NCBI GenBank assembly: GCA_030646955.1
Contig: JAUSKM010000015.1
Location: 285 to 64,284 of the forward strand
Origin: a bacterium
GTDB taxonomy: Bacteria > Patescibacteriota > Patescibacteriia > JACPHY01
Direction: 5' to 3'
Length of the DNA stretch: 64,000 nt
Shown here: positions 1 through 64,000 of the stretch, piece by piece
Layout of the letters: each line of letters opens with the position of its first letter
Numbering within the stretch: position 1 is the first letter of the stretch
The notes under the pieces: model-generated
Seen by the model: only the letters and a program-made list of their open reading frames with translations
Databases searched by the model: none
What the model was told of the DNA's origin: nothing
Program-made: the position numbers and the translations under genes

Positions 1-483
1 ACACGTCCCGCCGGCGCTTGACGGCGTTGCCTGCTCGCACGAGAGCGCGATCCAACCATCATTGCCCAGCGCCAATACCTTTGCCCAACCCGCCGCCTGC
101 CCGGTAATCGCATTGAACCGCGCTGCCCACCCACCGGGCGGGGTTGCGCCACCGTACGCGCTACACGTCGCACCAAAGCATAGCCATCCTGCGTTACGCG
201 ACCATGCGAATCCGGAGACGTAGCCACGCGCATCAACGGTGACGCCGTACGATATATCGGCGTATGCGCCACCAAGTTCGCACGGATCATTGGTGCCAAA
301 CCGCTCACAGTTCGTCCCGTTCATCGAGATCCACCCCGCTTGCTCGTTCCACGCCCACCCCGCCACGTTGTCCGTCCCCGATGCGTCCGCCGCACGCGGC
401 GCGGCAAATACAACCACGGCCGCGACAACAGCCACGACCGACCACCAGCCGCCCCCAACATGCTTGCGGCGGTTCTCCACCAT
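1..483 (-). CDS. Partial CDS (N-terminal portion; 3' end lies beyond window start): membrane-anchored/secreted Trp/Gly-rich repeat protein
   Basis: Reverse complement of 1-483 is stop-free from ATG (RC of cat 481-483): MVENRRKHVGGGWWSVVAVVAAVVVFAAP..., a hydrophobic helix followed by repeated (A/S)GW(A/I) segments. It is absent from the ORF track because it runs off the edge. The co-located plus-strand ORFs are R/P-rich junk. Confidence 0.4.
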   Translation of the reverse strand, partial: MVENRRKHVGGGWWSVVAVVAAVVVFAAPRAADASGTDNVAGWAWNEQAGWISMNGTNCERFGTNDPCELGGAYADISYGVTVDARGYVSGFAWSRNAGWLCFGATCSAYGGATPPGGWAARFNAITGQAAGWAKVLALGNDGWIALSCEQATPSSAGGTC

Positions 484-519
484 AGTCATCCAGTGTACCA
501 CGATGTTGCACTCACCCTT

Positions 520-600
520 TTCCCGCAACTCCCACCCCCTCTATCTCCCTCCTCCCAACGGGAGGGGGAGGACCGGACTTCTGATCCCTCCCCTCCTGTG
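520..600. repeat. GC-rich hairpin element (CTCCCTCCTCCC-N-GGAGGGGGAGG type), intergenic
   Basis: ctccctcctcccaacgggagggggagg followed by ccctcccctcctgtgccccaccctc. Same family as the copies at 4864, 14803, 21674, 26190, 45729, 56233 and 60161. Confidence 0.5.
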
Positions 601-608
601 CCCCACCC

Positions 609-1031
609 TCACACCGCATCCACGCGCCCCCGCGCGTCGATCGCCGCATTGACCATCCGGTCTGCATCGCAATTCTGCTCACGTCGCACATGGGTGAATG
701 TACACCGCCGAAACCGCTGCGCCAAACCGACGATGCGGACGAAGAGCGGTGCCAGGCCGGCATTCTTCACGCGGTACTGCCGATTGAGCTGCTTCACGAG
801 CAACTCGGAATCCGCAAACGCCTCCACTTCCGTCGCCCCAAGCACGTGCGCACGCTCCAACGCGGCCACCATCGCGCGGTACTCTGCCTGGTTGTTCGTC
901 ATCTCGCCCAGGTACTCACCAAACGCCGCGAGCGTCTTTCCGTCGGCATCCGTGATGAACACGCCCGTCCCCGCCGGACCCGGGTTCCCCCGCGCACCAC
1001 CATCAGTAAAAATACGAACAAGCATATCCAT
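609..1031 (-). CDS. rnhA: Ribonuclease HI
   Basis: ORF 609..1118 contains MDMLVRIFTDGGARGNPGPAG...NNQAEYRAMVAALE, a RNase H fold signature. Start taken at the MDML methionine. Confidence 0.8.
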   Translation of the reverse strand: MDMLVRIFTDGGARGNPGPAGTGVFITDADGKTLAAFGEYLGEMTNNQAEYRAMVAALERAHVLGATEVEAFADSELLVKQLNRQYRVKNAGLAPLFVRIVGLAQRFRRCTFTHVRREQNCDADRMVNAAIDARGRVDAV

Positions 1032-1059
1032 GAGACCGTAGAAAAAGTGGATAACACAA

Positions 1060-1190
1060 CCCTCCTTTGTCATTTCGACAAGTCCGCGAGGAGAAATCTC
1101 ACCCATCCTTCCCGTCATTTCGACCGACGGAGTCCTCGAGGGAGTGGAGAAATCTCACCCATGCGTCGAACGGGCTCGAAATGACGGGGA
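1060..1190. repeat. Composite of MITE-like palindromic elements (GTCATTTCGA / GAGAAATCTCAC / TCGAAATGAC modules)
   Basis: gtcatttcgac...gagaaatctcaccc...cgtcatttcgaccgac...gagaaatctcaccc...tcgaaatgacgg. These are inverted repeats of the same module seen at 9864, 48108, 7841 and 24851. Confidence 0.6.
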
Positions 1191-1300
1191 GGAGAGCGGC
1201 GCGAGATTCCTCGGTCCCTCTTCGCGCGCGGAGCGCTTCGGAAGGACAAGCAGACCTCGGAATGACATGCAACTTGATATCTCGATCGGATAGAAACACA

Positions 1301-3055
1301 TCACTTCGTCTCTCGCACGTCCACCACCTTCACTTGCGCATCGCGGCGGCCGTTCCACTCATTGATGTCCAGCTCGTACACGACATCAATGCGATTGCCT
1401 ATCGCGATGTTCGGGCAGATGTCCGCGTAGCGAAAGCAGACGAGCGTGTACTTTTTTCGATCCTCCTGCACGCCAATTCGGCAATGTGCGCCGGTTGCGC
1501 CCATGGTGCGCACGTCGGCAACGGTGAGCCCGCGCGCGAGAAACCGCGGCTGCGGATTGCCAATGCCAAAGGGCTCTAGCTGCTCCAACTGCTCCGCGAG
1601 CGCCAGCGTCGCATGCGCAAGTGGCAGCTCGGCATCTACCGCAATGGTCGGAACGAGGTCTGCGTCCGTCAGCGTCGCACGGGCGTACGCCTCGATGCCA
1701 TCGCGGAACGCGGGGATGGCATCCACTCCCGTCAGCGTCAGTCCGCACGCTTGCGGGTGGCCGCCGTATGCCGCCAGCGTCCCACGCACCGCGTCCAGCG
1801 CGCGGACAATGTGGAATCCGGCAATGCTGCGTCCGGATCCCGTCACGCGCCCGCCAGCGGTGGTGAGCGCGATGGCCGGCCGATGGTGTCGCTCTTTGAG
1901 CGCGCTCGCCACAAGCCCCACGATGCCCGGCGGCCACCACTCGCCTACCACCACCAGCGTCCGGCGATCGCCCAGCTCCCCCACTTGCGCAAACGCCTCC
2001 TCGTTGGCGCGCAGCACCAGCTGCTGGCGCTCGCCGTTCGTCGCGTTGATCTGGTCCGCAAGCTGCGCGGCCTCTGCTGCGTCCGTAGTGCGCAGAAGAC
2101 GCAGTGCAACCGATGCGTGGTCAATACGCCCGGATGCATTGATGCGCGGCGCGATTTGGAATCCGATGGTGCCCGGCGTGATGCGCTCCGGCACAATCTT
2201 TGCAATCTCGTAGAGCTTCTGGAGGCCGAGGCGCCGCGTTTTGGCCAACACCAGAAGCCCATAGCGCACGATGACGCGGTTCTCGCCCGTGAGCGGCCCA
2301 AAATCCGCCACGGTGGAGATCGCCGCGCAGTCGAGGAGCCATTTCGCAAATCCCTCTGGCAAACGCCGATCGCTCCGCTGCGCATCGTGCTGCACAATCG
2401 CCTCGCAGAACTTCAGTGCCACGCCGCCACCCGTCAGCTCCTGGTACGGGTACTGCTCGCCGCGCGCCTTCGGGTGCAGGATCGCAAACGCCGGCGGCAG
2501 TGCCTCGGCACCAGATGCATCTGTCGGAATAAGATGGTGATCGGTGATGACGACATCAATGCCGACCTCGCGCGCCGCTGCAACAGTTGCCGCGTTCGCA
2601 ATGCCGCAGTCGCACGTGATAATGACCGTCGCGCCCAGTGCTCGCGCGCGCGCAAGGCCGGGCTCTTTGAACCCGTACCCGTCCTCCTCGCGGTGCGGGA
2701 TGAACGCATCCGCGCTGCACCCGAATGCGGTCAGCGTCTCCGTGAGCACCGCCGCGCCCGACACGCCATCCGCGTCGTAATCGCCATGCACCAAAATGCG
2801 CTCGCCGCGCTCGCGCGCGAGAACAATTCGCTCCACGGCCTTGGCCATGTCCCGAAACAAACATGGATCGTGCCGGTGTGTATCGTAGTCCGGGTGCAAG
2901 AATGCCGCAATCGCAGCAGGAGAACGCATCCCCCGCTGGTACAACAGCTGTGCCACCGCTGGCGGCAGATCCGCATGCGCCGCCAGAAACTCCCCCGGAA
3001 CCTGCTCCGCCACCCGCCACTCCCGCGCCACGCGCTGCATCGCTGTGTACGACAT
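1301..3055 (-). CDS. recJ: Single-stranded-DNA-specific exonuclease RecJ
   Basis: 584-aa ORF with a DHH domain (ILVHGDYDADGVSGAAVL...ITDHH) and a DHHA1-like C-terminal part, typical of RecJ. Confidence 0.85.
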   Translation of the reverse strand: MSYTAMQRVAREWRVAEQVPGEFLAAHADLPPAVAQLLYQRGMRSPAAIAAFLHPDYDTHRHDPCLFRDMAKAVERIVLARERGERILVHGDYDADGVSGAAVLTETLTAFGCSADAFIPHREEDGYGFKEPGLARARALGATVIITCDCGIANAATVAAAREVGIDVVITDHHLIPTDASGAEALPPAFAILHPKARGEQYPYQELTGGGVALKFCEAIVQHDAQRSDRRLPEGFAKWLLDCAAISTVADFGPLTGENRVIVRYGLLVLAKTRRLGLQKLYEIAKIVPERITPGTIGFQIAPRINASGRIDHASVALRLLRTTDAAEAAQLADQINATNGERQQLVLRANEEAFAQVGELGDRRTLVVVGEWWPPGIVGLVASALKERHHRPAIALTTAGGRVTGSGRSIAGFHIVRALDAVRGTLAAYGGHPQACGLTLTGVDAIPAFRDGIEAYARATLTDADLVPTIAVDAELPLAHATLALAEQLEQLEPFGIGNPQPRFLARGLTVADVRTMGATGAHCRIGVQEDRKKYTLVCFRYADICPNIAIGNRIDVVYELDINEWNGRRDAQVKVVDVRETK

Positions 3056-3225
3056 AATGCCCGCAACCTACGCGCTCCCCGCCACCCGCTAAAAACTCAA
3101 CCCCACCCCCACGGTGAACGCGAGCATGCTCACAATAACGAGCACGCTGATGACGGCCCAAATGCGCTTGATGGTGTTATGGGACATACCGTGCAACAAA
3201 AATACTACAATCCATCGTACCACGC

Positions 3226-5157
3226 TCACCGCTTGAGCACGGCGATGTAGGCCTCCGGGGGGAGGTCAACACGGCCGGTGGCGCGCATGGCTTTCTTGCC
3301 TTTCTTCTGCTTCTCCAGGAGCTTCTTCTTGCGCGTAACGTCGCCGCCGTAGAGACCGGCAGTGACGTCCTTGCGGAGCGGCGAGATGCGGGCGCTGGCG
3401 ACAATCTTGCCACCGATCGCCGCCTGAATGCGCACCTCAAACTGGTGGCGCGGGATCACGTCCTTGAGCCGCTCGACGATCCGCCGCCCCACCTGCTGCG
3501 CTTCGTCCTCGTACACAATTGTCGCGAGCGATTCCTCTGGTTCGTCCACAACAAAAATGTCGAGGCGCCGCACGTTCGCCTCGCGGTGCTCGGAAATTTC
3601 GTAATTCATGGACGCGTACCCCTGGGAAACACTCTTGAGCCGATCATAAAAATCCACCAGCACCTTCGCAAGCGGCAGCTCGTACTTCAGGAGCGCGCGC
3701 CGTTGCCCCTCGATGCCGCCGGCAAGGTACTCCGTGGTGCGGTAGGTGCCGCGGTACTCCTGGCAGAGCTGCATGAGCCCGCCCACGTACTGCTCTGGCG
3801 TCACGATGTCCATGCGCACCCACGGCTCCTCAATTGCCGCGATGGACGACGGGTCCGGCAGCTCCTGCGGCGAACGGATGACTTCTCGCGCGCTGCTGTC
3901 CGCTTGGTGTTGCCGGCGCACCCAGTATGCAACACTCGGCACCGTCACCACCACGTCCATGTTGTGCTCGCGGATAAGCCGCTCCCGGAACACGTCCAGG
4001 TGGAGGAGGCCCAAGAATCCGCAGCGGAACCCCACGCCCAGTGCCTGCGAATGCTCCGGCTCCGCGACAAGCGCAGCATCGTTGAGGCGTAGCTGATCAA
4101 TGGCATCACGGAGCTGTTCCGTTTCATCCGAGTTCTTGGGGAACACGCCAGCGAACACCATGGGCCGCACGTCCTTGTACCCGGGGAGCGGCGCGGTTGC
4201 CGCGTACTTCGCGCCCGTCATAGTATCGCCAACGCGCACGCTTCGGATGTCCTTGAGGCCCGTCACGATGTATCCGATCTCCCCCGGCCCCACCTCGTCC
4301 GTCGCATAGAGCTTGGGGTTAAACGATCCCACCTCGCTGGCCTCTACCACCGTACCGGTGGTGAAGAATTTGAGTTTATCACCGCGCGCAACCGATCCGT
4401 CCACCACGCGCACATACGCGATGACGCCCCGAAAATCGTCGTACACAGAATCAAAAATGAGTGCGCGCAATCTCCGATCCCCCACCTCATCTTGAGGGGG
4501 GGGCGTCCGCACGGGTGCCGGTACCCGCTCCACCACCGCGTCGAGCAACATCGCAACGCCCTCGCCCGTCTTTCCGGAGACGGCAAGAATCTCCTCACGC
4601 GCGCATCCCAACAGCTCCATGATTTCCTGCGCCGTGCGCTCAACGTCCGCCGCCGGCAGATCAATTTTGTTGATCGCCGGAATAATGACGAGGTCCTGCT
4701 CCATCGCCAAGTACAGGTTCGCAATCGTCTGCGCCTGCACACCCTGCGTCGCATCTACGAGCAGGATTGCTCCCTCCACTGCCGCAAGCGAACGCGAGAC
4801 CTCGTACGTGAAGTCCACATGCCCGGGCGTGTCGATGAGGTGGAATATGTACTCCTCCTGATGATCCCCCACCTCCCGCTCGTCTGCGTCCGCCGGAGCG
4901 CGGAGGGAGGAGGGGCGAGGGGGGGTGGGCGTCCGCATCGTTCCGCCATGCGCGCCCAGCGTCCATCGCATGCGGACTGGCGCCAGCTTGATCGTAATCC
5001 CCCGCTCCTGCTCCAGGTCCATCTGGTCCAGCGTTTGCTGCTTCATGTCCCGGCTACTCACCGTTCCCGTGAGCTCCAACATCCGGTCCGCCAGCGTGGA
5101 TTTGCCGTGGTCAATGTGGGCGATGATGCAAAAATTGCGAATGGATGATGATTCCAT
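3226..5157 (-). CDS. lepA: Elongation factor 4 (LepA)
   Basis: MESSSIRNFCIIAHIDHGKSTLADRMLE...DTPGHVDFTYEVSRSLAAVEGAILLVDA. The ORF track extends upstream to 5394 as non-coding read-through. The gene carries two in-frame GC-hairpin insertions (see repeats at 4488 and 4864). Confidence 0.9.
   Translation of the reverse strand: MESSSIRNFCIIAHIDHGKSTLADRMLELTGTVSSRDMKQQTLDQMDLEQERGITIKLAPVRMRWTLGAHGGTMRTPTPPRPSSLRAPADADEREVGDHQEEYIFHLIDTPGHVDFTYEVSRSLAAVEGAILLVDATQGVQAQTIANLYLAMEQDLVIIPAINKIDLPAADVERTAQEIMELLGCAREEILAVSGKTGEGVAMLLDAVVERVPAPVRTPPPQDEVGDRRLRALIFDSVYDDFRGVIAYVRVVDGSVARGDKLKFFTTGTVVEASEVGSFNPKLYATDEVGPGEIGYIVTGLKDIRSVRVGDTMTGAKYAATAPLPGYKDVRPMVFAGVFPKNSDETEQLRDAIDQLRLNDAALVAEPEHSQALGVGFRCGFLGLLHLDVFRERLIREHNMDVVVTVPSVAYWVRRQHQADSSAREVIRSPQELPDPSSIAAIEEPWVRMDIVTPEQYVGGLMQLCQEYRGTYRTTEYLAGGIEGQRRALLKYELPLAKVLVDFYDRLKSVSQGYASMNYEISEHREANVRRLDIFVVDEPEESLATIVYEDEAQQVGRRIVERLKDVIPRHQFEVRIQAAIGGKIVASARISPLRKDVTAGLYGGDVTRKKKLLEKQKKGKKAMRATGRVDLPPEAYIAVLKR
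4488..4514. repeat. Small GC hairpin (CCCCCACCTC...GAGGGGGGGG) inside lepA
   Basis: cccccacctcatcttgagggggggg. It encodes the extra segment APVRTPPPQDEVGD relative to the canonical LepA alignment. Confidence 0.4.
4864..4934. repeat. GC-rich hairpin element inserted in-frame in lepA
   Basis: atcccccacctcccgctcgtctgcgtccgccggagcgcggagggaggaggggcgagggggggtgggcg. It encodes an insertion of about 30 aa, GAHGGTMRTPTPPRPSSLRAPADADEREVGDHQ, between the conserved KLAPVRM and EYIFHLIDTPGHVDF segments. Confidence 0.6.
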
Positions 5158-5200
5158 ATATCGGGATGGTAGCAGCAACAATAGGAACCCGAAAATGGGA

Positions 5201-6802
5201 TCACCCTCGCGCCTCGTCTGCGCCACCAAAGGCACGGGGGACGGCGCGGAGGGCGTGACGACGGAGCGCGAGCGCAAGCGCGGTAATTTCATCGGATTTG
5301 AGGAGGATACCAACGGCAAGGTACGCCCCGAAGCCCAGGCCCCCTGCCAGGAAACCCTGCAACGCGATGCCGATGAATGTCTGTGTCCCCACAAGCGCGG
5401 CGATGCTGGGCTTCACCACCTGGATGACCACGCCCATGACGAGTGCAGCGATGAGGAATTTCCCGATGGCGATACCCGTACGCCGTCCATCCAGCCCGCC
5501 GGCGCGGCGACGCAATGCGACGAGGAGCGCGAGCGCCTGGACGATACCCGCGAGCGCCAACGCCAACGCGAGGCCCTGCGGACCAAATGTGCGACCCAGG
5601 AACCACGCAGCCGCGATGCCGAGCACATCCGCCGCCACGCTGATGACGAACGGCGTGCGCGTGTCCTCGAAGGCGTAAAACGCACGCGTCAAAAGCGGGA
5701 TGAGCATCGCAAAAAAGAGTCCAACGCCAAACGCCTCCACCGTTTCCAATGTTCGAACCGTATCCTCCCATCCAAACGCGCCAGCACCCAGGAGCACGCG
5801 GACGATCTGCGCTTTGAGTGCCAAGAGCATCACGACAGCAGGCAGCGCGAGGAGCGCGATCTGTCGAAACGTCGCAGAGAAATACTGCCGGAACTGTTCG
5901 ATGTCACCAGCAGCAACTGCGCTCGACAAGCGCGGGAATGCGGCGATGGCGAACGCGATGCCAATGAGCGCGATCGGCACATGTTGGATGTTCGCCGCAA
6001 ACGTAAACACCGCGAGCGATCCCGCGGCGAGCGTGGACGCAATGCCGGCGACGATGAGCAGCTGCACCTGCTGCGCGCCAAGCGATGCGACACGCGGGAG
6101 AAGGTTCACAAACAACAATCGCACCTCGCGATCGCGCCACGTTGGCGCCCACTGTACCCGCAGCCCCGTACGCGCCGCAGCCACCCATTGCATCGCAAGG
6201 TGCGCGGCAGCACCCAGCACCACGCCCCACGCGATTCCTACCGGGCCGAGCATCGGCGCCAGCGCGAGGACGCCGCCGATGATGCCAAGATTGTAGAGGA
6301 GCGGTGCCGCCGCAAACGCGAAGAAGCGCTCCTCTGCCTGCAATACGCTACCAATGACAGATGAGAGGCCTAGGAGTGCCGTCGCGATGAACAGGATGCG
6401 GCCAACCTGCACGGTGAGCGCAAGCTGCTCCGACGAAAACCCAGGCGCAATAGCCGCAAAGAGCGGCGTCGCCGCAAGTGCGCCAATGCTCCCACACAGC
6501 AGGAGGAGAAACGCGGCATTGGTGAACACCTGCGAGGCGAAACGATGTGCGCGGTCACGCCCACCCGCGCGCAGCCGAATAAAAATCGGCACGAACGCCG
6601 CGGAGAGCGCGGCGAGGCCAAGGAGGTTGAAGGCAAAATCCGGGATGCGGAATGCCGCGTAGTACGCGTCGAGTACCGACCCCGCACCAAACGTGGTGGC
6701 GAGGATGCGATCGCGCACGAGTCCCAGGATGCGGCTCGCAAGCGAGAGCGCTGCAATGAGCAGCGCGGAAGCGACGGTGGTTTGTCCCAAGCGCATAGGC
6801 AA
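5201..6802 (-). CDS. murJ: Lipid II flippase MurJ (MviN family)
   Basis: 533-aa polytopic membrane protein. N-terminus LGLVRDRILATTFGAGSVLDAYYAAFRIPDF is typical of MurJ. Confidence 0.85.
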   Translation of the reverse strand: MPMRLGQTTVASALLIAALSLASRILGLVRDRILATTFGAGSVLDAYYAAFRIPDFAFNLLGLAALSAAFVPIFIRLRAGGRDRAHRFASQVFTNAAFLLLLCGSIGALAATPLFAAIAPGFSSEQLALTVQVGRILFIATALLGLSSVIGSVLQAEERFFAFAAAPLLYNLGIIGGVLALAPMLGPVGIAWGVVLGAAAHLAMQWVAAARTGLRVQWAPTWRDREVRLLFVNLLPRVASLGAQQVQLLIVAGIASTLAAGSLAVFTFAANIQHVPIALIGIAFAIAAFPRLSSAVAAGDIEQFRQYFSATFRQIALLALPAVVMLLALKAQIVRVLLGAGAFGWEDTVRTLETVEAFGVGLFFAMLIPLLTRAFYAFEDTRTPFVISVAADVLGIAAAWFLGRTFGPQGLALALALAGIVQALALLVALRRRAGGLDGRRTGIAIGKFLIAALVMGVVIQVVKPSIAALVGTQTFIGIALQGFLAGGLGFGAYLAVGILLKSDEITALALALRRHALRAVPRAFGGADEARG

Positions 6803-6821
6803 CTCCCATTGTACCGCACAA

Positions 6822-6849
6822 CACGCATCCGGCCGAAGCCGGATGCGTG
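6822..6849. terminator. Stem-loop (11-bp stem, UUCG-type tetraloop) between hpf and murJ; possible attenuator/terminator
   Basis: acgcatccggc-ttcg-gccggatgcgt on the minus strand, downstream of the hpf stop. There is no clear U-tract. Confidence 0.3.
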
Positions 6850-6885
6850 TTTGATGTATTGAGCCAGAAGCTAGCAGCTCGCAGC

Positions 6886-7260
6886 TTATGACGCTACTGC
6901 TTCCTCCGAAACACGCCGCGCGCTTGCTCCCGCGTGCATCCCCTGCATCGTACCGGCCACTCGGTGACGCTTGCGCATCTGAAGCACCAGTTTGTCCTTC
7001 GCGAGGTCAATCGCTTCGCGGAGCGTATGATCGTCCTCCTCCGCAAGCCACTTGTATGTATCAACCGTCAGCGTCAGGGATACCTTAAACGCCTTCTTCT
7101 TGGCAAAGCGCTCCGCCCGGAACGTCAGCAACGGCTCTTCTGTTCCTGCAGGGAGACGCAGCAACGCCCGCTCAATCGTCTTTGCCTTCACGACGAAATA
7201 CTGCCGGCAGAAATGCTGGTCAAACTCACCCACCTTCTTGTAGCTGTAGGAAACCTTCAT
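6886..7260 (-). CDS. hpf: Ribosome hibernation-promoting factor / RaiA (YfiA/HPF family)
   Basis: MKVSYSYKKVGEFDQH...EEDDHTLREAIDLAKDKLVLQMRKRHR has the HPF-like pattern (cf. E. coli ...QDMYAAIDGLIDKLARQLTKHKDK). Confidence 0.65.
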   Translation of the reverse strand: MKVSYSYKKVGEFDQHFCRQYFVVKAKTIERALLRLPAGTEEPLLTFRAERFAKKKAFKVSLTLTVDTYKWLAEEDDHTLREAIDLAKDKLVLQMRKRHRVAGTMQGMHAGASARRVSEEAVAS

Positions 7261-7422
7261 AGGATAGGCACTCATTACTACAGCGCGGGCCAGCCGTTTC
7301 TTTCATTTCCGCCGCCCGCGTCGCATGGACAACATACCCCGCCTGTGGAAAAACTGCAAGGAGGCCCCAAGATGCCAAAAATGGGGCGGTTCTGCGATGC
7401 CGATGATGCGGGAGGTACTTGC

Positions 7423-7815
7423 TCAATCATCAACGCGCGTATTGTTTCGTGTATCGCCGAGTACTCCGAGCGCCGCTGCTGCCATGAACAAACCAAAATC
7501 GCGCACGGCGAGATCCCCGCGTGCCACGGCAGCGAGAATGGTCAAAAGGTGAAGCGCGACAACCGCGGCAACGATACGCACTCGCCACCCCACCACCAGC
7601 AACACGCCGAGGAGCACCTCCGCCACACCCACCACGCGCAGGAACTGCACGGGATCCATCGGCAACAATCCGATCATCCACGGCGGAACAAATCCCAGCC
7701 ACGACACGGTATCTGCAATCTTGCCATATCCAAAGATGAGCAGCACTGCACCCAACCCCAAACGCAACAGCAATGCCGCAGCGCTGGGGCCCGTAAAACG
7801 AGAAAGCATCCTCAT
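7423..7815 (-). CDS. DoxX-family membrane protein
   Basis: MRMLSRFTGPSAAALLLRLGLGAVLLIFGYGKI... contains four hydrophobic helices. The upstream 55 codons of the track ORF are repeat-element sequence (HCEHAKQSHT). Confidence 0.6.
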   Translation of the reverse strand: MRMLSRFTGPSAAALLLRLGLGAVLLIFGYGKIADTVSWLGFVPPWMIGLLPMDPVQFLRVVGVAEVLLGVLLVVGWRVRIVAAVVALHLLTILAAVARGDLAVRDFGLFMAAAALGVLGDTRNNTRVDD

Positions 7816-7840
7816 ACTTTGACAATAAAATTGGTGCGTG

Positions 7841-7876
7841 TGAGATTGCTTCGCATGCTCGCAATGACAATACTTA
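7841..7876. repeat. MITE-like palindromic element (GTGAGATTGCTTCGC...CTCGCAATGACA)
   Basis: gtgagattgcttcgcatgctcgcaatgacaata. Same module as 9917..9947. Confidence 0.6.
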
Positions 7877-7924
7877 GGAATAAGTGGACTTAACATTTTC
7901 GACACCGTTTTCAAACACGGTCTC

Positions 7925-9187
7925 CTACGGCTTGTATAATTCATCGATGGCCGGCTCCCACACCGTGCAATGACTTGCACCGCCTATCGCGAACAGTTTT
8001 TTGTCGGGGTAGCGCTTTTTCAGCTCGCGAAACACATCGATTGCATGTTCGTCGCGAACAATATTCATGTCCCGCAAGACATCGCTGGTGACCCTTCGTT
8101 CACCGACCAACTGCGGCTCGGTCATTTCGATAATCCTGGCCCTATCTTCTTTCCTTAACTCCGGATCATCGAACCGTTTCACAAGCTCCGCCAAGGAGAA
8201 GCCCATATGCCTCTGCAGCGAGGCATCGATATTTTCATTCGTGAGTTCGATGCCTAAAGAAACTGCCTCTTCAACGCCGCCCCCCGACAAAGCAACACCA
8301 CTACGTCTGCGTATCTCGTCGGCGGAGGGCCTCACATTGGATTCATGGGGTTTATTTTCGTCATAGGATGCATGGGCCCTGCGTGCGGCATAGGTGACCA
8401 TCCAGTCGGTCACATCTTGTGGTCCGTATTTGTGCTCACCGGTGGTTTCATCTTTCAACTTAAGGACCTCGCGAATCTGCTCGATTGTACGCGTATCCCA
8501 AGTCCGGACCTCTTTCCCTTCCCGCATCGCCAATAAAGCAATGTACGGCTCCTCCCCTTTTTCCGCGATAACCCGCGCGGGATCTTTTTTCAGGATTTCG
8601 CTCAACGACTCCCCCGGGTAGAAGTCCTCAAGCGAAAGTCCGCCTTCGATCAGCACGATGTCCGGATCTTCTTGCATCAACGCATCGACCGTGGGTTGCA
8701 TCGGCTCAACTGTATTTGCGTGCGCAAAACCACGTCCAATGAACTCCGCACCGTTTTCGGAACGTTTCTTGATCTCGTTGATTTCCTTACCGCTTTCGCG
8801 GGCCGCCTTCTCTTCCTCCGGCGTCAAAAGAAGGAGATGCAATTTCTCGATCTCAAGTGCATCCAAGCGCGCGCCACGATTACGCTCCACACGCACTTGA
8901 TCGTCGACCATATGCCCGTGTATTGCCTGCTTGGATTCTTTACTAATAATTCCTAGTGCCGCCTCCAATCCATCCACTTCTCCCTGATAATCCTCTTCTA
9001 GTGTTGCGCGCATTTCAGATTCGTCTTTCGAGGAATCCGCAGCATGAGACAGAAGACGAATATCTTGATCGATTTTCGTGATCCGCTCCTTGCGCACCTG
9101 GGCAATGGTCTCCGGGGTTTTCGCTGCAACTTTTTCCGGAACAGCCCCCATCGAATCCATTTTCGGCAGTTCTTTTCCCGAGGACAT
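7925..9187 (-). CDS. TraB/GumN-family-like protein (erythromycin esterase/TraB superfamily), likely horizontally acquired
   Basis: 420 aa. Contains a GxxH-like N-terminal motif (IGRGFAHANT) and a C-terminal xFAIGGASHC motif resembling the TraB-family VGAAHL motif. GC content is about 50% against about 66% in flanks. Flanked by direct repeats of the DoxX 5' region. Confidence 0.4.
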   Translation of the reverse strand: MSSGKELPKMDSMGAVPEKVAAKTPETIAQVRKERITKIDQDIRLLSHAADSSKDESEMRATLEEDYQGEVDGLEAALGIISKESKQAIHGHMVDDQVRVERNRGARLDALEIEKLHLLLLTPEEEKAARESGKEINEIKKRSENGAEFIGRGFAHANTVEPMQPTVDALMQEDPDIVLIEGGLSLEDFYPGESLSEILKKDPARVIAEKGEEPYIALLAMREGKEVRTWDTRTIEQIREVLKLKDETTGEHKYGPQDVTDWMVTYAARRAHASYDENKPHESNVRPSADEIRRRSGVALSGGGVEEAVSLGIELTNENIDASLQRHMGFSLAELVKRFDDPELRKEDRARIIEMTEPQLVGERRVTSDVLRDMNIVRDEHAIDVFRELKKRYPDKKLFAIGGASHCTVWEPAIDELYKP

Positions 9188-9205
9188 AAAAATACAACAA
9201 CCGCA

Positions 9206-9286
9206 TCAAGTCCGTTTTTCTCTCGTGCACAAACGCAACAGAAACGCCGCGATCTCGGAGCCCGTAAAGCGAAAAAACATCCTCAT
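9206..9286 (-). pseudogene. Duplicated DoxX 5' fragment (26 codons then stop)
   Basis: The minus strand reads MRMFFRFTGSEIAAFLLRLCTREKRT*. About 80 bp (9232-9292) duplicates 7770-7830, including gcccgtaaaRcgaRaaaRcatcctcatactYtgacaat. Confidence 0.55.
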
Positions 9287-9414
9287 ACTCTGACAATCAT
9301 CTTCGTCACCGCGTCCTGAAATACGCGAAACGCCTTCCGCCACTCTTTCTTGTGCGTGTATTGATCGTCATTGCTGACACGTACGCAGTACTGACACCCA
9401 CACCAATGATACCA

Positions 9415-9867
9415 TCAGTGTGCCTTCGGGTACGCGCAGTTTACCATCCACTGCACCCCGAACCGATCCCGAACACTCCCGTAGTAGTCACCCCATGGCT
9501 GGTCTGCAATATCCATCTCCACCGTGCCGCCGTCTGCAAGCGCATGGAAGATGCGATCCGCCTCCTCCTTGCTGTCGGGATGAATGGAAATGTACGCGTT
9601 ATTTCCCTGCACCAACTTCTGCCCAAGCGACGGCAGCGTGTCCGAAGCCATGAGCTTATCGTCGCCAACTGGAAGGCAAATGTGCATCATCCCGTTCTCC
9701 TCCTCTTTGGGAATGTGTACGCCTTCCATCGGCATGTCCTTGAACCGCACCCTGGAGCTGAACTCCCCGCCAAAGATGGAACGGTAAAACGTGAACGCCT
9801 CCTCTGCATTCCCGGCAAAGTTGAGATACGTGTTGAGTTTTATATTCTCCATTTTTCCATCTGTCAT
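9415..9867 (-). CDS. VOC-superfamily protein, PhnB-like (3-demethylubiquinone-9 3-methyltransferase-like domain)
   Basis: MTDGKMENIKLNTYLNFAGNAEEAFTFYRSIFGGEF...MHICLPVGDDKLMASD...DRFGVQWMVN matches PhnB/glyoxalase-like proteins. The start codon overlaps the first bases of the repeat element. Confidence 0.6.
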   Translation of the reverse strand: MTDGKMENIKLNTYLNFAGNAEEAFTFYRSIFGGEFSSRVRFKDMPMEGVHIPKEEENGMMHICLPVGDDKLMASDTLPSLGQKLVQGNNAYISIHPDSKEEADRIFHALADGGTVEMDIADQPWGDYYGSVRDRFGVQWMVNCAYPKAH

Positions 9868-9947
9868 TTCGAACGCAGCGAGAAATCTCACACGATCCAA
9901 TAACTGCCGACACGCGAGATTGCTTCGCGGACTCGCAATGACAGTAC
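9864..9947. repeat. MITE-like palindromic elements (two modules)
   Basis: gtcatttcgaacgcagcgagaaatctcacacg ... gcgagattgcttcgcggactcgcaatgacag. Confidence 0.65.
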
Positions 9948-9977
9948 GTATGTGATGCCGTGAAATTGCAATCGTTA

Positions 9978-11294
9978 TCATCCTTCGTACGCCCGCTGCA
10001 GCTGCTCCACATCAAACTTCTTCATCGCGAGAAATGCCTTCGTCACACGCGCACGACGTTCTGGATCCTCATCGCGCATCATCGCGTCCATTGCCGTGGG
10101 CACGATCTGCCAGGAAACGCCGTACGTGTCCTTGAGCCATCCGCATTGCTCTGCTTCCGGCACGGCAGAGAGCCGCTCCCAAAAATAATCGATCTCCGCC
10201 TGCGTATCGCACCGTATCAGGAACGAGAATGCCTCATTGAACGTAAACGCATGCTTATGCGCGCTGTCCATCGCTATAAACTGCTGCCCTACCAACGCAA
10301 ACTCTCCGTACATCACCGTCCCCTCCTTATCCGGCGCAGCATTCGCACCGTACCTACTCATATCGCCCACCTTCGCATCGCGAAATACTGACGCATAGAA
10401 CCGCATCGCTTCCTCTGCTTTCCCGCACCGCTCTCCAACGAACAGAAGCGATGGGGTGATGCGCTGGATACTCTTGCGACCGTCCATGCATATGAGCTGC
10501 CACGAGAGGCCATACCGGTCTTGCACCCATCCGTACCGCGTACTGAACGGATATGCACCAAGCTCCATCAGTACTTTCCCGCCATCCGCAAGCTGCTCCC
10601 AGAGCGCGTCCACCTCCGCAGGCGTTGCGCACGCGACCATGAATGAGATTGCCGGAGTAAATTGGAAGTACGGCCCTGCGCTGATGCACATGAACTCCTG
10701 CCCCGAGAGCACAAAGGACACAACATCTACCGCGCCAGAAGGCGTCCCCTGCAACGTAGTTACATACTCCACGCGCGAATCCGGAAAAAGCGACGTGTAA
10801 AATTCCGCCGCCTCTCGCGCCTCCTTGTCGTACCAAAGGTGAGGCACAATTTTTTGCATAGTGGCAACCTCCACCGTGCCGCGCTCGACGTACCGCTTGA
10901 AATTGGTGAGGATCGCCTGCCAACCATCCCGCTGCATCTGCTCCGGATTCAGCGACTCCGGATCAAACGTCTCGGTCACGTATACGTGCTCCAGCATCTG
11001 CGTGAACGTCACGCGCACATGCCGACCGTCATCCATGTCGTACTCGATCAATGCATACTTGCGAACGGCAGCATGCGTTCCCGAAAAATCAAACCTTGCG
11101 CTGCCATCCTTTGCAGCCATCACCGTCGTAAATCGTCCACCCACACGTACATCATTCTCCGCCGACGGCGCCTCCTACTCATCCGACGCAAACGCCCAGC
11201 CGACAATGTGCTCCGACTGCGTAAAACACTCCCACACCCTCGCCATGGGAGCGCGCACATCCACGTCCACTGTGATTGGCTGTTGTTTGTTCAT
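9978..11294 (-). pseudogene. SRPBCC (AHSA1-like) + tandem PhnB/VOC-domain protein interrupted by an in-frame TAG at a conserved Trp position
   Basis: [76 protein letters not shown]... is in a single frame (RC of cta at 11175-11177). Homologues read ...FASDDWHAPYAENDLRVGG..., so TGG is replaced by TAG here. Confidence 0.55.
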
Positions 11295-11541
11295 GTGATT
11301 CTTCACTGTAGCAGCGCCATGATGACCTTTTCGTGAATTGAATTCATCCGACCATGTCAGCGTACCACAACGCAAAACGCCCCTGCTTTCGCTCATAATA
11401 CTCTTCCCTCGCAGAGCAACGAAAAACCTACCGCCATCAATGCATACGCAGGAACACCACGTGCACTGTACTGCATGTATACAAGGAAAGACCGCCCCAC
11501 GAAGGGCGGCCTTGTACCAACAACGGAGCACCGTACGTCGC

Positions 11542-12378
11542 TCAATCACCTGAGAGAAACTCGGCCCATGCCGCACACTCCTCGAGGTCGTCGGTATCGA
11601 TGAGGCGGTCGCAATCGTTGTCGACGTGATCATTGCACACCTCTTCATTGCACGCGGGATCGCAGGTGAGCAACGCTACAGGAGCATCACACTCCCAAAA
11701 CCCCTCCTGCAACAATCCGTCGTTCTCCCATATGCAGATCACGCCGATCCAATCACCGTCGTCCGTCACCCCGTCGCAGTCGTTGTCGACGCCATCGCAG
11801 ATTTCCATGGGACATGCTGCGGTCGAATCGAACACACAATCGCCATCATCCCAATCCACCATGCCATCGCAGTCGTTGTCGGCACGATCATGACACAACT
11901 CGACATTCTCCTCACAGGACGGACCTCCAGCGATAGGGAGCCCGCATGAGAGCGTTGTGTGTGGCACGCCCTCTGTACCGGGAGCCCCGCACGTACGCAG
12001 GCCTGCATTCACTGCATCCCAGTACTCCATGTAACACGCCTGCTCTTCCCAAGGACCATTGTCCGTGATACCGTCGCAGTCGTTATCGATACTATCGCAG
12101 CGCTCCTCAGAGCACTCGGTCGCGTCATCGCCGGAATCATCATCCGCGCTGACGGCATCATCGTCGGATGTGTCGCCGTCGTCGTTTGCGGTTGCTTGGG
12201 AGTCATCGTCGGTGATGACTCCATCGTCGTCCGCTGCCATCGTATCGTCATCGACGGAAGTTGCGACGCTATCATCGTCTCCAACCGGAAAACTTCCTTC
12301 CGGCATATCGCTCCCGCACGCCTGCACTGCCGTTATGAGCGCCGTGATCATGGAAAGAACCAACCATACGGTACGCAT
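11542..12378 (-). CDS. Secreted Cys/Asp-rich repeat protein (DNDCDG 'putative metal-binding' type repeats)
   Basis: Signal peptide MRTVWLVLSMITALITAVQAC. At least four repeats of C-x-D-x-DNDCDG-x-x-D(W) (CDSIDNDCDGITDNG, ADNDCDGMVDWDDGDC, CDGVDNDCDGVTDDGDW, VDNDCDRLIDTDD). Acidic low-complexity N-terminal region. Confidence 0.55.
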   Translation of the reverse strand: MRTVWLVLSMITALITAVQACGSDMPEGSFPVGDDDSVATSVDDDTMAADDDGVITDDDSQATANDDGDTSDDDAVSADDDSGDDATECSEERCDSIDNDCDGITDNGPWEEQACYMEYWDAVNAGLRTCGAPGTEGVPHTTLSCGLPIAGGPSCEENVELCHDRADNDCDGMVDWDDGDCVFDSTAACPMEICDGVDNDCDGVTDDGDWIGVICIWENDGLLQEGFWECDAPVALLTCDPACNEEVCNDHVDNDCDRLIDTDDLEECAAWAEFLSGD

Positions 12379-12591
12379 CCGCACCTCCTTCTTTGTTCCC
12401 CGCAAATATACATCCAAGCAGCCTCTCCGTCAAGTTCCCCAAAATATATTCACCAAAAAGCTAATCGTTCGACGTGTTTCCACGGATGTCAAAAACCCCA
12501 CCGAAGCAGCGAGGCCATTGACATCTCCGCATCGTGAACAATGCTAGAGCCGCGGTACAGGAACATCGATAATACATCCGACTCCCCACAA

Positions 12592-13260
12592 CTAAAACTT
12601 CCTGACCTTCATGATGCAAGCATCGTCCACGCCTCCCTTTGCGCTCGCATACATCGCGTAGAGAAAGGCATCTCGGTCGATTGCATGTTGGCCGCCGAAT
12701 TCCTCACCCCAATCGGGGTCGTTGACGTAGACATTCTCTTGATCGATGCCGGTCACGACATTGAAATGAATGCTGAATCTTGGCGGGAGGTCAGTATTGT
12801 GAAGAAACCAATGTGTGAGAGGAATAAATACGGGCCGCTCTTCGTTTACTTCCACTTCGATATCACTCATGAGCGGAACCCGCGGCGTGATAGTGCCGCC
12901 TGCATCCACAAATTGAAGAAAGTGATCGAGAGCGATCGGATCACATTCTCCTTTCATGAGCGGTTTGAGCGACCAGAGATACCTCTTGAGCTCATCCGTA
13001 TTCTTGAACGATGAAAAGAGCGAAAAAAGGGATGGGTGCATCGTAATAATCTCGACCGAAAAACCTCGCTTAAGCAAGTACGTTCCGACTTGCGGGGTAA
13101 CTGTCCCCCACGAGTACGTTCCGAGTTCCTTTTTCATCTCATCAAAGGAAAACGACACCTTGTAGTACGCAAGCAACATCGCAAGACATGCGGGACCACA
13201 ATCGCTGGATCCTTCAGCTTGTCGAACAAGAGGAACAGATAGTTTCGTCATACTACCCAC
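12592..13260 (-). CDS. Papain-fold peptidase C39-like domain protein
   Basis: QAEGSSDCGPACLAMLLAYYKVSF matches the C39 Q...CG.ACL.M..YY(G) catalytic Cys motif. A downstream H/D pair is present (HFNVVTGID...NDPDWG). GC content is about 45-50%. Confidence 0.55.
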   Translation of the reverse strand: MGSMTKLSVPLVRQAEGSSDCGPACLAMLLAYYKVSFSFDEMKKELGTYSWGTVTPQVGTYLLKRGFSVEIITMHPSLFSLFSSFKNTDELKRYLWSLKPLMKGECDPIALDHFLQFVDAGGTITPRVPLMSDIEVEVNEERPVFIPLTHWFLHNTDLPPRFSIHFNVVTGIDQENVYVNDPDWGEEFGGQHAIDRDAFLYAMYASAKGGVDDACIMKVRKF

Positions 13261-13417
13261 AGTCTACCAGTTCGAATCCCATCACGGGAGCAAACAAAAC
13301 CCCAGCATTGCTGCTGAGGATTTGTTGGCTCGGGCTCGTGGACCTTGATCGTCTTAACGGGTCAATTGCTCATTGGATTTCGAGAGGGCACGACTGACCA
13401 GAAATAATTAGGAAATC

Positions 13418-14095
13418 TCAAGGCAGATTGGACTCCCCCACTGCGACCAGCTTTCCATCCCGAAGATACACATGCAATGTCCAGTCTCGATGATCTTCCC
13501 AGGGGGCATAGGTTAGCACGGTGTAGCCATCGGACGCACTCGTTTTCACTGGTTCACCAAACGCTCGAAAAACAGTCACCGTATCGATTCCGACAACCTC
13601 CCCATGCGAACGCGGATCGGTAAACTTAATGAGTCGGGCACTCTTTTCATGCTGATTAGCCCGCTCTCGAAGATACTCCTTGGCATGGGAGCCACTCATC
13701 CAATACGCACGCTCCCAAAATGGAACCTGAATATGCTTTGTGACCTGTTCCCCACCTCGTCGAAGCGGATTGTCATCAATCTGTAAACGAAACTCTCGCA
13801 ACCATGGCGTCCAAACGACCATCCAAATAGTGAGCACGAACACAACGAATGCGGACGGGAGATACACAATCGCGACCGTTTTCGGCACCCGCTTCTTCAC
13901 CGTGAAAACCATGACCATGGTGAAGATGGCAACCGCGAGAATAACAGACAGCACAAGCATACCAACCTCAAACCCCACACCTCGACCCTCGAGTGCAGAA
14001 CTCCACCCCGCAAGAAAAGCACACGCGACCATGAAACCCGAGAATGCCGCCAGGAAAACCATGCAAACGCTCAACAAGTTTGGTTTTTTCATCAT
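13418..14095 (-). CDS. Hypothetical membrane protein (3 TM helices)
   Basis: 225 aa. N-terminal half has three long hydrophobic helices, followed by a soluble C-terminal domain. Low-GC DNA. Confidence 0.5.
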   Translation of the reverse strand: MMKKPNLLSVCMVFLAAFSGFMVACAFLAGWSSALEGRGVGFEVGMLVLSVILAVAIFTMVMVFTVKKRVPKTVAIVYLPSAFVVFVLTIWMVVWTPWLREFRLQIDDNPLRRGGEQVTKHIQVPFWERAYWMSGSHAKEYLRERANQHEKSARLIKFTDPRSHGEVVGIDTVTVFRAFGEPVKTSASDGYTVLTYAPWEDHRDWTLHVYLRDGKLVAVGESNLP

Positions 14096-14214
14096 AGCTT
14101 CGTGATACCTACCAAGAGGACGAAATGCTCAAGAATCGCAACGCTTCATCTTGACCGTTGTGCTCCCAAGTGTACCAAAAGTAATCGGACCACCCAAGGG
14201 TGATCCGATTACTT

Positions 14215-14285
14215 CTCGGGGACCTGGATTCGAACCAAGATAAACGGATTCAGAGTCCGTTGTCCTACCATTAGACGATCCCCGA
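14215..14285 (-). tRNA. tRNA-Gln (anticodon CUG)
   Basis: RC is TCGGGGATCGTCTAATGGTAGGACAACGGACTCTGAATCCGTTTATCTTGGTTCGAATCCAGGTCCCCGAG. It folds as a cloverleaf with acceptor TCGGGGA/TCCCCGA, anticodon loop CTCTGAA and T-loop TTCGAAT. Confidence 0.6.
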
Positions 14286-14368
14286 CTACGCAGCAGCATA
14301 CACCACATCTTCAAGCAAAACCGTACCACGACCAGTTTCTTCTGACAAGCAACCCCATCAGACGCGCA

Positions 14369-16171
14369 CTACTCCATAATGGGCGCGGCTGCGGTGCCTC
14401 GTGCCGGTTCGCTCGCTGCGATGACGCGGGAAGAAGCGAACACCTCCAGGGCGGCGTCAACGGTGGTGTCGCCGGTGGCGGGGCGGCAGGCGCGGTCGAG
14501 CTCTTCAAAGTGCTCCACCGCAATCGCGACGGGATCCAGGTGGAGGGGCGTGCCGACGATGCGTGCGATGGCGCTGGTGAGCGGCTCTATGATGCCGGGC
14601 TGCCGCACTTTCTCCGCGTGGAGCTTGTAGCGGAAGCCGATGGTGAGCGTCCCGTCTGCAATGCGTTGCGGGCGACCGCCTTCCAGGAGGTACGGGATGG
14701 AGCGGTTGACGTCCGCGAGATCGCGGATGATGTGGTGCCATTGTTGCTGGACTTTCGAGAGCGCCTCGGTGGCGCTCTGGATGACGGTGGATGTTGGAAG
14801 TTGCTCCCTCCTCCCGGCGGAAGGGGGAGGAATAAAACGCACCCCCTCTGACTCCCCCTCTTGAAGAGGGGGAGGAACCGGATCGGATGTATCTGTTACC
14901 GTCGTTGGGAGTTTGATGCTTGCAGGGGTACGAGCGCGCGAGGCGTGTTGGGGGGTACGGGCTGCACCGCCGGTGGTGGCGGGTGGAGCATCGTCGTCAT
15001 TGCTCCGCGATGCGTCTCGCTGAGACGAGGCGAGCTGCGCGGGATTCATTTTGCCTGGTGATGCGCTCGCTGCGGGCGCTGCGGGAACGAATGGGGAGCG
15101 CGCGAGGAGCGTAAGGACGGCAACCTCGAGGAGGAAGAACGGACGGTCTGCACGACCGATGCGATCCAGGAGTTCCGTGAACATGCGAAGCGCGAACACC
15201 TGTGCCGTCGCAACGGCACCTTGCTGGGCGGCAGCGCGTGCGGCGCTGCGCAGCTCGTTGATGATGTCGCGACAAAACGCATCCGCATCGCATCCCTCGG
15301 CTGATGCAGCATCGAGCGTGGCCAGGGCCAATGCGGTGTCGCCGGCACCAACCGCGCGAAGCAGCGTCTGGACATGCACCATGTTTGATTGCGGGAGCAC
15401 GAGCGCGGCAACATCGGCCGTCACTCGCTTCCCGCCCACCGCCATGAGCTGCCCCAACAGGGATTCTGCGTCACGCACGGAGCCGTCTGCCGCGCGGACT
15501 ACCTGCGCGAGCACCTCGTCATCCACGGCAACATCCTCTACCCCTGCAAGCATCCGGAGCCGCTCCGTGAGCGTCCCATCCCCCACGCGCCGGAACGTAA
15601 AATGCTGGCACCGTGACGTGATCGTCTCCGGCACCTTCTGCATTTCCGTTGTCGCAAGGATGAAGTGGACGTGCTCTGGCGGCTCCTCCAGCGTCTTGAG
15701 GAGCGCATTAAAGGACGCCGTCGAGAGCATGTGCACCTCGTCAATGATGTACACCTTCTTTGCTGCAACTGCGGGGGCGATACGCACCGCCTCGATGATG
15801 TACTCACGCACCTTCTCCACCTGCGTGTTGGATGCCGCATCAATCTCCACGACATCCATGCAACGTCCTGCGGTAATTTCCTCGCACCGGATGCAGGCGT
15901 TACAAGGCACGGGAAGTGTTTGCTTCGACCGGTGCTTCGCGCGAGTTTCTTCGTCGCTCCGCTCCTCGGAATGACGAGGAGCGAGGCAATTCACCGCCTT
16001 CGCCAGGAGCCGCGCGGTGGTGGTCTTTCCAACGCCGCGCGGACCGGAGAAAAGGTACGCATGCGCAACACGACCCGCCGCGATAGCCGCGACGAGCGTG
16101 CGCGTGACATGCTCCTGCCCCACGACGTCCTCAAACGTCTGCGGGCGATGCTTACGATACAGTACGGGCAT
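14369..16171 (-). CDS. dnaX: DNA polymerase III subunit gamma/tau
   Basis: MPVLYRKHRPQTFEDVVGQEHV...FSGPRGVGKTTTARLLAKAVNC...EIDAASNTQVE. Long A/P-rich C-terminal region. Contains two in-frame repeat insertions (15950 and 14803). Confidence 0.9.
   Translation of the reverse strand: MPVLYRKHRPQTFEDVVGQEHVTRTLVAAIAAGRVAHAYLFSGPRGVGKTTTARLLAKAVNCLAPRHSEERSDEETRAKHRSKQTLPVPCNACIRCEEITAGRCMDVVEIDAASNTQVEKVREYIIEAVRIAPAVAAKKVYIIDEVHMLSTASFNALLKTLEEPPEHVHFILATTEMQKVPETITSRCQHFTFRRVGDGTLTERLRMLAGVEDVAVDDEVLAQVVRAADGSVRDAESLLGQLMAVGGKRVTADVAALVLPQSNMVHVQTLLRAVGAGDTALALATLDAASAEGCDADAFCRDIINELRSAARAAAQQGAVATAQVFALRMFTELLDRIGRADRPFFLLEVAVLTLLARSPFVPAAPAASASPGKMNPAQLASSQRDASRSNDDDAPPATTGGAARTPQHASRARTPASIKLPTTVTDTSDPVPPPLQEGESEGVRFIPPPSAGRREQLPTSTVIQSATEALSKVQQQWHHIIRDLADVNRSIPYLLEGGRPQRIADGTLTIGFRYKLHAEKVRQPGIIEPLTSAIARIVGTPLHLDPVAIAVEHFEELDRACRPATGDTTVDAALEVFASSRVIAASEPARGTAAAPIME
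14803..14878. repeat. Pair of GC-rich hairpins inside dnaX linker region
   Basis: ctccctcctcccggcggaagggggagg and ccccctcttgaagagggggagg. They encode ...DPVPPPLQEGESEGVRFIPPPSAGRRE.... Confidence 0.55.
15950..15992. repeat. MITE-like element module inserted in-frame in dnaX AAA+ domain
   Basis: ttcgtcgctccgctcctcggaatgacgaggagcgaggcaattc. It encodes APRHSEERSDEETRAKHRS between the conserved AKAVNC and PCNACIRC segments (E. coli has NCETGITATPCGVCDNC). Confidence 0.6.
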
Positions 16172-16198
16172 ACGCTGCCGGAAGCGAACAACCACCAA

Positions 16199-16969
16199 CT
16201 ATCCCCTGATGATGTTCTCCACTGCCGCCCAGGTGGAGGGAGCGTCTTTGGGGACGAGGACGACAACTTCGTCGCCGGGCTCGCCGTGGTAGTAGGTCAC
16301 CGACGCGCGAAGGATGCGGAAGCGCTTGTACTCCGTGGTGGGGAGATCACTCCCCTCTGCGATCGCGCGCGCAATACCGCTGCGCTCGCCGTCCGCATCC
16401 GGCACAATCACGACGTACTCTCCACTCACGTCATCGCGCTCCAGCACGCCGACGCGACGATCGCGCGCGATCGGGCCGATCTGCTTGTACACGAACGCGC
16501 CGCGCTGGGTGATGCGGAGCTTCAAGATGTCGCCTTCCACGAGCTTGGACTTTGATGCGTAGTTCGACGGAACGCTGTATTGCTTTCCGTCCGGACCCAC
16601 CATGTGCTGCCCATCGAACACACCTTCAATGACGCGCGCCGCATCGGTGTCGGGATTCGCGCCGCTGCTCAGCATGGGATCAAGCGGTCGAACATGCGCC
16701 ATAGTTTTTGGCATTGCTGCCCCTCCTCCAGCAGTCGCCATTGCCATCACGGGAACATTGGCAACCTCACGATCCATGAGCATGAGGAGCTGACGGATGT
16801 GCGTATCCAGCTCCCGAAGTTTTTCGCGAATCACCTCCATGGAATCTGATGTCGCGACTCCCGACGGAACCTGGAGCGCCGGGAACAGCTCTGACGGATC
16901 AAACTCCGCACCCTCGAATGACGCATCCATGGAATCGAACGGAAACGATGGCATGTTTTGGTTTTCCAT
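16199..16969 (-). CDS. Hypothetical protein, likely co-transcribed upstream of dnaX
   Basis: Only the C-terminal 256 codons of track ORF 16199..18082 look protein-like (MENQNMPSFPFDSMD...KLVEGDILKLRITQRGAFVYKQIGP...). The upstream 370 codons are R/S/A-rich and judged non-coding. Confidence 0.5.
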   Translation of the reverse strand: MENQNMPSFPFDSMDASFEGAEFDPSELFPALQVPSGVATSDSMEVIREKLRELDTHIRQLLMLMDREVANVPVMAMATAGGGAAMPKTMAHVRPLDPMLSSGANPDTDAARVIEGVFDGQHMVGPDGKQYSVPSNYASKSKLVEGDILKLRITQRGAFVYKQIGPIARDRRVGVLERDDVSGEYVVIVPDADGERSGIARAIAEGSDLPTTEYKRFRILRASVTYYHGEPGDEVVVLVPKDAPSTWAAVENIIRG

Positions 16970-17090
16970 GCAGAAATATTTATGAACGCATACACCCAGC
17001 ATACGTCGCACGGAGCGCGTGCGCAATGGTGGAAAAACGGTGGAGGAAACGGGCGTAGGATGAACATTCCATGAGCACGCCGAGGGGGCC

Positions 17091-17858
17091 TTGACAGCAT
17101 GCAGTAGCCCATGGTACGGTGCGGGCACGCTCTTTGGCAACATGCCGGTGAGTGATCGGGAGGAAATGGACATGCAAGAAGGACATGAACGGGGGGGTGA
17201 TGACACGATCGTCGAGCGGGCGTACGCGATGCGACGAGATGGGCAGCTCCTGCAGGCGCAACGGCTCCTGGAGGATGCGGCGAAACGGTATCCGCGCTCG
17301 CCACGCGTCGCGCTTGCACAATCGGACACAGCGATCCAGCTCAACCAGTTCGCCGTCGCCCTCCGCGCAGCACGGCGCGGCATCGCGACGAATCGCGATG
17401 CCGAGCGCGCGGAATGGCACCTCGCGCTCCTCATCAATGCAGGCACCGCCGCACGCGTCCTCCAACGGTTCGACGAGGCGCAGGAGTTCTTGGATACCGC
17501 ATTCCGGATCGAGGAGCACCACCCGCTGGTCAACCTCCAGCTTGCGAGCATCGCGGAGCAGACGCGACGCCCAGAGGAGGCCGCGCGATTTGCGCTCCGA
17601 GCAATCGCAAACGCGAGGAAGCTCCCCGACAGCGAACGACGCATCCTGCTTGGCGCATCCGCCATCCTCAACGCGGAGACGGTCGCGCCACGTGCGACAC
17701 GCACGCAACGCGCCGTCGCCGCCGCCGTCCGCATCATCTGCGGCGATGCCGCACTCATTGTGCGACGCCAACGTCTGCTCCGCCTCTTCGACCTGCAGCT
17801 CACGCCGATAGAGCGGCGTGCGGCAGGAACGCTCACGCACCTCCTCGGCAGTGCGTGA
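17091..17858 (+). CDS. Hypothetical TPR-like helical repeat protein
   Basis: 255-aa ORF with helical repeats (AYAMRRDGQLLQAQRLLEDAAKRYPRSPRVALAQSDTAIQLNQFAVAL...). It is preferred over the antisense ORF 16980..17909, which is C/R-rich. Confidence 0.45.
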   Translation: MTACSSPWYGAGTLFGNMPVSDREEMDMQEGHERGGDDTIVERAYAMRRDGQLLQAQRLLEDAAKRYPRSPRVALAQSDTAIQLNQFAVALRAARRGIATNRDAERAEWHLALLINAGTAARVLQRFDEAQEFLDTAFRIEEHHPLVNLQLASIAEQTRRPEEAARFALRAIANARKLPDSERRILLGASAILNAETVAPRATRTQRAVAAAVRIICGDAALIVRRQRLLRLFDLQLTPIERRAAGTLTHLLGSA

Positions 17859-17921
17859 CGCGCACATCGGAACGACAAGCCCCGCACCAATGGTGCGGGG
17901 CGATTCCATTGCCGATGCGTG

Positions 17922-20342
17922 CTACCCCAGCTGTGACCGCTCCATGATCTCCTGCTCCACGAGCATGCGATCGCGTCCGTAGGTGAGGCGCGAGAGCTGC
18001 CGAATGGCATCCGCCACCTTGGGATCGCCGTGCGGCGGCGGACGCGTGTAGAAATTGAACGGCCGCTGCGCGGTGTTGTCAATCATGAGTCGGATGTACG
18101 CATTGCGCGCCTCGATGTTCATGACATCGTGCTGCGTCACGGGCGGGCCAAGCTGTGTCGCGATGGTCTCCGCATCGTCCACACCCACGCGGAAGCTCAC
18201 AACGGAGCCCACGTTCCCAAAAATCGCATCACGCACAGCCGTGTCGTTGTTCTGCACGAGCTGGCCAATGTACTGATGCGCCATGATAAGGTTCAACCGG
18301 TACTTGCGCGCCTCGGCAAGAATGGTCGCAATGGAATCGGTTACGAAGTTCTGAAACTCGTCAATGTAGAGGTAGAAGTCCTTGCGATCCGCCTCTGGCA
18401 TGTCCGCACGCGCGAGCGCGGCGATCTGCAATTTCGTCACACAGATGAGACCCAGGAGCTTCGCGTTCATCTCGCCCACTTTGCCCTTTGAGAGGTTCAC
18501 GAGCAGAATCTTTTGCTTGTCCATTATTTCACGGAAATCAATGCCGGAATGTTGCTGACCGATGATGTTGCGCACCATCGTATTCTCAATAAACCTGCCG
18601 ATCTTTGAAACGAGGTACGGAAGCATCTCGCCCTTGGTCTGACTGCTCGTCTGGGGCAGCTCTTTCTCCCAGAAGGCGCGCACGATAGGATCCGTCACCT
18701 GCTGAAGTTTGAGCTTCTGGTACCCCTCGTCCGTAAGGATGCGTGGGATTTCCACGAGCGTCCCCGGGTTCTGCATGTCCGCCATGAGCGTAATCATCGC
18801 GTTGCGCATGTAATGCTCAAACATCGGCCCGATCATCTGCGGATCGGAGACGAGCTTGTAGAAGATTGCGATCATCTCCTGCGTCGCAAAATCAATCGCC
18901 TCCGGCGTTTTTGCTTCCAGCATGTTGAGGCCTACCGGCCGCTCAACATCGGACGGGTCAAAAACAACAACATCACCCGCGCGCTCCTTGGGGATGTTCG
19001 GAAGCACGTCCTCCACGAACGAGCCGTGCGGATCAATGACGCACACACCCTTTCCGGCGCGAATGTCCTGGATCACCATGTTCAACATGATGTTGGTCTT
19101 TCCGACGCCCGTGCTCCCGATGAGGTACATGTGCCGCTGGCGATCCTGCTGCTTCATGCGTACCGTCACGTTACGGCCGCGGTATGACGCATCGCCCAAA
19201 ATGACGCCCTCCGTGGGGAGTGATACTGGCGGTGCTGCACGCCGTGCGCCGAGCCATTCAATGTTCGGCGTCTGCGCGGACGGCAGCGGGAGATGCCACA
19301 CACTCGCCATCTCCTCTGTATTGAGCACCACACGCTGCCGCTCATCAAACTGGCGGTACACAAAGCGGCGGATGCGTGCATCATCCGCGCTGGCCTTCCC
19401 CACCACGAACATGTTGCCGTACTCGGGCATCCCGTACTGCGCAAACGCCTGCGTGATGGAATTGAGGACGAGATCTGTACGCTCTGCCGTTGCTGCAGAT
19501 GCAACGATACGGACGTTCGCATCGAGTCCAAACTTTGATGCCTTCTCCTCCAATCCCTTCACGATCTCCTGCTCCATGGGTGAGAGCTGGTGCTGCTCTT
19601 TTTCTTTCGTACCGCCACCGATACCCGCGATTGCTCTCCACGATGTGCCACCTGCGGCATCCTTCCCCTGCTGCATGTCGCGCGCTTTCTGCACCCCGCC
19701 CGAACGCCACGAGCGGCGTGCAGACCGGACGACGAACTGCATCGCCGCACCCTCCTGCTCGCCAATCTTGCTCATCGCATTCGTGAGCGCATCGAGCGGA
19801 TCGGATTCCATCTTGCGGTAGGACTTGATGGGGTAGTATCCCGCGCGCTTGAATGTCACCGTCGCACCGCGAATAACGCCGTGCGGCTGGAAAATATTGT
19901 AGTCACTCGCCTCACTCATCGAGGCATCGGGCTCCTGCGCATGGAGCTGCTCCTCAATATACCCCTGGTGCCGGCGCGGTATTGCAATGTAAAACTGTAC
20001 CTTGCCGGCGGACGCAACAATTTCGAACGCGAACGTATCATCGCGCCCAAAGAGCCAGGCCTTCAGTCCGCGCTGGGCGTGCAGTCCCGCAATCGCGGTA
20101 AAAAACGCCTCGGTCTGCGCGATGGATTCCTGAATTTGCTGCGAGTTTGCCACGCCCTGCTCCTCCTCACGACCGCGCTCGCGCGGGACAAGCACCTTGA
20201 GCACCACCAAATCAAATGTCCGCACGACGGAGACGTGGTGCCGGGCAATCGCTCGCACGATGAACAGCGCCACTATGAACGCACTGCCGGCGCCGAGAAA
20301 CACCGCGAGCGCGATGAGAATCTGGAAAATAGACAGCGTCAT
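17922..20342 (-). CDS. Type IV coupling protein-like ATPase (TraD/TraG/VirD4 family), N-terminal TM helices
   Basis: TM segment MTLSIFQILIALAVFLGAGSAFIVALFIV. Walker A YLIGSTGVGKTNIM, VIDPHGSF, Walker B FYLYIDEFQNF, and the T4CP-like motif ARKYRLNLIMAHQYIGQL. Confidence 0.55.
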   Translation of the reverse strand: MTLSIFQILIALAVFLGAGSAFIVALFIVRAIARHHVSVVRTFDLVVLKVLVPRERGREEEQGVANSQQIQESIAQTEAFFTAIAGLHAQRGLKAWLFGRDDTFAFEIVASAGKVQFYIAIPRRHQGYIEEQLHAQEPDASMSEASDYNIFQPHGVIRGATVTFKRAGYYPIKSYRKMESDPLDALTNAMSKIGEQEGAAMQFVVRSARRSWRSGGVQKARDMQQGKDAAGGTSWRAIAGIGGGTKEKEQHQLSPMEQEIVKGLEEKASKFGLDANVRIVASAATAERTDLVLNSITQAFAQYGMPEYGNMFVVGKASADDARIRRFVYRQFDERQRVVLNTEEMASVWHLPLPSAQTPNIEWLGARRAAPPVSLPTEGVILGDASYRGRNVTVRMKQQDRQRHMYLIGSTGVGKTNIMLNMVIQDIRAGKGVCVIDPHGSFVEDVLPNIPKERAGDVVVFDPSDVERPVGLNMLEAKTPEAIDFATQEMIAIFYKLVSDPQMIGPMFEHYMRNAMITLMADMQNPGTLVEIPRILTDEGYQKLKLQQVTDPIVRAFWEKELPQTSSQTKGEMLPYLVSKIGRFIENTMVRNIIGQQHSGIDFREIMDKQKILLVNLSKGKVGEMNAKLLGLICVTKLQIAALARADMPEADRKDFYLYIDEFQNFVTDSIATILAEARKYRLNLIMAHQYIGQLVQNNDTAVRDAIFGNVGSVVSFRVGVDDAETIATQLGPPVTQHDVMNIEARNAYIRLMIDNTAQRPFNFYTRPPPHGDPKVADAIRQLSRLTYGRDRMLVEQEIMERSQLG

Positions 20343-20359
20343 GCGTACGAGCGCGATGC

Positions 20360-20809
20360 TTACTTCTGCTTCCGGGCGAGCGCGAGGATTGCGTCGGTCT
20401 TCACCTTTGCTTCTTGCGTAAGAAACCACCGGTTGAGCCGCGGGATGACGTGCAGCCATCGAACGATGTCTCCGTGCGCTTCCCGCACATCCACCGGACC
20501 ACGCACGAACATGGCTTCAAGGCGTTCTGCAAGACGGCTGGCAGCGCCACGGAATGCTTGCTGCACCTGCGGGTCCAAACCCATGTAGAGCGCCTTGAGC
20601 TGCTCATCTGCCAATGCAATCTCAATGTCTTCACGCAATGGTGATTTCTGCACGCGCGGCGCCGCCGAGGATTGCGGAATCGACGCGCGCGCTGCAGGCG
20701 ACGCGCTGGCACGCTCCGGCGCTGCCGGGCGTTGCTCGAGCTGTTCCGTGATGCGCGCGAGGGTGCGCGGCTGCTCGACAATCGGTTGTTCCGGTGATCC
20801 GAGCGGCAT
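20360..20809 (-). CDS. Hypothetical protein upstream of T4CP-like gene
   Basis: 149-aa ORF ending 18 bp before the T4CP-like start. No recognisable motifs. Confidence 0.45.
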   Translation of the reverse strand: MPLGSPEQPIVEQPRTLARITEQLEQRPAAPERASASPAARASIPQSSAAPRVQKSPLREDIEIALADEQLKALYMGLDPQVQQAFRGAASRLAERLEAMFVRGPVDVREAHGDIVRWLHVIPRLNRWFLTQEAKVKTDAILALARKQK

Positions 20810-20866
20810 AGCGACGATATTCGTGCTTCCAGTATACCACTTTGGTATGCATCCCGACGACCCCGC

Positions 20867-22306
20867 CTATGCCCCCCCTCGAACCTTCGGCCCGTCTTGC
20901 GTATCTTCAACGGTGTACCCCAGCGCGGCAATCTGCGCGCGGAGACGATCAGCGCGTGCCCAATCCTTCTCGGTGCGTGCGTGCTCTCGCGCACGCACGA
21001 GCTCCAGCACCTCCGGCGGAACGACGAATGGTTTACCCAAAACGTCGCGCAGCCCTAGTGCAAATACCTCATCCGCATACGCAACGAACGCGCTCTGCTC
21101 CACGGTTCGCTCGCTCTTCTTGAGGCATTCCCAGAGCAACGCGAGCGCTTTTGGCGTGTCGAGATCGTCGTTCATGGCATCCAAGAACCGCTCGGTGGTC
21201 TTGTGCACCTTCACCTTCAGCTGCGCGCTCACGCGTACCGGCGGCTTGGGGAATTCGCGGCACTGTGTTCGCAGATGCTCCAGCGCATGCTGCGCAGCGG
21301 TGAGGGATTCCCAGGTAAAGTTGAGCGGCGAACGGTAGTGCGCGCCCAGCACCAAATACCGATATGCAAGCGGATCAATCCCCCGCTCAATCAACTGCGT
21401 GATGGTAATGAGGTTCCCCTCGGACTTCCCCATGCGCTTGCCGTCCACGGTCAGGAATGCGCCATGGAGCCAATACGCTGCGAGCGGCTTCCCGTACGCC
21501 GCTTCGGACTGCGCAATCTCGTTCGTGTGATGGACGGGAATGTGATCAATCCCGCCCGTGTGGATATCAAACGGCTGCCCCAACAGCTCACGGCTCATGA
21601 CGGAGCACTCCAAATGCCACCCGGGGAACCCTGTCCCCCACGGCGATTCCCACTCCTGCTGACGTTTCCTCTGTTCCCCCCCCTCCCGCTGGAAGGGGGG
21701 GCTGGGGGGGGTAGGGTTTGAAAGTTTCCACAGCGCGAAATCGTGCGGCAATCGCTTCTCGCCCACCGCAACGCGCATACCGCCCGCCTTCTCCTCCAGC
21801 TTCTGACCGCGGAACGCCGTGCCGTAGGACGCGAGCTTCGCGGTGTCAAAATACACACCGTCCGATGTCGTATAGGTGTACCCCTGCTTCTCCAAACGCT
21901 CTACCAGCGCAATCTGCTGCGCGATGTACTCCGTTGCCTTGGGCATCGCGTCTGGTGTGAGGATGTGCAGCCGCTCAAGGTCCTGCAGGAATGCCTGCGT
22001 GTAAAAATCCGCCAGTTCCCGCGCAGACTGCTTGCGCTGCGCAGCTGCGCGTTCCAATTTATCCTCGCCGGTATCCGCGTCGCCCACGAGATGTCCTACG
22101 TCCGTAATGTTCATGACGTGCTTCACCCGCAACCCATTGAGCAGGAGCGTCCGCCGAAGCACATCCGCAAACACGTACGACCGCAAATTCCCAACGTGCG
22201 CAAAATCGTACACCGTCGGCCCGCACGTGTACACGCGAACGCTCCGACCGCGCAGCGGCCGGAACGGTTCGATCGTCTTGGTGAGGGAGTTATGGAGCGC
22301 GAGCAT
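20867..22306 (-). CDS. cysS: Cysteine--tRNA ligase
   Basis: MLALHNSLTKTIEPFRP...VYTCGPTVYDFAHVGN...WESPWGTGFPGWHLECS...KMGKSEGN carries the HIGH/KMSKS-class motifs. Contains a GC-hairpin insertion. Confidence 0.9.
   Translation of the reverse strand: MLALHNSLTKTIEPFRPLRGRSVRVYTCGPTVYDFAHVGNLRSYVFADVLRRTLLLNGLRVKHVMNITDVGHLVGDADTGEDKLERAAAQRKQSARELADFYTQAFLQDLERLHILTPDAMPKATEYIAQQIALVERLEKQGYTYTTSDGVYFDTAKLASYGTAFRGQKLEEKAGGMRVAVGEKRLPHDFALWKLSNPTPPSPPFQREGGEQRKRQQEWESPWGTGFPGWHLECSVMSRELLGQPFDIHTGGIDHIPVHHTNEIAQSEAAYGKPLAAYWLHGAFLTVDGKRMGKSEGNLITITQLIERGIDPLAYRYLVLGAHYRSPLNFTWESLTAAQHALEHLRTQCREFPKPPVRVSAQLKVKVHKTTERFLDAMNDDLDTPKALALLWECLKKSERTVEQSAFVAYADEVFALGLRDVLGKPFVVPPEVLELVRAREHARTEKDWARADRLRAQIAALGYTVEDTQDGPKVRGGA
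21674..21712. repeat. GC-rich hairpin inserted in-frame in cysS
   Basis: ttccccccccctcccgctggaagggggggctgggggggg. It encodes the extra NPTPPSPPFQREGGEQRKRQQE preceding the conserved WESPWG. Confidence 0.55.
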
Positions 22307-22307
22307 G

Positions 22308-23927
22308 CTAAGGTGCGAGGCGGGCGCAAATGGCGTACGATGTTGCTGTTCTGTTGAAAGCGGTGCCATTTCGATACCCGCATCCCCAGCTCTGACCTGT
22401 GGTAACTGGATACGAATGCAGTAGTTGCATCGCTCCGGACCCGTCATCTTTACATCCGCCACCGATCCTTTGGCCGGCGGCACAAGTCACGACCCCAGAC
22501 GCAGTTACTGCATTTGCTGGAACACTGAAAGAGCTTTCAATGATTGTGAGACCGATGGATAGATTTCCATCGATCGTTGTATTTCCGTACACGTGCAGCT
22601 TTGCTGTATCGGTTCCCAAGAATCCACCAATGCCCAACCGATCATCGATGCGCTCGTCTCCATACACACGCAACTTCACCCCGGAAGGCGCTGCACCACC
22701 AATACCAACACCCAACGCACCACCCCCGACATGGAGTCGGTTGATCGTACCCAACGCATTCGAGAGCTTCAATTCACCCTCTTCGCTCACTTCCAATATC
22801 GGATCCGCCTGTAGGGGGGTGTAGCTATTGTGCTGCCCCAACACCCTAAACCAACTCGCTCCAACGTCATTCCCATCCGCATCAATCTGCACCTCCGCAT
22901 TTGCGGTGCTGGACATCACAAGAGGCGCGGTAACGTTGAGGGTAGATGCATGCACAAATCCCAATTGCGCACTCTTGTCATCGCGCAGCCGTAACGTAGA
23001 TGTTCCATCAGACGTCGCCACCGTCAATGCGCTCCCAGGATTCGCGTTTGTTGCATTCACCTTGAATTGAATATTTCCACTCGCATCAACATAGAAATTT
23101 CCGGCCGTTACATCAAGATTGGCCTGTGTCCCATTCCCCGCGATTTCCACTTTTCCCGCACGCGCAGTTCCCGCAATCCAGAGGTCACTCCCGCTGGTGC
23201 TCGTCTGCCCCGCTGGTGCGATGACGAGATCCGTAAGGGATACAAAATCGCCCGTTGCACCCGCTGCCGGCCACGCGCCGCGGCAGTCGCCCTGGAGACA
23301 GAGCTGGCCGGTGGTGGCGATGTCGCCCGCGACCCACAGCTTCCTGCTCGCATCCGGCGTAGCGCCGATGCCAACGTTACCCGTGACACCACTCACGTGC
23401 ATGCGCACCGCGGCACTCGTTCCAGAAACGGTACTCAACGTGAGATCTGCTGGAGGTGCCGATGACGACGCTGGCATGGCGACAATCGAGCCCCCCTGAA
23501 CGTAGAGTGCTGGTCCGACAAGTACCCCTTTCCCCGCCTGTCCGTACGCGTAGAGAAATCCGTTAGCGCTCGAAACGTACGCATCACCCGCGGCGTTCTG
23601 CACGCTGAAGTCGGACGAGCCCCGCATGATGAATCTCTCATTTTCCCCGTACAGATACCCGGATCCTTCGCTGCCCTGCAGGATGATGTTCCCACTCGCA
23701 AGGACGTTTGCCGCTTGCAATGCACCGCTGATGACAATGTTGCCCGTTTGCGTCTCTGGGGTCCCTGCGCCCCCCTGCAACCATACAAACCCCGGCGGAT
23801 TACCGGACGGAGGCGCTTGCCCTGGCTCCTGCCACTGCGCGTACGCGGACGATGCAAGTCCCGCAACCCCGAGGAAGAGGGCGACCACAAACATTGCGTA
23901 TGGGTGGTGACGGTTGGATGATTGCAT
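22308..23927 (-). CDS. Secreted beta-helix-like repeat protein (tail-fibre/adhesin-like), C-terminal Cys-containing domain
   Basis: Signal peptide MQSSNRHHPYAMFVVALFLGVAGLASSAYAQ. Long G/S/T/N-rich repeats (GNIVISG...ASGNIILQG...) and a C-terminal GCKDDGSGAMQLL...WGCGYRNG. Confidence 0.55.
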   Translation of the reverse strand: MQSSNRHHPYAMFVVALFLGVAGLASSAYAQWQEPGQAPPSGNPPGFVWLQGGAGTPETQTGNIVISGALQAANVLASGNIILQGSEGSGYLYGENERFIMRGSSDFSVQNAAGDAYVSSANGFLYAYGQAGKGVLVGPALYVQGGSIVAMPASSSAPPADLTLSTVSGTSAAVRMHVSGVTGNVGIGATPDASRKLWVAGDIATTGQLCLQGDCRGAWPAAGATGDFVSLTDLVIAPAGQTSTSGSDLWIAGTARAGKVEIAGNGTQANLDVTAGNFYVDASGNIQFKVNATNANPGSALTVATSDGTSTLRLRDDKSAQLGFVHASTLNVTAPLVMSSTANAEVQIDADGNDVGASWFRVLGQHNSYTPLQADPILEVSEEGELKLSNALGTINRLHVGGGALGVGIGGAAPSGVKLRVYGDERIDDRLGIGGFLGTDTAKLHVYGNTTIDGNLSIGLTIIESSFSVPANAVTASGVVTCAAGQRIGGGCKDDGSGAMQLLHSYPVTTGQSWGCGYRNGTAFNRTATSYAICARLAP

Positions 23928-24176
23928 TCCTAGCTGCTCCACGCGAGATCCCTGGACGATCCTCGGAATGACGAGGAAAGGAAACTCTGTATGACGGGAG
24001 ATTAAAAGGGGGACCTCTGCAAAAGTTGTGTTATTGCGAGCCGAACCCGTGAAGCGTGGCAATCCCGGCGTTAGGTTGACCGAGATTGCGGAGCCTGTCC
24101 CGAGTACGCGATGGATCCGCGTGTGTGACTCCTCACCATGACACCGTAGGGTTTTTTGGAGGTCTCAAGGGACAAT

Positions 24177-24704
24177 CTACATCCGCTCCTCCCGTGGCCG
24201 ACGCGCGAGCACCATCGTGAGAATGGGGAGCACGATCCAAAGTGAACGCGCGGTATCCGTGAGGAACGCAGCGCGGGTCACCGGCGCGAACTGCTGCGTG
24301 ATGGTGGCGGGGAGGAACGAGAGCGTCACGGACACGAGCAATCCAACGTGGAGGATACTGAATACGAACACCTGCCAGAACGGCCCATCGTACCCGCCAA
24401 TCGCCCACGACATCGCGCTGCGGGAGAGCAGGAAAAAAATGAAGAGCAGCACGCCGAGGAATACCGTCACACGGAACACGAACGATGGCCCCACCGCTAC
24501 CTGCACCATTGTTCCGCTCACCTCATGGAACCACGGCACGGTGTGTACAACCGCGAGCGCCATGTAAATGGCCACGATGATCGCCAAAATCCGGTCACGT
24601 CCCAACGAGACGCCGTAGAGCAAAGAAAAAACGACAAAGAACAGGATGATGAAGAGATCCCACGTTGGCGAAGCAAAATTGAACTGAGGAAGCCAAGAAG
24701 ACAT
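24177..24704 (-). CDS. Hypothetical membrane protein (about 5 TM helices)
   Basis: 175-aa strongly hydrophobic ORF. Confidence 0.5.
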   Translation of the reverse strand: MSSWLPQFNFASPTWDLFIILFFVVFSLLYGVSLGRDRILAIIVAIYMALAVVHTVPWFHEVSGTMVQVAVGPSFVFRVTVFLGVLLFIFFLLSRSAMSWAIGGYDGPFWQVFVFSILHVGLLVSVTLSFLPATITQQFAPVTRAAFLTDTARSLWIVLPILTMVLARRPREERM

Positions 24705-24802
24705 ACTACTGCGCAGTCATCCACAGTATAGCACGCTGGGCAGAGTACGCACCGTAGAAATAATTTCTGAACGGGATAGAGGACGTTGTGGGTACCCTTG
24801 AT

Positions 24803-24966
24803 AGCCGGAATTGCCACGTCGAGGACTCCTCGCAATGACAATACCGGTGTCATTGCGAGTCCGCGAAGCAATCCCGGCCATGTGCAGCACTGTGCTGCGT
24901 CGCCATCGCAAGAGTCCTGCTATGGCCGGGATTGCTTCGTCGCTTCGCTCCTCGCAATGACAACGT
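24803..24966. repeat. Cluster of at least three MITE-like modules (GTCATTGCGAG...GCGAAGCAATCCCGGCCAT and inverses)
   Basis: ccggaattgccacgtcgaggactcctcgcaatgaca / gtcattgcgagtccgcgaagcaatcccggccat / atggccgggattgcttcgtcgcttcgctcctcgcaatgacaacg, lying between the membrane-protein gene and the dnaJ stop. Confidence 0.65.
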
Positions 24967-24998
24967 GGGCGTGACGAGGGGAATGACGGCTTCACGTA

Positions 24999-26090
24999 TT
25001 ACTCCGCGCTCCGTAGATCCTCCCACAGTTGCTTTGCTTTCCGCGAGAGCTTCTCGGGGATCTTCACGTCTACGGTGACGATGTGATCGCCGCGGCTGCC
25101 ACTGCGCCTTGGCACGCCCTTATGTTTCAATCGAAGCTGATCACCGGGCTGCGTGCCCGTAGGGATTTTGAGCGCGACATCGCCGTCCACCGTGGGAACA
25201 TCCACGGTGTCCCCAAGTGCCGCTTGCGGCGCGCTGACTGCCACCTGCGACCGAATCGTCTCGCCGTCGCGCGTGAACCGTGCATCGGGACGCACGCGAA
25301 GACGTACGTAGAGGCTCCCCGCCGCGCCGCCACGCCCTGCTGCTTCCCCGCCGCCACGCATCTCCAGCACGGTGCCGTCGTCCACGCCCGGAGGAACCTC
25401 AATCGCGAGGTCATCCGAGCGCACCTGCGTCCCGCTCCCACGGCACGTCGCGCACTTCGTTTTTGGTACCTTGCCCGCACCCTCGCACGCCGGACACGCA
25501 CGCACCTGCTGGAATGCGCCAAAGATGGTCTGCTGGACCTGTCGCACACGACCTGCGCCGCCGCATTGGCTGCACGATTGCACGTCCGTCCCCTTCTCCG
25601 CGCCGGTCCCGTGGCACTCTCGACACTCCACCCGCCGCTCCAACGTGAGTGTTTTGCGCACGCCAAAAATCGCCTCCGCAAAATGAATCTCCATCGCAAC
25701 TTCCAAATCCCGCCCGCGCCGCTGTCGAGCGCCGCCGCGCTGCCCCATCCCAAAGATGTCGCCGAGGCCGCCGCTAAAAGCCCCCGAGAAGAGGTCCTCA
25801 AAGTTCACGCCGGTCGCCTCCGCCCAATTGGAAAAATCGCCGAAGCCCTCAAAGCCCCGGAACCCGCCCTGCGCGCGCGCCTGCTCAAACGTGTGGCCGT
25901 ACTGATCGTACTGCTGGCGCTTCTCCACGTTTGAGAGAATCTGGTACGCCTCGCTGATTTCCTTGAATTTTTCCGGATCCCCACCCTTGTCCGGATGATG
26001 CTGCTGCGCGAGCTTCCGAAATGCGCGCTTCACCTCATCCGCCGATGCGGATTTAGCAACGCCGAGTGTATTGTAGTAGTCCTTGGCCAT
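24999..26090 (-). CDS. dnaJ: Chaperone DnaJ
   Basis: MAKDYYNTLGV...HHPDKGG J-domain. Four CxxCxGxG zinc-finger repeats. Typical C-terminal domains. Confidence 0.9.
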   Translation of the reverse strand: MAKDYYNTLGVAKSASADEVKRAFRKLAQQHHPDKGGDPEKFKEISEAYQILSNVEKRQQYDQYGHTFEQARAQGGFRGFEGFGDFSNWAEATGVNFEDLFSGAFSGGLGDIFGMGQRGGARQRRGRDLEVAMEIHFAEAIFGVRKTLTLERRVECRECHGTGAEKGTDVQSCSQCGGAGRVRQVQQTIFGAFQQVRACPACEGAGKVPKTKCATCRGSGTQVRSDDLAIEVPPGVDDGTVLEMRGGGEAAGRGGAAGSLYVRLRVRPDARFTRDGETIRSQVAVSAPQAALGDTVDVPTVDGDVALKIPTGTQPGDQLRLKHKGVPRRSGSRGDHIVTVDVKIPEKLSRKAKQLWEDLRSAE

Positions 26091-26099
26091 AGGGAAGAT

Positions 26100-26140
26100 G
26101 CTAGCTGCTGGCTGCTAGCAGCTAGCAGCTAGATACTAGC
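26100..26140. promoter_or_regulatory. GCTAGC-rich palindromic region immediately upstream of dnaJ start, including a perfect 12-bp palindrome GCTGCTAGCAGC (26111-26122)
   Basis: gctagctgctggctgctagcagctagcagctagatactagc. No CIRCE is present here. Related AGCAGCTAG motifs precede the pyrG and beta-helix gene starts. Confidence 0.3.
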
Positions 26141-26189
26141 ACCATCGCTCATCACCGTAGCATGCTGCTGCGCGATGGACAATCATTTC

Positions 26190-26312
26190 CCCTCCCTCTC
26201 CGCTTCCAGGGGAGCGGTGGTGCGATACCGCGCCACCGCACAGTCATACATGGCCACCTCTCCCCCTCTAGCTCCCCCTCCCCCCATGAGTACGTGCGGG
26301 GAGGGGGAGGAC
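26190..26312. repeat. Composite GC-rich hairpin element (about 120 bp), intergenic dnaK/dnaJ
   Basis: cctccctctccgcttccaggggagcgg...catggccacctctccccctctagctccccctcccccatgagtacgtgcggggagggggagg. Near-identical to 45800-45878 and, inverted, to 60161-60240. Confidence 0.65.
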
Positions 26313-26579
26313 AAGAACATCGGAGTCGCTGGAGACACTTTTCGCATCCGCCACAAATGGAAGCGCCAGCGCGATACCAAGCATCGCGAGGATCAACACC
26401 TTCGTACGACGTTGCATACAAAACTGCGGAAAATAAAAAAGCCGTCCGGCACAACGGCACAGGCGCGGCGTGCCTATACACTGTTGATGGTATACCCCCC
26501 CACAACACTGTAAAGGGTACGTCACGCACACCAGCGGAGCCGTTTCCGGCTCCGCTGGTGTCGCGTTATGCACTGCGCG

Positions 26580-28427
26580 TTATTCTTTCTCCTTGAAATC
26601 CGCATCCTTCGCCGCATCTTCTCCATCCGGCTTCTTCTCGGGTTCCTTGTCCCCCGTTCCTTGTTCCTTGTTCTCCTTGTACATCGCCTCGCCGATCTTG
26701 GAGAGTGCCGGTTGCAGCTCGTCCAATGCGCGCGTGATCGCGGCAATATCCTGACCATCTTTCACCTCGCGCAGCGCGCGCACTTTTGTCTCCACCTCGG
26801 TCTTCACCGTAGCATCCACCTTGTCGCCAAGATCGCGCAACGATTTCTCGGCGGTGTGGATGATCGTCTCCGCCTGATTGCGCAGCTCGATCAGTTCCTT
26901 GAGCTTCTTGTCCTCCTCGGCGTGCGCATCGGCGTCCTTCTTCATACGCCCCACTTCCGCATCGGAGAGCTTTGCGGAACCGGAGATGGTAATCTTCTGC
27001 TCCTTGCTGGTTGCCTTGTCCTTCGCGGACACCGTGAGGATGCCGTTCGCATCAATGTCGAACGTCACCTCCACCTGCGGGATGCCGCGCGGTGCGGGCG
27101 GGATGCCGTCGAGCATGAACCGACCGAGCGATTTATTATCCTTCGCCATGGGCCGCTCACCCTGCAGCACATGCACCTCCACGCCCGTCTGGTTGTCCGC
27201 AGCGGTGGAGAACACCTGCGATTTGCTGGTGGGGATCGTTGCGTTGCGCTCGATGAGCGGCGTTGCAACGCCGCCGAGCGTTTCAATGGAGAGCGTGAGC
27301 GGCGTGACATCCAGGAGCAGGATATCCTTCGCGCTGGAGTCCTCGCCAGAGAGCACGCTCGCCTGAATCGCCGCGCCCTTCGCGACGCACTCCATGGGAT
27401 CCACGCCGTGCTCAATCTTCTTGCCCACAATGCTCTCCACAAGCTGCTGAACGACGGGCATGCGCGTGGGACCGCCGACCAGGATGACGCGCTCGACGGT
27501 CTGCGGCGTAATGCCTGCGTCTTTCAGCGCCCGCTCCACCGGCGCGCGGCACCGATCCACCGTGGGACGCACCAGCTCTTCCAACGTCGCGCGCGTCACC
27601 TTCACCAACAGATGTTTGGGACCATCCGCCGTCGCGGAGATAAACGGGAGGTTCACCTCCGTCTCCATGGTGGTGGAGAGTTCGATCTTTGCCTTCTCCG
27701 CCGCCTCGTGGAGGCGCTGGAGCGCCATCGCGTCCTTGCGCAAATCCACGCCGTTCGTACGATGGAACTCATCCGCAATATAGTTGAGGAGCACCTCGTC
27801 CATGTCGCGGCCACCCAGTTGCGTATCGCCAGAGGTCGAACGCACCTCAAAGACACCCTGGCTGAAATTCATGACGGTCACGTCCAGTGTGCCGCCGCCC
27901 AAATCGAACACCACCACTTGTTGCTCCTTATCCGTCACCTTATCCAGACCGTACGCGAGCGCTGCCGCGGTTGGCTCGTTGATGATACGCACCACCTCCA
28001 ACCCCGCAATGCGCCCCGCGTCCTTCGTCGCCTGGCGCTGATCGTCATCAAAGTACGCCGGCACGGTAATGACGGCTTTCTCTACTGGCTCACCAAGATA
28101 CTTCTCGGCATCCTGCTTGATCTTCTGCAACACGAACGCGGAGAGCTGCTGCGGCGTGTAGTCCTTGTCCCCCGTCTTTGCCTTCCAATCCGTCCCCATC
28201 CGACGCTTGAACCCGTGGAACGTACGATCCGGGTTGGACACCGCCTGCCGCCGCGCCGGCTCCCCCACCAACCGCTGTCCGTCCTTGGTGAACGCAACGT
28301 ACGACGGAAACGCCTTCCCGCCGATCGTGGACCCTTCCGCCGCCGGAATGATGTTCACGCTCCCCCCCTGCATCACCGCCGCGGCGGAGTTGGACGTCCC
28401 CAGGTCAATACCGATGATCTTTGGCAT
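26580..28427 (-). CDS. dnaK: Chaperone DnaK (Hsp70)
   Basis: [18 protein letters not shown]...[11 protein letters not shown]...[13 protein letters not shown]. Start set at MPKII. Confidence 0.92.
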
Positions 28428-28495
28428 AGTTTTCTTGTGTGACTTCACCTACCCCGTCTTATCATTGCACGTGAAAATCTGAAGGCCTCCATCGT

Positions 28496-28981
28496 TCATG
28501 CGGTATCGCTCACGGGGATCGATTCTGCTGCCACAATGACCTTCGCCGGGCGCAGGCAGCGATCGTGCAATGCGTATCCCTGCTGGGCGACGCGGACGAT
28601 GGCCCCGGGTGCTGTATCTGGATACGACTCCTGGCCCACAATCTCGTGCAGCAGGTAGTCCACCGTCACGCCCTCCTGCGCGGTTGGCGTGACGCGGTGC
28701 TCGGCGAGGAACCGCTCCAATTGACTGGCAATGGCCTCGCACTCGTGGAGGTGCGCTGCGGCCGCCTGCACCGAGTCCACAATAGGCAGGAGCGCTCGAA
28801 GCACGTCCGCGGCCGCAAACTTCGCGTGCTCCTGGCGCGCGCGCTCGTGCTGCTTCTCCGCGTTCACGAGATCCGCAAGCGCGCGTTTCCACTTTTGCTC
28901 CAGCTCCGCAATACGCGCCTGGCACGCGGTGTGGTCTGGCACTTCCGCTTGTGGCGCATCTGCTGGTTGGGTGTCACTCAT
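28496..28981 (-). CDS. grpE: Nucleotide exchange factor GrpE
   Basis: 161 aa. Coiled-coil N-terminal part and GrpE C-terminal domain. Position between hrcA and dnaK. Confidence 0.8.
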   Translation of the reverse strand: MSDTQPADAPQAEVPDHTACQARIAELEQKWKRALADLVNAEKQHERARQEHAKFAAADVLRALLPIVDSVQAAAAHLHECEAIASQLERFLAEHRVTPTAQEGVTVDYLLHEIVGQESYPDTAPGAIVRVAQQGYALHDRCLRPAKVIVAAESIPVSDTA

Positions 28982-29688
28982 ACGATTCCCATTGCCGCAT
29001 ATCGAATATCTCGAAGCAACTCGAACTGCCGATCGTACGCCATGCGCATGGGCCCCGCAATGCCGATGGTCAATCGATGTCCTTCAGGGAGTGCGAGGTG
29101 CCCCGCAACCGTGCCACACTGGCCGCCGAACGGGTTCCCGTCCCCCAGGATGGCCGCCGCATCTCCCGTGAGCTGCGCATCAATAACTGCAATGGTATTG
29201 TCGAGATCATCGAAGCCCGCCGTGAATGCGTAGAGCGTCTCGCGATCATGGAACTCCGGCTGCACGACGACGTACGAAAGTCCTGTCGCGTACGCGTCGC
29301 CGTGTGCGATCCCCACCACCACTGCCTGCCGCGCCTCGCTGGCGAGCGCGCGCGCAATCGCGTGGCCGGCAAGCCGCACGTCCGCCGCAACCTCCGCGAT
29401 GAGCCGCGCAAACCGCTCCACGCGCTCCGCCGCAATGCGCGCTGCTTGCTGTTGGATGTGCTCCACGTACAGCTCGTACGCCGCGGGCGTTGGCGCACGG
29501 CCGGCAGACGTGTGCGGCTGTACCAGATACCCCTGCGCCTCCAGCGCGGCAAGCTCTGCGCGGATGGTCGCCGGACTCGCGTCAACCCCACGCCGGGCAA
29601 TTTCGCCCGACGACACCGGCTCCGCCGCCTCGACGTATGCCGAGATGACCTCAAAGAGAATGGTTACTTGACGATTGGTGAGCGACAT
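28978..29688 (-). CDS. hrcA: Heat-inducible transcription repressor HrcA (short form)
   Basis: LTNRQVTILFEVISAYVEAAEPVSSGEIARRGVDASPATIRAELAALEAQGYL wHTH N-terminus. Overlaps the grpE start by 4 bp. CIRCE lies upstream. Confidence 0.8.
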   Translation of the reverse strand: MSLTNRQVTILFEVISAYVEAAEPVSSGEIARRGVDASPATIRAELAALEAQGYLVQPHTSAGRAPTPAAYELYVEHIQQQAARIAAERVERFARLIAEVAADVRLAGHAIARALASEARQAVVVGIAHGDAYATGLSYVVVQPEFHDRETLYAFTAGFDDLDNTIAVIDAQLTGDAAAILGDGNPFGGQCGTVAGHLALPEGHRLTIGIAGPMRMAYDRQFELLRDIRYAAMGIV

Positions 29689-29715
29689 ATCCTCTCCCTA
29701 CAGCATAAAAAAGTA

Positions 29716-29742
29716 TTGGCACTCTCGTCAAGAGAGTGCCAA
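29716..29742. promoter_or_regulatory. CIRCE operator (HrcA binding site) upstream of hrcA-grpE-dnaK
   Basis: TTGGCACTC-tcgtcaaga-GAGTGCCAA, against the consensus TTAGCACTC-N9-GAGTGCTAA. It lies 28 bp upstream of the hrcA start. Confidence 0.8.
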
Positions 29743-29778
29743 TACTCTCGGCGATTCGCTCGGTTTCCCCGGTGTATC

Positions 29779-29858
29779 CTTTGCGAGTCCGTGAGGGCGC
29801 AGCAATCTCTCTGCCTGATTGGCCGGGATTACCACGTCGCGGACTCCTCGCAATGACA
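29779..29858. repeat. MITE-like modules in hrcA promoter region
   Basis: cctttgcgagtccgtgagggcgcagcaatctc (degenerate) + ctgattggccgggattaccacgtcgcggactcctcgcaatgaca. Confidence 0.55.
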
Positions 29859-29943
29859 CAAACATACGAAATTCTACCTCTCAAAAAGAACGAGACCCGC
29901 ACTTTCGTACGGGTCTCAGGTAATACTCCTCGAAGTTTGCGGC

Positions 29944-31782
29944 TTACATCATCGACATGTCCAGGATGATCTGCACGGCATCGACGAGGCTCTTGCACGG
30001 CTTCATGTTCGGCTTCTGACGTAGGCTCCTGGTGGAGAGCACGTAGGCCGGAACCGGACCGTAGCCCTCGATCAGAACGGTCGGCTTCCCGGCCTCCAGC
30101 GCGAGAAGCACTTCGCGGAGCGTGCCTTCCTCACCGCCGAGGGTCAGAACGACGTTGCTGTCGGCGATCATCTGCTGACGCATGTCGTCCTTCTCACCCA
30201 CAAACATGACGGGCACCCCGCCGAACGAGTCTTCCGCCCTGCCCTGCATGTAGCTGGGCTGGTAGAGACGCACTTCCGGCTGGGCAACCTTGTCGCTCGC
30301 GAGAGCCGCCCTGAGGACCGCACCCGGATTTCCGCCCGGCGTTCCGGCGAAGAACGAGCAGTGGGAACTGAGGTTGTCGGCCACGAACTGCGCCGCGCCC
30401 TGCGGAAGATCGGGCTGCTTCCCGGATCCGACCACGAGCACGTTGTGACGCGCGTGATTTGCTCCGTTCGGCACGGTCGCCGGCAACGGTTCCTCGGGCA
30501 GGGCGATGAAGTCGGCGACGAGCTTCTTCCACCGCTTGCTGGACGTGATTTTCTTGAGCTTGCGCTCTATCTTCTCGCGCTTGCGCCGCTCGGTGTCCTC
30601 GGCCTTGGCCTGCTTCTGCTGCTCCTTGAACTCGGCCACTTCCTTCTCGTGTTCGGCCCTTCCCTCGGCGACCTGCTGAACGTGTTCCGCGCGCCGATTC
30701 TTCTGACGCTCAGCCCACTTCTTGTGCTGCTCTTCGATCTGGTTGTCGATGTCGGCGGCCACGTAGATGTAGCCATCGGGGACTGCAAGCAGACACCTGC
30801 GGATCGTCTCGGACGCTTTCGTGGGACGCTCCACGACCTTGGCGTAGGTACCGGGGGCGTAGTCGATGCCCATCAGTTCGGGTTTGTCCTCGAAGGTGTT
30901 GTCCGGATCGACGCCCCAGTTGACGTTGCGGTGGTGGTCGAGATCCTGGCCGTACTCGTTCGAGCCGACGATGCTCCAGCTCGAGTGACCGATCCGGTTG
31001 CGCCACGCGTCTGCATCGAAGTATTTGACCAGCACCCGGATCTGACGACCGGAATCGACCGTCGAATCCACGAAGAGGACGTGCTTGCCCCGGAGCGTTC
31101 CCTTCTTGGCGAACTCCTCGAGCTTGTCCTCGTCGAGCTGACCACCGCCCTGATCCACCTTGATGCTGAACATCTCGGTGAGACCGAGAGCGCGCCGCAG
31201 GATGATGCAGGGAAGACGACCACCGCGGTCGATGGACACGAGCACGGTCTGCTCGATGCTCACCTTATGGGAACGACGCAGATGTTTGACGACCGTCTGA
31301 TGCAGGCCGTAGTACGGAATCGCACGGGCGATGCGCTCCATCTCGCCGACCGACTCGAGCATAGCGATTGCCCGCTCGTACTCGGCGCGGCTGATGCGCT
31401 TCTTGATCTTGTCGATCCCATCGTCGGCGTCCATGATGTTGCGGTCGCGCAGGAGGGGGATCTTGAAATAGCCCTTCTTCTTGTCGTCGTCCTCGTCGAT
31501 GCCGCGCGTGTAGGCGAAGCGAAAGACCTCGTTAGCATCGTCCACGAGGCGCATGCGCTCGACGTGGCTCAAGGACTCGAAATCCTCGATCCTACTCTGC
31601 TCGAGCTTGAGGCGCGGAGTGAAGTCCTCCTTCTCGAACGTCGGCTCGACGTAGGGCGGGAGCCCGATGATCCCGTTCCGATACGCCTGCAGGAGGCTCC
31701 ACTGGATCTCCGGCATGGCCACGACGAGACGCTGAGCGAGAGACTGACGACATCCGAGAGACATGTGCATGCCGAATGACAT
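29944..31782 (-). CDS. Multidomain protein: unknown N-terminal domain + type I phosphoribosyltransferase (PRTase) domain + K/E-rich coiled coil + C-terminal LOG/SLOG-like Rossmann domain
   Basis: PRTase hood and PRPP loop: TVLVSIDRGGRLPCIILRRAL...GKHVLFVDSTVDSGRQI. Coiled coil EQHKKWAERQKNRRAEH...KAEDTERRKREKIERKLKK. LOG-like NVLVVGSGKQ...AGTPGGNPGAV...VVLTLGGEEGTLREVLLALEAGKPTVLIEG (GGxGTxxE-like). Confidence 0.6.
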   Translation of the reverse strand: MSFGMHMSLGCRQSLAQRLVVAMPEIQWSLLQAYRNGIIGLPPYVEPTFEKEDFTPRLKLEQSRIEDFESLSHVERMRLVDDANEVFRFAYTRGIDEDDDKKKGYFKIPLLRDRNIMDADDGIDKIKKRISRAEYERAIAMLESVGEMERIARAIPYYGLHQTVVKHLRRSHKVSIEQTVLVSIDRGGRLPCIILRRALGLTEMFSIKVDQGGGQLDEDKLEEFAKKGTLRGKHVLFVDSTVDSGRQIRVLVKYFDADAWRNRIGHSSWSIVGSNEYGQDLDHHRNVNWGVDPDNTFEDKPELMGIDYAPGTYAKVVERPTKASETIRRCLLAVPDGYIYVAADIDNQIEEQHKKWAERQKNRRAEHVQQVAEGRAEHEKEVAEFKEQQKQAKAEDTERRKREKIERKLKKITSSKRWKKLVADFIALPEEPLPATVPNGANHARHNVLVVGSGKQPDLPQGAAQFVADNLSSHCSFFAGTPGGNPGAVLRAALASDKVAQPEVRLYQPSYMQGRAEDSFGGVPVMFVGEKDDMRQQMIADSNVVLTLGGEEGTLREVLLALEAGKPTVLIEGYGPVPAYVLSTRSLRQKPNMKPCKSLVDAVQIILDMSMM

Positions 31783-31863
31783 GGATCACCTCTTGTGGGA
31801 CGCGTGGTTGGAATGAAAAGAACCGTACAGCCACCATGACTGTACGGGACAACGTGCTTTTTG

Positions 31864-33219
31864 TCAAGCAGGGACGCCACGCACGTTCCGGACGATTGCC
31901 AACGGCGTCTGCTCGCTGCTCTGACCCAGTGGATTGTCTCGAAATACTGCACGAATACGCGCACGATCCACGCCCTCGGACACGCCCAACACCTCGACGC
32001 CAAGATCATTAGCATCGATAATCGCAATGCCAACACCAATACGTCGCGCGAGGCGCTCCGCAACGGCATCGGGGTCCTTGGGCCCCAGGACGGCATACGC
32101 GTTGTACGGCGGGAGCGTGTACGAGCACGGCCCATCAATCGCATTCACGCTGTGCCCTGCCAAACGGTAGAAAAGCCCGGAGATACCAAATGGTTTTGTG
32201 ACGGCCGCGACGGCTGCGGCGAGCAGGATGCGCAACGTGCCGGCTTCGCGCAGCGCAAGTTCCATCGTCTCCGGCCGCGCAAGCCCGATGCCGGCAGGAT
32301 TCTTGGTGACGAACCGCACGAGCTGTGTTGCCAGCCACCGCGGACGAATCTCGTCCACGCGGTATGCACGCCCCTGTGTGATCGCCACCACGCGCTCGGA
32401 AATCGCCAGCACGTCATCCGGCCGCAGGTACTCCGTGGTGTGCTTCGTCACCAGCTCCAAGAGATCATCGTGCGGCAGCACGACGTTTGTCCTCACCGGA
32501 TAGCGCGCAAGACGCTCCTCCTGATCCCGCACGTAGCTCACCACAAGCTCCTTGCCCGCGTTTGGCACGAACGGAGGATCTGCGTCACCCGCAAAATGCG
32601 TGCGACGAACCGCGTCCAATGCCGCATCCAACAGCCGCTCGGCATCGCTGCCAAGCGAAGCAATGATGGTGCGTCCCCAGCGGCTGTACCCATAGAGCGC
32701 GCGCAGGGCGATGCGACGCCCCACCGATGGCGTCGCAGCATGATCGCGCGCGTTATCAATGATGTCCGCTGCCTTCACCATTCGAACGGCCCGCGGCGCA
32801 TCCAAAAACGCGCGTGCTTGCGACCACTTGGCATCGCGCCCTGGCGTCCAGGTGAGCCAACGCACCGCACCTGCAACCGCGTCGCCGAATGCGGTAGCGA
32901 TATCGTCTACCCGAACGCCGCAATCCTCCACCACGTCATGGAGCAGCGCGGCAGCAATCGCATCAGCATCGCGCACGCGGAATTCCTCCAACAACGATAC
33001 CGCGACCCGCATGGGATGAATGATGTACGGAATCGCCGGATTCCCTTTCCGCGTCTGTCCCGCATGCGCATCACGAGCAAAGGACAACGCCGTGCGAATA
33101 CGGTGTTGCTCTGCTTCGTTGCATGACGCAAGCGCCCGATCAAATCGAGCTTCCTGGGCAGCACAATCAACAAATTCCTTCCACGACACGGGCATACATA
33201 TTCTAGTGTAGCACGACAC
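31864..33219 (-). CDS. Fusion protein: SpoT/RelA-type HD hydrolase domain (small alarmone hydrolase-like) + CofE-like (F420-0:gamma-glutamyl ligase family) domain
   Basis: HD: RIRTALSFARDAHAGQTRKGNPAIPYIIHPMRVAVSLL...AALLHDVVEDCGV...VKAADIIDNARD. CofE-like: DVLAISERVVAITQGRAY...NAIDGPCSYT...AVLGPKDPDAVAERLARRIGVGIAIIDANDLGVEVLG...PLAIVRN. Confidence 0.6.
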   Translation of the reverse strand: MSCYTRICMPVSWKEFVDCAAQEARFDRALASCNEAEQHRIRTALSFARDAHAGQTRKGNPAIPYIIHPMRVAVSLLEEFRVRDADAIAAALLHDVVEDCGVRVDDIATAFGDAVAGAVRWLTWTPGRDAKWSQARAFLDAPRAVRMVKAADIIDNARDHAATPSVGRRIALRALYGYSRWGRTIIASLGSDAERLLDAALDAVRRTHFAGDADPPFVPNAGKELVVSYVRDQEERLARYPVRTNVVLPHDDLLELVTKHTTEYLRPDDVLAISERVVAITQGRAYRVDEIRPRWLATQLVRFVTKNPAGIGLARPETMELALREAGTLRILLAAAVAAVTKPFGISGLFYRLAGHSVNAIDGPCSYTLPPYNAYAVLGPKDPDAVAERLARRIGVGIAIIDANDLGVEVLGVSEGVDRARIRAVFRDNPLGQSSEQTPLAIVRNVRGVPA

Positions 33220-33272
33220 TGCACTTGACGAACTCCCAGAAGTCGCTACGCTGGTAATGCATACACACTGCT

Positions 33273-33344
33273 GGCCCCATCGTCTAGCGGCTAGGACGGT
33301 GCCCTCTCACGGCACAAACCCGGGTTCGATTCCCGGTGGGGTCA
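33273..33344 (+). tRNA. tRNA-Glu (anticodon CUC)
   Basis: GGCCCCATCGTCTAGCGGCTAGGACGGTGCCCTCTCACGGCACAAACCCGGGTTCGATTCCCGGTGGGGTCA forms a cloverleaf with anticodon loop CTCTCAC. Confidence 0.8.
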
Positions 33345-33346
33345 TA

Positions 33347-33386
33347 TGAAAACCGCCCTCCGATTTCGGAGGGCGGTTTTCATTAT
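33347..33386. terminator. Bidirectional rho-independent terminator (serves tRNA-Glu on + and murF on -)
   Basis: aaaaccgccctccga-tttc-ggagggcggtttt, a perfect 13-bp GC stem flanked by A- and T-tracts. Confidence 0.8.
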
Positions 33387-34708
33387 GCGGTCCACGCGCG
33401 GTCCTGGCGGCAGAGGAGTGCTGGTGCGCGGAGGGGATCGGCCATGAGCTCACGGACGATGCGCTCGAGACGGACGCCTTGGGAACCCTTGATGAGTACC
33501 ACGTCGCCGGGTGCCAGAAGATCCTGCACAAAGCGGCCCGCCTCCTGGGCGCGGGAAAATTCTAGGATGCGATCCGCGGGCATGCCCGCTGCGCGCGCGG
33601 CAGCGGCGGTCTGGCGGCTGGCGGCGCCCACACAGATCAGGTACGCAAGCGACTGCGCCGCGGCCAACCGCCCGATCCGCTCGTGCTCCTGAATCGTGAG
33701 CGTCCCCAGTTCCAACATGTCCCCAAGCACCGCGATGGCACGGCCCGGCACCGTACGCTGCTCCAGCGCGTGCAGGGCAACGGCAACCGCGAGCGGCGAT
33801 GCATTGTAGCTGTCATCCAAAAGCGCCGTCTCCTTGATGCCGGGGATGATACGCATGCGACCCGGCGCCGGTTGGTACTGCCGCAGCGCGTGCGAAATCT
33901 CCACGAGGTGCATGCCCAGTCCCAAACCCACCGCCGCCGCGGCAAGCGCCGCGTGCATGTGCCCTGCCCCCAGACACCCCGGGAGATGCACCGGCACCGT
34001 TGCGCCCCCTGCAACAATTTTGAACGTCATCCCGCCCGGAAGCACAAATCCTCCTGTCGTTCCTTGTTCCTTGTCCCTTACCCCTTGTGCTCCAGAGGTA
34101 ACTCGGTACTCGATCCCGCGTACGTCCGCATCCTCGTGCGTGCCGTACGAAATGACGCGCGCCTTCGTGCGCTCCGTCATCGCCCACACATGGATATCAT
34201 CACGGTTGAGTACTGCGATGTCATCGCGGCTGAGCACGCTGACGAGCTTGCGTTTCTCGCTCGCCACGCGGTCCACGGACTTAAAGAATTCCGTGTGCGC
34301 TGCGCCAACCGCCGTGACGACAGCAACGTGCGGACGCGCAATGCGTAGGAGGTAGCTCAAATCGCCTGGATGGTCCGCGCCATACTCCAGCACGAGCGCC
34401 TCCGGGTACCGCAACCCACGCACGGCTGCGTACCACTTCCCCCGCGCAAGCAACGCAACCCAGCGCCACGGCGACCGGCCGGGCGCCCGCCCTCCGATGA
34501 TCGCCACCGGCAACCCAATCTCGTTGTTGTAGTTCTTCGGCGCAGCGCGAACGTCCCAATCGGCGTCCAACACCGCACGGATTGCCTCACGCGCCGACGT
34601 TTTCCCCACACTGCCCGTGATACCCACGATCAGCGGTTGCTGCCGCCGCACCACTGCACGGGCGAGGAAGGCGAGGAGTGATTCCAAGAATGTACGCATA
34701 GCGATCAA
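33383..34708 (-). CDS. murF: UDP-N-acetylmuramoyl-tripeptide--D-alanyl-D-alanine ligase
   Basis: 441-aa Mur ligase: P-loop GITGSVGKTS, DDSYNASP, C-terminal domain. Confidence 0.85.
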   Translation of the reverse strand: MIAMRTFLESLLAFLARAVVRRQQPLIVGITGSVGKTSAREAIRAVLDADWDVRAAPKNYNNEIGLPVAIIGGRAPGRSPWRWVALLARGKWYAAVRGLRYPEALVLEYGADHPGDLSYLLRIARPHVAVVTAVGAAHTEFFKSVDRVASEKRKLVSVLSRDDIAVLNRDDIHVWAMTERTKARVISYGTHEDADVRGIEYRVTSGAQGVRDKEQGTTGGFVLPGGMTFKIVAGGATVPVHLPGCLGAGHMHAALAAAAVGLGLGMHLVEISHALRQYQPAPGRMRIIPGIKETALLDDSYNASPLAVAVALHALEQRTVPGRAIAVLGDMLELGTLTIQEHERIGRLAAAQSLAYLICVGAASRQTAAAARAAGMPADRILEFSRAQEAGRFVQDLLAPGDVVLIKGSQGVRLERIVRELMADPLRAPALLCRQDRAWTA

Positions 34709-34714
34709 CGCACG

Positions 34715-36481
34715 TTACTCCACCCGCGGCGGAACGCCGTCATACTGGACGATATACGCTGCGAGGTCGCCGAACAAGGGGGCGGCAGTGGAATCCGCAA
34801 AGAGCCGCTGTGCACGGTCAATGCGAACAACCATGGAAAAGGTTGGCCGATCCACCGGTCCGATTCCTACGAACGTATGGATCGTGTCATCTGAATAGCC
34901 CGGTCGATCACGGTACGGAATCTGCGCCGTGCCGGTTTTCCCGCCAATGAGGTACCCGCGCACCCCCGCGCTCTTGGCGTACCCGTCTCGCACCACGCTC
35001 ACCAGCATGCCCTGGAGTATCACCGCTGCGCGTTGACTCACCGCGCGATGCACAATGCGCGGCGCAAAGGTTTTGCGTGTGCCATCCGGCGCCACAACCG
35101 CCTCCACGATGCGCGGCTCCATGAGGTTCCCGCCGTTTGCGATTGCTGCGTACGCTACGGCAAGCTGAAGCTGCGTGGCGGTAATGCCCTGCCCAAACGA
35201 CGCGGTGGCGAGATAGATGTCGCCGCGCTGCACGAGGTTCGCAATGTTCCCGGGCGACTCCGCATCGAGCGCGATCCCCGTCCGCGCACCAAACCCAAAC
35301 CGCTCGATGGCCTCGCGGAACCGATCACGCCCCAGCTGCATCGCCGCGTACACGGTTCCCGTATTAATCGAAAATCGAAGCACGTCCGTCATCGTCGAAC
35401 GCCCGTAGACCTTATGGAGCGAGTTTGTGATGGTGTGATTATTCAACGTGACGCTGCCGGTGTCCGTAAACTCTGTATTTGGCCCTACCGCATCCGCTTC
35501 GATTGCCGCAGCCATGGTGACGGCCTTGAACACCGAGCCGGGCTCGTATGCGTCCGATACGGCTGGGGTCTGGTACACGCCGATATCCTCCACATCGCCA
35601 TACCGATTGGGATCGAACGCCGGCACGGCGCACATTGCACGCACGGCACCGGTCACGGGATGGAGGATGACAATAGATCCGCTGGCCGCGCCGTGTTTTG
35701 TAACCGCATCCTCCAGCCGGCGGCACACTTCCAGTTGGAGCTCCCGTTCAATAGTAAGGTACACGTCCGACCCATGTTCCGCCTGGCGGCCATCGCGTTT
35801 CCCAAACACGATGAGGCGACCGGCGGCATCGCGCTCCCCCTCCAGGAATCCCGAGGTGCCGGCGAGCACGTCTTCGAACGCGCCCTCGACGCCGTACCGT
35901 CCCGCGATGCGCGAATCCTCGTCTGCGCCAACGAAACCCGTAAGGTGCGCCATGCGCGTCCCATCGGGATAGAAGCGCGCGATCGTGGGCTGCGTATGGA
36001 TGCCGGGCAGCGCGAGCGCGAGCACCGAATCGCGCAGCTCCGCAGATGCATCGCGCGTGACGGGCTCGTAGGGGTCATTGGGTTTGCTCAGACGCTCCGC
36101 AAGCGCAACCTCTGCCGCCTCGTCCAACTGCAGCAGTGGCGCCAGGAGCCCTGCGGCGCGCTTGGGCTGTGCGATCTCCGTCGGCACCGCGTAGACGGTG
36201 TACGTTCGCTGATTCGTCGCCACCGGGAAGTACCCGTCACTCGCCTGCCGATCGTGTACAAAAATTTCACCACGCTCCGCCGTGAGCTGCCGGAACACCT
36301 CGTGCTGCCCGGCCGCAAGCCCCGTGTACCACTCGTGGTCGCGCACCTGCACAATCCAGAGCCGCACGACCACCACCGCCCACAGCAACACGAACACGCC
36401 CGCGACCACCACGAGGCGCGGATCCCGGCCGCCGCGCGGACGCGCCGCAGCCCGCCCCGCCCCCCATCCATTCCGCATCAT
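34715..36481 (-). CDS. ftsI: Penicillin-binding protein 2/3 transpeptidase (FtsI-type)
   Basis: N-terminal TM segment and dimerisation domain. SxxK (GSVFK), SxN and KTGT(A) motifs. Start chosen at MMRNGW (the track ORF extends to 36577) to avoid overlap with the upstream gene. Confidence 0.8.
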   Translation of the reverse strand: MMRNGWGAGRAAARPRGGRDPRLVVVAGVFVLLWAVVVVRLWIVQVRDHEWYTGLAAGQHEVFRQLTAERGEIFVHDRQASDGYFPVATNQRTYTVYAVPTEIAQPKRAAGLLAPLLQLDEAAEVALAERLSKPNDPYEPVTRDASAELRDSVLALALPGIHTQPTIARFYPDGTRMAHLTGFVGADEDSRIAGRYGVEGAFEDVLAGTSGFLEGERDAAGRLIVFGKRDGRQAEHGSDVYLTIERELQLEVCRRLEDAVTKHGAASGSIVILHPVTGAVRAMCAVPAFDPNRYGDVEDIGVYQTPAVSDAYEPGSVFKAVTMAAAIEADAVGPNTEFTDTGSVTLNNHTITNSLHKVYGRSTMTDVLRFSINTGTVYAAMQLGRDRFREAIERFGFGARTGIALDAESPGNIANLVQRGDIYLATASFGQGITATQLQLAVAYAAIANGGNLMEPRIVEAVVAPDGTRKTFAPRIVHRAVSQRAAVILQGMLVSVVRDGYAKSAGVRGYLIGGKTGTAQIPYRDRPGYSDDTIHTFVGIGPVDRPTFSMVVRIDRAQRLFADSTAAPLFGDLAAYIVQYDGVPPRVE

Positions 36482-36503
36482 GCGCGCGGCTGCCATAGGT
36501 TCT

Positions 36504-37664
36504 TCACAATCTCCCCTCTCCCACCGGGCTGTAGCCATTGCGAACCTCCTCGCCATCGGTGTAGCCGTCGCCGTCACTGTCCCGGCTGTTCAGGTCACTG
36601 CCGTACAACGCCTCGCGAACGTCGGAAAGACCGTCGGCATCGGCATCGGAACCTGCGGGCAATGCGTGCGACGGCTGCGGTTGCACGCCGAAGAGCTGCT
36701 CGATGACATCGTCGAGCGGGAGCGCGCTCGGAGGCGGCGCCATGGTCACGGGAACGTTCCAATCTGACCACTGGATGTCTGCGGTGCCGGTGAGGCGGAT
36801 GTTCGTTGCGTCCTCGCGCACCGCGAACGGGAACTGCGCGCGCACGAACGCACCCGCGCCCGTGAGCCACACATCGATCGTAATGTCCCGCACCCGCGGA
36901 ACGACTGCGGTCTGGAGCAATGCGGCCAGCGTCTCCCCACTCTCGCTTCCTGCGAGGAGCGCGATGAGCGCAGCGAGCGCTTGCTCGTTGATCGTCGTGC
37001 GGAGGTGCCGCGCGCGGACGCCGTCTACGCGCTCGCGCCCGAGATCCTCCTGGAACATGAGCAGTGGGTGCGTCCGCGCTTGTTCACGCAGCGCCGCGGC
37101 GCGACTCGCGTCGTACGGTGCGCTGGGTGCTGCCGCGCCTCCTATGCGCTGCTGGAGCCGCGCAAAGGTTGCACTATCCGCCACTACCCACCGCTCGCCG
37201 AGCATGCCCTGGACGATGCCCGCGCCGAGCGCCACGGCAGGCGCCGATGTCCCGCCGAGGAACGAAAAATCCCGCAGTCGGAGGTACTGCATCTCGCCAA
37301 TCGCTCGCGTGTCGAGCAGGAAGCCCAGCGTCGCATCACCGATCGCGCCCGCTGCCGTGATCGTCCCATCGCTTGCACGCGCGCCATCGTGCTCGCCGCG
37401 CCGTCCGTCATACGTCAGATGGAGCGACGCGGATTGCTCGTCCTGCTCCCACGCGATGCGCACGTCCGCGCGTGTGCGCACGGACACCGCCTCGACGGCC
37501 TGCACCCACGCACGATCGAGCGCCACCTGCGGATGCCGCGCCACCGCGCTCCACGGCCCCGCGCCCATCACCGCCGCGACCGTGCCAGCGGCTGCCGCGA
37601 CAATAATCGCAACAACTGCGGGCACGATGCCTCTTGGTTCCGTACCGTGTCGAAGCATAGTCAT
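36504..37664 (-). CDS. Membrane-anchored hypothetical protein with C-terminal Ca-binding thrombospondin type-3-like D-x-D-x-DG repeats
   Basis: N-terminal TM segment IVPAVVAIIVAAAAGTVAAV. C-terminus DADADGLSDVREALYGSDLNSRDSDGDGYTDGEEV. Confidence 0.5.
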   Translation of the reverse strand: MTMLRHGTEPRGIVPAVVAIIVAAAAGTVAAVMGAGPWSAVARHPQVALDRAWVQAVEAVSVRTRADVRIAWEQDEQSASLHLTYDGRRGEHDGARASDGTITAAGAIGDATLGFLLDTRAIGEMQYLRLRDFSFLGGTSAPAVALGAGIVQGMLGERWVVADSATFARLQQRIGGAAAPSAPYDASRAAALREQARTHPLLMFQEDLGRERVDGVRARHLRTTINEQALAALIALLAGSESGETLAALLQTAVVPRVRDITIDVWLTGAGAFVRAQFPFAVREDATNIRLTGTADIQWSDWNVPVTMAPPPSALPLDDVIEQLFGVQPQPSHALPAGSDADADGLSDVREALYGSDLNSRDSDGDGYTDGEEVRNGYSPVGEGRL

Positions 37665-37990
37665 GATGTCAATGCATTCGCTTCAATCGTGCACCATTCG
37701 CCCTGCTCCGCATCCCATCGAAATGCGCGAAGGAACGACACGAGATCATTGGTATCGTACATTTTTTGCACTGCCGTTTCTCCACCGATGCGCCGCGATC
37801 CCAACGCATGCTCACCGATGGTGCGCGGCTTGGTGACGTATTCCAACCGCACTCGTCCCATCGGCGCCTCAAATTCTACGAACGCCACCGTGCTCAATGG
37901 CACGCCCTCCAGTTCGGTTCTGCCTTCCTCTGCAATCACGAACCGCTCGGCAATGCGATCCAGGAGATCCGCCCATTGGGATGGTTGCAT
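37661..37990 (-). CDS. Hypothetical small protein
   Basis: MQPSQWADLLDRIAERFVIAEEGRTELEGV..., about 109 aa. Translationally coupled (4-bp overlap) to the downstream gene. Confidence 0.4.
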   Translation of the reverse strand: MQPSQWADLLDRIAERFVIAEEGRTELEGVPLSTVAFVEFEAPMGRVRLEYVTKPRTIGEHALGSRRIGGETAVQKMYDTNDLVSFLRAFRWDAEQGEWCTIEANALTS

Positions 37991-38009
37991 ACAAAAACAA
38001 TGCGATGCC

Positions 38010-41000
38010 TTACGGTTCCTCGCGTGATACTGCCGCTGCCGGCGCCTCGGCAATACCGGGTGATACCGTCATATCCTGCGGAGCCGTCGTCCCCGCATCG
38101 CGGAGTGCCCCGGTGTGCACACTCGGGTGCAGCGCGAGATCCACGCCAACAATGCCCTCGCGTTTGCGCATGTCCAGCGTACTCGAGCGCGCCGGGTCAT
38201 ACCCCCCCTTCTGCGCCGTCACATAGTAGACGCTCTTGCCCGCAAGGAACTGGTAACGGCCGTATCGGTCGGTCGCCGCGGTCTCCAGAAGTTTTCCAAA
38301 CTCAATATCGAACAGACGGACAACCGCGAGGTGGAGCGGGTGCTTAGAAACCACATCCCGAATCGCACCCCAGGATTTCACGGCGCGCGCGCGGATAGCA
38401 AGTCGCCGGAAGAGCACGTAGAAGAGGAGGTTGATGCCCAGCACGGCACCGATGAGCGGACGCGGCGAAATGGCGAAGGATGCGATGGAGAGCACGAGGC
38501 CGACATCCGAAACCGCGCCACTGATGATGCGCCCGTAGTGGTTGCGCAGGACATGCTTGTCGAGCGTCATCGTCCGCTCCGCTTTCGCGTCCAGCGGGAT
38601 ACTCTTGATGACGAACCCGCCACCCTCCGGCACCGCGAACGGCTCGCCGTAGGTGCAATCGAGGAAGTCGCCATCCTCGCGGCGCCCCGCAAGGCGCGTG
38701 GAGGGGTATGCGTACTGCGGATGGCGCACGTCCAATCGGTACGATCCTGCTTGCTTCACCGCAAAGTTGTACCGCCCCAGGTGGTCCGTCACCTCGGTGG
38801 CAACCACGCGACCCGTCGCAACATCCAGAAGCCGGACGGTAGCGAGATCCACCGGCCGCTTCGAGAGCGCGCCATACACCGTCCCCCACGCGGTACGCTT
38901 GCGTCGCGAAAAGAGGCGGCTTGGCGAGAGAAGGAAGCCAACGAGGTACTGCGCGTACGCGAGGAGCTGAAACCCGTGCACGGCGGTCGCGGTGTTCGTC
39001 GCGACGGCAACCACCACCGCTGGCGCAACGACACGCTCCGTCGTTGTCTCAACGGCAGGGTTGTCCAGCACGCGTTCCTGCACCGCCACGGCGGTCTTCT
39101 CCGCGGCCTTCGCCGTTGCCTTCGCGGTGGTCTGCGTTGCACTGACGACGGCCTTCGCGGTCGCGGTGGTTGCCTCGGCAACCACCGTCGCGGTACGCGC
39201 CGCGATGCCTTCCGTTTCCTCGGTGCGATCAAACGCGCTCGCGCAGTCAGGATCCGCTGGGTAGTCCAGGAGCGCGTCGCCATCGTTATCCATACCATCT
39301 GCGCATGCGGCTGGCGCGATCGCAAACGGGAGCACCTGCGGGAGCGGCGAGACGTTCCCTGCGGAATCGCGCGCGGCGACGCGGATGGTGGAGCCGCCTG
39401 GTGGGAGTGCGAGCGTTGTACGGAACTCCCATGCGACACTCGTCACGCGGTGCGTAAAGGTTGCCGATTCTCCGCCGATGGTAATGAGGATCGCATCAAC
39501 ATCTCCTGCCGATGCCGCAGGGATGATACCGGCGAGCTGAATCAGCACGTCGAACGCGTCCGCGCGCGATGCCGCAATCCCCTGCTTCGTTGTCCGAACC
39601 TCGCGAACCTCCGGCGTTCCTGGCGGCGTGCGATCCACCACAAACGGAGCAGCCGCCGTCAGCGTCAGCCCTCCAGCGACAACCGCATCGCCGCGCACCT
39701 CATGTGCTCCTTCTGCCACGATGCCGGGGAGGAGTGCCGTGAAACCGCCGAGCGCGTCCGTCTCCACGGAAGCAATGGGGGTACCGTCGAGCGCAATACG
39801 TACCATGGTCTCCGATGGTCCGCGCCCACTCACCACAACGGTTTGCGCATTGGTTGCAGAGCCCGCGATGGGTGCCGTGAGCGTGAGATCGCGCAAGGGC
39901 GGCGATACCATACGCACCTGCGCAGCAGTAGATTGCCCGCTCGTTGTCACACTGATGCGATGCGATCCCTCGCTCACATTGCGAATGGTCAACGAGAAGC
40001 TCTGATCCGCAGCCGCAGTGAGATTCCAATGCGTCCGATCGTCAAGCGAGACCGTCACCGATGCATCGGATGATGCCGCACCACGAATGACGAGATCACC
40101 CGCAGGCAACACCGCGCCATCAACAGGCGCGAGGAGCGCGAACATCGTCGCCGCGTTTGCGCGCGTGACGCCGGGCGCGGGGGACGCCGTGCCCGGCGCT
40201 GCTGACGTGCCCGGCGCAGCAACGTCTGGAATCGGGACCACCGGCGGTGCTCCCGGTTGCTGCGGAGGCGGCGTTGGCTGCGGCGTAACAGTAAGCGGTG
40301 CGCCAACGGGCTCCGCCGGAGGCGCCTCCTGCGGCGGCACTGGTTGTTGCGGCGGCGCTGTGTCCGGCGGAGGAGCAAGCGGCCCAATGACGCTGAACGT
40401 GAGCGGCGCGAGTGCAACCGTACGCGGCGCCACATCCGCAAGGGGCACATATGCCATAGTCGGCGCAACCGTGAGGGATGCGCCCGCAGCTGCCGTTGTC
40501 CGGAAATCAATGCCGAACACCGCCGTTGCACCGATGCCGAGCGTGGCAAGTCGGAATGTCGCAACACCCGGCGCAGTGGCGCCAACATCCGCAGCATCCG
40601 CGTCGCCTGCATCCGATGCACGGACGCCGTTGACTACGAGCGTGCCCGGCATTGGCACGGCACCTGCCGGGATAGGGATAGAAACAACAAGATTGCGCAC
40701 GATGCCGGTCCCCGCATGCGCAACACGCACCACGACGGGAATGCGATCATCCGTACGAACATCCGGAGATGCGAGCGTGGTCTGCACCTGCGCGGACGCA
40801 TCGCCGCGATCGCTGCCGACGGTGGTACTCACAATGGTCGTCGCGGAGCACGCTGATGGCACGCCAACGTGATTGCGCGCCTCGGCACAAAACGCGTAGG
40901 TATGATCCGGCTCAAGGCCAATGACAAGCACGCGGCCGCGCTCCCACTCTGCGAACGTCCGCCATACGGCATCAGGCGTACCAAAAAGCCCGTCTGCAGC

Positions 41001-42851
41001 AACGTACCGGCCAGATTGTTTATCCTTGATCGCATACCGAATGTCGTCCGCGTTCCCGCTGCCAGCACCAAACGCAATGACCGCGCTCGATCGCGTCACA
41101 TCTGATGCGGTCGCTGCTCCCGGCACGACGGCAAGCGTCACCGCACAGGGATACGAATCGGAAACTGGCGAGATCTTCGTGCCGCTCAACGCGACAACGC
41201 GCCGGCCGCAGTACTCGGTGTCCGGCGCGAGCGCACGTTCCTCCACGAATGTTGCCGCGGGATCGTCCGTCCGCGCCAGCTCCTTCCCATCCGCGTCACG
41301 AATCGCAAACCCCGATGCCGCACCCCCGCTATTCGCAAATGGCCATCGGATGCTCGTGGCGGCGGGCACCGGCGTTGCAATCGTTGGCGCCCCGATGGTG
41401 TCATCTACCGTGTACGCAATACGCAACGCGGTGAGGCGCGGATCCGCCTCGCCGTTCGTTGAAATGAGCGTTGCGCGCCACCGCAGCGATGAACCCGTTA
41501 CCGTGAACGTCCATACCGTCCCGGGCGTGACCGGACCCTCCCACCGTGCGGCACCATCCGCTGCGCTCACCTCGTAGGTGATTGCCGCGCCTGCCGGCAC
41601 GGTCGCCGTGGGCGTGAGCGTCGCGGTAAGGATGCGATGCGGAGTGTCATCAACGGGGTTCGCGGTCAACGCGATACCAGGGGATGCGAGGCCGGACATC
41701 AGGACGTTCGCGCCGTCCGCCCGTCCCGCAATGACGCTCCCGTGCGCGGGGTATGTTGGCGCAATGCCAAACGCGGACGGCGCACTGCCAACCCATCCGA
41801 GGGCAAGCGCGGTGGCAGTCCCGCCCTCCACGCGGGCAACGCCGCCACTCCTCCCAACCAGGAGCTGCCCGCCGGGGCCGTATGCAATCGCGCTGGCGTC
41901 CTCGCTGCGATACGCGATACTCCACCCAGCGCCGCCGTCCGTTGTCTCGTACACGCCATCAAGGAACAGTGCGGCAACGCGCCCCGTACTGCTCGCGGCA
42001 AGCGCGGTCGCATACGGCACGGAGATGCCAGCCGGATTGCGCAGCGTCCACGTGGTACCAGCGTCCACGGAACGGTACAGGCCATCGCGCAATGTCGAAA
42101 GGAAGACCGTATGGTTCGTCTGGTACGCAGGATCCACCGCAACGGCGCGGATGTCACCGTTCACGCGCACTGCATCAGACACGCCGGAGGAAATATCGAA
42201 CCATGATACGCCGCTATCTTGGCTTCGCAGCACGCGATCGAACGCCGCGACAAATACCGTGCGGTCTGTCGCGTACGCCGGCGAGAATGCGATACCAAAT
42301 CCATTCACGCTCCCGTCTACCTGCAGCCACGTCACACCGCCATCAATCGTACGCCAAAGGCCGCTCCCGTTTGTCATGGCAAACGCGATCCCATCGCCGG
42401 AGAATGTTGGGGAAACCGCAACCGCAACCGCCTCGCTGCCCGTCGCAAGCATGCGCAGCCACGTTGATCCTCCGTCCGTGGTGCGATACACGCCGTCGCT
42501 TGCAGCGATGAATGCCGTACGACTTGCGGCGTACTCTGGCGTATACGCGACACCGCTGACGCGGCGGCCATCAAACGCGGCGGCGGTCACCCAGACATTC
42601 CCGTTGTCAACCGCGCGACGCAGACGTACGTCCCCTGCTGCACTGTCCCAAGACGCACTCCAACCCGAAGCGAGCGCAGCGGGCACCGAGGAAAATTCCT
42701 CGACGTACACGCGCTCTGTTGCCGCATCAATTTTGGTGACGACGGCACCCGCAAGAACGAGAAGGAGCGCGGCGACTCCAAAGCCAAGCGCATGGTGACG
42801 CGGGAACAATGCAGCCATAGGAACAACAAACAGCCGAGCACGCAGCTCCAT
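38010..42851 (-). CDS. Giant cell-surface protein (>1600 aa): signal/TM anchor, BNR/Asp-box beta-propeller, Ig/FN3-like domains, Pro-rich linker, DNDGD Cys/Asp motif, C-terminal TM helices with two CarboxypepD_reg-like domains
   Basis: Asp-box repeats TTDGGSTW, TIDGGVTW, SQDSGVSW, SVDAGTTW, TTDGGAGW. Linker PPPDTAPPQQPVPPQEAPPAEP. CADGMDNDGDALLDYPADPDC. RVVATEVTDHLGRYNF and LLETAATDRYGRYQFLAGKSVYYV (CarboxypepD_reg-like). The track ORF extends to 43010; start set at MELRARLFVV. Confidence 0.65.
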   Translation of the reverse strand: MELRARLFVVPMAALFPRHHALGFGVAALLLVLAGAVVTKIDAATERVYVEEFSSVPAALASGWSASWDSAAGDVRLRRAVDNGNVWVTAAAFDGRRVSGVAYTPEYAASRTAFIAASDGVYRTTDGGSTWLRMLATGSEAVAVAVSPTFSGDGIAFAMTNGSGLWRTIDGGVTWLQVDGSVNGFGIAFSPAYATDRTVFVAAFDRVLRSQDSGVSWFDISSGVSDAVRVNGDIRAVAVDPAYQTNHTVFLSTLRDGLYRSVDAGTTWTLRNPAGISVPYATALAASSTGRVAALFLDGVYETTDGGAGWSIAYRSEDASAIAYGPGGQLLVGRSGGVARVEGGTATALALGWVGSAPSAFGIAPTYPAHGSVIAGRADGANVLMSGLASPGIALTANPVDDTPHRILTATLTPTATVPAGAAITYEVSAADGAARWEGPVTPGTVWTFTVTGSSLRWRATLISTNGEADPRLTALRIAYTVDDTIGAPTIATPVPAATSIRWPFANSGGAASGFAIRDADGKELARTDDPAATFVEERALAPDTEYCGRRVVALSGTKISPVSDSYPCAVTLAVVPGAATASDVTRSSAVIAFGAGSGNADDIRYAIKDKQSGRYVAADGLFGTPDAVWRTFAEWERGRVLVIGLEPDHTYAFCAEARNHVGVPSACSATTIVSTTVGSDRGDASAQVQTTLASPDVRTDDRIPVVVRVAHAGTGIVRNLVVSIPIPAGAVPMPGTLVVNGVRASDAGDADAADVGATAPGVATFRLATLGIGATAVFGIDFRTTAAAGASLTVAPTMAYVPLADVAPRTVALAPLTFSVIGPLAPPPDTAPPQQPVPPQEAPPAEPVGAPLTVTPQPTPPPQQPGAPPVVPIPDVAAPGTSAAPGTASPAPGVTRANAATMFALLAPVDGAVLPAGDLVIRGAASSDASVTVSLDDRTHWNLTAAADQSFSLTIRNVSEGSHRISVTTSGQSTAAQVRMVSPPLRDLTLTAPIAGSATNAQTVVVSGRGPSETMVRIALDGTPIASVETDALGGFTALLPGIVAEGAHEVRGDAVVAGGLTLTAAAPFVVDRTPPGTPEVREVRTTKQGIAASRADAFDVLIQLAGIIPAASAGDVDAILITIGGESATFTHRVTSVAWEFRTTLALPPGGSTIRVAARDSAGNVSPLPQVLPFAIAPAACADGMDNDGDALLDYPADPDCASAFDRTEETEGIAARTATVVAEATTATAKAVVSATQTTAKATAKAAEKTAVAVQERVLDNPAVETTTERVVAPAVVVAVATNTATAVHGFQLLAYAQYLVGFLLSPSRLFSRRKRTAWGTVYGALSKRPVDLATVRLLDVATGRVVATEVTDHLGRYNFAVKQAGSYRLDVRHPQYAYPSTRLAGRREDGDFLDCTYGEPFAVPEGGGFVIKSIPLDAKAERTMTLDKHVLRNHYGRIISGAVSDVGLVLSIASFAISPRPLIGAVLGINLLFYVLFRRLAIRARAVKSWGAIRDVVSKHPLHLAVVRLFDIEFGKLLETAATDRYGRYQFLAGKSVYYVTAQKGGYDPARSSTLDMRKREGIVGVDLALHPSVHTGALRDAGTTAPQDMTVSPGIAEAPAAAVSREEP

Positions 42852-43002
42852 TGCCGATGCGTGCGCGAACGGCTCACGGAACAATCTTTTGTTAGTATAC
42901 CACGCAAATTTCTCTTGCGCCCACAGGGTACTGGGCGGTACAATGGCAATGTGCATGCGTGACACTGCACGGGGCACGCTCCCGCGCACCACGACTCCAT
43001 CC

Positions 43003-43758
43003 ATGTTCAATCATCAGGATTTTTTCACACTCGAGCGCCGTGCAAAGCAGCAACGCGTTGCCGCGATTGCAGGCAGCGCGCTCGCCGCGATCCTGCTCGT
43101 GACCTTCGCAACCGCGACCGACGCGTCCCGGGCTGTGGATAGCGCATCGCTCGCGCTGGTGTCCGCGGATTGCGCGCCGGTCGTACGCGGCCGCACCATC
43201 CACGTCGCCTGGGAGACCACCGTCGCAGCGGATGAAAATTCCGTCATGGTTGGATCGGACGACATGTTCGGCACCACCGTCGCCGCAACGCCGGGGACGC
43301 GCCACGCAGCAGTCATCGCAGACCTCCCCAGCGGCGCGACCGTCCACTATCGCGTCACATCGCGACGTACTGCCACGGAGGAGACCGCCGCATCCGGTAC
43401 CTGCGTGGTCACGGTGGATGGCCTCGACACCGCCGCGCCACGCTTCACCGATGTCATTGTGGACAGTGTTGTCACCGATGCGGCCGCGGTCCACTTCGCA
43501 ACCAACGAACCCGCCGCGCTCCTCGTTACCGTGACATCCTTTGATGCAGACGGCGCCATCGTCACCGCATCGGAGACCACCGCCACCCAGGATATCGTGT
43601 CGCCTCCCGCCCACCGCATCGTCCTCTCCGGCCTCACCCCCGGCACGCGCTACACCGTCCGCGCAGACGCCATCGACAACGCTGGCAACTCCACCACCTT
43701 GACACCCCCCATCGAATTCCGTACGCTGCATGTGCCCGCCCCCGTAGCTCAGTGGTAG
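43003..43758 (+). CDS. Membrane-anchored protein with two FN3-like (purple acid phosphatase N-terminal-like) domains
   Basis: MFNHQDFFTLERRAKQQRVAAIAGSALAAILLVTFA TM helix. IHVAWETTVAADENSVMVGSD...TVHYRVTS beta-sandwich repeats. The 3' end, including the stop, overlaps tRNA-Lys by 21 nt. Confidence 0.45.
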   Translation: MFNHQDFFTLERRAKQQRVAAIAGSALAAILLVTFATATDASRAVDSASLALVSADCAPVVRGRTIHVAWETTVAADENSVMVGSDDMFGTTVAATPGTRHAAVIADLPSGATVHYRVTSRRTATEETAASGTCVVTVDGLDTAAPRFTDVIVDSVVTDAAAVHFATNEPAALLVTVTSFDADGAIVTASETTATQDIVSPPAHRIVLSGLTPGTRYTVRADAIDNAGNSTTLTPPIEFRTLHVPAPVAQW

Positions 43759-43809
43759 AGCAGCGGCCTTTTAAGCCGAATGTCGCAGGTCCGATCCCTG
43801 CCGGGGGCA
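43738..43809 (+). tRNA. tRNA-Lys (anticodon UUU)
   Basis: GCCCCCGTAGCTCAGTGGTAGAGCAGCGGCCTTTTAAGCCGAATGTCGCAGGTCCGATCCCTGCCGGGGGCA, with anticodon loop CTTTTAA. Confidence 0.85.
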
Positions 43810-43835
43810 TAGATACAACCACGCGCAGCACAACA

Positions 43836-43878
43836 AAACACCCACCCCAGCAATGGGGTGGGTGTTTTGTTGGTTTTT
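43836..43878. terminator. Bidirectional rho-independent terminator (tRNA-Lys on +, murG on -)
   Basis: aaaacacccacccca-gcaa-tggggtgggtgttttgttggttttt. Confidence 0.8.
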
Positions 43879-43884
43879 CGCCCG

Positions 43885-44952
43885 TCACTGCGCTGCTTGC
43901 ATGACCACGCGCGCAAGCGTGGCGGCGGCGTTGTCGGGAAACATGGTGGCGATGGAACGACCGAGTTTGGCGCGACGGTTGGCATCCTCGAGAAGCGCAT
44001 GGATGCGTTGTGTGAAGACGCCGGGCGCGACGAGGGCCCGCGAATTCCAAACCTCCGCAGCACCGCGCTCGTTGAGTTGCTGCGCGTTGTCTTCCTGGTG
44101 AGTGGATGGCATGGGCACCAGCACCGTCGGTTTACCCAGGCACCCCAGCTCCGCGATCGTCCCCATGCCCGCACGACTCACCACAAGATCCGCAGCAGCG
44201 AGCGCGGGAATCATATCGTCGGCGAGAAACTCAAATTGTCGATAGGATCCGGCCCACTCCCCCTTCCCAGCGGGAGTGGGGGGAACATTGCCCTGCTTCC
44301 CTTTCCCCGTCACATGAATCACGTCGGCAATCGCCGTCAGCTCGGGCAATGCGGCCCAGACAAGGTGGTTGAGCGCCATTGCGCCGGTGCCACCGCCAAG
44401 AATGAGGAGTACGTGTCGATTTCCGGAGAATCCAAAATGCCGCTGTGCTTCGCGCACATCCGCCACGCACGCATCGCGCACGGCGGCACGCACCGGCACG
44501 CCGATGCCCTCAGCGCCAAATGTCGCCGTCCGCGCGGACGAAAACCGCGCCACAAGCGTGTTGGCCAATGATGGACGCGCGTCCAGTTGGTGGATGACGA
44601 TCGGGATGCGCAGCACGCGCGCCGCAAGCATCACCGGCACCTGCACGTATGACCCCGCGCCCACCACCGTATCTGGCCGCTCCCGACGCAGAAACGCAAG
44701 TGCGCGCACGAACGCCCATGCAATTGCAAACGCATCCACGATATTCCGCCCATCCAGGTACCGTCGCAGCTTGCCTGCCGGAAACGCGATGAACCGGATC
44801 CCGTCGCGCTCCACCAACACCCGCTCCGGCCCCCGCCGCGTCCCAATCCACATCATCACCGCCCGCGGCCGCACATGCCGAATCTCCTCCGCGACAGCCA
44901 AGAGCGGGGTCACCGATCCCAATGTTCCGCCGCCGGTGAAGAGGATGGTCAT
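43885..44952 (-). CDS. murG: UDP-N-acetylglucosamine--N-acetylmuramyl-(pentapeptide) pyrophosphoryl-undecaprenol N-acetylglucosamine transferase
   Basis: MTILFTGGGTLGSVTPLLAV...GT28 N- and C-terminal domains. A small GC hairpin (44256-44286) lies within a variable loop. Confidence 0.85.
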   Translation of the reverse strand: MTILFTGGGTLGSVTPLLAVAEEIRHVRPRAVMMWIGTRRGPERVLVERDGIRFIAFPAGKLRRYLDGRNIVDAFAIAWAFVRALAFLRRERPDTVVGAGSYVQVPVMLAARVLRIPIVIHQLDARPSLANTLVARFSSARTATFGAEGIGVPVRAAVRDACVADVREAQRHFGFSGNRHVLLILGGGTGAMALNHLVWAALPELTAIADVIHVTGKGKQGNVPPTPAGKGEWAGSYRQFEFLADDMIPALAAADLVVSRAGMGTIAELGCLGKPTVLVPMPSTHQEDNAQQLNERGAAEVWNSRALVAPGVFTQRIHALLEDANRRAKLGRSIATMFPDNAAATLARVVMQAAQ

Positions 44953-45656
44953 GCGTGGGCGTGAAGATACATACTCCGAGCATCGCTCGGCAGCCGCTCG
45001 ATGGCGGAGCGAAGCATGGTGCGGGGCATCGCTGCGGCGTGCAGACGGAGGAATGTTTCGAGGGCGGCCGTGGAACGCTTCCCGGCCTCACGCAGCATCC
45101 AACCGGTTGCTTTGTGGATGAGGTCATGCGGATCGCGTAGGAGGATCTGCGCGATGCGAAACGTGTCCGTCAACTGGCCATGCCGAATGAACGCGTACGT
45201 CGCGACGATGGCGATGCGCCGCTCCCAGAGCTGCGGCGAGCGTGCGAGACGGGCCAGCACACCGCGCGGACGACGCAGGAGGTATGCGCCGACGATGTGG
45301 TACGCAGAAGTGTCCACGAGATCCCAGTTGTTCACGCGCACGGTATTGTGGAGGTAACACTGGTACACCGCGCGCTGCTCCCGCGCATCGCCGCCGTTGA
45401 ACCGCGCGATGAGCAGCAGGAGCGCCACGAAACGATCCTCATGGGAGCGCGATTGCAGCAACTGCTCCGCGTGCGTGAACGAGCATGCGTGGTACTGCTT
45501 CGCAATCGTGCGCATCGTTGGGACAGTAACGCCAAGAAATTGATCCCCCTGTGCGTATTCCCCTGCTCCGGTCTTAAAAAACCGCGCACACGCTGCCGCA
45601 CGCGACGGATCCGCCGCACTCCGTATCGCGCGTTTGATCGTGGGAAGAGAGGCCAT
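44949..45656 (-). CDS. DNA alkylation repair protein (AlkD/AlkC HEAT-like repeat family)
   Basis: 235-aa all-helical protein, RFFKTGAGEYAQGDQFLGVTVPTMR...WDLVD..., typical of DNA-7-methylguanine glycosylase-like proteins. Confidence 0.65.
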   Translation of the reverse strand: MASLPTIKRAIRSAADPSRAAACARFFKTGAGEYAQGDQFLGVTVPTMRTIAKQYHACSFTHAEQLLQSRSHEDRFVALLLLIARFNGGDAREQRAVYQCYLHNTVRVNNWDLVDTSAYHIVGAYLLRRPRGVLARLARSPQLWERRIAIVATYAFIRHGQLTDTFRIAQILLRDPHDLIHKATGWMLREAGKRSTAALETFLRLHAAAMPRTMLRSAIERLPSDARSMYLHAHA

Positions 45657-45728
45657 AGTGCGCTCCTTGATGCTCGGTGCTCGGAATCTGGGCTCTTCGC
45701 CCTTTTCTGTCGCTCATGCTCTGTTTGA

Positions 45729-45878
45729 TCCCCTCCCTCCCCGCGCGTACTCGCGGGGGGAGGGAGGGTTAGGGAGGGAGAGGTGGGACGGAATGGCAAC
45801 ATGGTACAGCCCATCCATAGCCACCTCTCCCCCTCCTGCTCCCCCTCTCCCCACGAGTACGTGCGGGGAGGGGGAGGG
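45729..45878. repeat. Composite GC-rich hairpin element (two hairpins plus conserved spacer)
   Basis: cccctccctccccgcgcgtactcgcggggggagggaggg ... cagcccatccatagccacctctccccctcctgctccccctctccccacgagtacgtgcggggagggggagg. Paralogous to 26250-26312 and 60161-60240 (inverted). Confidence 0.65.
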
Positions 45879-45885
45879 TAAGGAG

Positions 45886-47022
45886 CTAGCGCCGATGCCG
45901 TGCCGCCGTGCCGCGCGTCCGGCTAAGGTTGAGCACGATACCAGCCGCACCCAGCGAGACCGCCAACGCGGTGCCGCCAGAGGAGACGAACGGCAGCGGC
46001 AAGCCCGTGAGCGGGAGCATGCCGACCATCGCGCCAATGTTCACGACGGACTGCACGCCCCACCACGCAGCGATGCCGACAAGCACGAGGCGGTCAAACT
46101 CATCTGTCGCATCCATGGCATTGCGCAGCACGCGCGCAATGACGTACGCAATCAGCGCGAGAAACGCGAGCGAGAAGATGAAACCGATTTCCTCGGCGAC
46201 AATCGCGAAGATGGAGTCCGAGATGACCTCCGGGAGGAACGCAAACTTCTGCCGCGAGTGCCCCAGGCCAACGCCAAACCATCCGCCCGATCCTACAGCG
46301 AGGAGCGCCTGGTTTACCTGATACCCGATGCCCTGGGGATCTAGCTCCGGGTGCAGGAACGCGGTGAGCCGCGCGACGCGGTACGGCGCGGCCGCGATGA
46401 GCGCAGTGAGCGCCGCGATGCCGCCCAACGCGAGGAGGCCGAGGTGGCGCAACTGCATCCCCCCCACGAACGCCATCGCCACGCCAATCGCCGCGATAAT
46501 CAGCATCGTACCGAGGTCTGGTTGGAGCCCGATGATGCCCAGTACGCCACCAAGAACGCCGAGGAACGGCAGGAATCCCCTCGCCCACGCCTTCGGATGG
46601 AACCACAACGGACGCCGCACCGTTGCCCACGACGCGAGCGCGAGGATGAGTCCAACTTTTGCAAGCTCTGCGGGCTGGAACGTCACGAAACCGATATCGA
46701 GCCAGCTCTGCGCCCCACCGCGCGTCACGCCGAGGCCCGGAATGAGCACCGCAATGAGGAGCACCACACTCCCTGCGAGCGCCCAGAGCCCGCACCGCTC
46801 CAGAACAGGCCGCCGCAGCCGCGCGGCGAGCACGAGGAGGACCGCGCCCGGGAGCACGCCGGACCAGAGCTGATGGACCAAGTAGTACGACCGCGAGCCG
46901 TACCGTTCGTACGCGAGCGGCGCAGAGACGGACGAGAGAAAAATGAGCCCCAGTGCCACGAGCAGCGCGACCGCAGCAAAGAACCGCGTGTCCGTCTCCT
47001 GGAGGAATCGCGGCATGCGCAT
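45886..47022 (-). CDS. ftsW: Peptidoglycan glycosyltransferase FtsW (SEDS family)
   Basis: 378-aa polytopic membrane protein with SEDS motifs (...GDTGAM... family). Position in the cluster next to mraY and murG. Confidence 0.85.
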   Translation of the reverse strand: MRMPRFLQETDTRFFAAVALLVALGLIFLSSVSAPLAYERYGSRSYYLVHQLWSGVLPGAVLLVLAARLRRPVLERCGLWALAGSVVLLIAVLIPGLGVTRGGAQSWLDIGFVTFQPAELAKVGLILALASWATVRRPLWFHPKAWARGFLPFLGVLGGVLGIIGLQPDLGTMLIIAAIGVAMAFVGGMQLRHLGLLALGGIAALTALIAAAPYRVARLTAFLHPELDPQGIGYQVNQALLAVGSGGWFGVGLGHSRQKFAFLPEVISDSIFAIVAEEIGFIFSLAFLALIAYVIARVLRNAMDATDEFDRLVLVGIAAWWGVQSVVNIGAMVGMLPLTGLPLPFVSSGGTALAVSLGAAGIVLNLSRTRGTAARHRR

Positions 47023-47024
47023 AG

Positions 47025-48074
47025 CTACAACCCGTGATCAAGGAGGTAGAGGATAAGCCCGAGGACGGCAGTGACGCCGGCGATGACCCAGAAGCGCATG
47101 ACGATCTTCGCCTCTGGCCACCCGATGGCCTCCAGATGGTGATGGAACGGCGTCGAGCGGAAGAGCTTTCTCCCTACGAAGCGCTTCGCGGTCATCTGCA
47201 CAACGACGGACGCGGACTCTGCCACGAACGGGAGGCCGATGACGAGGAGCAGAAACGGCTCGTTCGTGAGCAGCGCGATGATGCCGAGTGTTGTCCCCAG
47301 CGCCATGGCACCGGTATCGCCCATGAAGAACCGCGCGGGCGGAATGTTGAACCAAAGAAACGCGAGGAGCGCGCCGACGATCACACCCACGAACGCCGCG
47401 AGATCGTATCGCTCCAGAAGAAACGCAATCGCGCCGTATGCGCCAAACGCGGTGAGGAGCGTCCCGCCAGCCAGACCATCCAAACCATCCGTAATGTTCA
47501 CGGAGTGCATGGTCGCAATGAGCACGAGCGCCGCGAAGAGAAAGTAGAGTATGGGCCCAAGATCAGCAATGCCGATGAACGGCACAGAGAGCGTGGTCCA
47601 CTCCAGCTTCACAACGAACCACCACGCGATTCCAGCGGCGACGAGCGCGTACAGAAAGAGCCGGTGGCGCATGGTGAGGCCGCCGCCCTTGGGGCCAACG
47701 CCAAGGACATTGAGCAGGTCGTCGCCAAACCCGATGAGTGCCGCAGCAACGAGCGCGCCCAGCGGGAGGAGCGTCTCCGCACGGGAAAGGAAATTCAACT
47801 GTGCGAGGAACGGAACATCAAACGCGTACGCGGCACCAAACAACACCGCGAGCGCGAGCGTGGTCCCCCACACGAGCACCCCGCCCATGGTGGGCGTCCC
47901 CTGTTTGTGCGCGTGCATCCTCGCGTACACCGGCGCCTCGGACGCAAGGCGGATGTTCTTACCCAACTTATACTTATACAACATCCGCGTGAGCGCCGGC
48001 GTCCAGAGCATCGTCACGACGAACGCGAGTGTGGTGAGGACAAATATTTTGACAATGGGATCCATGAGGTTCAA
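47025..48074 (-). CDS. mraY: Phospho-N-acetylmuramoyl-pentapeptide transferase
   Basis: 349 aa with a DDxxN/DG motif region (INITDGLDGLAGG) and the ten-TM topology typical of MraY. Confidence 0.9.
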   Translation of the reverse strand: MNLMDPIVKIFVLTTLAFVVTMLWTPALTRMLYKYKLGKNIRLASEAPVYARMHAHKQGTPTMGGVLVWGTTLALAVLFGAAYAFDVPFLAQLNFLSRAETLLPLGALVAAALIGFGDDLLNVLGVGPKGGGLTMRHRLFLYALVAAGIAWWFVVKLEWTTLSVPFIGIADLGPILYFLFAALVLIATMHSVNITDGLDGLAGGTLLTAFGAYGAIAFLLERYDLAAFVGVIVGALLAFLWFNIPPARFFMGDTGAMALGTTLGIIALLTNEPFLLLVIGLPFVAESASVVVQMTAKRFVGRKLFRSTPFHHHLEAIGWPEAKIVMRFWVIAGVTAVLGLILYLLDHGL

Positions 48075-48087
48075 TAGATGTTTCCGT

Positions 48088-48139
48088 CACCTTCGAGCGA
48101 TACTTCACTTCCGTCATTTCGAGCGCAGCGAGAAATCTC
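48088..48139. repeat. MITE-like element module
   Basis: gtcaccttcgagcgatacttcacttccgtcatttcgagcgcagcgagaaatctcacacg. Confidence 0.6.
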
Positions 48140-48183
48140 ACACGCAATACTCTATCGAACACGATACGGTTGACATGTACTGC

Positions 48184-48729
48184 TTACGAATGTTTCTCAA
48201 CCCCCACATCATGTGAGATTCCTCGGCCGACCTCGGAATGACGAGCAGAAGCATACCCCACCCCATTCATATTCCAGAGCAGCACGGTACCCACAAGCGC
48301 GGCGAATGCGAGGAGTACTGCGGCAGCGAGGAGGAACACAGATGCCGTGGCGGGCGCAGGCGCGTTGCGGGGCGTGAGACCAAATGCGAGCGCAATGTTG
48401 AATGCGATGAACGCCGAGCCCGTGCGAGCGATGCGCGCGAGATCATGCCATGAACCAAAGGCATCGATCCCAAACGTGGTAGTGTAATGCGTCACGAGCG
48501 ATGCCGCGTCCGGCACATTTGGCACCGCGAGCGCCGCAATCCATGCACCCGCGAGCAGTGCACCGGCCGCGACGGCCATCCAGCGCGTTTGCGAATTCGC
48601 GAGCAGTGGATGCGAAAACGCGCACACGCGCCGCACGCATGCACGCTGCACCCGCCCAACTGCCGTCCATAGCTCCCCCTCGCTCCGGGATGGAGCATCC
48701 GGGGAGATGCGGTCATCCATATGCCTCAT
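48184..48729 (-). CDS. Hypothetical membrane protein
   Basis: [11 protein letters not shown]...[19 protein letters not shown]... with about four hydrophobic helices. Start placed so as not to overlap rpmA. The C-terminal tail is supplied by the repeat element. Confidence 0.4.
48211..48243. repeat. MITE-like element module forming the 3' end (last codons + stop) of the membrane-protein gene 48184..48729
   Basis: gtgagattcctcggccgacctcggaatgacgag. It is translated as ...[11 protein letters not shown]. Confidence 0.6.
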
Positions 48730-48900
48730 CCTATGCCCATCCGCTCTCTCCAGCGTAGCATTGTCCCACCGTTCTTGACATCTCCGGAGCCGTGTGATGG
48801 AATATATCCAGGAGATGCATACGATAGCATCGCTTTTTTGTTGCAGCCGCCCGCCCCGCGAAACATTCGCGAAGCATGGCCGGCTTGCAGCTCGTTTTTT

Positions 48901-49185
48901 ATGGCACATAAAAAGGCAGGTGGCTCAACACGGTTGGGCCGCGATTCCCAGGGGCAGCGGCTTGGCGTGAAGCGCTCTGACGGGCAAGTTGTCCGTTCGG
49001 GCAACATCATCGTCCGGCAGCGCGGAACATCGTTCCGCCCGGGCACCAACGTCCAGCGCGGCAAGGATGACACACTCTTCGCGGTCGCCGATGGCGTCGT
49101 GAAGTTCGTCAAACGCACCCGCTTGACGTTCGCCGGAAAGAAGGTGGTGCGGAATGTCGTCTCGGTGGAGCAGCCGCGCGGCTAA
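48901..49185 (+). CDS. rpmA: 50S ribosomal protein L27
   Basis: [69 protein letters not shown] is colinear with bacterial L27. Confidence 0.9.
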
Positions 49186-49208
49186 CGCACGGATCCGCAA
49201 ACAAGAAG

Positions 49209-49245
49209 CAGCGCCCGCTCGAAAGAGCGGGCGCTTGCGTGTTGC
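49209..49245. terminator. Rho-independent terminator after rpmA (also downstream of minus-strand small gene)
   Basis: gcagcgcccgctc-gaaa-gagcgggcgcttgcgtgttg. Confidence 0.65.
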
Positions 49246-49255
49246 AGCCAAACGA

Positions 49256-49525
49256 TCACGAACCGTCGAGGTCCTCCGTTGCCTGCGGTGCTCGGTGGTG
49301 CTCGTCTTTTACTATTTGGATGAATGTGTCCAAGATCGTCGCGCTGGCGGTGATGCAGCACACACCTCCAACAAGGAACCAGGCAGAGAGGAGTACCCTC
49401 GGTGTTGGGAAAAGCATGTGAATGACATACGCGACAGCGCAATACACCACCCACAAAAGTACGAACGACAAAAGCATCAGTGCAGCTGCGCTGCTCGGGC
49501 GCTGCTCGGGCGAATGTTCCATCAC
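49256..49525 (-). CDS. Small hypothetical membrane protein (2 TM helices)
   Basis: MMEHSPEQRPSSAAALMLLSFVLLWVVYCAVAYVIHMLF...WFLVGGVCCITASATILDTFI. Confidence 0.35.
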   Translation of the reverse strand: MMEHSPEQRPSSAAALMLLSFVLLWVVYCAVAYVIHMLFPTPRVLLSAWFLVGGVCCITASATILDTFIQIVKDEHHRAPQATEDLDGS

Positions 49526-49564
49526 GCACCTCCTGCGAATACCCTACACGAGCCCATACCGCTG

Positions 49565-51232
49565 TCAAGCACCACGCTTCTCGGCGGCCTTGATGAGACC
49601 CAGGAAGAGCGGCTGGGGGTCGAGGGGGCGGCTCTTGAATTCGGGGTGGAATTGAGCGGCAACGAAGTACGGGTGCGTCTGTTTGGGCAGCTCTATTATT
49701 TCCGCGAGATCGCGCTCGGGGTTGACGCCGGAGAAGACCATGCCCGCGGCCTCGCACCGCTCACGGTACGCGTTATTAAATTCGTAGCGGTGCCGATGAC
49801 GCTCCGAGATGCGTAGGTCGCCATTGGCGTACCGCTTGCTCACCCATGACGTATCCGCATAGGCGCGCGCTGCGTGTGTTCCCGCGCGCACGCGACAATC
49901 ATACGCGCCCAGGCGCATGGTGCCGCCGTACGCATCCTTCGCCAGCCGCGCCTTCTGCTCTTCCATGACATCAATGATGGGGTCTGCCGTGTCCGGCACA
50001 ATCTCGGTGGTATGCGCGCCGGGCAGTCCCAATACGTTGCGCGCGAACTCGACGCACGCGAGTTGCATGCCGTAGCAGATACCAAGGAACGGAATGCCGT
50101 GCTCGCGGAGGTACTGGATTGTGCGAATCTTCCCCTCAACGCCGCGCGACCCAAATCCCCCAGGAATGACAACACCATCACATTGTCCGAGTTGCTTCAG
50201 CTTCTTGTTGTCCTGCTCGTACTCCTCCGTATTCACCCACTCCAGCACCGGCGTGCGCTTCCGCGCCCACGCAGCATGCTTCACCGCCTCAATGACGGAG
50301 AGGTACACGTCCGAGAGCACAAAATCGCCTGTTGAAAAATACTTCCCCACGATCGCAATGCGAACCGGTGCATACTGCCGCTCCGAGGTGCGCACCATCG
50401 CGCGCCACTGCCGCAAATCTTTCCCGCGCGGCGCAAGACCCAACTTTTCCAATACGCGCTCCGCAACGTGCTCGCGCTCAAAATTGACCGGCACATGATA
50501 GATGGATGCCACATCCGGCGCCGCAATCACATCGTCCGCCTGGACGTTACAGAACACCGCCAGCTTCTTGCGTCGCACAGCGTCCAACGCTTGCGATCCG
50601 CGCGCAACGATGAAATCCGGCTGAATGCCCGCAGCTTGCAGCTGTCTGGTCGCATGTTGCGTGGGCTTCGTTTTCATCTCGCCGATATGACCCGGGATTG
50701 GAAGGTACGACACGAGCAGCGTAATGACATCGTCCGGCCGCTGCTGTTTGAGCAATCGCGCGGCTTCCAAGAAGAGCACGTTCTGGTACTCACCGACGGT
50801 TCCACCGATCTCAATGAGCACGATCTCCGCACGCCGCGCCTCTACGCACGCATGAATGCGATGGAGTACCTCCTCGGGAAGATGCGGCACCACCTCCACG
50901 CACTTGCCCTTGTACCCCAAATTCCGCTCGCGCTCAATGACCGAGAGGTACACCCGCCCGGTGGTCATGTAATTGATTTTCCCCAGATCCTGACCCAGGA
51001 ACCGTTCGTAGCTTCCGATGTCCAGGTCCGTCTCGTCACCATCATCCGTCACAAATACTTCGCCATGCTCCGTGGGGTTCATGGTGCCCGCGTCTACGTT
51101 CACATAGGGATCAATCTTCATCGCGGTGACGCGAAATCCCTTCGCCTGCAGCAGTACACCCAGCGATGCCGTAACCGTCCCCTTCCCAACGCCAGACAAC
51201 ACCCCGCCGGCAACGAAAATATATTTGGGCAT
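49565..51232 (-). CDS. pyrG: CTP synthase
   Basis: MPKYIFVAGGVLSGVGKGT...glutamine amidotransferase C-terminal GICYGMQ. Start preceded by AGGAG at a 9-nt spacing. Confidence 0.92.
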   Translation of the reverse strand: MPKYIFVAGGVLSGVGKGTVTASLGVLLQAKGFRVTAMKIDPYVNVDAGTMNPTEHGEVFVTDDGDETDLDIGSYERFLGQDLGKINYMTTGRVYLSVIERERNLGYKGKCVEVVPHLPEEVLHRIHACVEARRAEIVLIEIGGTVGEYQNVLFLEAARLLKQQRPDDVITLLVSYLPIPGHIGEMKTKPTQHATRQLQAAGIQPDFIVARGSQALDAVRRKKLAVFCNVQADDVIAAPDVASIYHVPVNFEREHVAERVLEKLGLAPRGKDLRQWRAMVRTSERQYAPVRIAIVGKYFSTGDFVLSDVYLSVIEAVKHAAWARKRTPVLEWVNTEEYEQDNKKLKQLGQCDGVVIPGGFGSRGVEGKIRTIQYLREHGIPFLGICYGMQLACVEFARNVLGLPGAHTTEIVPDTADPIIDVMEEQKARLAKDAYGGTMRLGAYDCRVRAGTHAARAYADTSWVSKRYANGDLRISERHRHRYEFNNAYRERCEAAGMVFSGVNPERDLAEIIELPKQTHPYFVAAQFHPEFKSRPLDPQPLFLGLIKAAEKRGA

Positions 51233-51270
51233 ACCGTACGCTCCTAGCTGCTGGCTCAGAAAACGATTCA

Positions 51271-51717
51271 TCACGAAACTTCTTCCACGATAACGCGTCC
51301 TTCCGCCTCAATGCCGTGCGGCATGCTAAAACGGATATCGTACTCTCCTGGTTCTTCGATTGGCGCATCGAGACGCACCCACGCAGCATCGATGTGCGTG
51401 CCATCAGCAGCGAGCTGCGCGGCGATGCGTGCGGCATCGATAACGCTGGAGAGCGTCCCGTTTGCGTTCACCTTCACCGATACGATGAGTTCGCACCCAT
51501 CAAGCACTTCGGCAATCCGCTGGAGCTCGGTAAGCTCATGCTCGGCTGCCTGCCGCTGCTCCTCTGCGCGCGCCGCGACCTCCGCGAGCGCGGTCTCCGT
51601 TGCCGGAACCGCGAGGTGCTGCGGGAAGAGGATGGTACGCGCGTGCCCATCGGACACTTCGACGATATCGCCCTCGTCGCCAACGTTAGCAACGTCGGCA
51701 AGAAGCATGACTTTCAT
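51271..51717 (-). CDS. rplI: 50S ribosomal protein L9
   Basis: MKVMLLADVANVGDEGDIVEVSDGHARTILFPQHLAVPATETALAEV..., two-domain L9. Confidence 0.85.
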   Translation of the reverse strand: MKVMLLADVANVGDEGDIVEVSDGHARTILFPQHLAVPATETALAEVAARAEEQRQAAEHELTELQRIAEVLDGCELIVSVKVNANGTLSSVIDAARIAAQLAADGTHIDAAWVRLDAPIEEPGEYDIRFSMPHGIEAEGRVIVEEVS

Positions 51718-51724
51718 ATATTCC

Positions 51725-52972
51725 TTATGGTGCGCGCTCCACCATCGTCGCCAGCTCTGCCATCGCGCGCGCATGCTGCGGATCGCGCTCGGCCTTGCTG
51801 TCATCTTCGGTGAGCGCAACTGCCATATCGGGCGTGATGCCATTCCCCTCAATAGATCGGCCTGCGGGCGTGAGCCATTCGGCAATCGTCAATTTGAGCG
51901 CGGATCCATCGCGCAGATTCGCGAGGTGTTGCACGGTCCCTTTCCCAAATGTCTGCGCTCCGATGACGCGCGCACGCCCGGTGTCTTGCAACGCGCCCGC
52001 GACGATCTCTGATGCAGATGCACTCCCCTCGTTGACGAGCACCACCGTCGGAAGGTGCTGGAGCCGCGCGAGCCCACTGGACCGATGCTCCTGCACGCGG
52101 CCATCATTCGTACGCTCCTGGACGATAACATCGCGCTCGATCCACTCCCCCGCAATCGCGATGGCTGCTTCCAAGAAGCCCCCGGGGTTATTCCGCAAAT
52201 CGAGCACGACCGCACGATCGCCCCGCGCGAGAAGCGTACGCACCGCAGCATCAAATCGTTCCACCGTGTCGCCGTTGAAATGTGAGATGTGCACCACCGC
52301 AACCGCCTTGCCGGTACTGGTCCGCTGCTGCTCCACGGTCACACTCTCGATTGCAATGACATCGCGCACGATGGAGACCTCACGCGGCGTCGCTTCTTTC
52401 CCGGACTGCACGAGGAGCTTTACCGCGGTACCGCGCTCACCACGAATACGCGCAACCGCTTCCTCCAACGAGAGATCCAGCGTCGGTTCTTCATCCACCG
52501 CGAGGATGCTATCCCCAGACCGCAGCCCCGCGCGCGCGGCGGGCGTACCGGGGAGCGGCGCGATGACCGTAAGCACGTCGCCACGAATGCCGATCTCCGC
52601 CCCGATACCCTGAAGCGATCCGGAGAGATCCTCACGAAACAACTCCGCGCGCTCCGGATCGAAGAACGCGGAATAGGGATCTTCGAGCGCATCCACCATG
52701 CCCGCAATGGATCCGTAGAAGCGGTCGCGCGTATCCACGGGCTGCCGGAGGAAATCGCGCTCGAGGAGCGACCACACCTCCCAGTACAAACCAAAATCAA
52801 GGTCACGAGCTGCCTCGGGCGCCCCCACATCGCGGTTGACAACACGCGCTGGCGCTCCTCCACCGGCAGATGGATCCGCGTATCGGCCAGCGAAATACCC
52901 AACCCAATAGCTCGCCGCGAGCACGGCAATGCCGACGAGCATCTGGAGGTGTCTGCGGGTAATCGTCACCAT
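51725..52972 (-). CDS. Carboxyl-terminal processing protease (S41 family), PDZ-containing
   Basis: N-terminal TM segment. PDZ domain (GIGAEIGIRGDVLTVIAPLPGTPAARAGLRSGD). S41 catalytic region VVLVNEGSASASEIVAGALQDTGRARVIGAQTFGKGTVQ. Confidence 0.85.
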   Translation of the reverse strand: MVTITRRHLQMLVGIAVLAASYWVGYFAGRYADPSAGGGAPARVVNRDVGAPEAARDLDFGLYWEVWSLLERDFLRQPVDTRDRFYGSIAGMVDALEDPYSAFFDPERAELFREDLSGSLQGIGAEIGIRGDVLTVIAPLPGTPAARAGLRSGDSILAVDEEPTLDLSLEEAVARIRGERGTAVKLLVQSGKEATPREVSIVRDVIAIESVTVEQQRTSTGKAVAVVHISHFNGDTVERFDAAVRTLLARGDRAVVLDLRNNPGGFLEAAIAIAGEWIERDVIVQERTNDGRVQEHRSSGLARLQHLPTVVLVNEGSASASEIVAGALQDTGRARVIGAQTFGKGTVQHLANLRDGSALKLTIAEWLTPAGRSIEGNGITPDMAVALTEDDSKAERDPQHARAMAELATMVERAP

Positions 52973-53060
52973 AGTACTCCCCATGCGTACGTTACTCCTC
53001 CACGCTACCACATTCCGCAACGGTGTGAACGTCTGGGTATCTCCGACCCCACAACGCTGC

Positions 53061-54332
53061 TCATGTTTCCGTACGACGAATATCCACACCAATAGCACGC
53101 AGTCGTTGCTCAATCTGCTCAAAGCCGCGATCGATCTGGGAGACGTTGTGGATGGTGCTCACGCCCTGGGCCGCGGCAGCTGCAATGACCAGCGCAATGC
53201 CGGCGCGGATATCCGGCGAACCCAGCGTTGCAGCGGCGAGTGGCCGCGGCCCCTCCACAACGCACCGATGCGGATCGCACAGGATGATGTTGGCCCCCAT
53301 CTTGTTCAGACGGTCAATGTAGAAGAGCCGCCCCTCATAGATGGTCTCGTGAACCAGCGCAACGCCGTGCGCCTGCGTCAGCGCCACCGTGAGCGGCGGC
53401 TGGAAGTCCGTCGCCATTCCTGGATACTCGTGCGTCCGCAACGGCATCGCGCGCAACGGGCCGTCTACGCGGATGTGCATGCTCCCGGTAGCCGCGTCCG
53501 CATCAATCGCCGCTCCCATGGAGCGCAGGAATGCAATGGGCACCTGGAGGTGCGCGGGATCGCAGCCGGTAATGGTCAACGATCCGCCACAGCTCGCGGT
53601 GAGGGCGGCGAATGTGACCGCCTCGACGCGATCCGGAATGCAGGCCACCTCGCCCCCCGAGAGCCGATCCACACCCACGACGCGCATCGTGGGTGTCCCC
53701 AGGCCAGTGATACGCGCACCACATGCATTGAGGAACTCACCCAACGCGACCACCTCGGGCTCCATCGCGACGTTCTCAAGGATCGTCGTACCGGGGACGC
53801 GCACAGCGAAGAGCATGAGCGCCTCGGTGCCGGTGACGCTCACGAAAGGAAAGACGAAGTGCGCGGGCGCGAGGGCGCGGGCAGTGAATCGAACTGCGTC
53901 CGCCTCCTCCTCCACCTGGACGCCGAACGCGCGGAATCCCTGTATGAAAAAATCGATTGGCCGACGCCCAATAGCGTCGCCGCCGGGAAGCGGCAGCGTG
54001 AGCGTGCCGAAACGATGGAGGAGCGGACCGATCATCACGAGGCCGGCACGAAGCTTCCCCATGCGTTCTGCGGGAAGCTCCGCATTCCGCAGCGTTGCTG
54101 CGTCAATGGTATACTCGTGAGGACCAGCCGTCACCGTTGCGCCAAGCGCACGAACGATCTCCGCCATATGGCGGACGTCCTCAATATCCGGCACGCGACG
54201 GATCGTGACGGGGCCATCCGAAAGCAGCGCTGCTGCAAAAAGCTTCAGCGCCTCATTTTTTGCCCCACCCACTGCCACCGTGCCGTGGATCGCAGATGGG
54301 CCGGTCACGATGAACGATGCATCAGCTCCCAT
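53061..54332 (-). CDS. murA: UDP-N-acetylglucosamine 1-carboxyvinyltransferase
   Basis: MGADASFIVTGPSAIHGTVAVGGAKNEALKL... 423-aa EPT fold. Confidence 0.9.
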   Translation of the reverse strand: MGADASFIVTGPSAIHGTVAVGGAKNEALKLFAAALLSDGPVTIRRVPDIEDVRHMAEIVRALGATVTAGPHEYTIDAATLRNAELPAERMGKLRAGLVMIGPLLHRFGTLTLPLPGGDAIGRRPIDFFIQGFRAFGVQVEEEADAVRFTARALAPAHFVFPFVSVTGTEALMLFAVRVPGTTILENVAMEPEVVALGEFLNACGARITGLGTPTMRVVGVDRLSGGEVACIPDRVEAVTFAALTASCGGSLTITGCDPAHLQVPIAFLRSMGAAIDADAATGSMHIRVDGPLRAMPLRTHEYPGMATDFQPPLTVALTQAHGVALVHETIYEGRLFYIDRLNKMGANIILCDPHRCVVEGPRPLAAATLGSPDIRAGIALVIAAAAAQGVSTIHNVSQIDRGFEQIEQRLRAIGVDIRRTET

Positions 54333-54341
54333 ATCGATTCT

Positions 54342-55679
54342 ATGCCGCTCGCATTACGACGATTACTCTACAGCGCGTTCATCGCAGTATTCCTCGCGGT
54401 GGCGCCACTCTTGGTAGTATACAGCATGGGCTATCGCTACCATCCCGAGAAGCACCGATTTGAGCGGACGGGGCTTATCGTGCTCGATGGAACGCCGGAG
54501 CAGGCGACGGTGCTCGTGGACGGCACCGTGCGGGCGACGCGGCTCCCTGCTCGCATCGGAGGCCTGGGCGAAAACGTCTACACCTTGCGCGTCGAACAAT
54601 CAGGGTTCCACCCGTGGGAGCAGCGCGTGAGCGTGACGAGCGGCCACACGACGTTCGCAACCGCATTACGCCTCTTCCGCATCGCAGATCCCGTTCGCAT
54701 CGCCACAGGAACAACCGCACGACTTGCAACCAGCGCCGACGGTCACTGGGCGGCATGGGTACGCACGGAGCAAGGATTTGAGGAACTCTGGTTACACGAT
54801 CTCGTCCGCGATACGCGCACGCTCGTCTACCGCGCGCCGCCGCAGGGCATCACCATCACTTGGTCGCCGCAAGATGCCATGCTCCTCCTGCACACCGCGG
54901 CCGACACGCTTGTGGTGGACCCCGATGCGCCGCGCGTGCTCCTGTCACTCCGCACGCTCCTGTCACATGTGCCGAACGCCGTTCAGTGGGAACTCGAATC
55001 CAGCAGCGCCGTCATTGCCGTCGCGGAAGGCCGCCTCTCCCGCGTGCACCTGGCGACTGCGCGTGCCGTGACGCTGCCCGTGCCGGTTCCGGAAACGCCG
55101 TTTGCCGTTGCACGAGCCACACTGTACGTCGTCCGCCAACTCGCGAATCCGCACGACCGGGATTCGGAGATCGTCGCGGTCCCGCTTGACGGAAGTGCAC
55201 CGCACACGATCACGACGTTCCCGGGATCCATCGCACGCTTCGTGGGCATGCGCGATACCACGCTCATCGCGGAGCAGGACACGCCGCTCGGCGTTGCAAC
55301 CATGGATATCGACACGACCGACGGCACCATCGTCATACAAAACGGATACGCACGGGATGCGCGTGGAGATGCGGTGCTCTGGCGGACCAACGCGAACGAA
55401 CTCTGGATGGAGCGCGGGAAGCCACCAACCGCCACCCTCCTGGTCCGCCGCGACGCCCCGCTCGTGGACACACGCTGGCTCCCTGATGCCCCGTACGCGA
55501 TGCTCGCAACCGATCGGGACATCCACGCGGTCGCCCTTGACCACCCAACGCCAAATCGCACGACGCTCCTCGCCACATTTGACCACATCATCGGCGCAAC
55601 GGTCCTTGCCGATTCCAGTACCCTCCTCATTGCTGGCACCCACAATGACGAAGACGGCCTCTGGCGCCTCCCCCTCTAG
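54342..55679 (+). CDS. PEGA-domain membrane-anchored protein with C-terminal beta-propeller-like region
   Basis: MPLALRRLLYSAFIAVFLAVAPLLVVYSMG TM helix. PEGA: TVLVDGTVRATRLPARIGGLGENVYTLRVEQSGFHPWEQRVSV. Its start lies 9 bp from the divergent murA start. The upstream 470 codons of the track ORF are antisense to ctpA/murA. Confidence 0.55.
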   Translation: MPLALRRLLYSAFIAVFLAVAPLLVVYSMGYRYHPEKHRFERTGLIVLDGTPEQATVLVDGTVRATRLPARIGGLGENVYTLRVEQSGFHPWEQRVSVTSGHTTFATALRLFRIADPVRIATGTTARLATSADGHWAAWVRTEQGFEELWLHDLVRDTRTLVYRAPPQGITITWSPQDAMLLLHTAADTLVVDPDAPRVLLSLRTLLSHVPNAVQWELESSSAVIAVAEGRLSRVHLATARAVTLPVPVPETPFAVARATLYVVRQLANPHDRDSEIVAVPLDGSAPHTITTFPGSIARFVGMRDTTLIAEQDTPLGVATMDIDTTDGTIVIQNGYARDARGDAVLWRTNANELWMERGKPPTATLLVRRDAPLVDTRWLPDAPYAMLATDRDIHAVALDHPTPNRTTLLATFDHIIGATVLADSSTLLIAGTHNDEDGLWRLPL

Positions 55680-55697
55680 CGATACGCGCTGCGCACC

Positions 55698-56600
55698 TCA
55701 CCGATGACCGAGGTACTCCGCAAGCGCCTGCTCCCATCCGCGCAAGGGTGGGAGCTTTGTCGTGCGGAGTACCGAGTGCGTGGGGCGTCTGGCAGCGCGC
55801 GGAAACTGCGACGCGGAGACGGGAACTAGCGTCCCACGCCACCCAGCGCACGTGAGCGCCTCCTGCGCAAAACGGTACCAGGTACACGCCCCGTCGTTCG
55901 TGCGATGATAGATGCCGCTCTCCGTAGTGCGCGCCACCAGATCCCGGGTTGCTTGCGCGAGGTCTGGCGCATACGTTGGCGATGCCCGCTCATCATCCAC
56001 CACTTCCAACCGATCGCTCGCCGCCGCTCGCTCGATAATCACGTCCACGAACGAACGCTTTCCGCCTGCCGACTGCGCCGCTGTACCAAAGAGCCGCGAG
56101 AGCCGGATGATGTGCCACTGCCATCCTGGATGCGCAGCCGCAACACGCTGCACCTCCTGCTCGCCCAGGAACTTTGACCGTCCATAGGCGGAGCAAGGAT
56201 CCGGTATCGCATCCTCGGCATATCCCGCTCCTATCCCCCCTCCCGCTGGGAGGGGGGGAAGGGGGGGGAGGTCCTGCAGCGCTCCAAACACATAATCCGT
56301 CGAATAGTGCACGAACGCCGCTCCAACAGCAGCGGCTGCATCTGCCAAATGCCCAACCGCGTATCCGTTCACCGCATCGGCAACGGCTTGCTCCTCCTCT
56401 GCGCGGTCCACCGCATTATACGCCGCCGCGTTGATGAGGATCTCCGGTGCAGCCGCCGCGATACGCGCCCGCACCTGCACCGCATTGGTGATGTCGAGAT
56501 TACTGCGATCCCACGCGATCACCTCGCAATCAGAAAACGCTCGGACGAGTGCGTGTCCGAGCATCCCCCTTGCACCCACAATGCAGACGCGCATACTCAT
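55698..56600 (-). CDS. rfbD: dTDP-4-dehydrorhamnose reductase
   Basis: MRVCIVGARGMLGHAL...HYSTDYVF...YGRSK(F)LGE. Contains a GC-hairpin insertion (LPPLPPLPAGGGIG). Confidence 0.85.
   Translation of the reverse strand: MSMRVCIVGARGMLGHALVRAFSDCEVIAWDRSNLDITNAVQVRARIAAAAPEILINAAAYNAVDRAEEEQAVADAVNGYAVGHLADAAAAVGAAFVHYSTDYVFGALQDLPPLPPLPAGGGIGAGYAEDAIPDPCSAYGRSKFLGEQEVQRVAAAHPGWQWHIIRLSRLFGTAAQSAGGKRSFVDVIIERAAASDRLEVVDDERASPTYAPDLAQATRDLVARTTESGIYHRTNDGACTWYRFAQEALTCAGWRGTLVPVSASQFPRAARRPTHSVLRTTKLPPLRGWEQALAEYLGHR
56233..56272. repeat. GC-rich hairpin inserted in-frame in rfbD
   Basis: tatcccccctcccgctgggagggggggaagggggggg. It adds about 14 aa relative to the RmlD alignment (E. coli PGTGDIPWQETDATSPLNVYG). 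Confidence 0.55.
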
Positions 56601-57355
56601 CGCTGCACTGGCGCACTTACGCCGAACGCGCCGGCGGCATGAAGCTCCGCCACGCGCTGATTTGCGCGTAGGAGCTCATCATGCGAAGTGCCCGCATCAA
56701 TCCAGAACCCCGGAAGTTCCACGGCCTCCAGGATCCCCTGCTGGACGTACCACATATTGAGATCGGTCACCTCTAATTCGCCGCGGCCCGACGGCACCAG
56801 CGAGTGGATGGCCTGGAACACCTGCGGATCGTAACAGTAGATACCCGTCTGCGCGAAGTGTGACTTCGGGTGCTGCGGTTTCTCCTCGATCGAACGGACG
56901 TTGCCGCGTTCATCAAACTCCACGACGCCGCACTGACGCGGATCCTCCACGCGCGTCACGAAGATCAACGCGCCACGCTCGCGCGCCATGAATCGCTGGA
57001 GATACGGTCGGAGATCTGCAGTAAAAATATTGTCGCCGAGGAGCATCATGATGTGCTCGCCCCCCGCGAATCGCTCCGCGAGCGCCATCGCCTGCGCAAT
57101 TCCGCCGGCCTCTTCCTGGATCTCGTACTGTAACCGTAACCCAAACTGCGCGCCCGACCGCAGGAGGTTGAGGAAGCTCCCCGCGTGCTCTGGCCCCGTG
57201 ATGAGCAGCACGTCCTCAATCCCCGCAGTCGCCATGGCCTGCAGCGGATAGTAAATCATGGGCCGATCGTAAATCGGCAGGAGGTGCTTATTGGTGACGT
57301 ACGTCAACGGCCGCAGCCGCGTCGCCCGCCCACCGGCAAGGATGACACCACGCAT
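56597..57355 (-). CDS. rfbA: Glucose-1-phosphate thymidylyltransferase
   Basis: MRGVILAGGRATRLRPLTYVTNKHLLPIYDRPMIYYPL.... Confidence 0.9.
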   Translation of the reverse strand: MRGVILAGGRATRLRPLTYVTNKHLLPIYDRPMIYYPLQAMATAGIEDVLLITGPEHAGSFLNLLRSGAQFGLRLQYEIQEEAGGIAQAMALAERFAGGEHIMMLLGDNIFTADLRPYLQRFMARERGALIFVTRVEDPRQCGVVEFDERGNVRSIEEKPQHPKSHFAQTGIYCYDPQVFQAIHSLVPSGRGELEVTDLNMWYVQQGILEAVELPGFWIDAGTSHDELLRANQRVAELHAAGAFGVSAPVQR

Positions 57356-57392
57356 AGAAAGATACCGTAGCACGCCCGGGCGCGCGACCCAA

Positions 57393-58220
57393 TCATCGCC
57401 GCAGTGCCCACTTCACCTGGTACTGCACGAGGGACTTCAGGTGCGTGCGGGTGAGCGGATTCTGCACGAGGGATTTAAGACCGGGCACCTGTGCCGAAGA
57501 GCGCTCGTGACCATGCTCTACGATAATGTCGCCCTTGTAGTACACCGGCCACCCGCGCGCCCAGAATGTCCGGCAGAGGTCGCAGTCCTCAAAATACATG
57601 AAGTACCGCTCGTCAAATCCACCGATCTCGCGCAGGTAACTCCCGCGGATGAACTGGGCCGCAGACACTGCCCAATCAATCGGCCGCGTCTGCGCGTGAT
57701 CCATGTCATCCATGTGAATACGGTCCACACGCCGGCGCGCCCAACGGTACTTGCGGTGGAGATCCAGTCGGTGGATCGGCTGATCAAGGAACGCAGGGAA
57801 CCGCATGCACGAGGGCTGCGTTGCTCCGCTGGGCAGCTGCAGGCGCGGTGCTGCCATCCCTATCTCCGGATTCGTTTCCATGTAGGCATGGAGCCGCTGC
57901 ACGACTTGCGGATGATCAGGAAGAAACACGATATCCGGATTCACGAGGAAGTAGTACCGCGCAGCAATCTGCCGGAGCGCGATGTTATTGCCGGATCCAA
58001 ATCCACGGTTCGACGGCGCTGCAATGACGATCGGCTCCGGCTGATAGCCATGAAACTCCCGCGCGATCGCGTCCGCGATACCGTCGCCGGACGCATTGTC
58101 CACAATGACCGGCTGCACCGCAAGCCCGCTCCCCGCGACATCACGATAGAGCGATCGCAGCATCGCGAGCACTTTCTCCTTCATCTGGTAGTTTACGGTC
58201 ACGGTGACGATGTCGTTCAT
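57393..58220 (-). CDS. Glycosyltransferase family 2
   Basis: VTVNYQ...VIVDNASGDG...DxD-containing GT-A fold. Confidence 0.7.
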   Translation of the reverse strand: MNDIVTVTVNYQMKEKVLAMLRSLYRDVAGSGLAVQPVIVDNASGDGIADAIAREFHGYQPEPIVIAAPSNRGFGSGNNIALRQIAARYYFLVNPDIVFLPDHPQVVQRLHAYMETNPEIGMAAPRLQLPSGATQPSCMRFPAFLDQPIHRLDLHRKYRWARRRVDRIHMDDMDHAQTRPIDWAVSAAQFIRGSYLREIGGFDERYFMYFEDCDLCRTFWARGWPVYYKGDIIVEHGHERSSAQVPGLKSLVQNPLTRTHLKSLVQYQVKWALRR

Positions 58221-58233
58221 ATCTTGAGCACGC

Positions 58234-59232
58234 TCACGCTGCCGTCTTCACAAACCACTGCCGCACCTCCTCCGGTGGTACGCGATAGCGCGCCATGACC
58301 TCCTTGCGGCGCTGGACCATTGCGGGCGCAAGCCGCCAGAGATCCACGAGGCCGCGGAGCGTCCCCCACTCCGCGAGCAGAAGGTACGCGAGTTTTTTCC
58401 CCTCGTACCAGAGCAGGGGCGCACTATCCACCCGCAGCGTCTTCCCGTGCTCATTCTTCAGGAGCATGAGGAGATGATTACGGTACGAGCAGCGCCGCTC
58501 AAACGCGCTGCGGCTTCCCCGCCGCCGGTGCGCAGCGGCCGTCCGATCATGCCATGCGCGCGCCGCGGGAACGAGGTGCGCCTTCCATCCTGCGCTCCGC
58601 AGACGGTACGCAAGGTCCACGTCCTCCTTGTAGCTAAAAAACTGCTCATCAAAAATCTCATTGCCGTGTGCCACCGCACGCAGCGCCGCGCGACGGTACA
58701 TCGGCAACGCGCCGGACACGCCGAACACCTCGCTGAATGCGACGCTCCCGTACGCCTCGCCAACGCCAAGCTCCGTCACATTCCGCGACCGATCCACGCG
58801 CAACCCCATCGAATCTACCGTATCCGTGCGCACATCCCGCTGCACGTCCCACCGGCAGAGCGCACCCTGCACGGCAGCGGTGGTCGGATGCGTATCCAGG
58901 AATGCACGACACCGCGCAATGTAATCCGGTGCGAGTACCGTGTCCTGATTGAGAAGCTGTACGAATACGCTCTCGGACAACGCGAACGCCTGATTATGAC
59001 CGGCGGCAAACCCGCGATTTATTGCATTGCGCACCACACGCACCCGCTGTGATCCCGATGCACGAAACCGTGCGACGTCCTGCTCAAGTGCGGCGAACGC
59101 CTCATCCGTGGATCCATTATCCACGACAACAAAATCCCAATCCTTCGCGGTCTGCTTGCGCAGCGAGGCGAAGAGATGGGGGTAGTACATCGCGCCATTC
59201 CACGCTACGAGTTGGACGGTGAGCGTTGCCAT
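58234..59232 (-). CDS. Glycosyltransferase family 2
   Basis: TVQLVAWNGAMYYPHLFASLRKQTAKDWDFVVVDNGSTD.... Confidence 0.7.
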   Translation of the reverse strand: MATLTVQLVAWNGAMYYPHLFASLRKQTAKDWDFVVVDNGSTDEAFAALEQDVARFRASGSQRVRVVRNAINRGFAAGHNQAFALSESVFVQLLNQDTVLAPDYIARCRAFLDTHPTTAAVQGALCRWDVQRDVRTDTVDSMGLRVDRSRNVTELGVGEAYGSVAFSEVFGVSGALPMYRRAALRAVAHGNEIFDEQFFSYKEDVDLAYRLRSAGWKAHLVPAARAWHDRTAAAHRRRGSRSAFERRCSYRNHLLMLLKNEHGKTLRVDSAPLLWYEGKKLAYLLLAEWGTLRGLVDLWRLAPAMVQRRKEVMARYRVPPEEVRQWFVKTAA

Positions 59233-60071
59233 AGATCAGCGATACGCGTTGTGCCGATCGCAAACGGCCGCACGAACGCAAGAACCGCACGCTTCCACGG
59301 CGCATGGTGCTTTCCAAAGTACCGCACCATGCTCTGCGTGAATATCCGCTGTTTCGCGCTGCGTCGCACCTGCGCAAAGGATCGCCCCACGGCGTCCACG
59401 CAGGAGACGCGCGGCGTGTACGCGATCTCCCACCCCGCATCATGCGCGCGCTTACAGAAATCCACTTCCTCAAACCACAAGAAAAAATGATCATCAAGCA
59501 ACCCGATGTCGTCTATGACACGACGCCGGATGCAGAAGAAGGAACCGCGAAGAGAATCCACACGCGCCTCGCGTGCATAATCAAAATCCCGCACGAGATA
59601 CCGATCGAGCACGCGCGGAAACACATGCGGGACCTTCATGAGCAACGCCAGCTGGTCCGCGAGCTCTGGAAACCGCCGCACATGCGGCAACACTGCACCG
59701 TGCTCATCGAGCAGTCGGCACCCCGCAACGCCAACGCGCGCATTGCGTTCCTCCTGCATGAACGCGACCATGTCCGGCAACGCCCCCGGCAACACGCGCA
59801 TGTCCGGATTCAGCAACAGGACGAATGCCGCATCATGTGCAGCTGCAATCCCTTGATTGCACGCTGCTGCAAACCCCCGATTCGTATCGTTGCCAATGCA
59901 CCGGACCCGCGGGAAGGCATCACGAACCATCTCCGCGCTGCCGTCCGATGATGCGTTATCAACCACGACAACCTCGTGCGTGAGGTTGCCAGCGTGCGCC
60001 GCGATGGACTCCAGACACGTCCGCAGCCGCTCCCGCACGTTCCACGAGACGATGACGATGCACAGGTCCAT
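59205..60071 (-). CDS. Glycosyltransferase family 2
   Basis: MDLCIVIVSWNVRERLRTCLESIA...VVVVDNASSDGS. Start at MDLCIV. Confidence 0.7.
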   Translation of the reverse strand: MDLCIVIVSWNVRERLRTCLESIAAHAGNLTHEVVVVDNASSDGSAEMVRDAFPRVRCIGNDTNRGFAAACNQGIAAAHDAAFVLLLNPDMRVLPGALPDMVAFMQEERNARVGVAGCRLLDEHGAVLPHVRRFPELADQLALLMKVPHVFPRVLDRYLVRDFDYAREARVDSLRGSFFCIRRRVIDDIGLLDDHFFLWFEEVDFCKRAHDAGWEIAYTPRVSCVDAVGRSFAQVRRSAKQRIFTQSMVRYFGKHHAPWKRAVLAFVRPFAIGTTRIADLWQRSPSNS

Positions 60072-60160
60072 ACCGTCTCCATTCTCGCACACGAACGGCG
60101 CCAAAGCAACTCCTCAAAAAAGTAGGTTCTTCCGGCTTTCGTGTCGCCGAGTACGCTTCT

Positions 60161-60240
60161 TATCCTCCCCCTCCCCGCACGTACTCGTGGGGGGAGGGGG
60201 AGCGAGAGGGGGAGGGGTGGCTATGGATGGGCTGTGTGAT
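60161..60240. repeat. Composite GC-rich hairpin element, inverted copy of 45800-45878
   Basis: cttatcctccccctccccgcacgtactcgtggggggagggggagcgagagggggaggggtggctatggatgggctg. Confidence 0.65.
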
Positions 60241-60311
60241 CGTGCGATGCAGATGGGGCGACAACCGACAGGAAAGCCGGAAGAACCAAAAAAGTACGAC
60301 ATCGCGCCGCA

Positions 60312-60881
60312 TCACGCGTGAATCCCGTACTGCGCAACGCGCTCCGCGCAACCATGGACGGTCTGCCATGGCGTGCGCACCACATCCTCCAATTCGTGCG
60401 AAACCGATGCAGCCGCCAGCACGGAAACCGGAGCTTCCGTGAGCGGCCAAAACACATGATAGACACCCGTCGGCACGATGGCGCGCACCATATCAATATC
60501 TGCCAACACGTACACGGGATCCGGCACTGCATCACGCGGCCGATCCGCTCCTAGCACGCACGCATACTGATGCCCACGCGTGGGTGAGTCCTCTCGGAGA
60601 TCAGAAAAATACCACAACGCGCAGCCCGAGAGCGTAAAAAACCGCTCAAGATTATTCGTGTGGTGGTGCCCCGCGCGCGCGATGTGCTTCCCCATTGCGA
60701 TGGAAACGTAGAGGTTCCCCAACCCCGCACCCAAGATCGGATTCGCGCTCCCGTTACGGATAAGCTCCGCCAACATCCCACGACTATCCCCCACCACCTT
60801 CGTATGGTGCAATTCCAATCCCGCAATGGTCGTCGTCTCGACGCGAGCGTCGGCAATCACATTCGTATCGCTGTGCGTCAT
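60312..60881 (-). CDS. rfbC: dTDP-4-dehydrorhamnose 3,5-epimerase
   Basis: 189-aa cupin. ...LELHHTKVVGDSRGMLAEL...GKHIARAGHHHTN.... Confidence 0.8.
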   Translation of the reverse strand: MTHSDTNVIADARVETTTIAGLELHHTKVVGDSRGMLAELIRNGSANPILGAGLGNLYVSIAMGKHIARAGHHHTNNLERFFTLSGCALWYFSDLREDSPTRGHQYACVLGADRPRDAVPDPVYVLADIDMVRAIVPTGVYHVFWPLTEAPVSVLAAASVSHELEDVVRTPWQTVHGCAERVAQYGIHA

Positions 60882-60902
60882 ACCCCACGTATTGCTAGCA
60901 GC

Positions 60903-61925
60903 TTACCGCGGCAGGTGTGCGTTAATCTCCTCACTGCGTGTGCGGAGCTGCTCCACCCAAGCACGGTGCTCTTGATACCAGCGCACGGTGCGCTCGAGTC
61001 CTTCATGGAACCGATCGCGCGTGTACACCGGCTTCCACCCCAGCGCCTCGATCTTCGTGGCATCAATTGCGTACCGGCGATCGTGCCCCGGACGATCCTC
61101 GACAAACTGCATGAGCGATCGCGGTTTCCCAAGAATCTCAAGAATTGCGCCCACGACATCAAGATTGTTCCGCTCATTGTCCACGCCAATATTGTACACC
61201 GCCCCCGGAATCCCCGTACGGAGGAGCGTATCGAGCGCCGCGCAGTGATCCTCCACATGAATCCAGTCGCGCACGTTCTTACCATCGCCATAGATCGGCA
61301 CTGGCTGGCCAGCCATGGCGCGGAAAATCACAAACGGAATCAGCTTCTCTGGGAATTGGTACGGGCCGTAGTTATTGGAGCAGTGCGTCACGATCACCGG
61401 TGCCTTATGCGTCACGACGTAGGAACGACAGAGCAAATCACCGCCCGCTTTTGCCGCGGCGTACGGAACATTGGGTGCAAACGCGGTGTCCTCCGTGAAC
61501 CGTAATCCGTCATCCAATGCGAGCGTCCCGTACACCTCATCCGTCGAGACCTGTACGAACCGCTCGATGCCCTCCTGGCGAACCACATCAAGCAGGGTGC
61601 AGACGCCGAGGACGTTCGTGGTGACGAATGCCCGTGCACCAAGGTGAATGGAGCGATCCACATGCGTCTCTGCTGCAAAGTTGATGATGGTATTGATGTG
61701 GTGTTCCCGCACCGTCTGCAGCACCTGCGTCGCATCGGTGACGTCACCCCGCACGAACGCGTAACGCGGACCAAACTGCGCCTCAACATCCGCGAGGTTT
61801 TCAGGATTCGCTGCGTACGTCAACGCATCGAAGTTCACGATCGTCACATCCGCGTGCGCGTTGAGCACAGAGCGGATGAAATTCGAGCCGATGAATCCGG
61901 CGCCGCCGGTGACGAGCAGTCGCAT
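60903..61925 (-). CDS. rfbB: dTDP-glucose 4,6-dehydratase
   Basis: MRLLVTGGAGFIGSNF...YxxxK SDR extended family. Start at MRLLVTGG. Confidence 0.9.
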   Translation of the reverse strand: MRLLVTGGAGFIGSNFIRSVLNAHADVTIVNFDALTYAANPENLADVEAQFGPRYAFVRGDVTDATQVLQTVREHHINTIINFAAETHVDRSIHLGARAFVTTNVLGVCTLLDVVRQEGIERFVQVSTDEVYGTLALDDGLRFTEDTAFAPNVPYAAAKAGGDLLCRSYVVTHKAPVIVTHCSNNYGPYQFPEKLIPFVIFRAMAGQPVPIYGDGKNVRDWIHVEDHCAALDTLLRTGIPGAVYNIGVDNERNNLDVVGAILEILGKPRSLMQFVEDRPGHDRRYAIDATKIEALGWKPVYTRDRFHEGLERTVRWYQEHRAWVEQLRTRSEEINAHLPR

Positions 61926-61944
61926 ACGGGAAAACAACGGACGG

Positions 61945-62331
61945 TCATGAAATATCGTGACGCAACGCAAGCGCCAGCGATGCCACCGCAACCGTGGTGA
62001 GCAGTGCCATCACCGCACCCAGCGTGCCAAAACCAAGTTGCCACCACACCCATGCGCCGGCAGCAAGCGCCGCAACGATACCCCAACACACAACCATCCG
62101 GGACGGCACGGACGGCTGCGCGGACTTTGGTGCCAGCATAGCTACCCCAATGAGCGCGAGCAAGAACGCGTGCGGATTGACGACGCTGCGGACGAATCCC
62201 GGTTCAAGATCGTCCAACAACAGAAGGAGCGGGTAGAGCACGAGCAACACCGGCAGCGCCTCGCCCGCGAGGAAGTGAACGAACTGCAGCGACGAGTGAC
62301 GCATACGGTGACGCATCATCATAGACACCAT
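61945..62331 (-). CDS. Small hypothetical membrane protein
   Basis: 128 aa with three hydrophobic helices. Confidence 0.4.
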   Translation of the reverse strand: MVSMMMRHRMRHSSLQFVHFLAGEALPVLLVLYPLLLLLDDLEPGFVRSVVNPHAFLLALIGVAMLAPKSAQPSVPSRMVVCWGIVAALAAGAWVWWQLGFGTLGAVMALLTTVAVASLALALRHDIS

Positions 62332-62918
62332 GGACCCAGACAGAAGGGGTCACGTTCGGCAGTCACCGAGAGAGCACGGATGCGAATCGGACGCGCCGGA
62401 GACACCCCCGGCGCGGAAAAAATGACCCGATACACGTTCCGCTCCACCTGCCAGGCACGCTGGAGCGTGAATGGAATCTGGACCACACCAACCTCGCCAG
62501 GCAACCCGGCGCGCACGACATCCGGATGCTGCACGAGTACGGCATCACCAACAACGCCCCCATCCACGGTCTTCACATCAAACTCCCACCGCTCCGGATG
62601 CGTCCGCACGCCCACGCGGAATGGCACCTGGTGCTCATTATCGTACCGTAGCGTCACCGTGATGCGACGGAACCACCGCGGGAGCCGTAGGTTCACATAC
62701 ACCGGCTCGCCCACCAGGAACACCTCGGACTGCTCCGGCTGTCGCGCAACGCGCGGCGGCGGTCCAAATGCGGTCAGGTACGGCGTTGTGCGATTACGCA
62801 CCACGTCCGCCTCCACCGTCACCGTTCGGTCCAGCTGCACATCACGCAACGCGAGCACGACAAGGAGCGCTGCAGCAGCAGCCCAGAGCACCGCTCGAAG
62901 TACGCGCTGCTTCGTCAT
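62319..62918 (-). CDS. Hypothetical membrane-anchored protein
   Basis: N-terminal TM segment VLRAVLWAAAAALLVVLAL, then a soluble domain. Overlaps neighbours by 4 bp and 13 bp. Confidence 0.45.
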   Translation of the reverse strand: MTKQRVLRAVLWAAAAALLVVLALRDVQLDRTVTVEADVVRNRTTPYLTAFGPPPRVARQPEQSEVFLVGEPVYVNLRLPRWFRRITVTLRYDNEHQVPFRVGVRTHPERWEFDVKTVDGGVVGDAVLVQHPDVVRAGLPGEVGVVQIPFTLQRAWQVERNVYRVIFSAPGVSPARPIRIRALSVTAERDPFCLGPWCL

Positions 62919-64000
62919 AGCAATCCCATGCGATAGAGCTGTTCGCCGAACGGCATCGTTCCAACGGACGTGAACGCAAATCCGACAACTGCGGGCCTGC
63001 TTGGAGCGTACCAGTAGACAGGCGCCGTTTCCACAAGGACAGCAAGATGTCGCAGGAAGTCCGCGTCGGGTTCCTCTGAAACAAAGACGACTGCGCGTTC
63101 CGGGAAGAACGTCTTGTCCATACGGTGCGAGACGATGATCGCATCGTCGGGCGTTTCCGCAATGACCGCGCGGGCGCGTGTGCGGTGCTCAACGATCCCC
63201 CGACGCTGCTGGGCAAGCCCTTCGGTTGTACCAGTGACGATCTGCTGACTGCTCACGAGCGCGATGCCGAGCACCAGGAGCATCGCAATGATCTGCCGGA
63301 GGCGCCCGACGCGCGACACGATCCGCAAAAACCCTGTCGCCGCCCATGGCGCAAGAAGGAACACCATCGGCAGCCAGTACCGTGCGTACGAAATCGTGAA
63401 CACATTTGTTGCTCGCACCAATGGATCCGCAAGCGTCCAGGATCCGTAGAACACCATAAGCCACGCTGACAATAGAACGGTGATCATTCCTTCCCGCTTG
63501 CAGCTTGCGGCTTGCAGCTTGCGGCTTGCAGTGAACAATCCAACAATCGCAAGCGCCATGAACCACCAATACGGCACCACCATGTACTGCCAGAAGCGCT
63601 GGAGCGACGCGACAATATCCACGCCGAACGGAAAGAGGAACGCACGAATCATGCCGCCCGATCCCGCAAACTCTGTCGGCGGCGCACCGCCTGCATGCAG
63701 GAGTGCATAGCCGGTGGTGAACGGGGATCCGTACAGTTGTGCATTGAGGATGAGAATCGGAATGAACGGCAGCACAAGGCCAACAACAGCGGCAACACCC
63801 TGCGCCACTGTTGCGCGCTGCCGCCATGCGATGGCGCCTGCGAGCGTCAAGACCCAGAGTGCCTCATGCGTGCGGAACGTCAGTGCAAAGCCGATCAGAA
63901 GTCCGCCGCACAACCACCACGCCACATGCCCCCGTTTGTGCAATACGGCAGCCAATCCCATGAGGAGCAGCGCCAGGAATGGAATATTCGGCAGGAACGC
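62915..64000 (-). CDS. Partial CDS (C-terminal part; 5' end beyond window end): GT39/ArnT-like membrane glycosyltransferase
   Basis: Polytopic membrane protein. The reading frame continues stop-free to position 64000. Contains a 7-bp tandem repeat at 63496-63531. Confidence 0.5.
   Translation of the reverse strand, partial: AFLPNIPFLALLLMGLAAVLHKRGHVAWWLCGGLLIGFALTFRTHEALWVLTLAGAIAWRQRATVAQGVAAVVGLVLPFIPILILNAQLYGSPFTTGYALLHAGGAPPTEFAGSGGMIRAFLFPFGVDIVASLQRFWQYMVVPYWWFMALAIVGLFTASRKLQAASCKREGMITVLLSAWLMVFYGSWTLADPLVRATNVFTISYARYWLPMVFLLAPWAATGFLRIVSRVGRLRQIIAMLLVLGIALVSSQQIVTGTTEGLAQQRRGIVEHRTRARAVIAETPDDAIIVSHRMDKTFFPERAVVFVSEEPDADFLRHLAVLVETAPVYWYAPSRPAVVGFAFTSVGTMPFGEQLYRMGLL
63496..63531. 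repeat. Tandem repeat, about 5 x 7-bp GCTTGCR (or 2.5 x 14 bp) inside the GT39-like coding region
   Basis: gcttgcagcttgcggcttgcagcttgcggcttgcag. Translated in-frame as TASRKLQAASCKREG. Confidence 0.7.

Follow-up and report, generated by a model that had tools for sequence, protein, structure and literature searches.

Integrative genomic and pathogenicity islands linked to tRNA genes lie 3' of the tRNA gene, have a lower GC content and carry accessory cargo that is missing from relatives. Integrases target tRNAs, and hotspots that are flanked by core genes and lack mobility genes have been linked to homologous recombination (PMC5635113). Oliveira et al. (2017, PMC5635113) defined such hotspots in species pangenomes and measured recombination in the core genes beside them. 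We have analyzed a stretch of 64,000 nucleotides (the window) from a metagenome-assembled genome (MAG) of an unclassified member of the Patescibacteria near Candidatus Uhrbacteria, in which a low-GC slot lies between dnaX-tRNA-Gln and hpf (Table 1). The slot probably belongs to this already known kind of hotspot: it is an accessory cluster between core genes, its content varies by genome, it has a tRNA gene at its edge, it contains no integrase, transposase, phage or conjugation genes, and gene turnover and decay are visible in it. Unlike in the study of Oliveira et al., the comparison here covers five genomes that diverge roughly at the level of families, the host is a Patescibacteria MAG with a small genome, and recombination in the flanks is something we infer. 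With tRNA-linked islands, the slot shares its position directly 3' of the tRNA, a GC content below that of the genome and cargo missing from the relatives examined, but it differs from them in having no integrase, no direct repeats of the tRNA 3' end and no mobility genes, and in a mosaic composition that indicates several events.

Table 1. Features of the slot and its borders (positions in the window)
Feature	Coordinates	Strand	Evidence
hpf-like (S30AE family), left-side conserved backbone	6886..7275	-	weak Pfam match
DoxX-family membrane protein	7423..7815	-	Pfam DoxX 1.6e-8
REP-like element between TraB-like gene and DoxX	7842..7876	-	repeat D8; motif matches
420-aa protein, TraB/TIKI/EreA/ChaN-type fold, long helical N-terminus	7925..9187	-	
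Relic of DoxX 5' end	9230..9306	-	direct repeat D3; pairwise alignment
PhnB/YjdN-like single-domain VOC protein, 145 aa	9415..9852	-	Pfam PF06983 and PF00903
REP-like element(s) between 2xVOC and PhnB-like genes	9862..9950	-	repeats D8 and I1
SRPBCC(AHSA1)+2xVOC(PF06983) gene with in-frame TAG	9978..11294	-	Pfam 2e-79; translation
Cys/Asp-rich secreted protein, DNDCDG repeats	11542..12378	-	Pfam PF11617 1e-11 (Cu-binding_MopE)
Sigma-70-like promoter match upstream of MopE-motif gene	12405..12433	-	TTGACG-17-TATATT, 10/12 consensus positions
Stand-alone C39-like cysteine peptidase, 219 aa	12592..13251	-	Pfam Peptidase_C39_2 3e-13, Peptidase_C39 1e-11
Terminator-like hairpin between 3-TM and C39 genes	13300..13319	-	consensus scan
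225-aa protein, three hydrophobic segments (3-TM)	13418..14095	-	ORF and translation
Terminator-like imperfect hairpin from tRNA 3' end, then TTTTGG	14166..14227	-	inverted repeat I2
tRNA-Gln(CTG), backbone part	14215..14285	-	ARAGORN; Rfam 63 bits
dnaX (DNA polymerase III gamma/tau), right-side conserved backbone	14369..16171	-	Pfam DNA_pol3_delta2 1e-38; NCBI MDO8425138.1

A sequence-only reading had proposed 7830-14110 as a lower-GC accessory island, horizontally acquired and integrated at or near the tRNA gene. The GC drop over these 6.3 kb is real and highly significant, and the whole window has its lowest GC here (0.532, against 62.3% elsewhere). Outside the slot, 44,501 windows of the same size gave a mean of 0.623 (sd 0.017, minimum 0.589), and the lowest-GC 6281-nt window overall starts at 7812, close to the proposed start. 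The drop had been put at 45-57%, of which the lower figure is slightly too low: 400-nt windows go down to 0.48-0.49 (at 7801-8200 and 12801-13400), with flanks at 0.60-0.67. The mean GC3 of the six cargo genes was 0.62, against ~0.73 in the remaining 31 genes or long ORFs (p=1.7e-4 for GC3 and p=1.7e-6 for GC by the Mann-Whitney test), and it varied by gene from 0.55 to 0.72, giving the slot a mosaic base composition. The deviation seen in windowed GC did not extend to the tetranucleotide signature corrected for base composition, which was no outlier (correlation 0.77-0.86 inside; outside mean 0.87, minimum 0.69).

All six cargo genes are present roughly as first described. The 420-aa protein had been called TraB/GumN-like, which holds at the level of the fold only; it matched neither the Pfam TraB/GumN model nor any other profile. 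It also matches 2rad (‘succinoglycan biosynthesis protein’), HopBA1, EreC and ChaN. Its fold resembles that of the TIKI/TraB/PrgY/GumN - erythromycin esterase - ChaN superfamily (PMC6254334), from which it differs by a helical N-terminal extension of ~120 residues, in place of which some homologues have a Cys-rich N-terminus. The family is very small, with only 8 clusters in 5.8e9, and has invariant His and Glu residues. The PhnB-like VOC protein is borne out by its domains, with an NCBIfam YjdN match (2e-18) under the model cut-off. The SRPBCC+2xVOC gene does carry the internal TAG, at 11175-11177, where the fused homologues aligned at that column have a conserved Trp; the 2xVOC part may still be made from Met146, and the NCBI annotation places a 293-aa VOC protein (P0287) at this gene.

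Regarding the other cargo, the Cys/Asp-rich protein (NCBI name ‘MopE-related protein’) has the predicted secretion feature, a signal-like segment at its N-terminus, and is possibly a lipoprotein. Its DNDCDG repeats are a putative MopE-type metal-binding motif, and the gene holds the internal direct repeats D1, D2 and D6. Pfam also agrees with the C39-like assignment of the peptidase, in which C18, H162 and D178 are invariant across 24 homologues. Like known stand-alone C39-like peptidases (Pfam PF13529/PF03412; YvpB-like), it has a papain-like C39 domain with conserved Cys/His/Asp, ~220 aa and no transporter fusion; it is neither fused to nor beside an ABC exporter, and no double-glycine precursor was seen near the gene. 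This is the lowest-GC cargo gene (GC 0.492, GC3 0.55); its closest homologues among those found show 51-53% identity and come from contigs of 40-42% GC, where the genes next to them are unrelated. The three hydrophobic segments of the 3-TM protein are evident in the translation; the gene has a GC of 0.518 and a GC3 of 0.55, and the protein had no match in Pfam, NCBIfam, PHROGs or PADLOC and no viral relative.

The dnaX orthologues adjoin tRNA-Gln in all relatives examined, and the same tRNA follows dnaX in L083, L084, L086, L087, L088, L089 and L091. The order dnaX-tRNA-Gln-[slot]-hpf-murJ-lepA is kept in four of them (L083, L086, L089 and L091), where the hpf orthologues are 67-76% identical and adjoin murJ. 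Between tRNA-Gln and hpf each of these relatives carries different genes: HAD and Rce1-like in L083; rhomboid, a 576-aa protein, BNR/CARDB, two DoxX, a 73-aa ORF and zf in L086; HD in L089; and rhomboid in L091. In the relatives, inspection covered the DNA up to 10 kb from dnaX and found none of the six cargo genes there; other parts of those genomes could carry them. The nearest relative, L083, is colinear over ~24 kb of backbone and differs only by the slot and one CorA gene. Its tRNA-adjoining gene is also low in GC (0.455 vs 0.63-0.68 in the backbone). Further variable sites lie near the slot in L089 and L091. As these relatives are distant, with 65-77% identity in LepA, the slot differences could reflect slow long-term gain and loss instead of a true hotspot. 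The observations that had been named as contradicting the island were a uniform composition and the same genes in all relatives; we found a non-uniform composition and genes that are not common to all of them.

The DNA of the TraB-like gene is 82-83% identical to copies in unrelated contexts in L092 and L095, the latter a 47%-GC contig with the copy near dnaA/dnaN, whereas the DNA of the backbone genes is 71-78% identical to that of L083, in every case below this value. The GC3 of the TraB-like gene follows that of the respective host (0.36 to 0.78) but lags here (0.61 vs ~0.73). Since identity across genomic contexts exceeds backbone identity to the nearest relative, the TraB-like gene is probably a recent horizontal arrival, and at least one cargo gene has probably been so transferred. 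Just upstream of it lies the DoxX relic, ~25 nt of upstream sequence and the first 19 codons, 78% identical. The DoxX gene itself, outside the proposed island, has an intermediate GC (0.59) and is 53-57% identical to DoxX1 of L086, which occupies the same side of the slot, separated from hpf by two small genes; the DoxX gene seems to have been in the slot for longer. For the C39, MopE-motif, 3-TM and PhnB genes, transfer rests on composition and on absence from the slots of the relatives.

Could these genes instead be native, passed down vertically here and lost in the relatives, with a GC that fell through weak selection or AT-biased mutation because they are accessory and poorly expressed? 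The unremarkable GC-normalised tetranucleotide signature would fit, as would the DoxX gene in common with L086 on the hpf side, the GC of hpf itself, lower than that of its neighbours in all genomes compared, and the host-type REP-like elements inside the region. These elements had been described as punctuating the island; they do occur in it, but the same family is spread over the whole window (16 matches vs 2.2 expected). Such an origin is hard to reconcile with the cross-context identity and tiny family of the TraB-like gene, with the absence of six of six genes near dnaX in every relative, or with the 2xVOC part, which has 63-69% protein identity to proteins source-named Armatimonadota, Terriglobia, Chloroflexi and archaea, above the ~55% of LepA to other Patescibacteria classes. 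We consider it unlikely. An assembly or binning artefact, in which a lower-GC fragment of another organism was joined into the contig, is far less probable still. The source is a MAG, contigs from metagenomes may be chimeric where repeats occur, and one Logan contig does break in the REP-like element at ~9872-9914. Against this, the Logan contig L082, a separate assembly, is 100% identical to 6613-9872 and joins the high-GC murJ/hpf backbone to the low-GC TraB-like gene, while L081 encodes the 3-TM, C39, MopE-motif and 2xVOC proteins at 100% identity and, by its gene coordinates, begins within the tRNA gene, ~150 nt upstream of 3-TM; both assemblies probably derive from the same reads, so this agreement is not fully independent. 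The REP-like family, common to the inside and the outside of the region, also speaks against an artefact.

A decayed classical island, that is, a single integrase insertion at the 3' end of tRNA-Gln followed by loss of the integrase and the distal att site and by reshuffling, seems improbable to us, marginally more so than native genes. The region does lie directly 3' of an intact tRNA, from which the 3-TM start codon is 119 nt away, and the genomes compared lose their similarity exactly at the 3' end of this tRNA; GC is atypical, one cargo gene is in decay, and tRNA genes are common integrase targets (PMC5635113). Nevertheless, domain profile searches of the region and its neighbourhood yielded neither an integrase nor a transposase domain, and the longest match of the region to the tRNA is a chance 10-mer of the T-arm. 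The imperfect hairpin at 14166..14227 (arms of 30 nt, complementarity 77%) resembles a terminator and is no att repeat. The region showed no similarity to phages, plasmids or defence systems, the homology that the TraB-like gene has to other contigs does not extend beyond a single ORF (7931-8864), and four relatives hold unrelated non-mobile genes at this site, without integrases. The mosaic composition, the terminator- and promoter-like sites between genes and the DoxX relic point to several separate events and not to one island. Of the original proposal, the accessory nature of the region stands, as does the probable horizontal acquisition of at least a part, whereas site-specific integration at the tRNA is not supported.

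We favor, with somewhat better than even confidence, an integrase-free hotspot of gene turnover between dnaX-tRNA-Gln and hpf-murJ-lepA, filled piecemeal. The slot would have received single genes or small blocks on several independent occasions, the number and order of which we infer, from donors whose GC was lower or different. The 3-TM and C39 genes, the least adapted to host composition, would form one block; the MopE-motif gene would have arrived separately, and both VOC genes together. The TraB/TIKI-fold gene would be recent and may have disrupted or displaced a DoxX 5' end, next to an older DoxX gene adjoining hpf, while one cargo gene, with its TGG-to-TAG change in the SRPBCC domain, is already decaying. 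The genes may have been taken up as DNA and then inserted through homologous recombination of the conserved flanks, a route also proposed for hotspots without mobile elements (PMC5635113), or through illegitimate recombination. In this Patescibacteria genome, the region looks like a mosaic hotspot of horizontally acquired genes and not like a tRNA-integrated mobile element.

A windowed GC check confirmed the low-GC stretch that had been noticed in the sequence: the region 7830-14110 has a GC content of 0.532, while windows of the same size elsewhere average 0.623 (sd 0.017, minimum 0.589). The coordinates of that stretch also proved accurate, because the window-wide GC minimum begins at 7812. 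In the six cargo genes that lie within it, GC is reduced at all three codon positions, and GC3 is 0.62 as compared to ~0.73 for other genes (Mann-Whitney p=1.7e-4). GC3 is uneven from gene to gene, with values of 0.55 in both the C39 and the 3-TM genes, 0.58-0.61 in the TraB-like gene, 0.64 in the MopE-motif gene, 0.68 in the 2xVOC part (9978-11144) and 0.72 in the PhnB-like gene. The deviation did not extend to the GC-normalised tetranucleotide signature, which was not unusual in the region. Milder GC dips (0.53-0.57) are found at 22308-24062 and 18000-19000; one of them coincides in part with a 584-aa ORF that lacks a Pfam match and shares only 29% identity with the ORF at the equivalent place in the nearest relative.

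The genes of the locus are listed below. Their proteins carry accessions from MDO8425128 (LepA) to MDO8425138 (DnaX), and all genes around the slot, the interval between dnaX-tRNA-Gln and hpf-murJ-lepA, are oriented on the minus strand.

Features of the locus and copies of the dispersed repeat
Feature	Position	Strand	Remark
lepA	3226-5157	-	
murJ	5201-6802	-	
hpf-like	6886-7275	-	
DoxX	7423-7815	-	
420-aa orphan (TraB-like)	7925-9187	-	
PhnB/YjdN-like VOC	9415-9852	-	
SRPBCC+2xVOC	9978-11294	-	
MopE-motif Cys/Asp-rich protein	11542-12378	-	
C39-like peptidase	12592-13251	-	
3-TM protein	13418-14095	-	
tRNA-Gln(CTG)	14215-14285	-	119 nt from first cargo gene
dnaX	14369-16171	-	
REP-like copies	1175, 1256, 7858, 9932, 23962, 24829, 24849, 24951, 29847, 48113, 48232		cluster of three at 24829-24961

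When LepA was compared with the GTDB species representatives, identities did not exceed ~56% and the best ones were mostly from Patescibacteria. The murJ-lepA pairing is conserved, but the scan was uninformative on the slot. Closer relatives were reached via the homologues of DnaX, the best of which come from unclassified MAGs and Candidatus Uhrbacteria, and via the contigs that carry them. LepA has 643 aa here and 602 in the nearest relative; the apparent extra segment, seen in the translation, is a Pro/Arg/Asp-rich stretch in the GTPase domain (...GAHGGTMRTPTPPRPSSLRAPADADEREVGDHQEE...).

By comparing these contigs, we found a conserved backbone with the order cysS - VirD4-like - TPR - 26x-aa - dnaX - tRNA-Gln - [slot] - hpf - murJ - lepA - recJ. 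In every relative dnaX is followed by tRNA-Gln(CTG), at a spacing of ~40 to ~450 nt, and the 3' end of the tRNA is the point where DNA similarity between genomes stops. Hence hpf and dnaX are near neighbours in the relatives, and the interval between them is variable in five out of five genomes. In the nearest relative (contig L083, LepA 77% identical) the slot holds a HAD and an Rce1-like gene, in L089 an HD-domain gene, in L091 a rhomboid, and in L086 a rhomboid, a 576-aa gene, a BNR/CARDB gene, two DoxX genes, a 73-aa ORF and a zinc-finger protein. In this window its 6.9 kb are taken up by DoxX and the six cargo genes, and these six are missing from the 10 kb on either side of dnaX in all relatives examined. 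DoxX is the sole slot gene in common, and with L086 only. The gene adjoining the tRNA in L083 is likewise strongly low in GC (0.455). Turnover rates cannot be estimated from this set, because the genomes compared are only family-level relatives, none of them conspecific.

Outside the slot, the only other difference in gene content between the window and L083 over ~24 kb is a CorA gene between cysS and a 15x-aa gene (4326-5243 in L083, 461-1378 in L089), missing at ~20800-20880 of the window. Two genes from dnaX, an 845-aa ORF (17922-20459) encodes a homologue of VirD4/TrwB-like coupling proteins, 64-75% identical in L083, L089 and L091; because it keeps the same position in most relatives examined, it belongs to the backbone and is not part of a mobile element. 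Small genes of selfish-element type occur around the locus in other relatives: a GIY-YIG fragment between dnaX and tRNA-Gln (L088, 4956-5153), an IS200/IS605-type Y1 transposase after murJ (L086, 11329-12000) and a bAvd/23S-IVP-like gene before dnaX (L084, 9626-9976).

An assembly artefact appears unlikely. A separately assembled Logan contig (L082) is 100% identical to 6613-9872 and spans the left junction, and a second one (L081), which according to its gene coordinates begins inside the tRNA gene, encodes proteins 100% identical to the 3-TM, C39, MopE-motif and 2xVOC proteins of the window. The Logan and MAG assemblies probably share reads. Host-type REP-like elements also occur inside the region.

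The sequence-only reading had found the island consistent with horizontally acquired DNA integrated at or near a tRNA gene. With integrase-mediated tRNA islands the region does have in common the tRNA gene that marks one of its edges and the atypical GC (0.532 vs 0.623), but the recombinase, the att repeats and the mobility genes are absent. No recombinase or transposase domain was detected with Pfam, NCBIfam or PHROGs in the seven slot proteins or in the neighbours on either side. As for an attL/attR-type copy of the tRNA 3' end, the longest tRNA match in 6800-14100 is a 10-mer (GTTCGAATCC); blastn-short with the tRNA over the whole window gave chance 9-11-mers only, and a repeat finder returned no tRNA-end repeat. 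The slot proteins had no phage or defence-system match in PHROGs and PADLOC. Searches of plasmid and phage DNA gave nothing except weak similarity to conserved VOC coding sequence, and scans of viral contigs gave nothing for the TraB-like and 3-TM proteins and no close relatives for C39 (matches merely 22-37% identical over substantial alignment lengths). Rfam detected three tRNAs in the window and nothing else. Integration targeted to the tRNA was thus not borne out, the suggested search for an integrase or att-like repeats having come out negative. We did find a terminator-like hairpin after the tRNA, a second one between the 3-TM and C39 genes, and a promoter-like site upstream of the MopE-motif gene.

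Nor do repeats delimit the region, which they had been said to punctuate. The motif GTCATTGCGAG, with one mismatch allowed, has 16 matches in the window vs 2.2 expected, and it belongs to a dispersed REP-like family of ~35-45 nt (GTCATT[G/C]CGAG ... CGAAGCAATCYC) with copies also far from the region; as island boundaries these repeats were discarded, the family being spread across the whole window and even into dnaX. The copy in dnaX (GTCATTCCGAG..., 15940-15985) lies in frame and yields the insert 'LAPRHSEERSDEETRAKHRSKQTL' in a loop of variable sequence that has the conserved motifs NC and PCNAC on its two sides and carries other, longer inserts in L084, L086 and L091. A search of the L083 locus for the core motif of the family was negative, and no Rfam family matches the element. 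A different duplication lies just upstream of the TraB-like gene, where ~85 nt (the upstream region of DoxX and its first 19 codons) recur at 78% identity. This relic is probably a trace of the arrival of the TraB-like gene, which would have disrupted or displaced DoxX-related sequence. A simple replacement of one of two tandem DoxX genes maps poorly onto L086, as the orthologue there is DoxX1, the upstream one of the two copies.

Regarding the cargo, the 420-aa protein had been labelled TraB/GumN-like, and the label holds at the level of the fold but not of the profile. The protein has the parallel beta-sheet core with flanking helices and the structural similarity to members that characterise the TIKI/TraB/GumN - EreA - ChaN superfamily, while it lacks a match to the Pfam TraB/GumN model or to anything else in Pfam, NCBIfam, PHROG or PADLOC. 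With Pfam at E<=10, no relevant family appeared for any of ten members of its family, and a PDB profile search gave nothing significant. The superfamily, in which HopBA1 and ChaN have been placed, features a catalytic 2His/2Glu motif, and its mechanism has been tied to the erythromycin esterase family (PMC6254334). In our 10-sequence alignment E148, H156, E181, H381 and H406 are invariant and are candidates for such catalytic residues. Members of the family differ by a swap of the N-terminal module (residues 1-125 in the window protein), which is long and helical in the window protein, P0128, P0132 and P0133, and short and Cys-rich ('CxLCGYPSYTG.HGPHP') in P0129, P0130, P0131 and P0286. At the DNA level, homology with other contigs begins only downstream of this module.

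The family is small, with eight cluster representatives (its own cluster included) among 5.8 billion clusters, and the four homologue contigs inspected show four unrelated gene neighbourhoods. Over the conserved 900 nt, the DNA of the window copy matches the copy in L092 at 83% identity and that in L095, a 47%-GC contig where the gene lies near dnaA/dnaN, at 82%; for lepA, murJ, hpf and dnaX, identity to the nearest relative known is just 71-78%. GC3 of the gene tracks each host, from 0.36 to 0.78, and lags in the window at 0.61, as would be expected if the gene came fairly recently from a donor of lower GC. It is conceivable, though we consider it rather unlikely, that the gene stands for a rare family that moves as a single-gene cassette among small-genome bacteria of very different GC (38-66%), swapping its N-terminal module (coiled coil vs Cys-rich), that it encodes a hydrolase acting in inter-microbial or host-symbiont conflict, and that the tRNA-Gln slot is a landing pad, which DNA uptake may supply. 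If so, the slot would document ongoing integrase-free gene flow in Patescibacteria.

The internal TAG reported for the SRPBCC+2xVOC gene was confirmed at codon 40 (11175-11177), in frame and in a column that is Trp (ASDDW) in the fused homologues aligned there, so that a single TGG-to-TAG change cut the SRPBCC domain. TAG is not a recoded sense codon, since the dnaX and TraB-like reading frames terminate with it. The gene shares the domain order of SRPBCC + 2x PF06983 fusions (50-55% identical over 99% of the length), but its reading frame is interrupted. The 2xVOC part, annotated by NCBI as a 293-aa protein, has its initial Met at the position where very common stand-alone proteins of the same architecture (294 aa) begin. 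It is 63-69% identical to proteins named Armatimonadota, Terriglobia, Desulfomonile, Chloroflexi, Promethearchaeota and Methanomethylovorans, higher than the identity of LepA outside the lineage.

The peptidase matches C39 profiles above the curated thresholds (PF13529, 50.9 bits with a cut-off of 24; PF03412, 45.1 bits with a cut-off of 22), with Cys18, His162 and Asp178 invariant in 24 sequences. It is a stand-alone 219-aa domain flanked by the 3-TM and MopE-motif proteins, and its neighbourhood shows no association with an ABC exporter or a double-glycine leader substrate. The nearest homologues found (51-53% identical) lie among housekeeping genes in 40-42% GC contigs, and homologue neighbourhoods are unrelated. 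A metagenome scan with a 4-sequence C39 alignment gave two full-length homologues only, neither with 3-TM or MopE-motif neighbours; these neighbourhoods give no evidence of a conserved 3-TM + C39 + MopE-motif module.

According to these results, the region is best read as a gene-turnover hotspot without an integrase, set among conserved core genes and beside a tRNA. The earlier view of it as accessory and of horizontal origin stands, given the variable slot and the 82-83% DNA identity of the TraB-like gene elsewhere, and only the tRNA-targeted integration falls. The mosaic composition, the terminator- and promoter-like sites and the lack of a mobility signature favour a number of small events over the integration of a single element. 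In the class described by Oliveira et al. (PMC5635113), many hotspots are free of mobile elements and are associated with homologous recombination in the core genes on either side, which may also be the route by which this slot was filled. With those hotspots it has in common a core-delimited interval holding different genes in each genome, although the genomes compared here are not conspecific.

This class of hotspot is already known, and nothing in the region would surprise a specialist. It does bring a caution for annotation, as a low-GC segment adjacent to a tRNA need not be an integrated element. Functions specific to the lineage, at the cell surface or in conflict, may be sought in the small TraB/TIKI-fold family and in the stand-alone C39 peptidase, both of them candidates, and the locus is a concrete, well-delimited case of a reduced-genome Patescibacteria lineage acquiring foreign genes without recognisable mobile-element machinery.

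Follow-up and report, generated by a model that had tools for sequence, protein, structure and literature searches.

The canonical dcw cluster has the order mraZ-rsmH-ftsL-ftsI-murE-murF-mraY-murD-ftsW-murG-murC-ddl-ftsQAZ. In staphylococci and streptococci, surface proteins with a YSIRK signal are secreted at the septum, and CPR bacteria, which are uncultured and tiny, are thought to be host-attached. A reconstruction of the history of the dcw cluster, with CPR genomes outside its scope, describes genes as lost or delocalised and 'likely no gene gain' (PMC8871954). LprG/LppX-type proteins transport glycolipids in mycobacteria, and among the LolA-superfamily members of monoderms, GerS acts not as a lipoprotein carrier but as an activator of CwlD, a peptidoglycan amidase (bioRxiv 10.1101/2025.01.13.632879). 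No literature on an arrangement such as the one described here was found for CPR, Uhrbacteria or Patescibacteria.

In the window, the whole 64-kb stretch of DNA that was analysed, ftsI, murF, mraY, ftsW and murG all lie on the minus strand between positions 33383 and 48074 (Table 1). As in the canonical cluster, these five genes are co-directional and tightly packed, and ftsI-murF and mraY-ftsW-murG each stay together; the order of the two sub-clusters is, however, swapped, and between them lie a putative terminator hairpin, a tRNA and a gene on the opposite strand. The resulting order is mraY-ftsW-(DNA alkylation repair gene)-murG, followed by the hairpin, tRNA-Lys and the FN3 gene, and then by the gene for a giant surface protein (the giant), s109, s386, ftsI and murF. 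The genes mraY and ftsW were assigned from their translations and from their correspondence with Pfam-annotated genes (Glycos_transf_4/MraY_sig1 and FTSW_RODA_SPOVE) in L004, the locus of an Uhrbacteria genome. Among the larger window ORFs scanned with Pfam, neither murC, murD, murE, ddl or ftsQAZ nor, upstream of ftsI, mraZ, rsmH or an ftsL-like gene was found, in agreement with the initial annotation, which had described murE, murD, murC and ftsQAZ as absent and the locus as unusual. The same annotation had interposed tRNA-Lys and the FN3 gene before murG; the position is right, and both lie on the plus strand, opposite to their neighbours, a point it had omitted.

Table 1. Features of the locus, in window coordinates
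Feature	Coordinates	Strand	Basis or remark
murF-type Mur ligase	33383..34708	-	Pfam Mur_ligase_M + Mur_ligase_C
ftsI (class B penicillin-binding protein)	34715..36496	-	Pfam Transpeptidase E 1.7e-63, PBP_dimer E 4e-15
s386, 386-aa membrane-anchored protein	36504..37664	-	TM, predicted LprG/LppX-fold domain, TSP3 tail
s109, 109-aa acidic protein	37661..37990	-	ATG 37990
Giant surface protein, 1,613 aa	38010..42851	-	ATG 42851, stop 38010
Giant: Cmod, aa 1255-1580 (last ~330 residues)	38112..39089	-	Alignments A3, A4
Giant: Cys-bounded acidic motif C-x-D-G-x-D-N-D-x-D-x(3)-D-x-P-x-D-P-D-C	39243..39305	-	Alignment A3
Giant: three Ig-like domains (Big_7/Big_6, Glucodextran_B/Bap-like, Big_13)	39312..40145	-	Segment-wise Pfam
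Giant: variable domain (aa 690-822), then proline-rich spacer (aa 823-900)	40152..40784	-	Alignment A3, composition
Giant: two FN3-like beta-sandwich domains, aa ~485-680	40812..41399	-	Profile matches, Cys pairs
Giant: BNR/Asp-box beta-propeller, aa ~70-400	41652..42644	-	Five Asp boxes, Pfam, profile
Giant: N-terminal hydrophobic segment, aa 21-39	42735..42791	-	Kyte-Doolittle mean 2.41
Extended -10 element TGGTATACT	42894..42902	-	~40 nt upstream of giant start codon; cross-locus conservation
FN3 / purple-acid-phosphatase-N-type membrane-anchored protein, 251 aa	43003..43758	+	Pfam
tRNA-Lys	43738..43809	+	Between giant and murG
Hairpin, 19-bp GC-rich stem, T-runs on both strands	43831..43872	.	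Terminator scan; between tRNA-Lys and murG end

The giant, s109, s386, ftsI and murF follow one another on the minus strand with spacings of 19, -4, 7 and 6 nt, so that the tight, co-directional packing first reported for these genes holds. The overlap is formed by the s386 start and the s109 stop (ATGA), and the 7-nt gap assumes that ftsI starts, as is most likely, at ATG 36496. The giant ORF is open from 43010 and its NCBI-annotated start is 42956; ATG 42851 is judged the best start, being downstream of the conserved promoter and fitting the N-termini of the homologs. The GC content of the giant region (0.65-0.66) slightly exceeds that of its neighbours (0.62-0.64), which fits the Ala/Pro/Gly-rich composition of the protein; a foreign origin of the region is unsupported.

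The gaps between these genes leave no space for a terminator or promoter, and a terminator scan detected no terminator-like site in any gap from the giant to murF. Upstream of the giant, the TATACT core of the extended -10 element is invariant in all six aligned homologous intergenic regions, five of which also carry the TG prefix, the surrounding spacer being otherwise unconserved. A sigma-70 consensus scan gave no match upstream of the giant, and the element emerged only from the alignment of the homologous spacers. The window contains four copies of the extended -10 motif (0.19 expected), with zero from the giant start through the murF end, and the pattern TGNTATAMT has a single match per locus in L002, L004, L005 and L006, namely the element upstream of the giant. 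L008 has the 109-aa and ~420-aa genes by themselves, and there TGCTATATT lies ~30 nt upstream of the small gene. Rfam reported three tRNAs and no known leader or riboswitch over the window. With the FN3 gene and tRNA-Lys read from the plus strand and the strong hairpin probably ending the mraY-ftsW-murG unit, the giant would open its own transcription unit. Co-transcription of giant-s109-s386 with ftsI-murF from one promoter is likely. Internal promoters within the 4.8-kb giant gene are nevertheless possible, as illustrated by TGCTATACT within the Cmod coding region of L007.

The order giant, 109-aa gene, ~390-aa gene, ftsI(-murF) was found in the window and in L002, L005, L006, L007 and L009, and in L004 it occurs without the 109-aa gene. 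Comparison of the dcw arrangement in relatives thus shows the order of the giant, small genes, ftsI and murF kept in all seven loci, window included, that are long enough to show it, with the FN3 gene divergent. In these loci, FtsI and MurF share 57-74% and 50-74% identity, respectively, with the window proteins. The s109 protein is conserved to a similar degree as FtsI (53-64%), whereas faster evolution, typical of exposed proteins, is seen in s386 (28-41%) and in the FN3 protein (31-49%). The module is confined to one small clade of uncultured Uhrbacteria-like (CPR/Patescibacteria) bacteria, and in the relatives the whole 25-kb region is syntenic, hrcA-grpE-dnaK and CTP synthase-L27 included.

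The reading that we favour, with a probability of about one half, is that a lineage-specific three-gene envelope module heads the ftsI-murF sub-operon, shares its conserved extended -10 promoter and is made together with the septal wall. Since FtsI and MurF are products of the same unit, synthesis of the surface apparatus would coincide in time and place with that of new septal wall, and the giant, as a wall-spanning protein, could then be threaded into nascent peptidoglycan. The initial annotation had likewise suggested coordinated expression with septal peptidoglycan synthesis; the gaps, the lack of terminators, the conserved -10 element and the recurrent order support this indirectly, and the adjacency may still reflect descent only. 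Functional coupling of the surface proteins to ftsI-murF, or to division, is plausible, if unproven.

The giant would provide a signal or anchor, a BNR propeller head, an FN3 and Ig stalk and, with its proline-rich spacer, sufficient length to span the wall. Over the whole protein, the Pfam matches above curated cut-offs are CarboxypepD_reg (45.2 bits, cut-off 32.3) in two stretches, SdrD_B (34.9, cut-off 29.7), Sortilin-Vps10 (33.9, cut-off 33) and Big_13 (29.9, cut-off 27); segment-wise, Big_7 and Big_6 also exceed their cut-offs, and fn3 and Glucodextran_B fall below them. These searches agree with the earlier description of a ~1.6-kaa protein with an N-terminal anchor, five Asp boxes, beta-sandwiches and a Pro-rich stalk. 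The hydrophobic segment at aa 21-39, a predicted signal peptide or signal anchor, is followed in most of the seven homologs of alignment A3 by a K-[VI]-D-A-A motif. A pilin-like N-terminus was rejected, the giant having no GFxxxE-type motif like that of the clade B Cmod protein.

For the propeller, the pattern [ST]xDxGxxW matched at aa 124, 168, 210, 261 and 303, and the narrow whole-protein margin of Sortilin-Vps10 rose to 40.8 bits on the propeller segment; the NCBIfam F510_1955 glycosylhydrolase model reached 57.7 bits against a cut-off of 175. In a search of PDB sequences with the family profile, GH74 xyloglucanases, Ycf48 and sortilin matched the propeller, titin and fibronectin matched profile positions 479-671, and Bap, a biofilm-associated surface protein, matched the Ig-like region. 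The FN3-like domains, with a Pfam fn3 match below cut-off (E 8.5e-4), contain the invariant pairs C548/C569 and C655/C668. The variable domain and the proline-rich part (35% proline over the 78 residues of the spacer) are the least conserved region of the alignment and are missing in P0005. Almost every position of the Cys-bounded acidic motif is invariant, and the NCBIfam acidic double-disulfide repeat matches it below cut-off (E 4.7e-6).

The giant ends in Cmod, which comprises, in this order, VQExVLDNP, hydrophobic helices, RRKR-x2-WGTVY, CarboxypepD_reg 1, two TM helices, RR...KSWG and CarboxypepD_reg 2. The hydrophobic segments are at aa 1274-1310 and 1442-1483, and CarboxypepD_reg (PF13620) scores 50.6 bits on the segment, above the gathering score and over two stretches (aa 1322-1381 and ~1497-1550), which bears out the earlier proposal of a C-terminal TM region with two CarboxypepD_reg-like domains. 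Each of the seven homologs has 5-6 Lys or Arg among the 15 residues that follow helix Hb; the corresponding counts are 3-5 ahead of TMc and 2-5 behind TMd, and the stretch before Ha is net negative. The ectodomain has a pI of 4.8 and the CarboxypepD_reg-containing stretches have pIs of 9.9 and 9.3; all conserved Cys pairs are in the ectodomain. By the positive-inside rule, the pI values and the Cys distribution, both CarboxypepD_reg domains are probably cytoplasmic, although domains of this type are normally extracytoplasmic. Cmod would thus cross the membrane three times and hold two basic CarboxypepD_reg beta-sandwiches in the cytoplasm.

The s109 protein would be a small acidic cytoplasmic protein and a candidate partner of these basic domains. 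It has no hydrophobic or membrane segment and carries an invariant TKPRT-x-G...SRRIG loop; its family comprises seven clusters, and a fold search returned no informative match. In other clades, the small genes that follow Cmod were considered as s109 relatives and rejected (best E 0.13). For s386, a TM segment (aa 13-31) is followed by an LprG/LppX-fold domain (aa ~45-325), modelled as an unclosed beta-barrel with helices as in LprG and LppX, and by a TSP3 calcium-binding tail (aa ~338-386). The Ca-binding repeats that the initial annotation saw in one of the small genes correspond to TSP3_bac (PF18884) in s386, above its cut-off of 25 at 26.5 bits (aa 362-377) and matched in 14 of 23 family members. 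A word-indexed homolog search with s386 returned only itself and TSP3-tail matches, and an exhaustive representative search recovered the family. In a PDB profile search the family reached LprF (E 0.37) and LprG (E 0.85); the PDB entry 3mha is LprG bound to glycolipid. As for its role, s386 may either move lipids or glycolipids through the wall or bind and regulate a wall enzyme.

Cmod occurs at 40 metagenome and 3 genome loci, in proteins of 534-2,136 aa with interchangeable BNR, FN3 or pilin-like heads, and is a reusable membrane module, which current domain libraries describe merely as generic CarboxypepD_reg. The FN3 protein (Pur_ac_phosph_N 38.5 bits, fn3 25.3 bits in Pfam) is encoded divergently from the giant, with homologs equally placed in L002, L004, L005, L006 and L009, and its relatives adjoin or are fused to Cmod proteins in other loci. 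In searches for anti-phage defence and phage families, s109, s386, the FN3 protein and Cmod had zero PADLOC or PHROGs matches at E <= 0.01.

The other occurrences of Cmod weigh against the favoured reading. In 31 other metagenome loci, no ftsI, murF, murG, ftsW or mraY is present in the flanks of up to 8 kb per side, and the Cmod gene most often (~20 loci) belongs to an operon of unnamed surface proteins. In L008, moreover, what comes after the small-gene pair is not ftsI but a gene on the opposite strand, and in L053 the distant s386 relative is flanked by neither Cmod nor ftsI. The usual Cmod contexts speak for a tentative alternative, possible rather than probable, of adjacency but no coupling: the giant, s109, s386 and the FN3 protein would form a host-attachment or surface-decoration system, of the kind typical of episymbiotic CPR bacteria, that landed between dcw fragments in the clade ancestor and, the genome being compact and co-directional, is read through into ftsI-murF. 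The region-wide synteny points to inheritance over specific selection of the giant-ftsI adjacency, and the free swapping of Cmod ectodomains, together with the variable centre of that of the giant, is as expected for adhesins. However, no promoter is recognisable for ftsI and murF alone, which by sequence depend on the one before the giant, and the order was kept though FtsI diverged to 57% identity. In addition, six loci of a second clade have, behind the gene for a pilin-headed Cmod protein, co-directional genes for a PAP2 undecaprenyl-diphosphatase-like protein, mltG and a DUF2207 protein, an independent placement that gives Cmod a second, separate link to wall genes. Even if the coupling were purely positional, the locus would be a tidy case of operon capture in a streamlined genome.

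A more direct role in division, in which s386, the giant or both would replace FtsL/FtsB/FtsQ-type regulators and control FtsW-FtsI, the giant relaying an outside signal via Cmod and s109, is quite improbable. The bitopic s386 does lie directly upstream of ftsI, in the usual place of ftsL, the predicted topology puts large domains on either side of the membrane, and invariant polar residues (N1286, Q1295, Y1299, Q1301, Y1302 and N1474) lie within the hydrophobic helices of Cmod. By analogy, the activation of CwlD by the LolA-fold GerS of Clostridioides difficile (bioRxiv 10.1101/2025.01.13.632879) offers a precedent for the pairing of such a protein with a peptidoglycan enzyme and for an action of s386 on FtsI; the partner here would, however, be a transpeptidase, not an amidase, and the best structural matches of s386 did not include GerS. 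FtsI and FtsW are universal, whereas the module occurs in one small clade, L004 has no s109, and s386 evolves fast. The boldest form, that the giant, s109 and s386 are lineage-specific division machinery with contact-gated septal synthesis and that Cmod was repeatedly recruited to sites beside peptidoglycan genes, is likewise very doubtful. If it held, the BNR head would sense host or wall contact and relay it via the three-pass Cmod to the CarboxypepD_reg domains and s109, an LprG-fold protein in the ftsL position would activate FtsW-FtsI, and surface contact would gate septal wall synthesis of an episymbiont; Cmod would be an undescribed membrane-base family with cytoplasmic transthyretin-like domains, beside ftsI-murF in one clade and PAP2-mltG in another.

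That s386 shuttles a lipid-linked molecule between the membrane and the wall or surface, with the giant as scaffold or receptor and the ftsI-murF link reflecting general envelope growth, would parallel the glycolipid carriers of mycobacteria (bioRxiv 10.1101/2025.01.13.632879) and fit the lipobox-like LGGAGC of the L004 homolog, which resembles that of true lipoproteins, but is highly unlikely, since the window s386 has zero Cys, hence no lipobox, and cannot be lipidated, has no LppX_LprAFG (PF07161) match at gathering score (one of 23 family members matches at E 8.6e-4, and DUF2092 and DUF6612 match two members each, weakly), and the unit has no transporter gene comparable to Rv1410c. The cargo could be a lipid scavenged from a host, a lipoglycan or a wall precursor linked to a lipid.

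On the reading of an envelope module made with the septal wall, the locus is a concrete candidate link between CPR division and the installation of large surface proteins, and it brings to light s109, a new small family conserved as strongly as FtsI, and s386, an LprG-fold protein in a monoderm context. Compared with mycobacterial LppX, LprG and LprF, s386 shares 11-20% identity, has ~80 extra residues of helical insertions, is TM-anchored rather than lipid-anchored and adds the C-terminal TSP3 tail; its gene adjoins ftsI, whereas theirs adjoin an MFS transporter gene. Compared with the BNR propellers of Sortilin-Vps10, Ycf48/HCF136 and GH74, the propeller of the giant is alike in its five Asp boxes at ~45-residue spacing, but its sequence matches span few blades at low scores, and it forms the N-terminal head within a far larger membrane protein. 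With Gram-positive wall-spanning adhesins (SdrD, Bap and the MSCRAMM type), the giant shares the signal or anchor, the head, the Ig/FN3/SdrD-B sandwiches and the Pro-rich spacer, and its family profile matches PDB sequences of SdrD and Bap. Unlike these adhesins, it has no match to the sortase signal LP.[TSA]G anywhere in its sequence and ends in a multi-pass membrane module with two beta-sandwiches predicted to be cytoplasmic. Finally, compared with the canonical dcw cluster, ftsI is preceded by a 4.8-kb surface-protein gene and two lineage-specific genes, not by mraZ, rsmH and ftsL, a clade-specific gain of ~6.3 kb of envelope genes, apparently with the promoter included, that is unusual for a gene cluster of normally rigid make-up.

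The giant surface-protein gene, the 109-aa gene, the 386-aa gene, ftsI and murF follow one another on the minus strand of the window. The 19-bp gap and 4-bp overlap read in the initial annotation are exact: 19 nt separate the TAA of the giant gene from the ATG of the 109-aa gene, which shares a 4-nt ATGA with the 386-aa gene, and gaps of 7 nt and 6 nt precede the start codons of ftsI and murF, respectively. The hairpin after murG looks, from its sequence, like a bidirectional terminator. The DNA_alkylation gene is placed between ftsW and murG and overlaps murG by 4 nt; in two Uhrbacteria loci (L004 and L009), this gene is absent and ftsW and murG directly adjoin. The divergent FN3-type coding sequence, with its stop at 43758, runs 21 nt into the 5' end of the tRNA-Lys gene on the same strand (43738-43758), and its homologs are a few residues shorter at the C-terminus.

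Coordinates of the wall-gene region and of other features in the window
Feature	Position	Strand	Remark
mraY	48074-47025	-	
ftsW	47022-45886	-	
DNA-alkylation-repair gene	45656-44949	-	Pfam DNA_alkylation, E 2.3e-60
murG	44952-43885	-	
Hairpin (terminator scan)	43831-43872		between tRNA-Lys and murG stop; 19-bp stem, GC-rich, T-runs on both strands
tRNA-Lys	43738-43809	+	
FN3-type gene	43003-43758	+	251 aa, membrane-anchored
Extended -10 element TGGTATACT	42894-42902	-	~40 nt 5' of ATG 42851; a copy of TGNTATACT
Giant gene	38010-42851	-	ORF open from 43010; ATG 42851 gives 1,613 aa
109-aa gene	37661-37990	-	start ATG 37990
386-aa gene	36504-37664	-	
ftsI	36496-34715	-	start ATG 36496
murF	34708-33383	-	
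tRNA-Glu		+	beyond murF in minus-strand reading order
TGNTATACT copy	20831-20839	-	
TGNTATACT copy	24725-24733	-	
TGNTATACT copy	54107-54115	+	
175-aa ORF	24177-24704		
916-aa ORF	52929-55679	+	PEGA domain, sole Pfam match
612-aa ORF	29944-31782	-	third-position GC 0.84; Lys/Glu-rich central region; only match SLOG-cluster4, sub-threshold
845-aa type IV secretion coupling protein, VirD4/TraG type	17922-20459	-	TrwB_AAD_bind, T4SS-DNA_transf
Lower-GC segment	8001-14000		GC 0.52-0.57 vs ~0.62

Among 5.8 billion clusters, the giant protein has only five other full-length relatives (42-57% identity), one of which is named Candidatus Uhrbacteria. Their contigs repeat the order of a divergent FN3 gene, the giant gene, a ~109-aa gene, a ~390-aa gene, ftsI, sometimes one extra gene, and murF. 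A scan of GTDB genomes added one Uhrbacteria locus, in which mraY-ftsW-murG and the FN3 gene are followed by giant-111-461-ftsI-murF. The placement that the initial annotation had called unusual for a cluster of division and cell-wall genes (dcw) recurs in relatives: ftsI lies downstream of the ~390-aa gene in all seven loci long enough to contain it, the window included. Variants are a locus without the 109-aa gene (L004) and one in which the two small genes stand on their own, followed by an opposite-strand gene (L008). Identities to the window proteins are 76-78% for DnaK, 57-74% for FtsI, 50-74% for MurF, 53-64% for the 109-aa protein, 31-49% for the FN3 protein and 28-41% for the 386-aa protein. 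The conserved gene order must be read with the caveat that the wider region is also syntenic, with CTP synthase-L27 upstream and HD/F420-ligase and hrcA-grpE-dnaK downstream.

A generic sigma-70 scan found no promoter upstream of the giant gene. The spacers between the FN3 and giant genes of six loci were aligned. The alignment contained a single conserved block, an extended -10 element with an invariant terminal TATACT; five of the six spacers carry TG-N-TATACT, and the sixth (L009) has CG instead of TG. Four copies of the motif TGNTATACT are present in the 64-kb window, as compared with 0.19 expected, and no copy was found from the start of the giant gene to the end of murF. In four related loci (L002, L004, L005 and L006; 11-25 kb each), the TGNTATAMT match upstream of the giant gene is the sole one, and TGCTATATT lies ~30 nt 5' of the stand-alone pair of small genes in L008. 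Because of this conserved -10 element and the hairpin after murG, giant-109-386-ftsI-murF is most likely one transcription unit. Elsewhere in the window, the 175-aa ORF has one copy of TGNTATACT ~20 nt upstream, and another copy is located within the 916-aa ORF; the motif may represent the predominant kind of strong promoter in this genome.

The giant protein is identical to the NCBI MAG protein Q7T01_01425, which is annotated there as 1,648 aa with a start at ATG 42956. That start lies upstream of the conserved -10 element, and the annotated protein is probably too long. ATG 42851, which agrees with the N-termini of the aligned homologs, or ATG 42818 suits the promoter and the homolog N-termini better than ATG 42956, the start that adds the stretch 42852-42956 (-).

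The domain description in the initial annotation was also borne out. Five Asp boxes ([ST]xDxGxxW) lie at residues 124, 168, 210, 261 and 303, and residues 823-900 are 35% proline. On the whole protein, two CarboxypepD_reg stretches, SdrD_B, Sortilin-Vps10 and Big_13 exceeded the curated Pfam cut-offs; a segment-wise scan also brought Big_7 and Big_6 above their thresholds, with fn3 and Glucodextran_B scoring below theirs. Among PDB sequences, the family profile matched GH74 xyloglucanases and Ycf48, as well as FN3 domains of titin/fibronectin and the adhesin Bap. No LPxTG motif is present in the giant sequence. The homologs are most alike in the propeller and over the ~450 residues at the C-terminal end, and they vary in the centre. 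One relative, L006 (1-4096), has another giant gene (2,069 aa; PSII_BNR, Big_5) immediately past its FN3 gene, so BNR-headed giants can be duplicated at this locus.

The conserved C-terminal membrane module (residues 1255-1580) comprises, in order, VQExVLDNP, an Ala/Val/Thr-rich helix (Ha), an amphipathic Q/Y-rich helix (Hb), RRKR-x2-WGTVY, the first CarboxypepD_reg domain, two TM helices (TMc and TMd), RR...KSWG and the second CarboxypepD_reg domain. In all seven homologs, the stretch preceding Ha is net acidic, and 5-6 Lys/Arg residues directly follow Hb, 3-5 precede TMc and 2-5 follow TMd. The ectodomain, which holds all the conserved Cys pairs, has a pI of 4.8, and the two stretches containing the CarboxypepD_reg domains have pIs of 9.9 and 9.3. 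On the basis of the positive-inside rule, both domains are predicted to be cytoplasmic, a placement that is, to our knowledge, unusual for this fold.

The entire module is shared by an 878-aa Falkowbacteria protein, and a metagenome scan for it yielded 40 loci, whose ORFs were scored with purpose-built HMMs and phmmer queries; three contexts emerged. The first is the Uhrbacteria-type FN3/giant-109-386-ftsI-murF arrangement (2 of the 40 loci, in addition to those found earlier). In the second, a separate clade of six loci (L028, L029, L031, L032, L034 and L049; e.g. L031 3406-8566), the module is fused to an N-terminus of the type IV pilin/pseudopilin-like (prepilin) type in a protein of ~535-570 aa, after which come a PAP2 undecaprenyl-diphosphatase-like gene, mltG (TIGR00247, 221.8 bits; cut-off, 103.4 bits) and a DUF2207 gene; one further short contig carries the pilin-headed gene only. 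The third and commonest, with ~20 loci (L011, L016-L024, L027, L030, L033, L035, L036 and L041-L048; e.g. L024 978-8954), has two or three conserved unnamed genes (~227, ~361 and ~334 aa, the last with sub-threshold WxLIP_PGBD or NPCBM_assoc matches), frequently an FN3 protein, encoded on its own or as a fusion, and then the module; this operon often precedes further giant ORFs of 1,400-2,400 aa. No ftsI, murF, murG, ftsW or mraY was found in loci of the second and third contexts, in flanks of up to 8 kb on each side. The module thus resembles an all-purpose membrane base for interchangeable heads; its association with wall-synthesis genes arose in two contexts and is not a general one.

For the 109-aa protein (pI 4.8, no hydrophobic segment), the family comprises only seven clusters, all within this clade, with an invariant basic loop TKPRT-x-G...SRRIG; searches for a fold gave no informative match. 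For the 386-aa protein, an exhaustive search returned ~30 representatives, with faint matches to LppX_LprAFG, DUF2092 and DUF6612; the profile weakly matched LprF and LprG among PDB sequences, in agreement with the Foldseek match to LprG (E 2.8e-8, probability 1.00). The protein therefore joins a TM anchor to a domain of the LprG/LppX fold that bears helical insertions, and ends in a calcium-binding TSP3 tail. It belongs to the LolA superfamily by fold; by Pfam sequence membership the window protein falls outside it, nor is it a lipoprotein, and the L004 homolog has a lipobox-like LGGAGC. Mycobacterial LprG/LppX-type proteins are glycolipid carriers, and LolA-fold proteins of monoderms have other roles, e.g. 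GerS activates the peptidoglycan amidase CwlD (bioRxiv 10.1101/2025.01.13.632879).

Several observations concern the rest of the window. The PEGA domain is related to the CarboxypepD_reg fold, and the 916-aa ORF may encode a further envelope protein of broadly this type. The lower-GC segment, which encodes a 388-aa protein with two 3-dmu-9_3-mt stretches and a Glyoxalase match and a 291-aa protein with a Cu-binding_MopE acidic Cys motif, may have been acquired. With regard to the coupling protein at 17922-20459, type IV secretion systems of Patescibacteria are the subject of one paper (PMC12102498).

These results best fit a scenario in which a clade-specific envelope module, promoter included, was inserted ahead of ftsI-murF and would therefore be produced together with the septal transpeptidase FtsI. 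The giant protein would act as a wall-spanning receptor or adhesin, with the C-terminal module as its anchor. The main rival is a functionless adjacency, inherited within a compact and co-directional genome. The synteny of the wider region favours this reading; the conserved -10 element ahead of the giant gene, and the retention of the order while FtsI has diverged to 57% identity, count against it. More ambitious readings, each of low probability, are that the module regulates the divisome in a lineage-specific manner or that it serves lipid trafficking of the kind that the LprG/LppX fold brings to mind. Coupling of the envelope module to nascent wall synthesis would be mechanistically reasonable; the septum is where large Gram-positive surface proteins are inserted.

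The arrangement was confirmed, is conserved and had gone unremarked; it is confined to a single clade of uncultured organisms, and what it means for function we infer. No description of the giant-109-386-ftsI-murF arrangement was found in the searchable literature, and a reconstruction of dcw evolution that reported 'likely no gene gain' in the cluster did not sample CPR genomes (PMC8871954). Set against that cluster, the locus is a dcw sub-operon with captured lineage-specific envelope genes, made up of known domain types and one small family.
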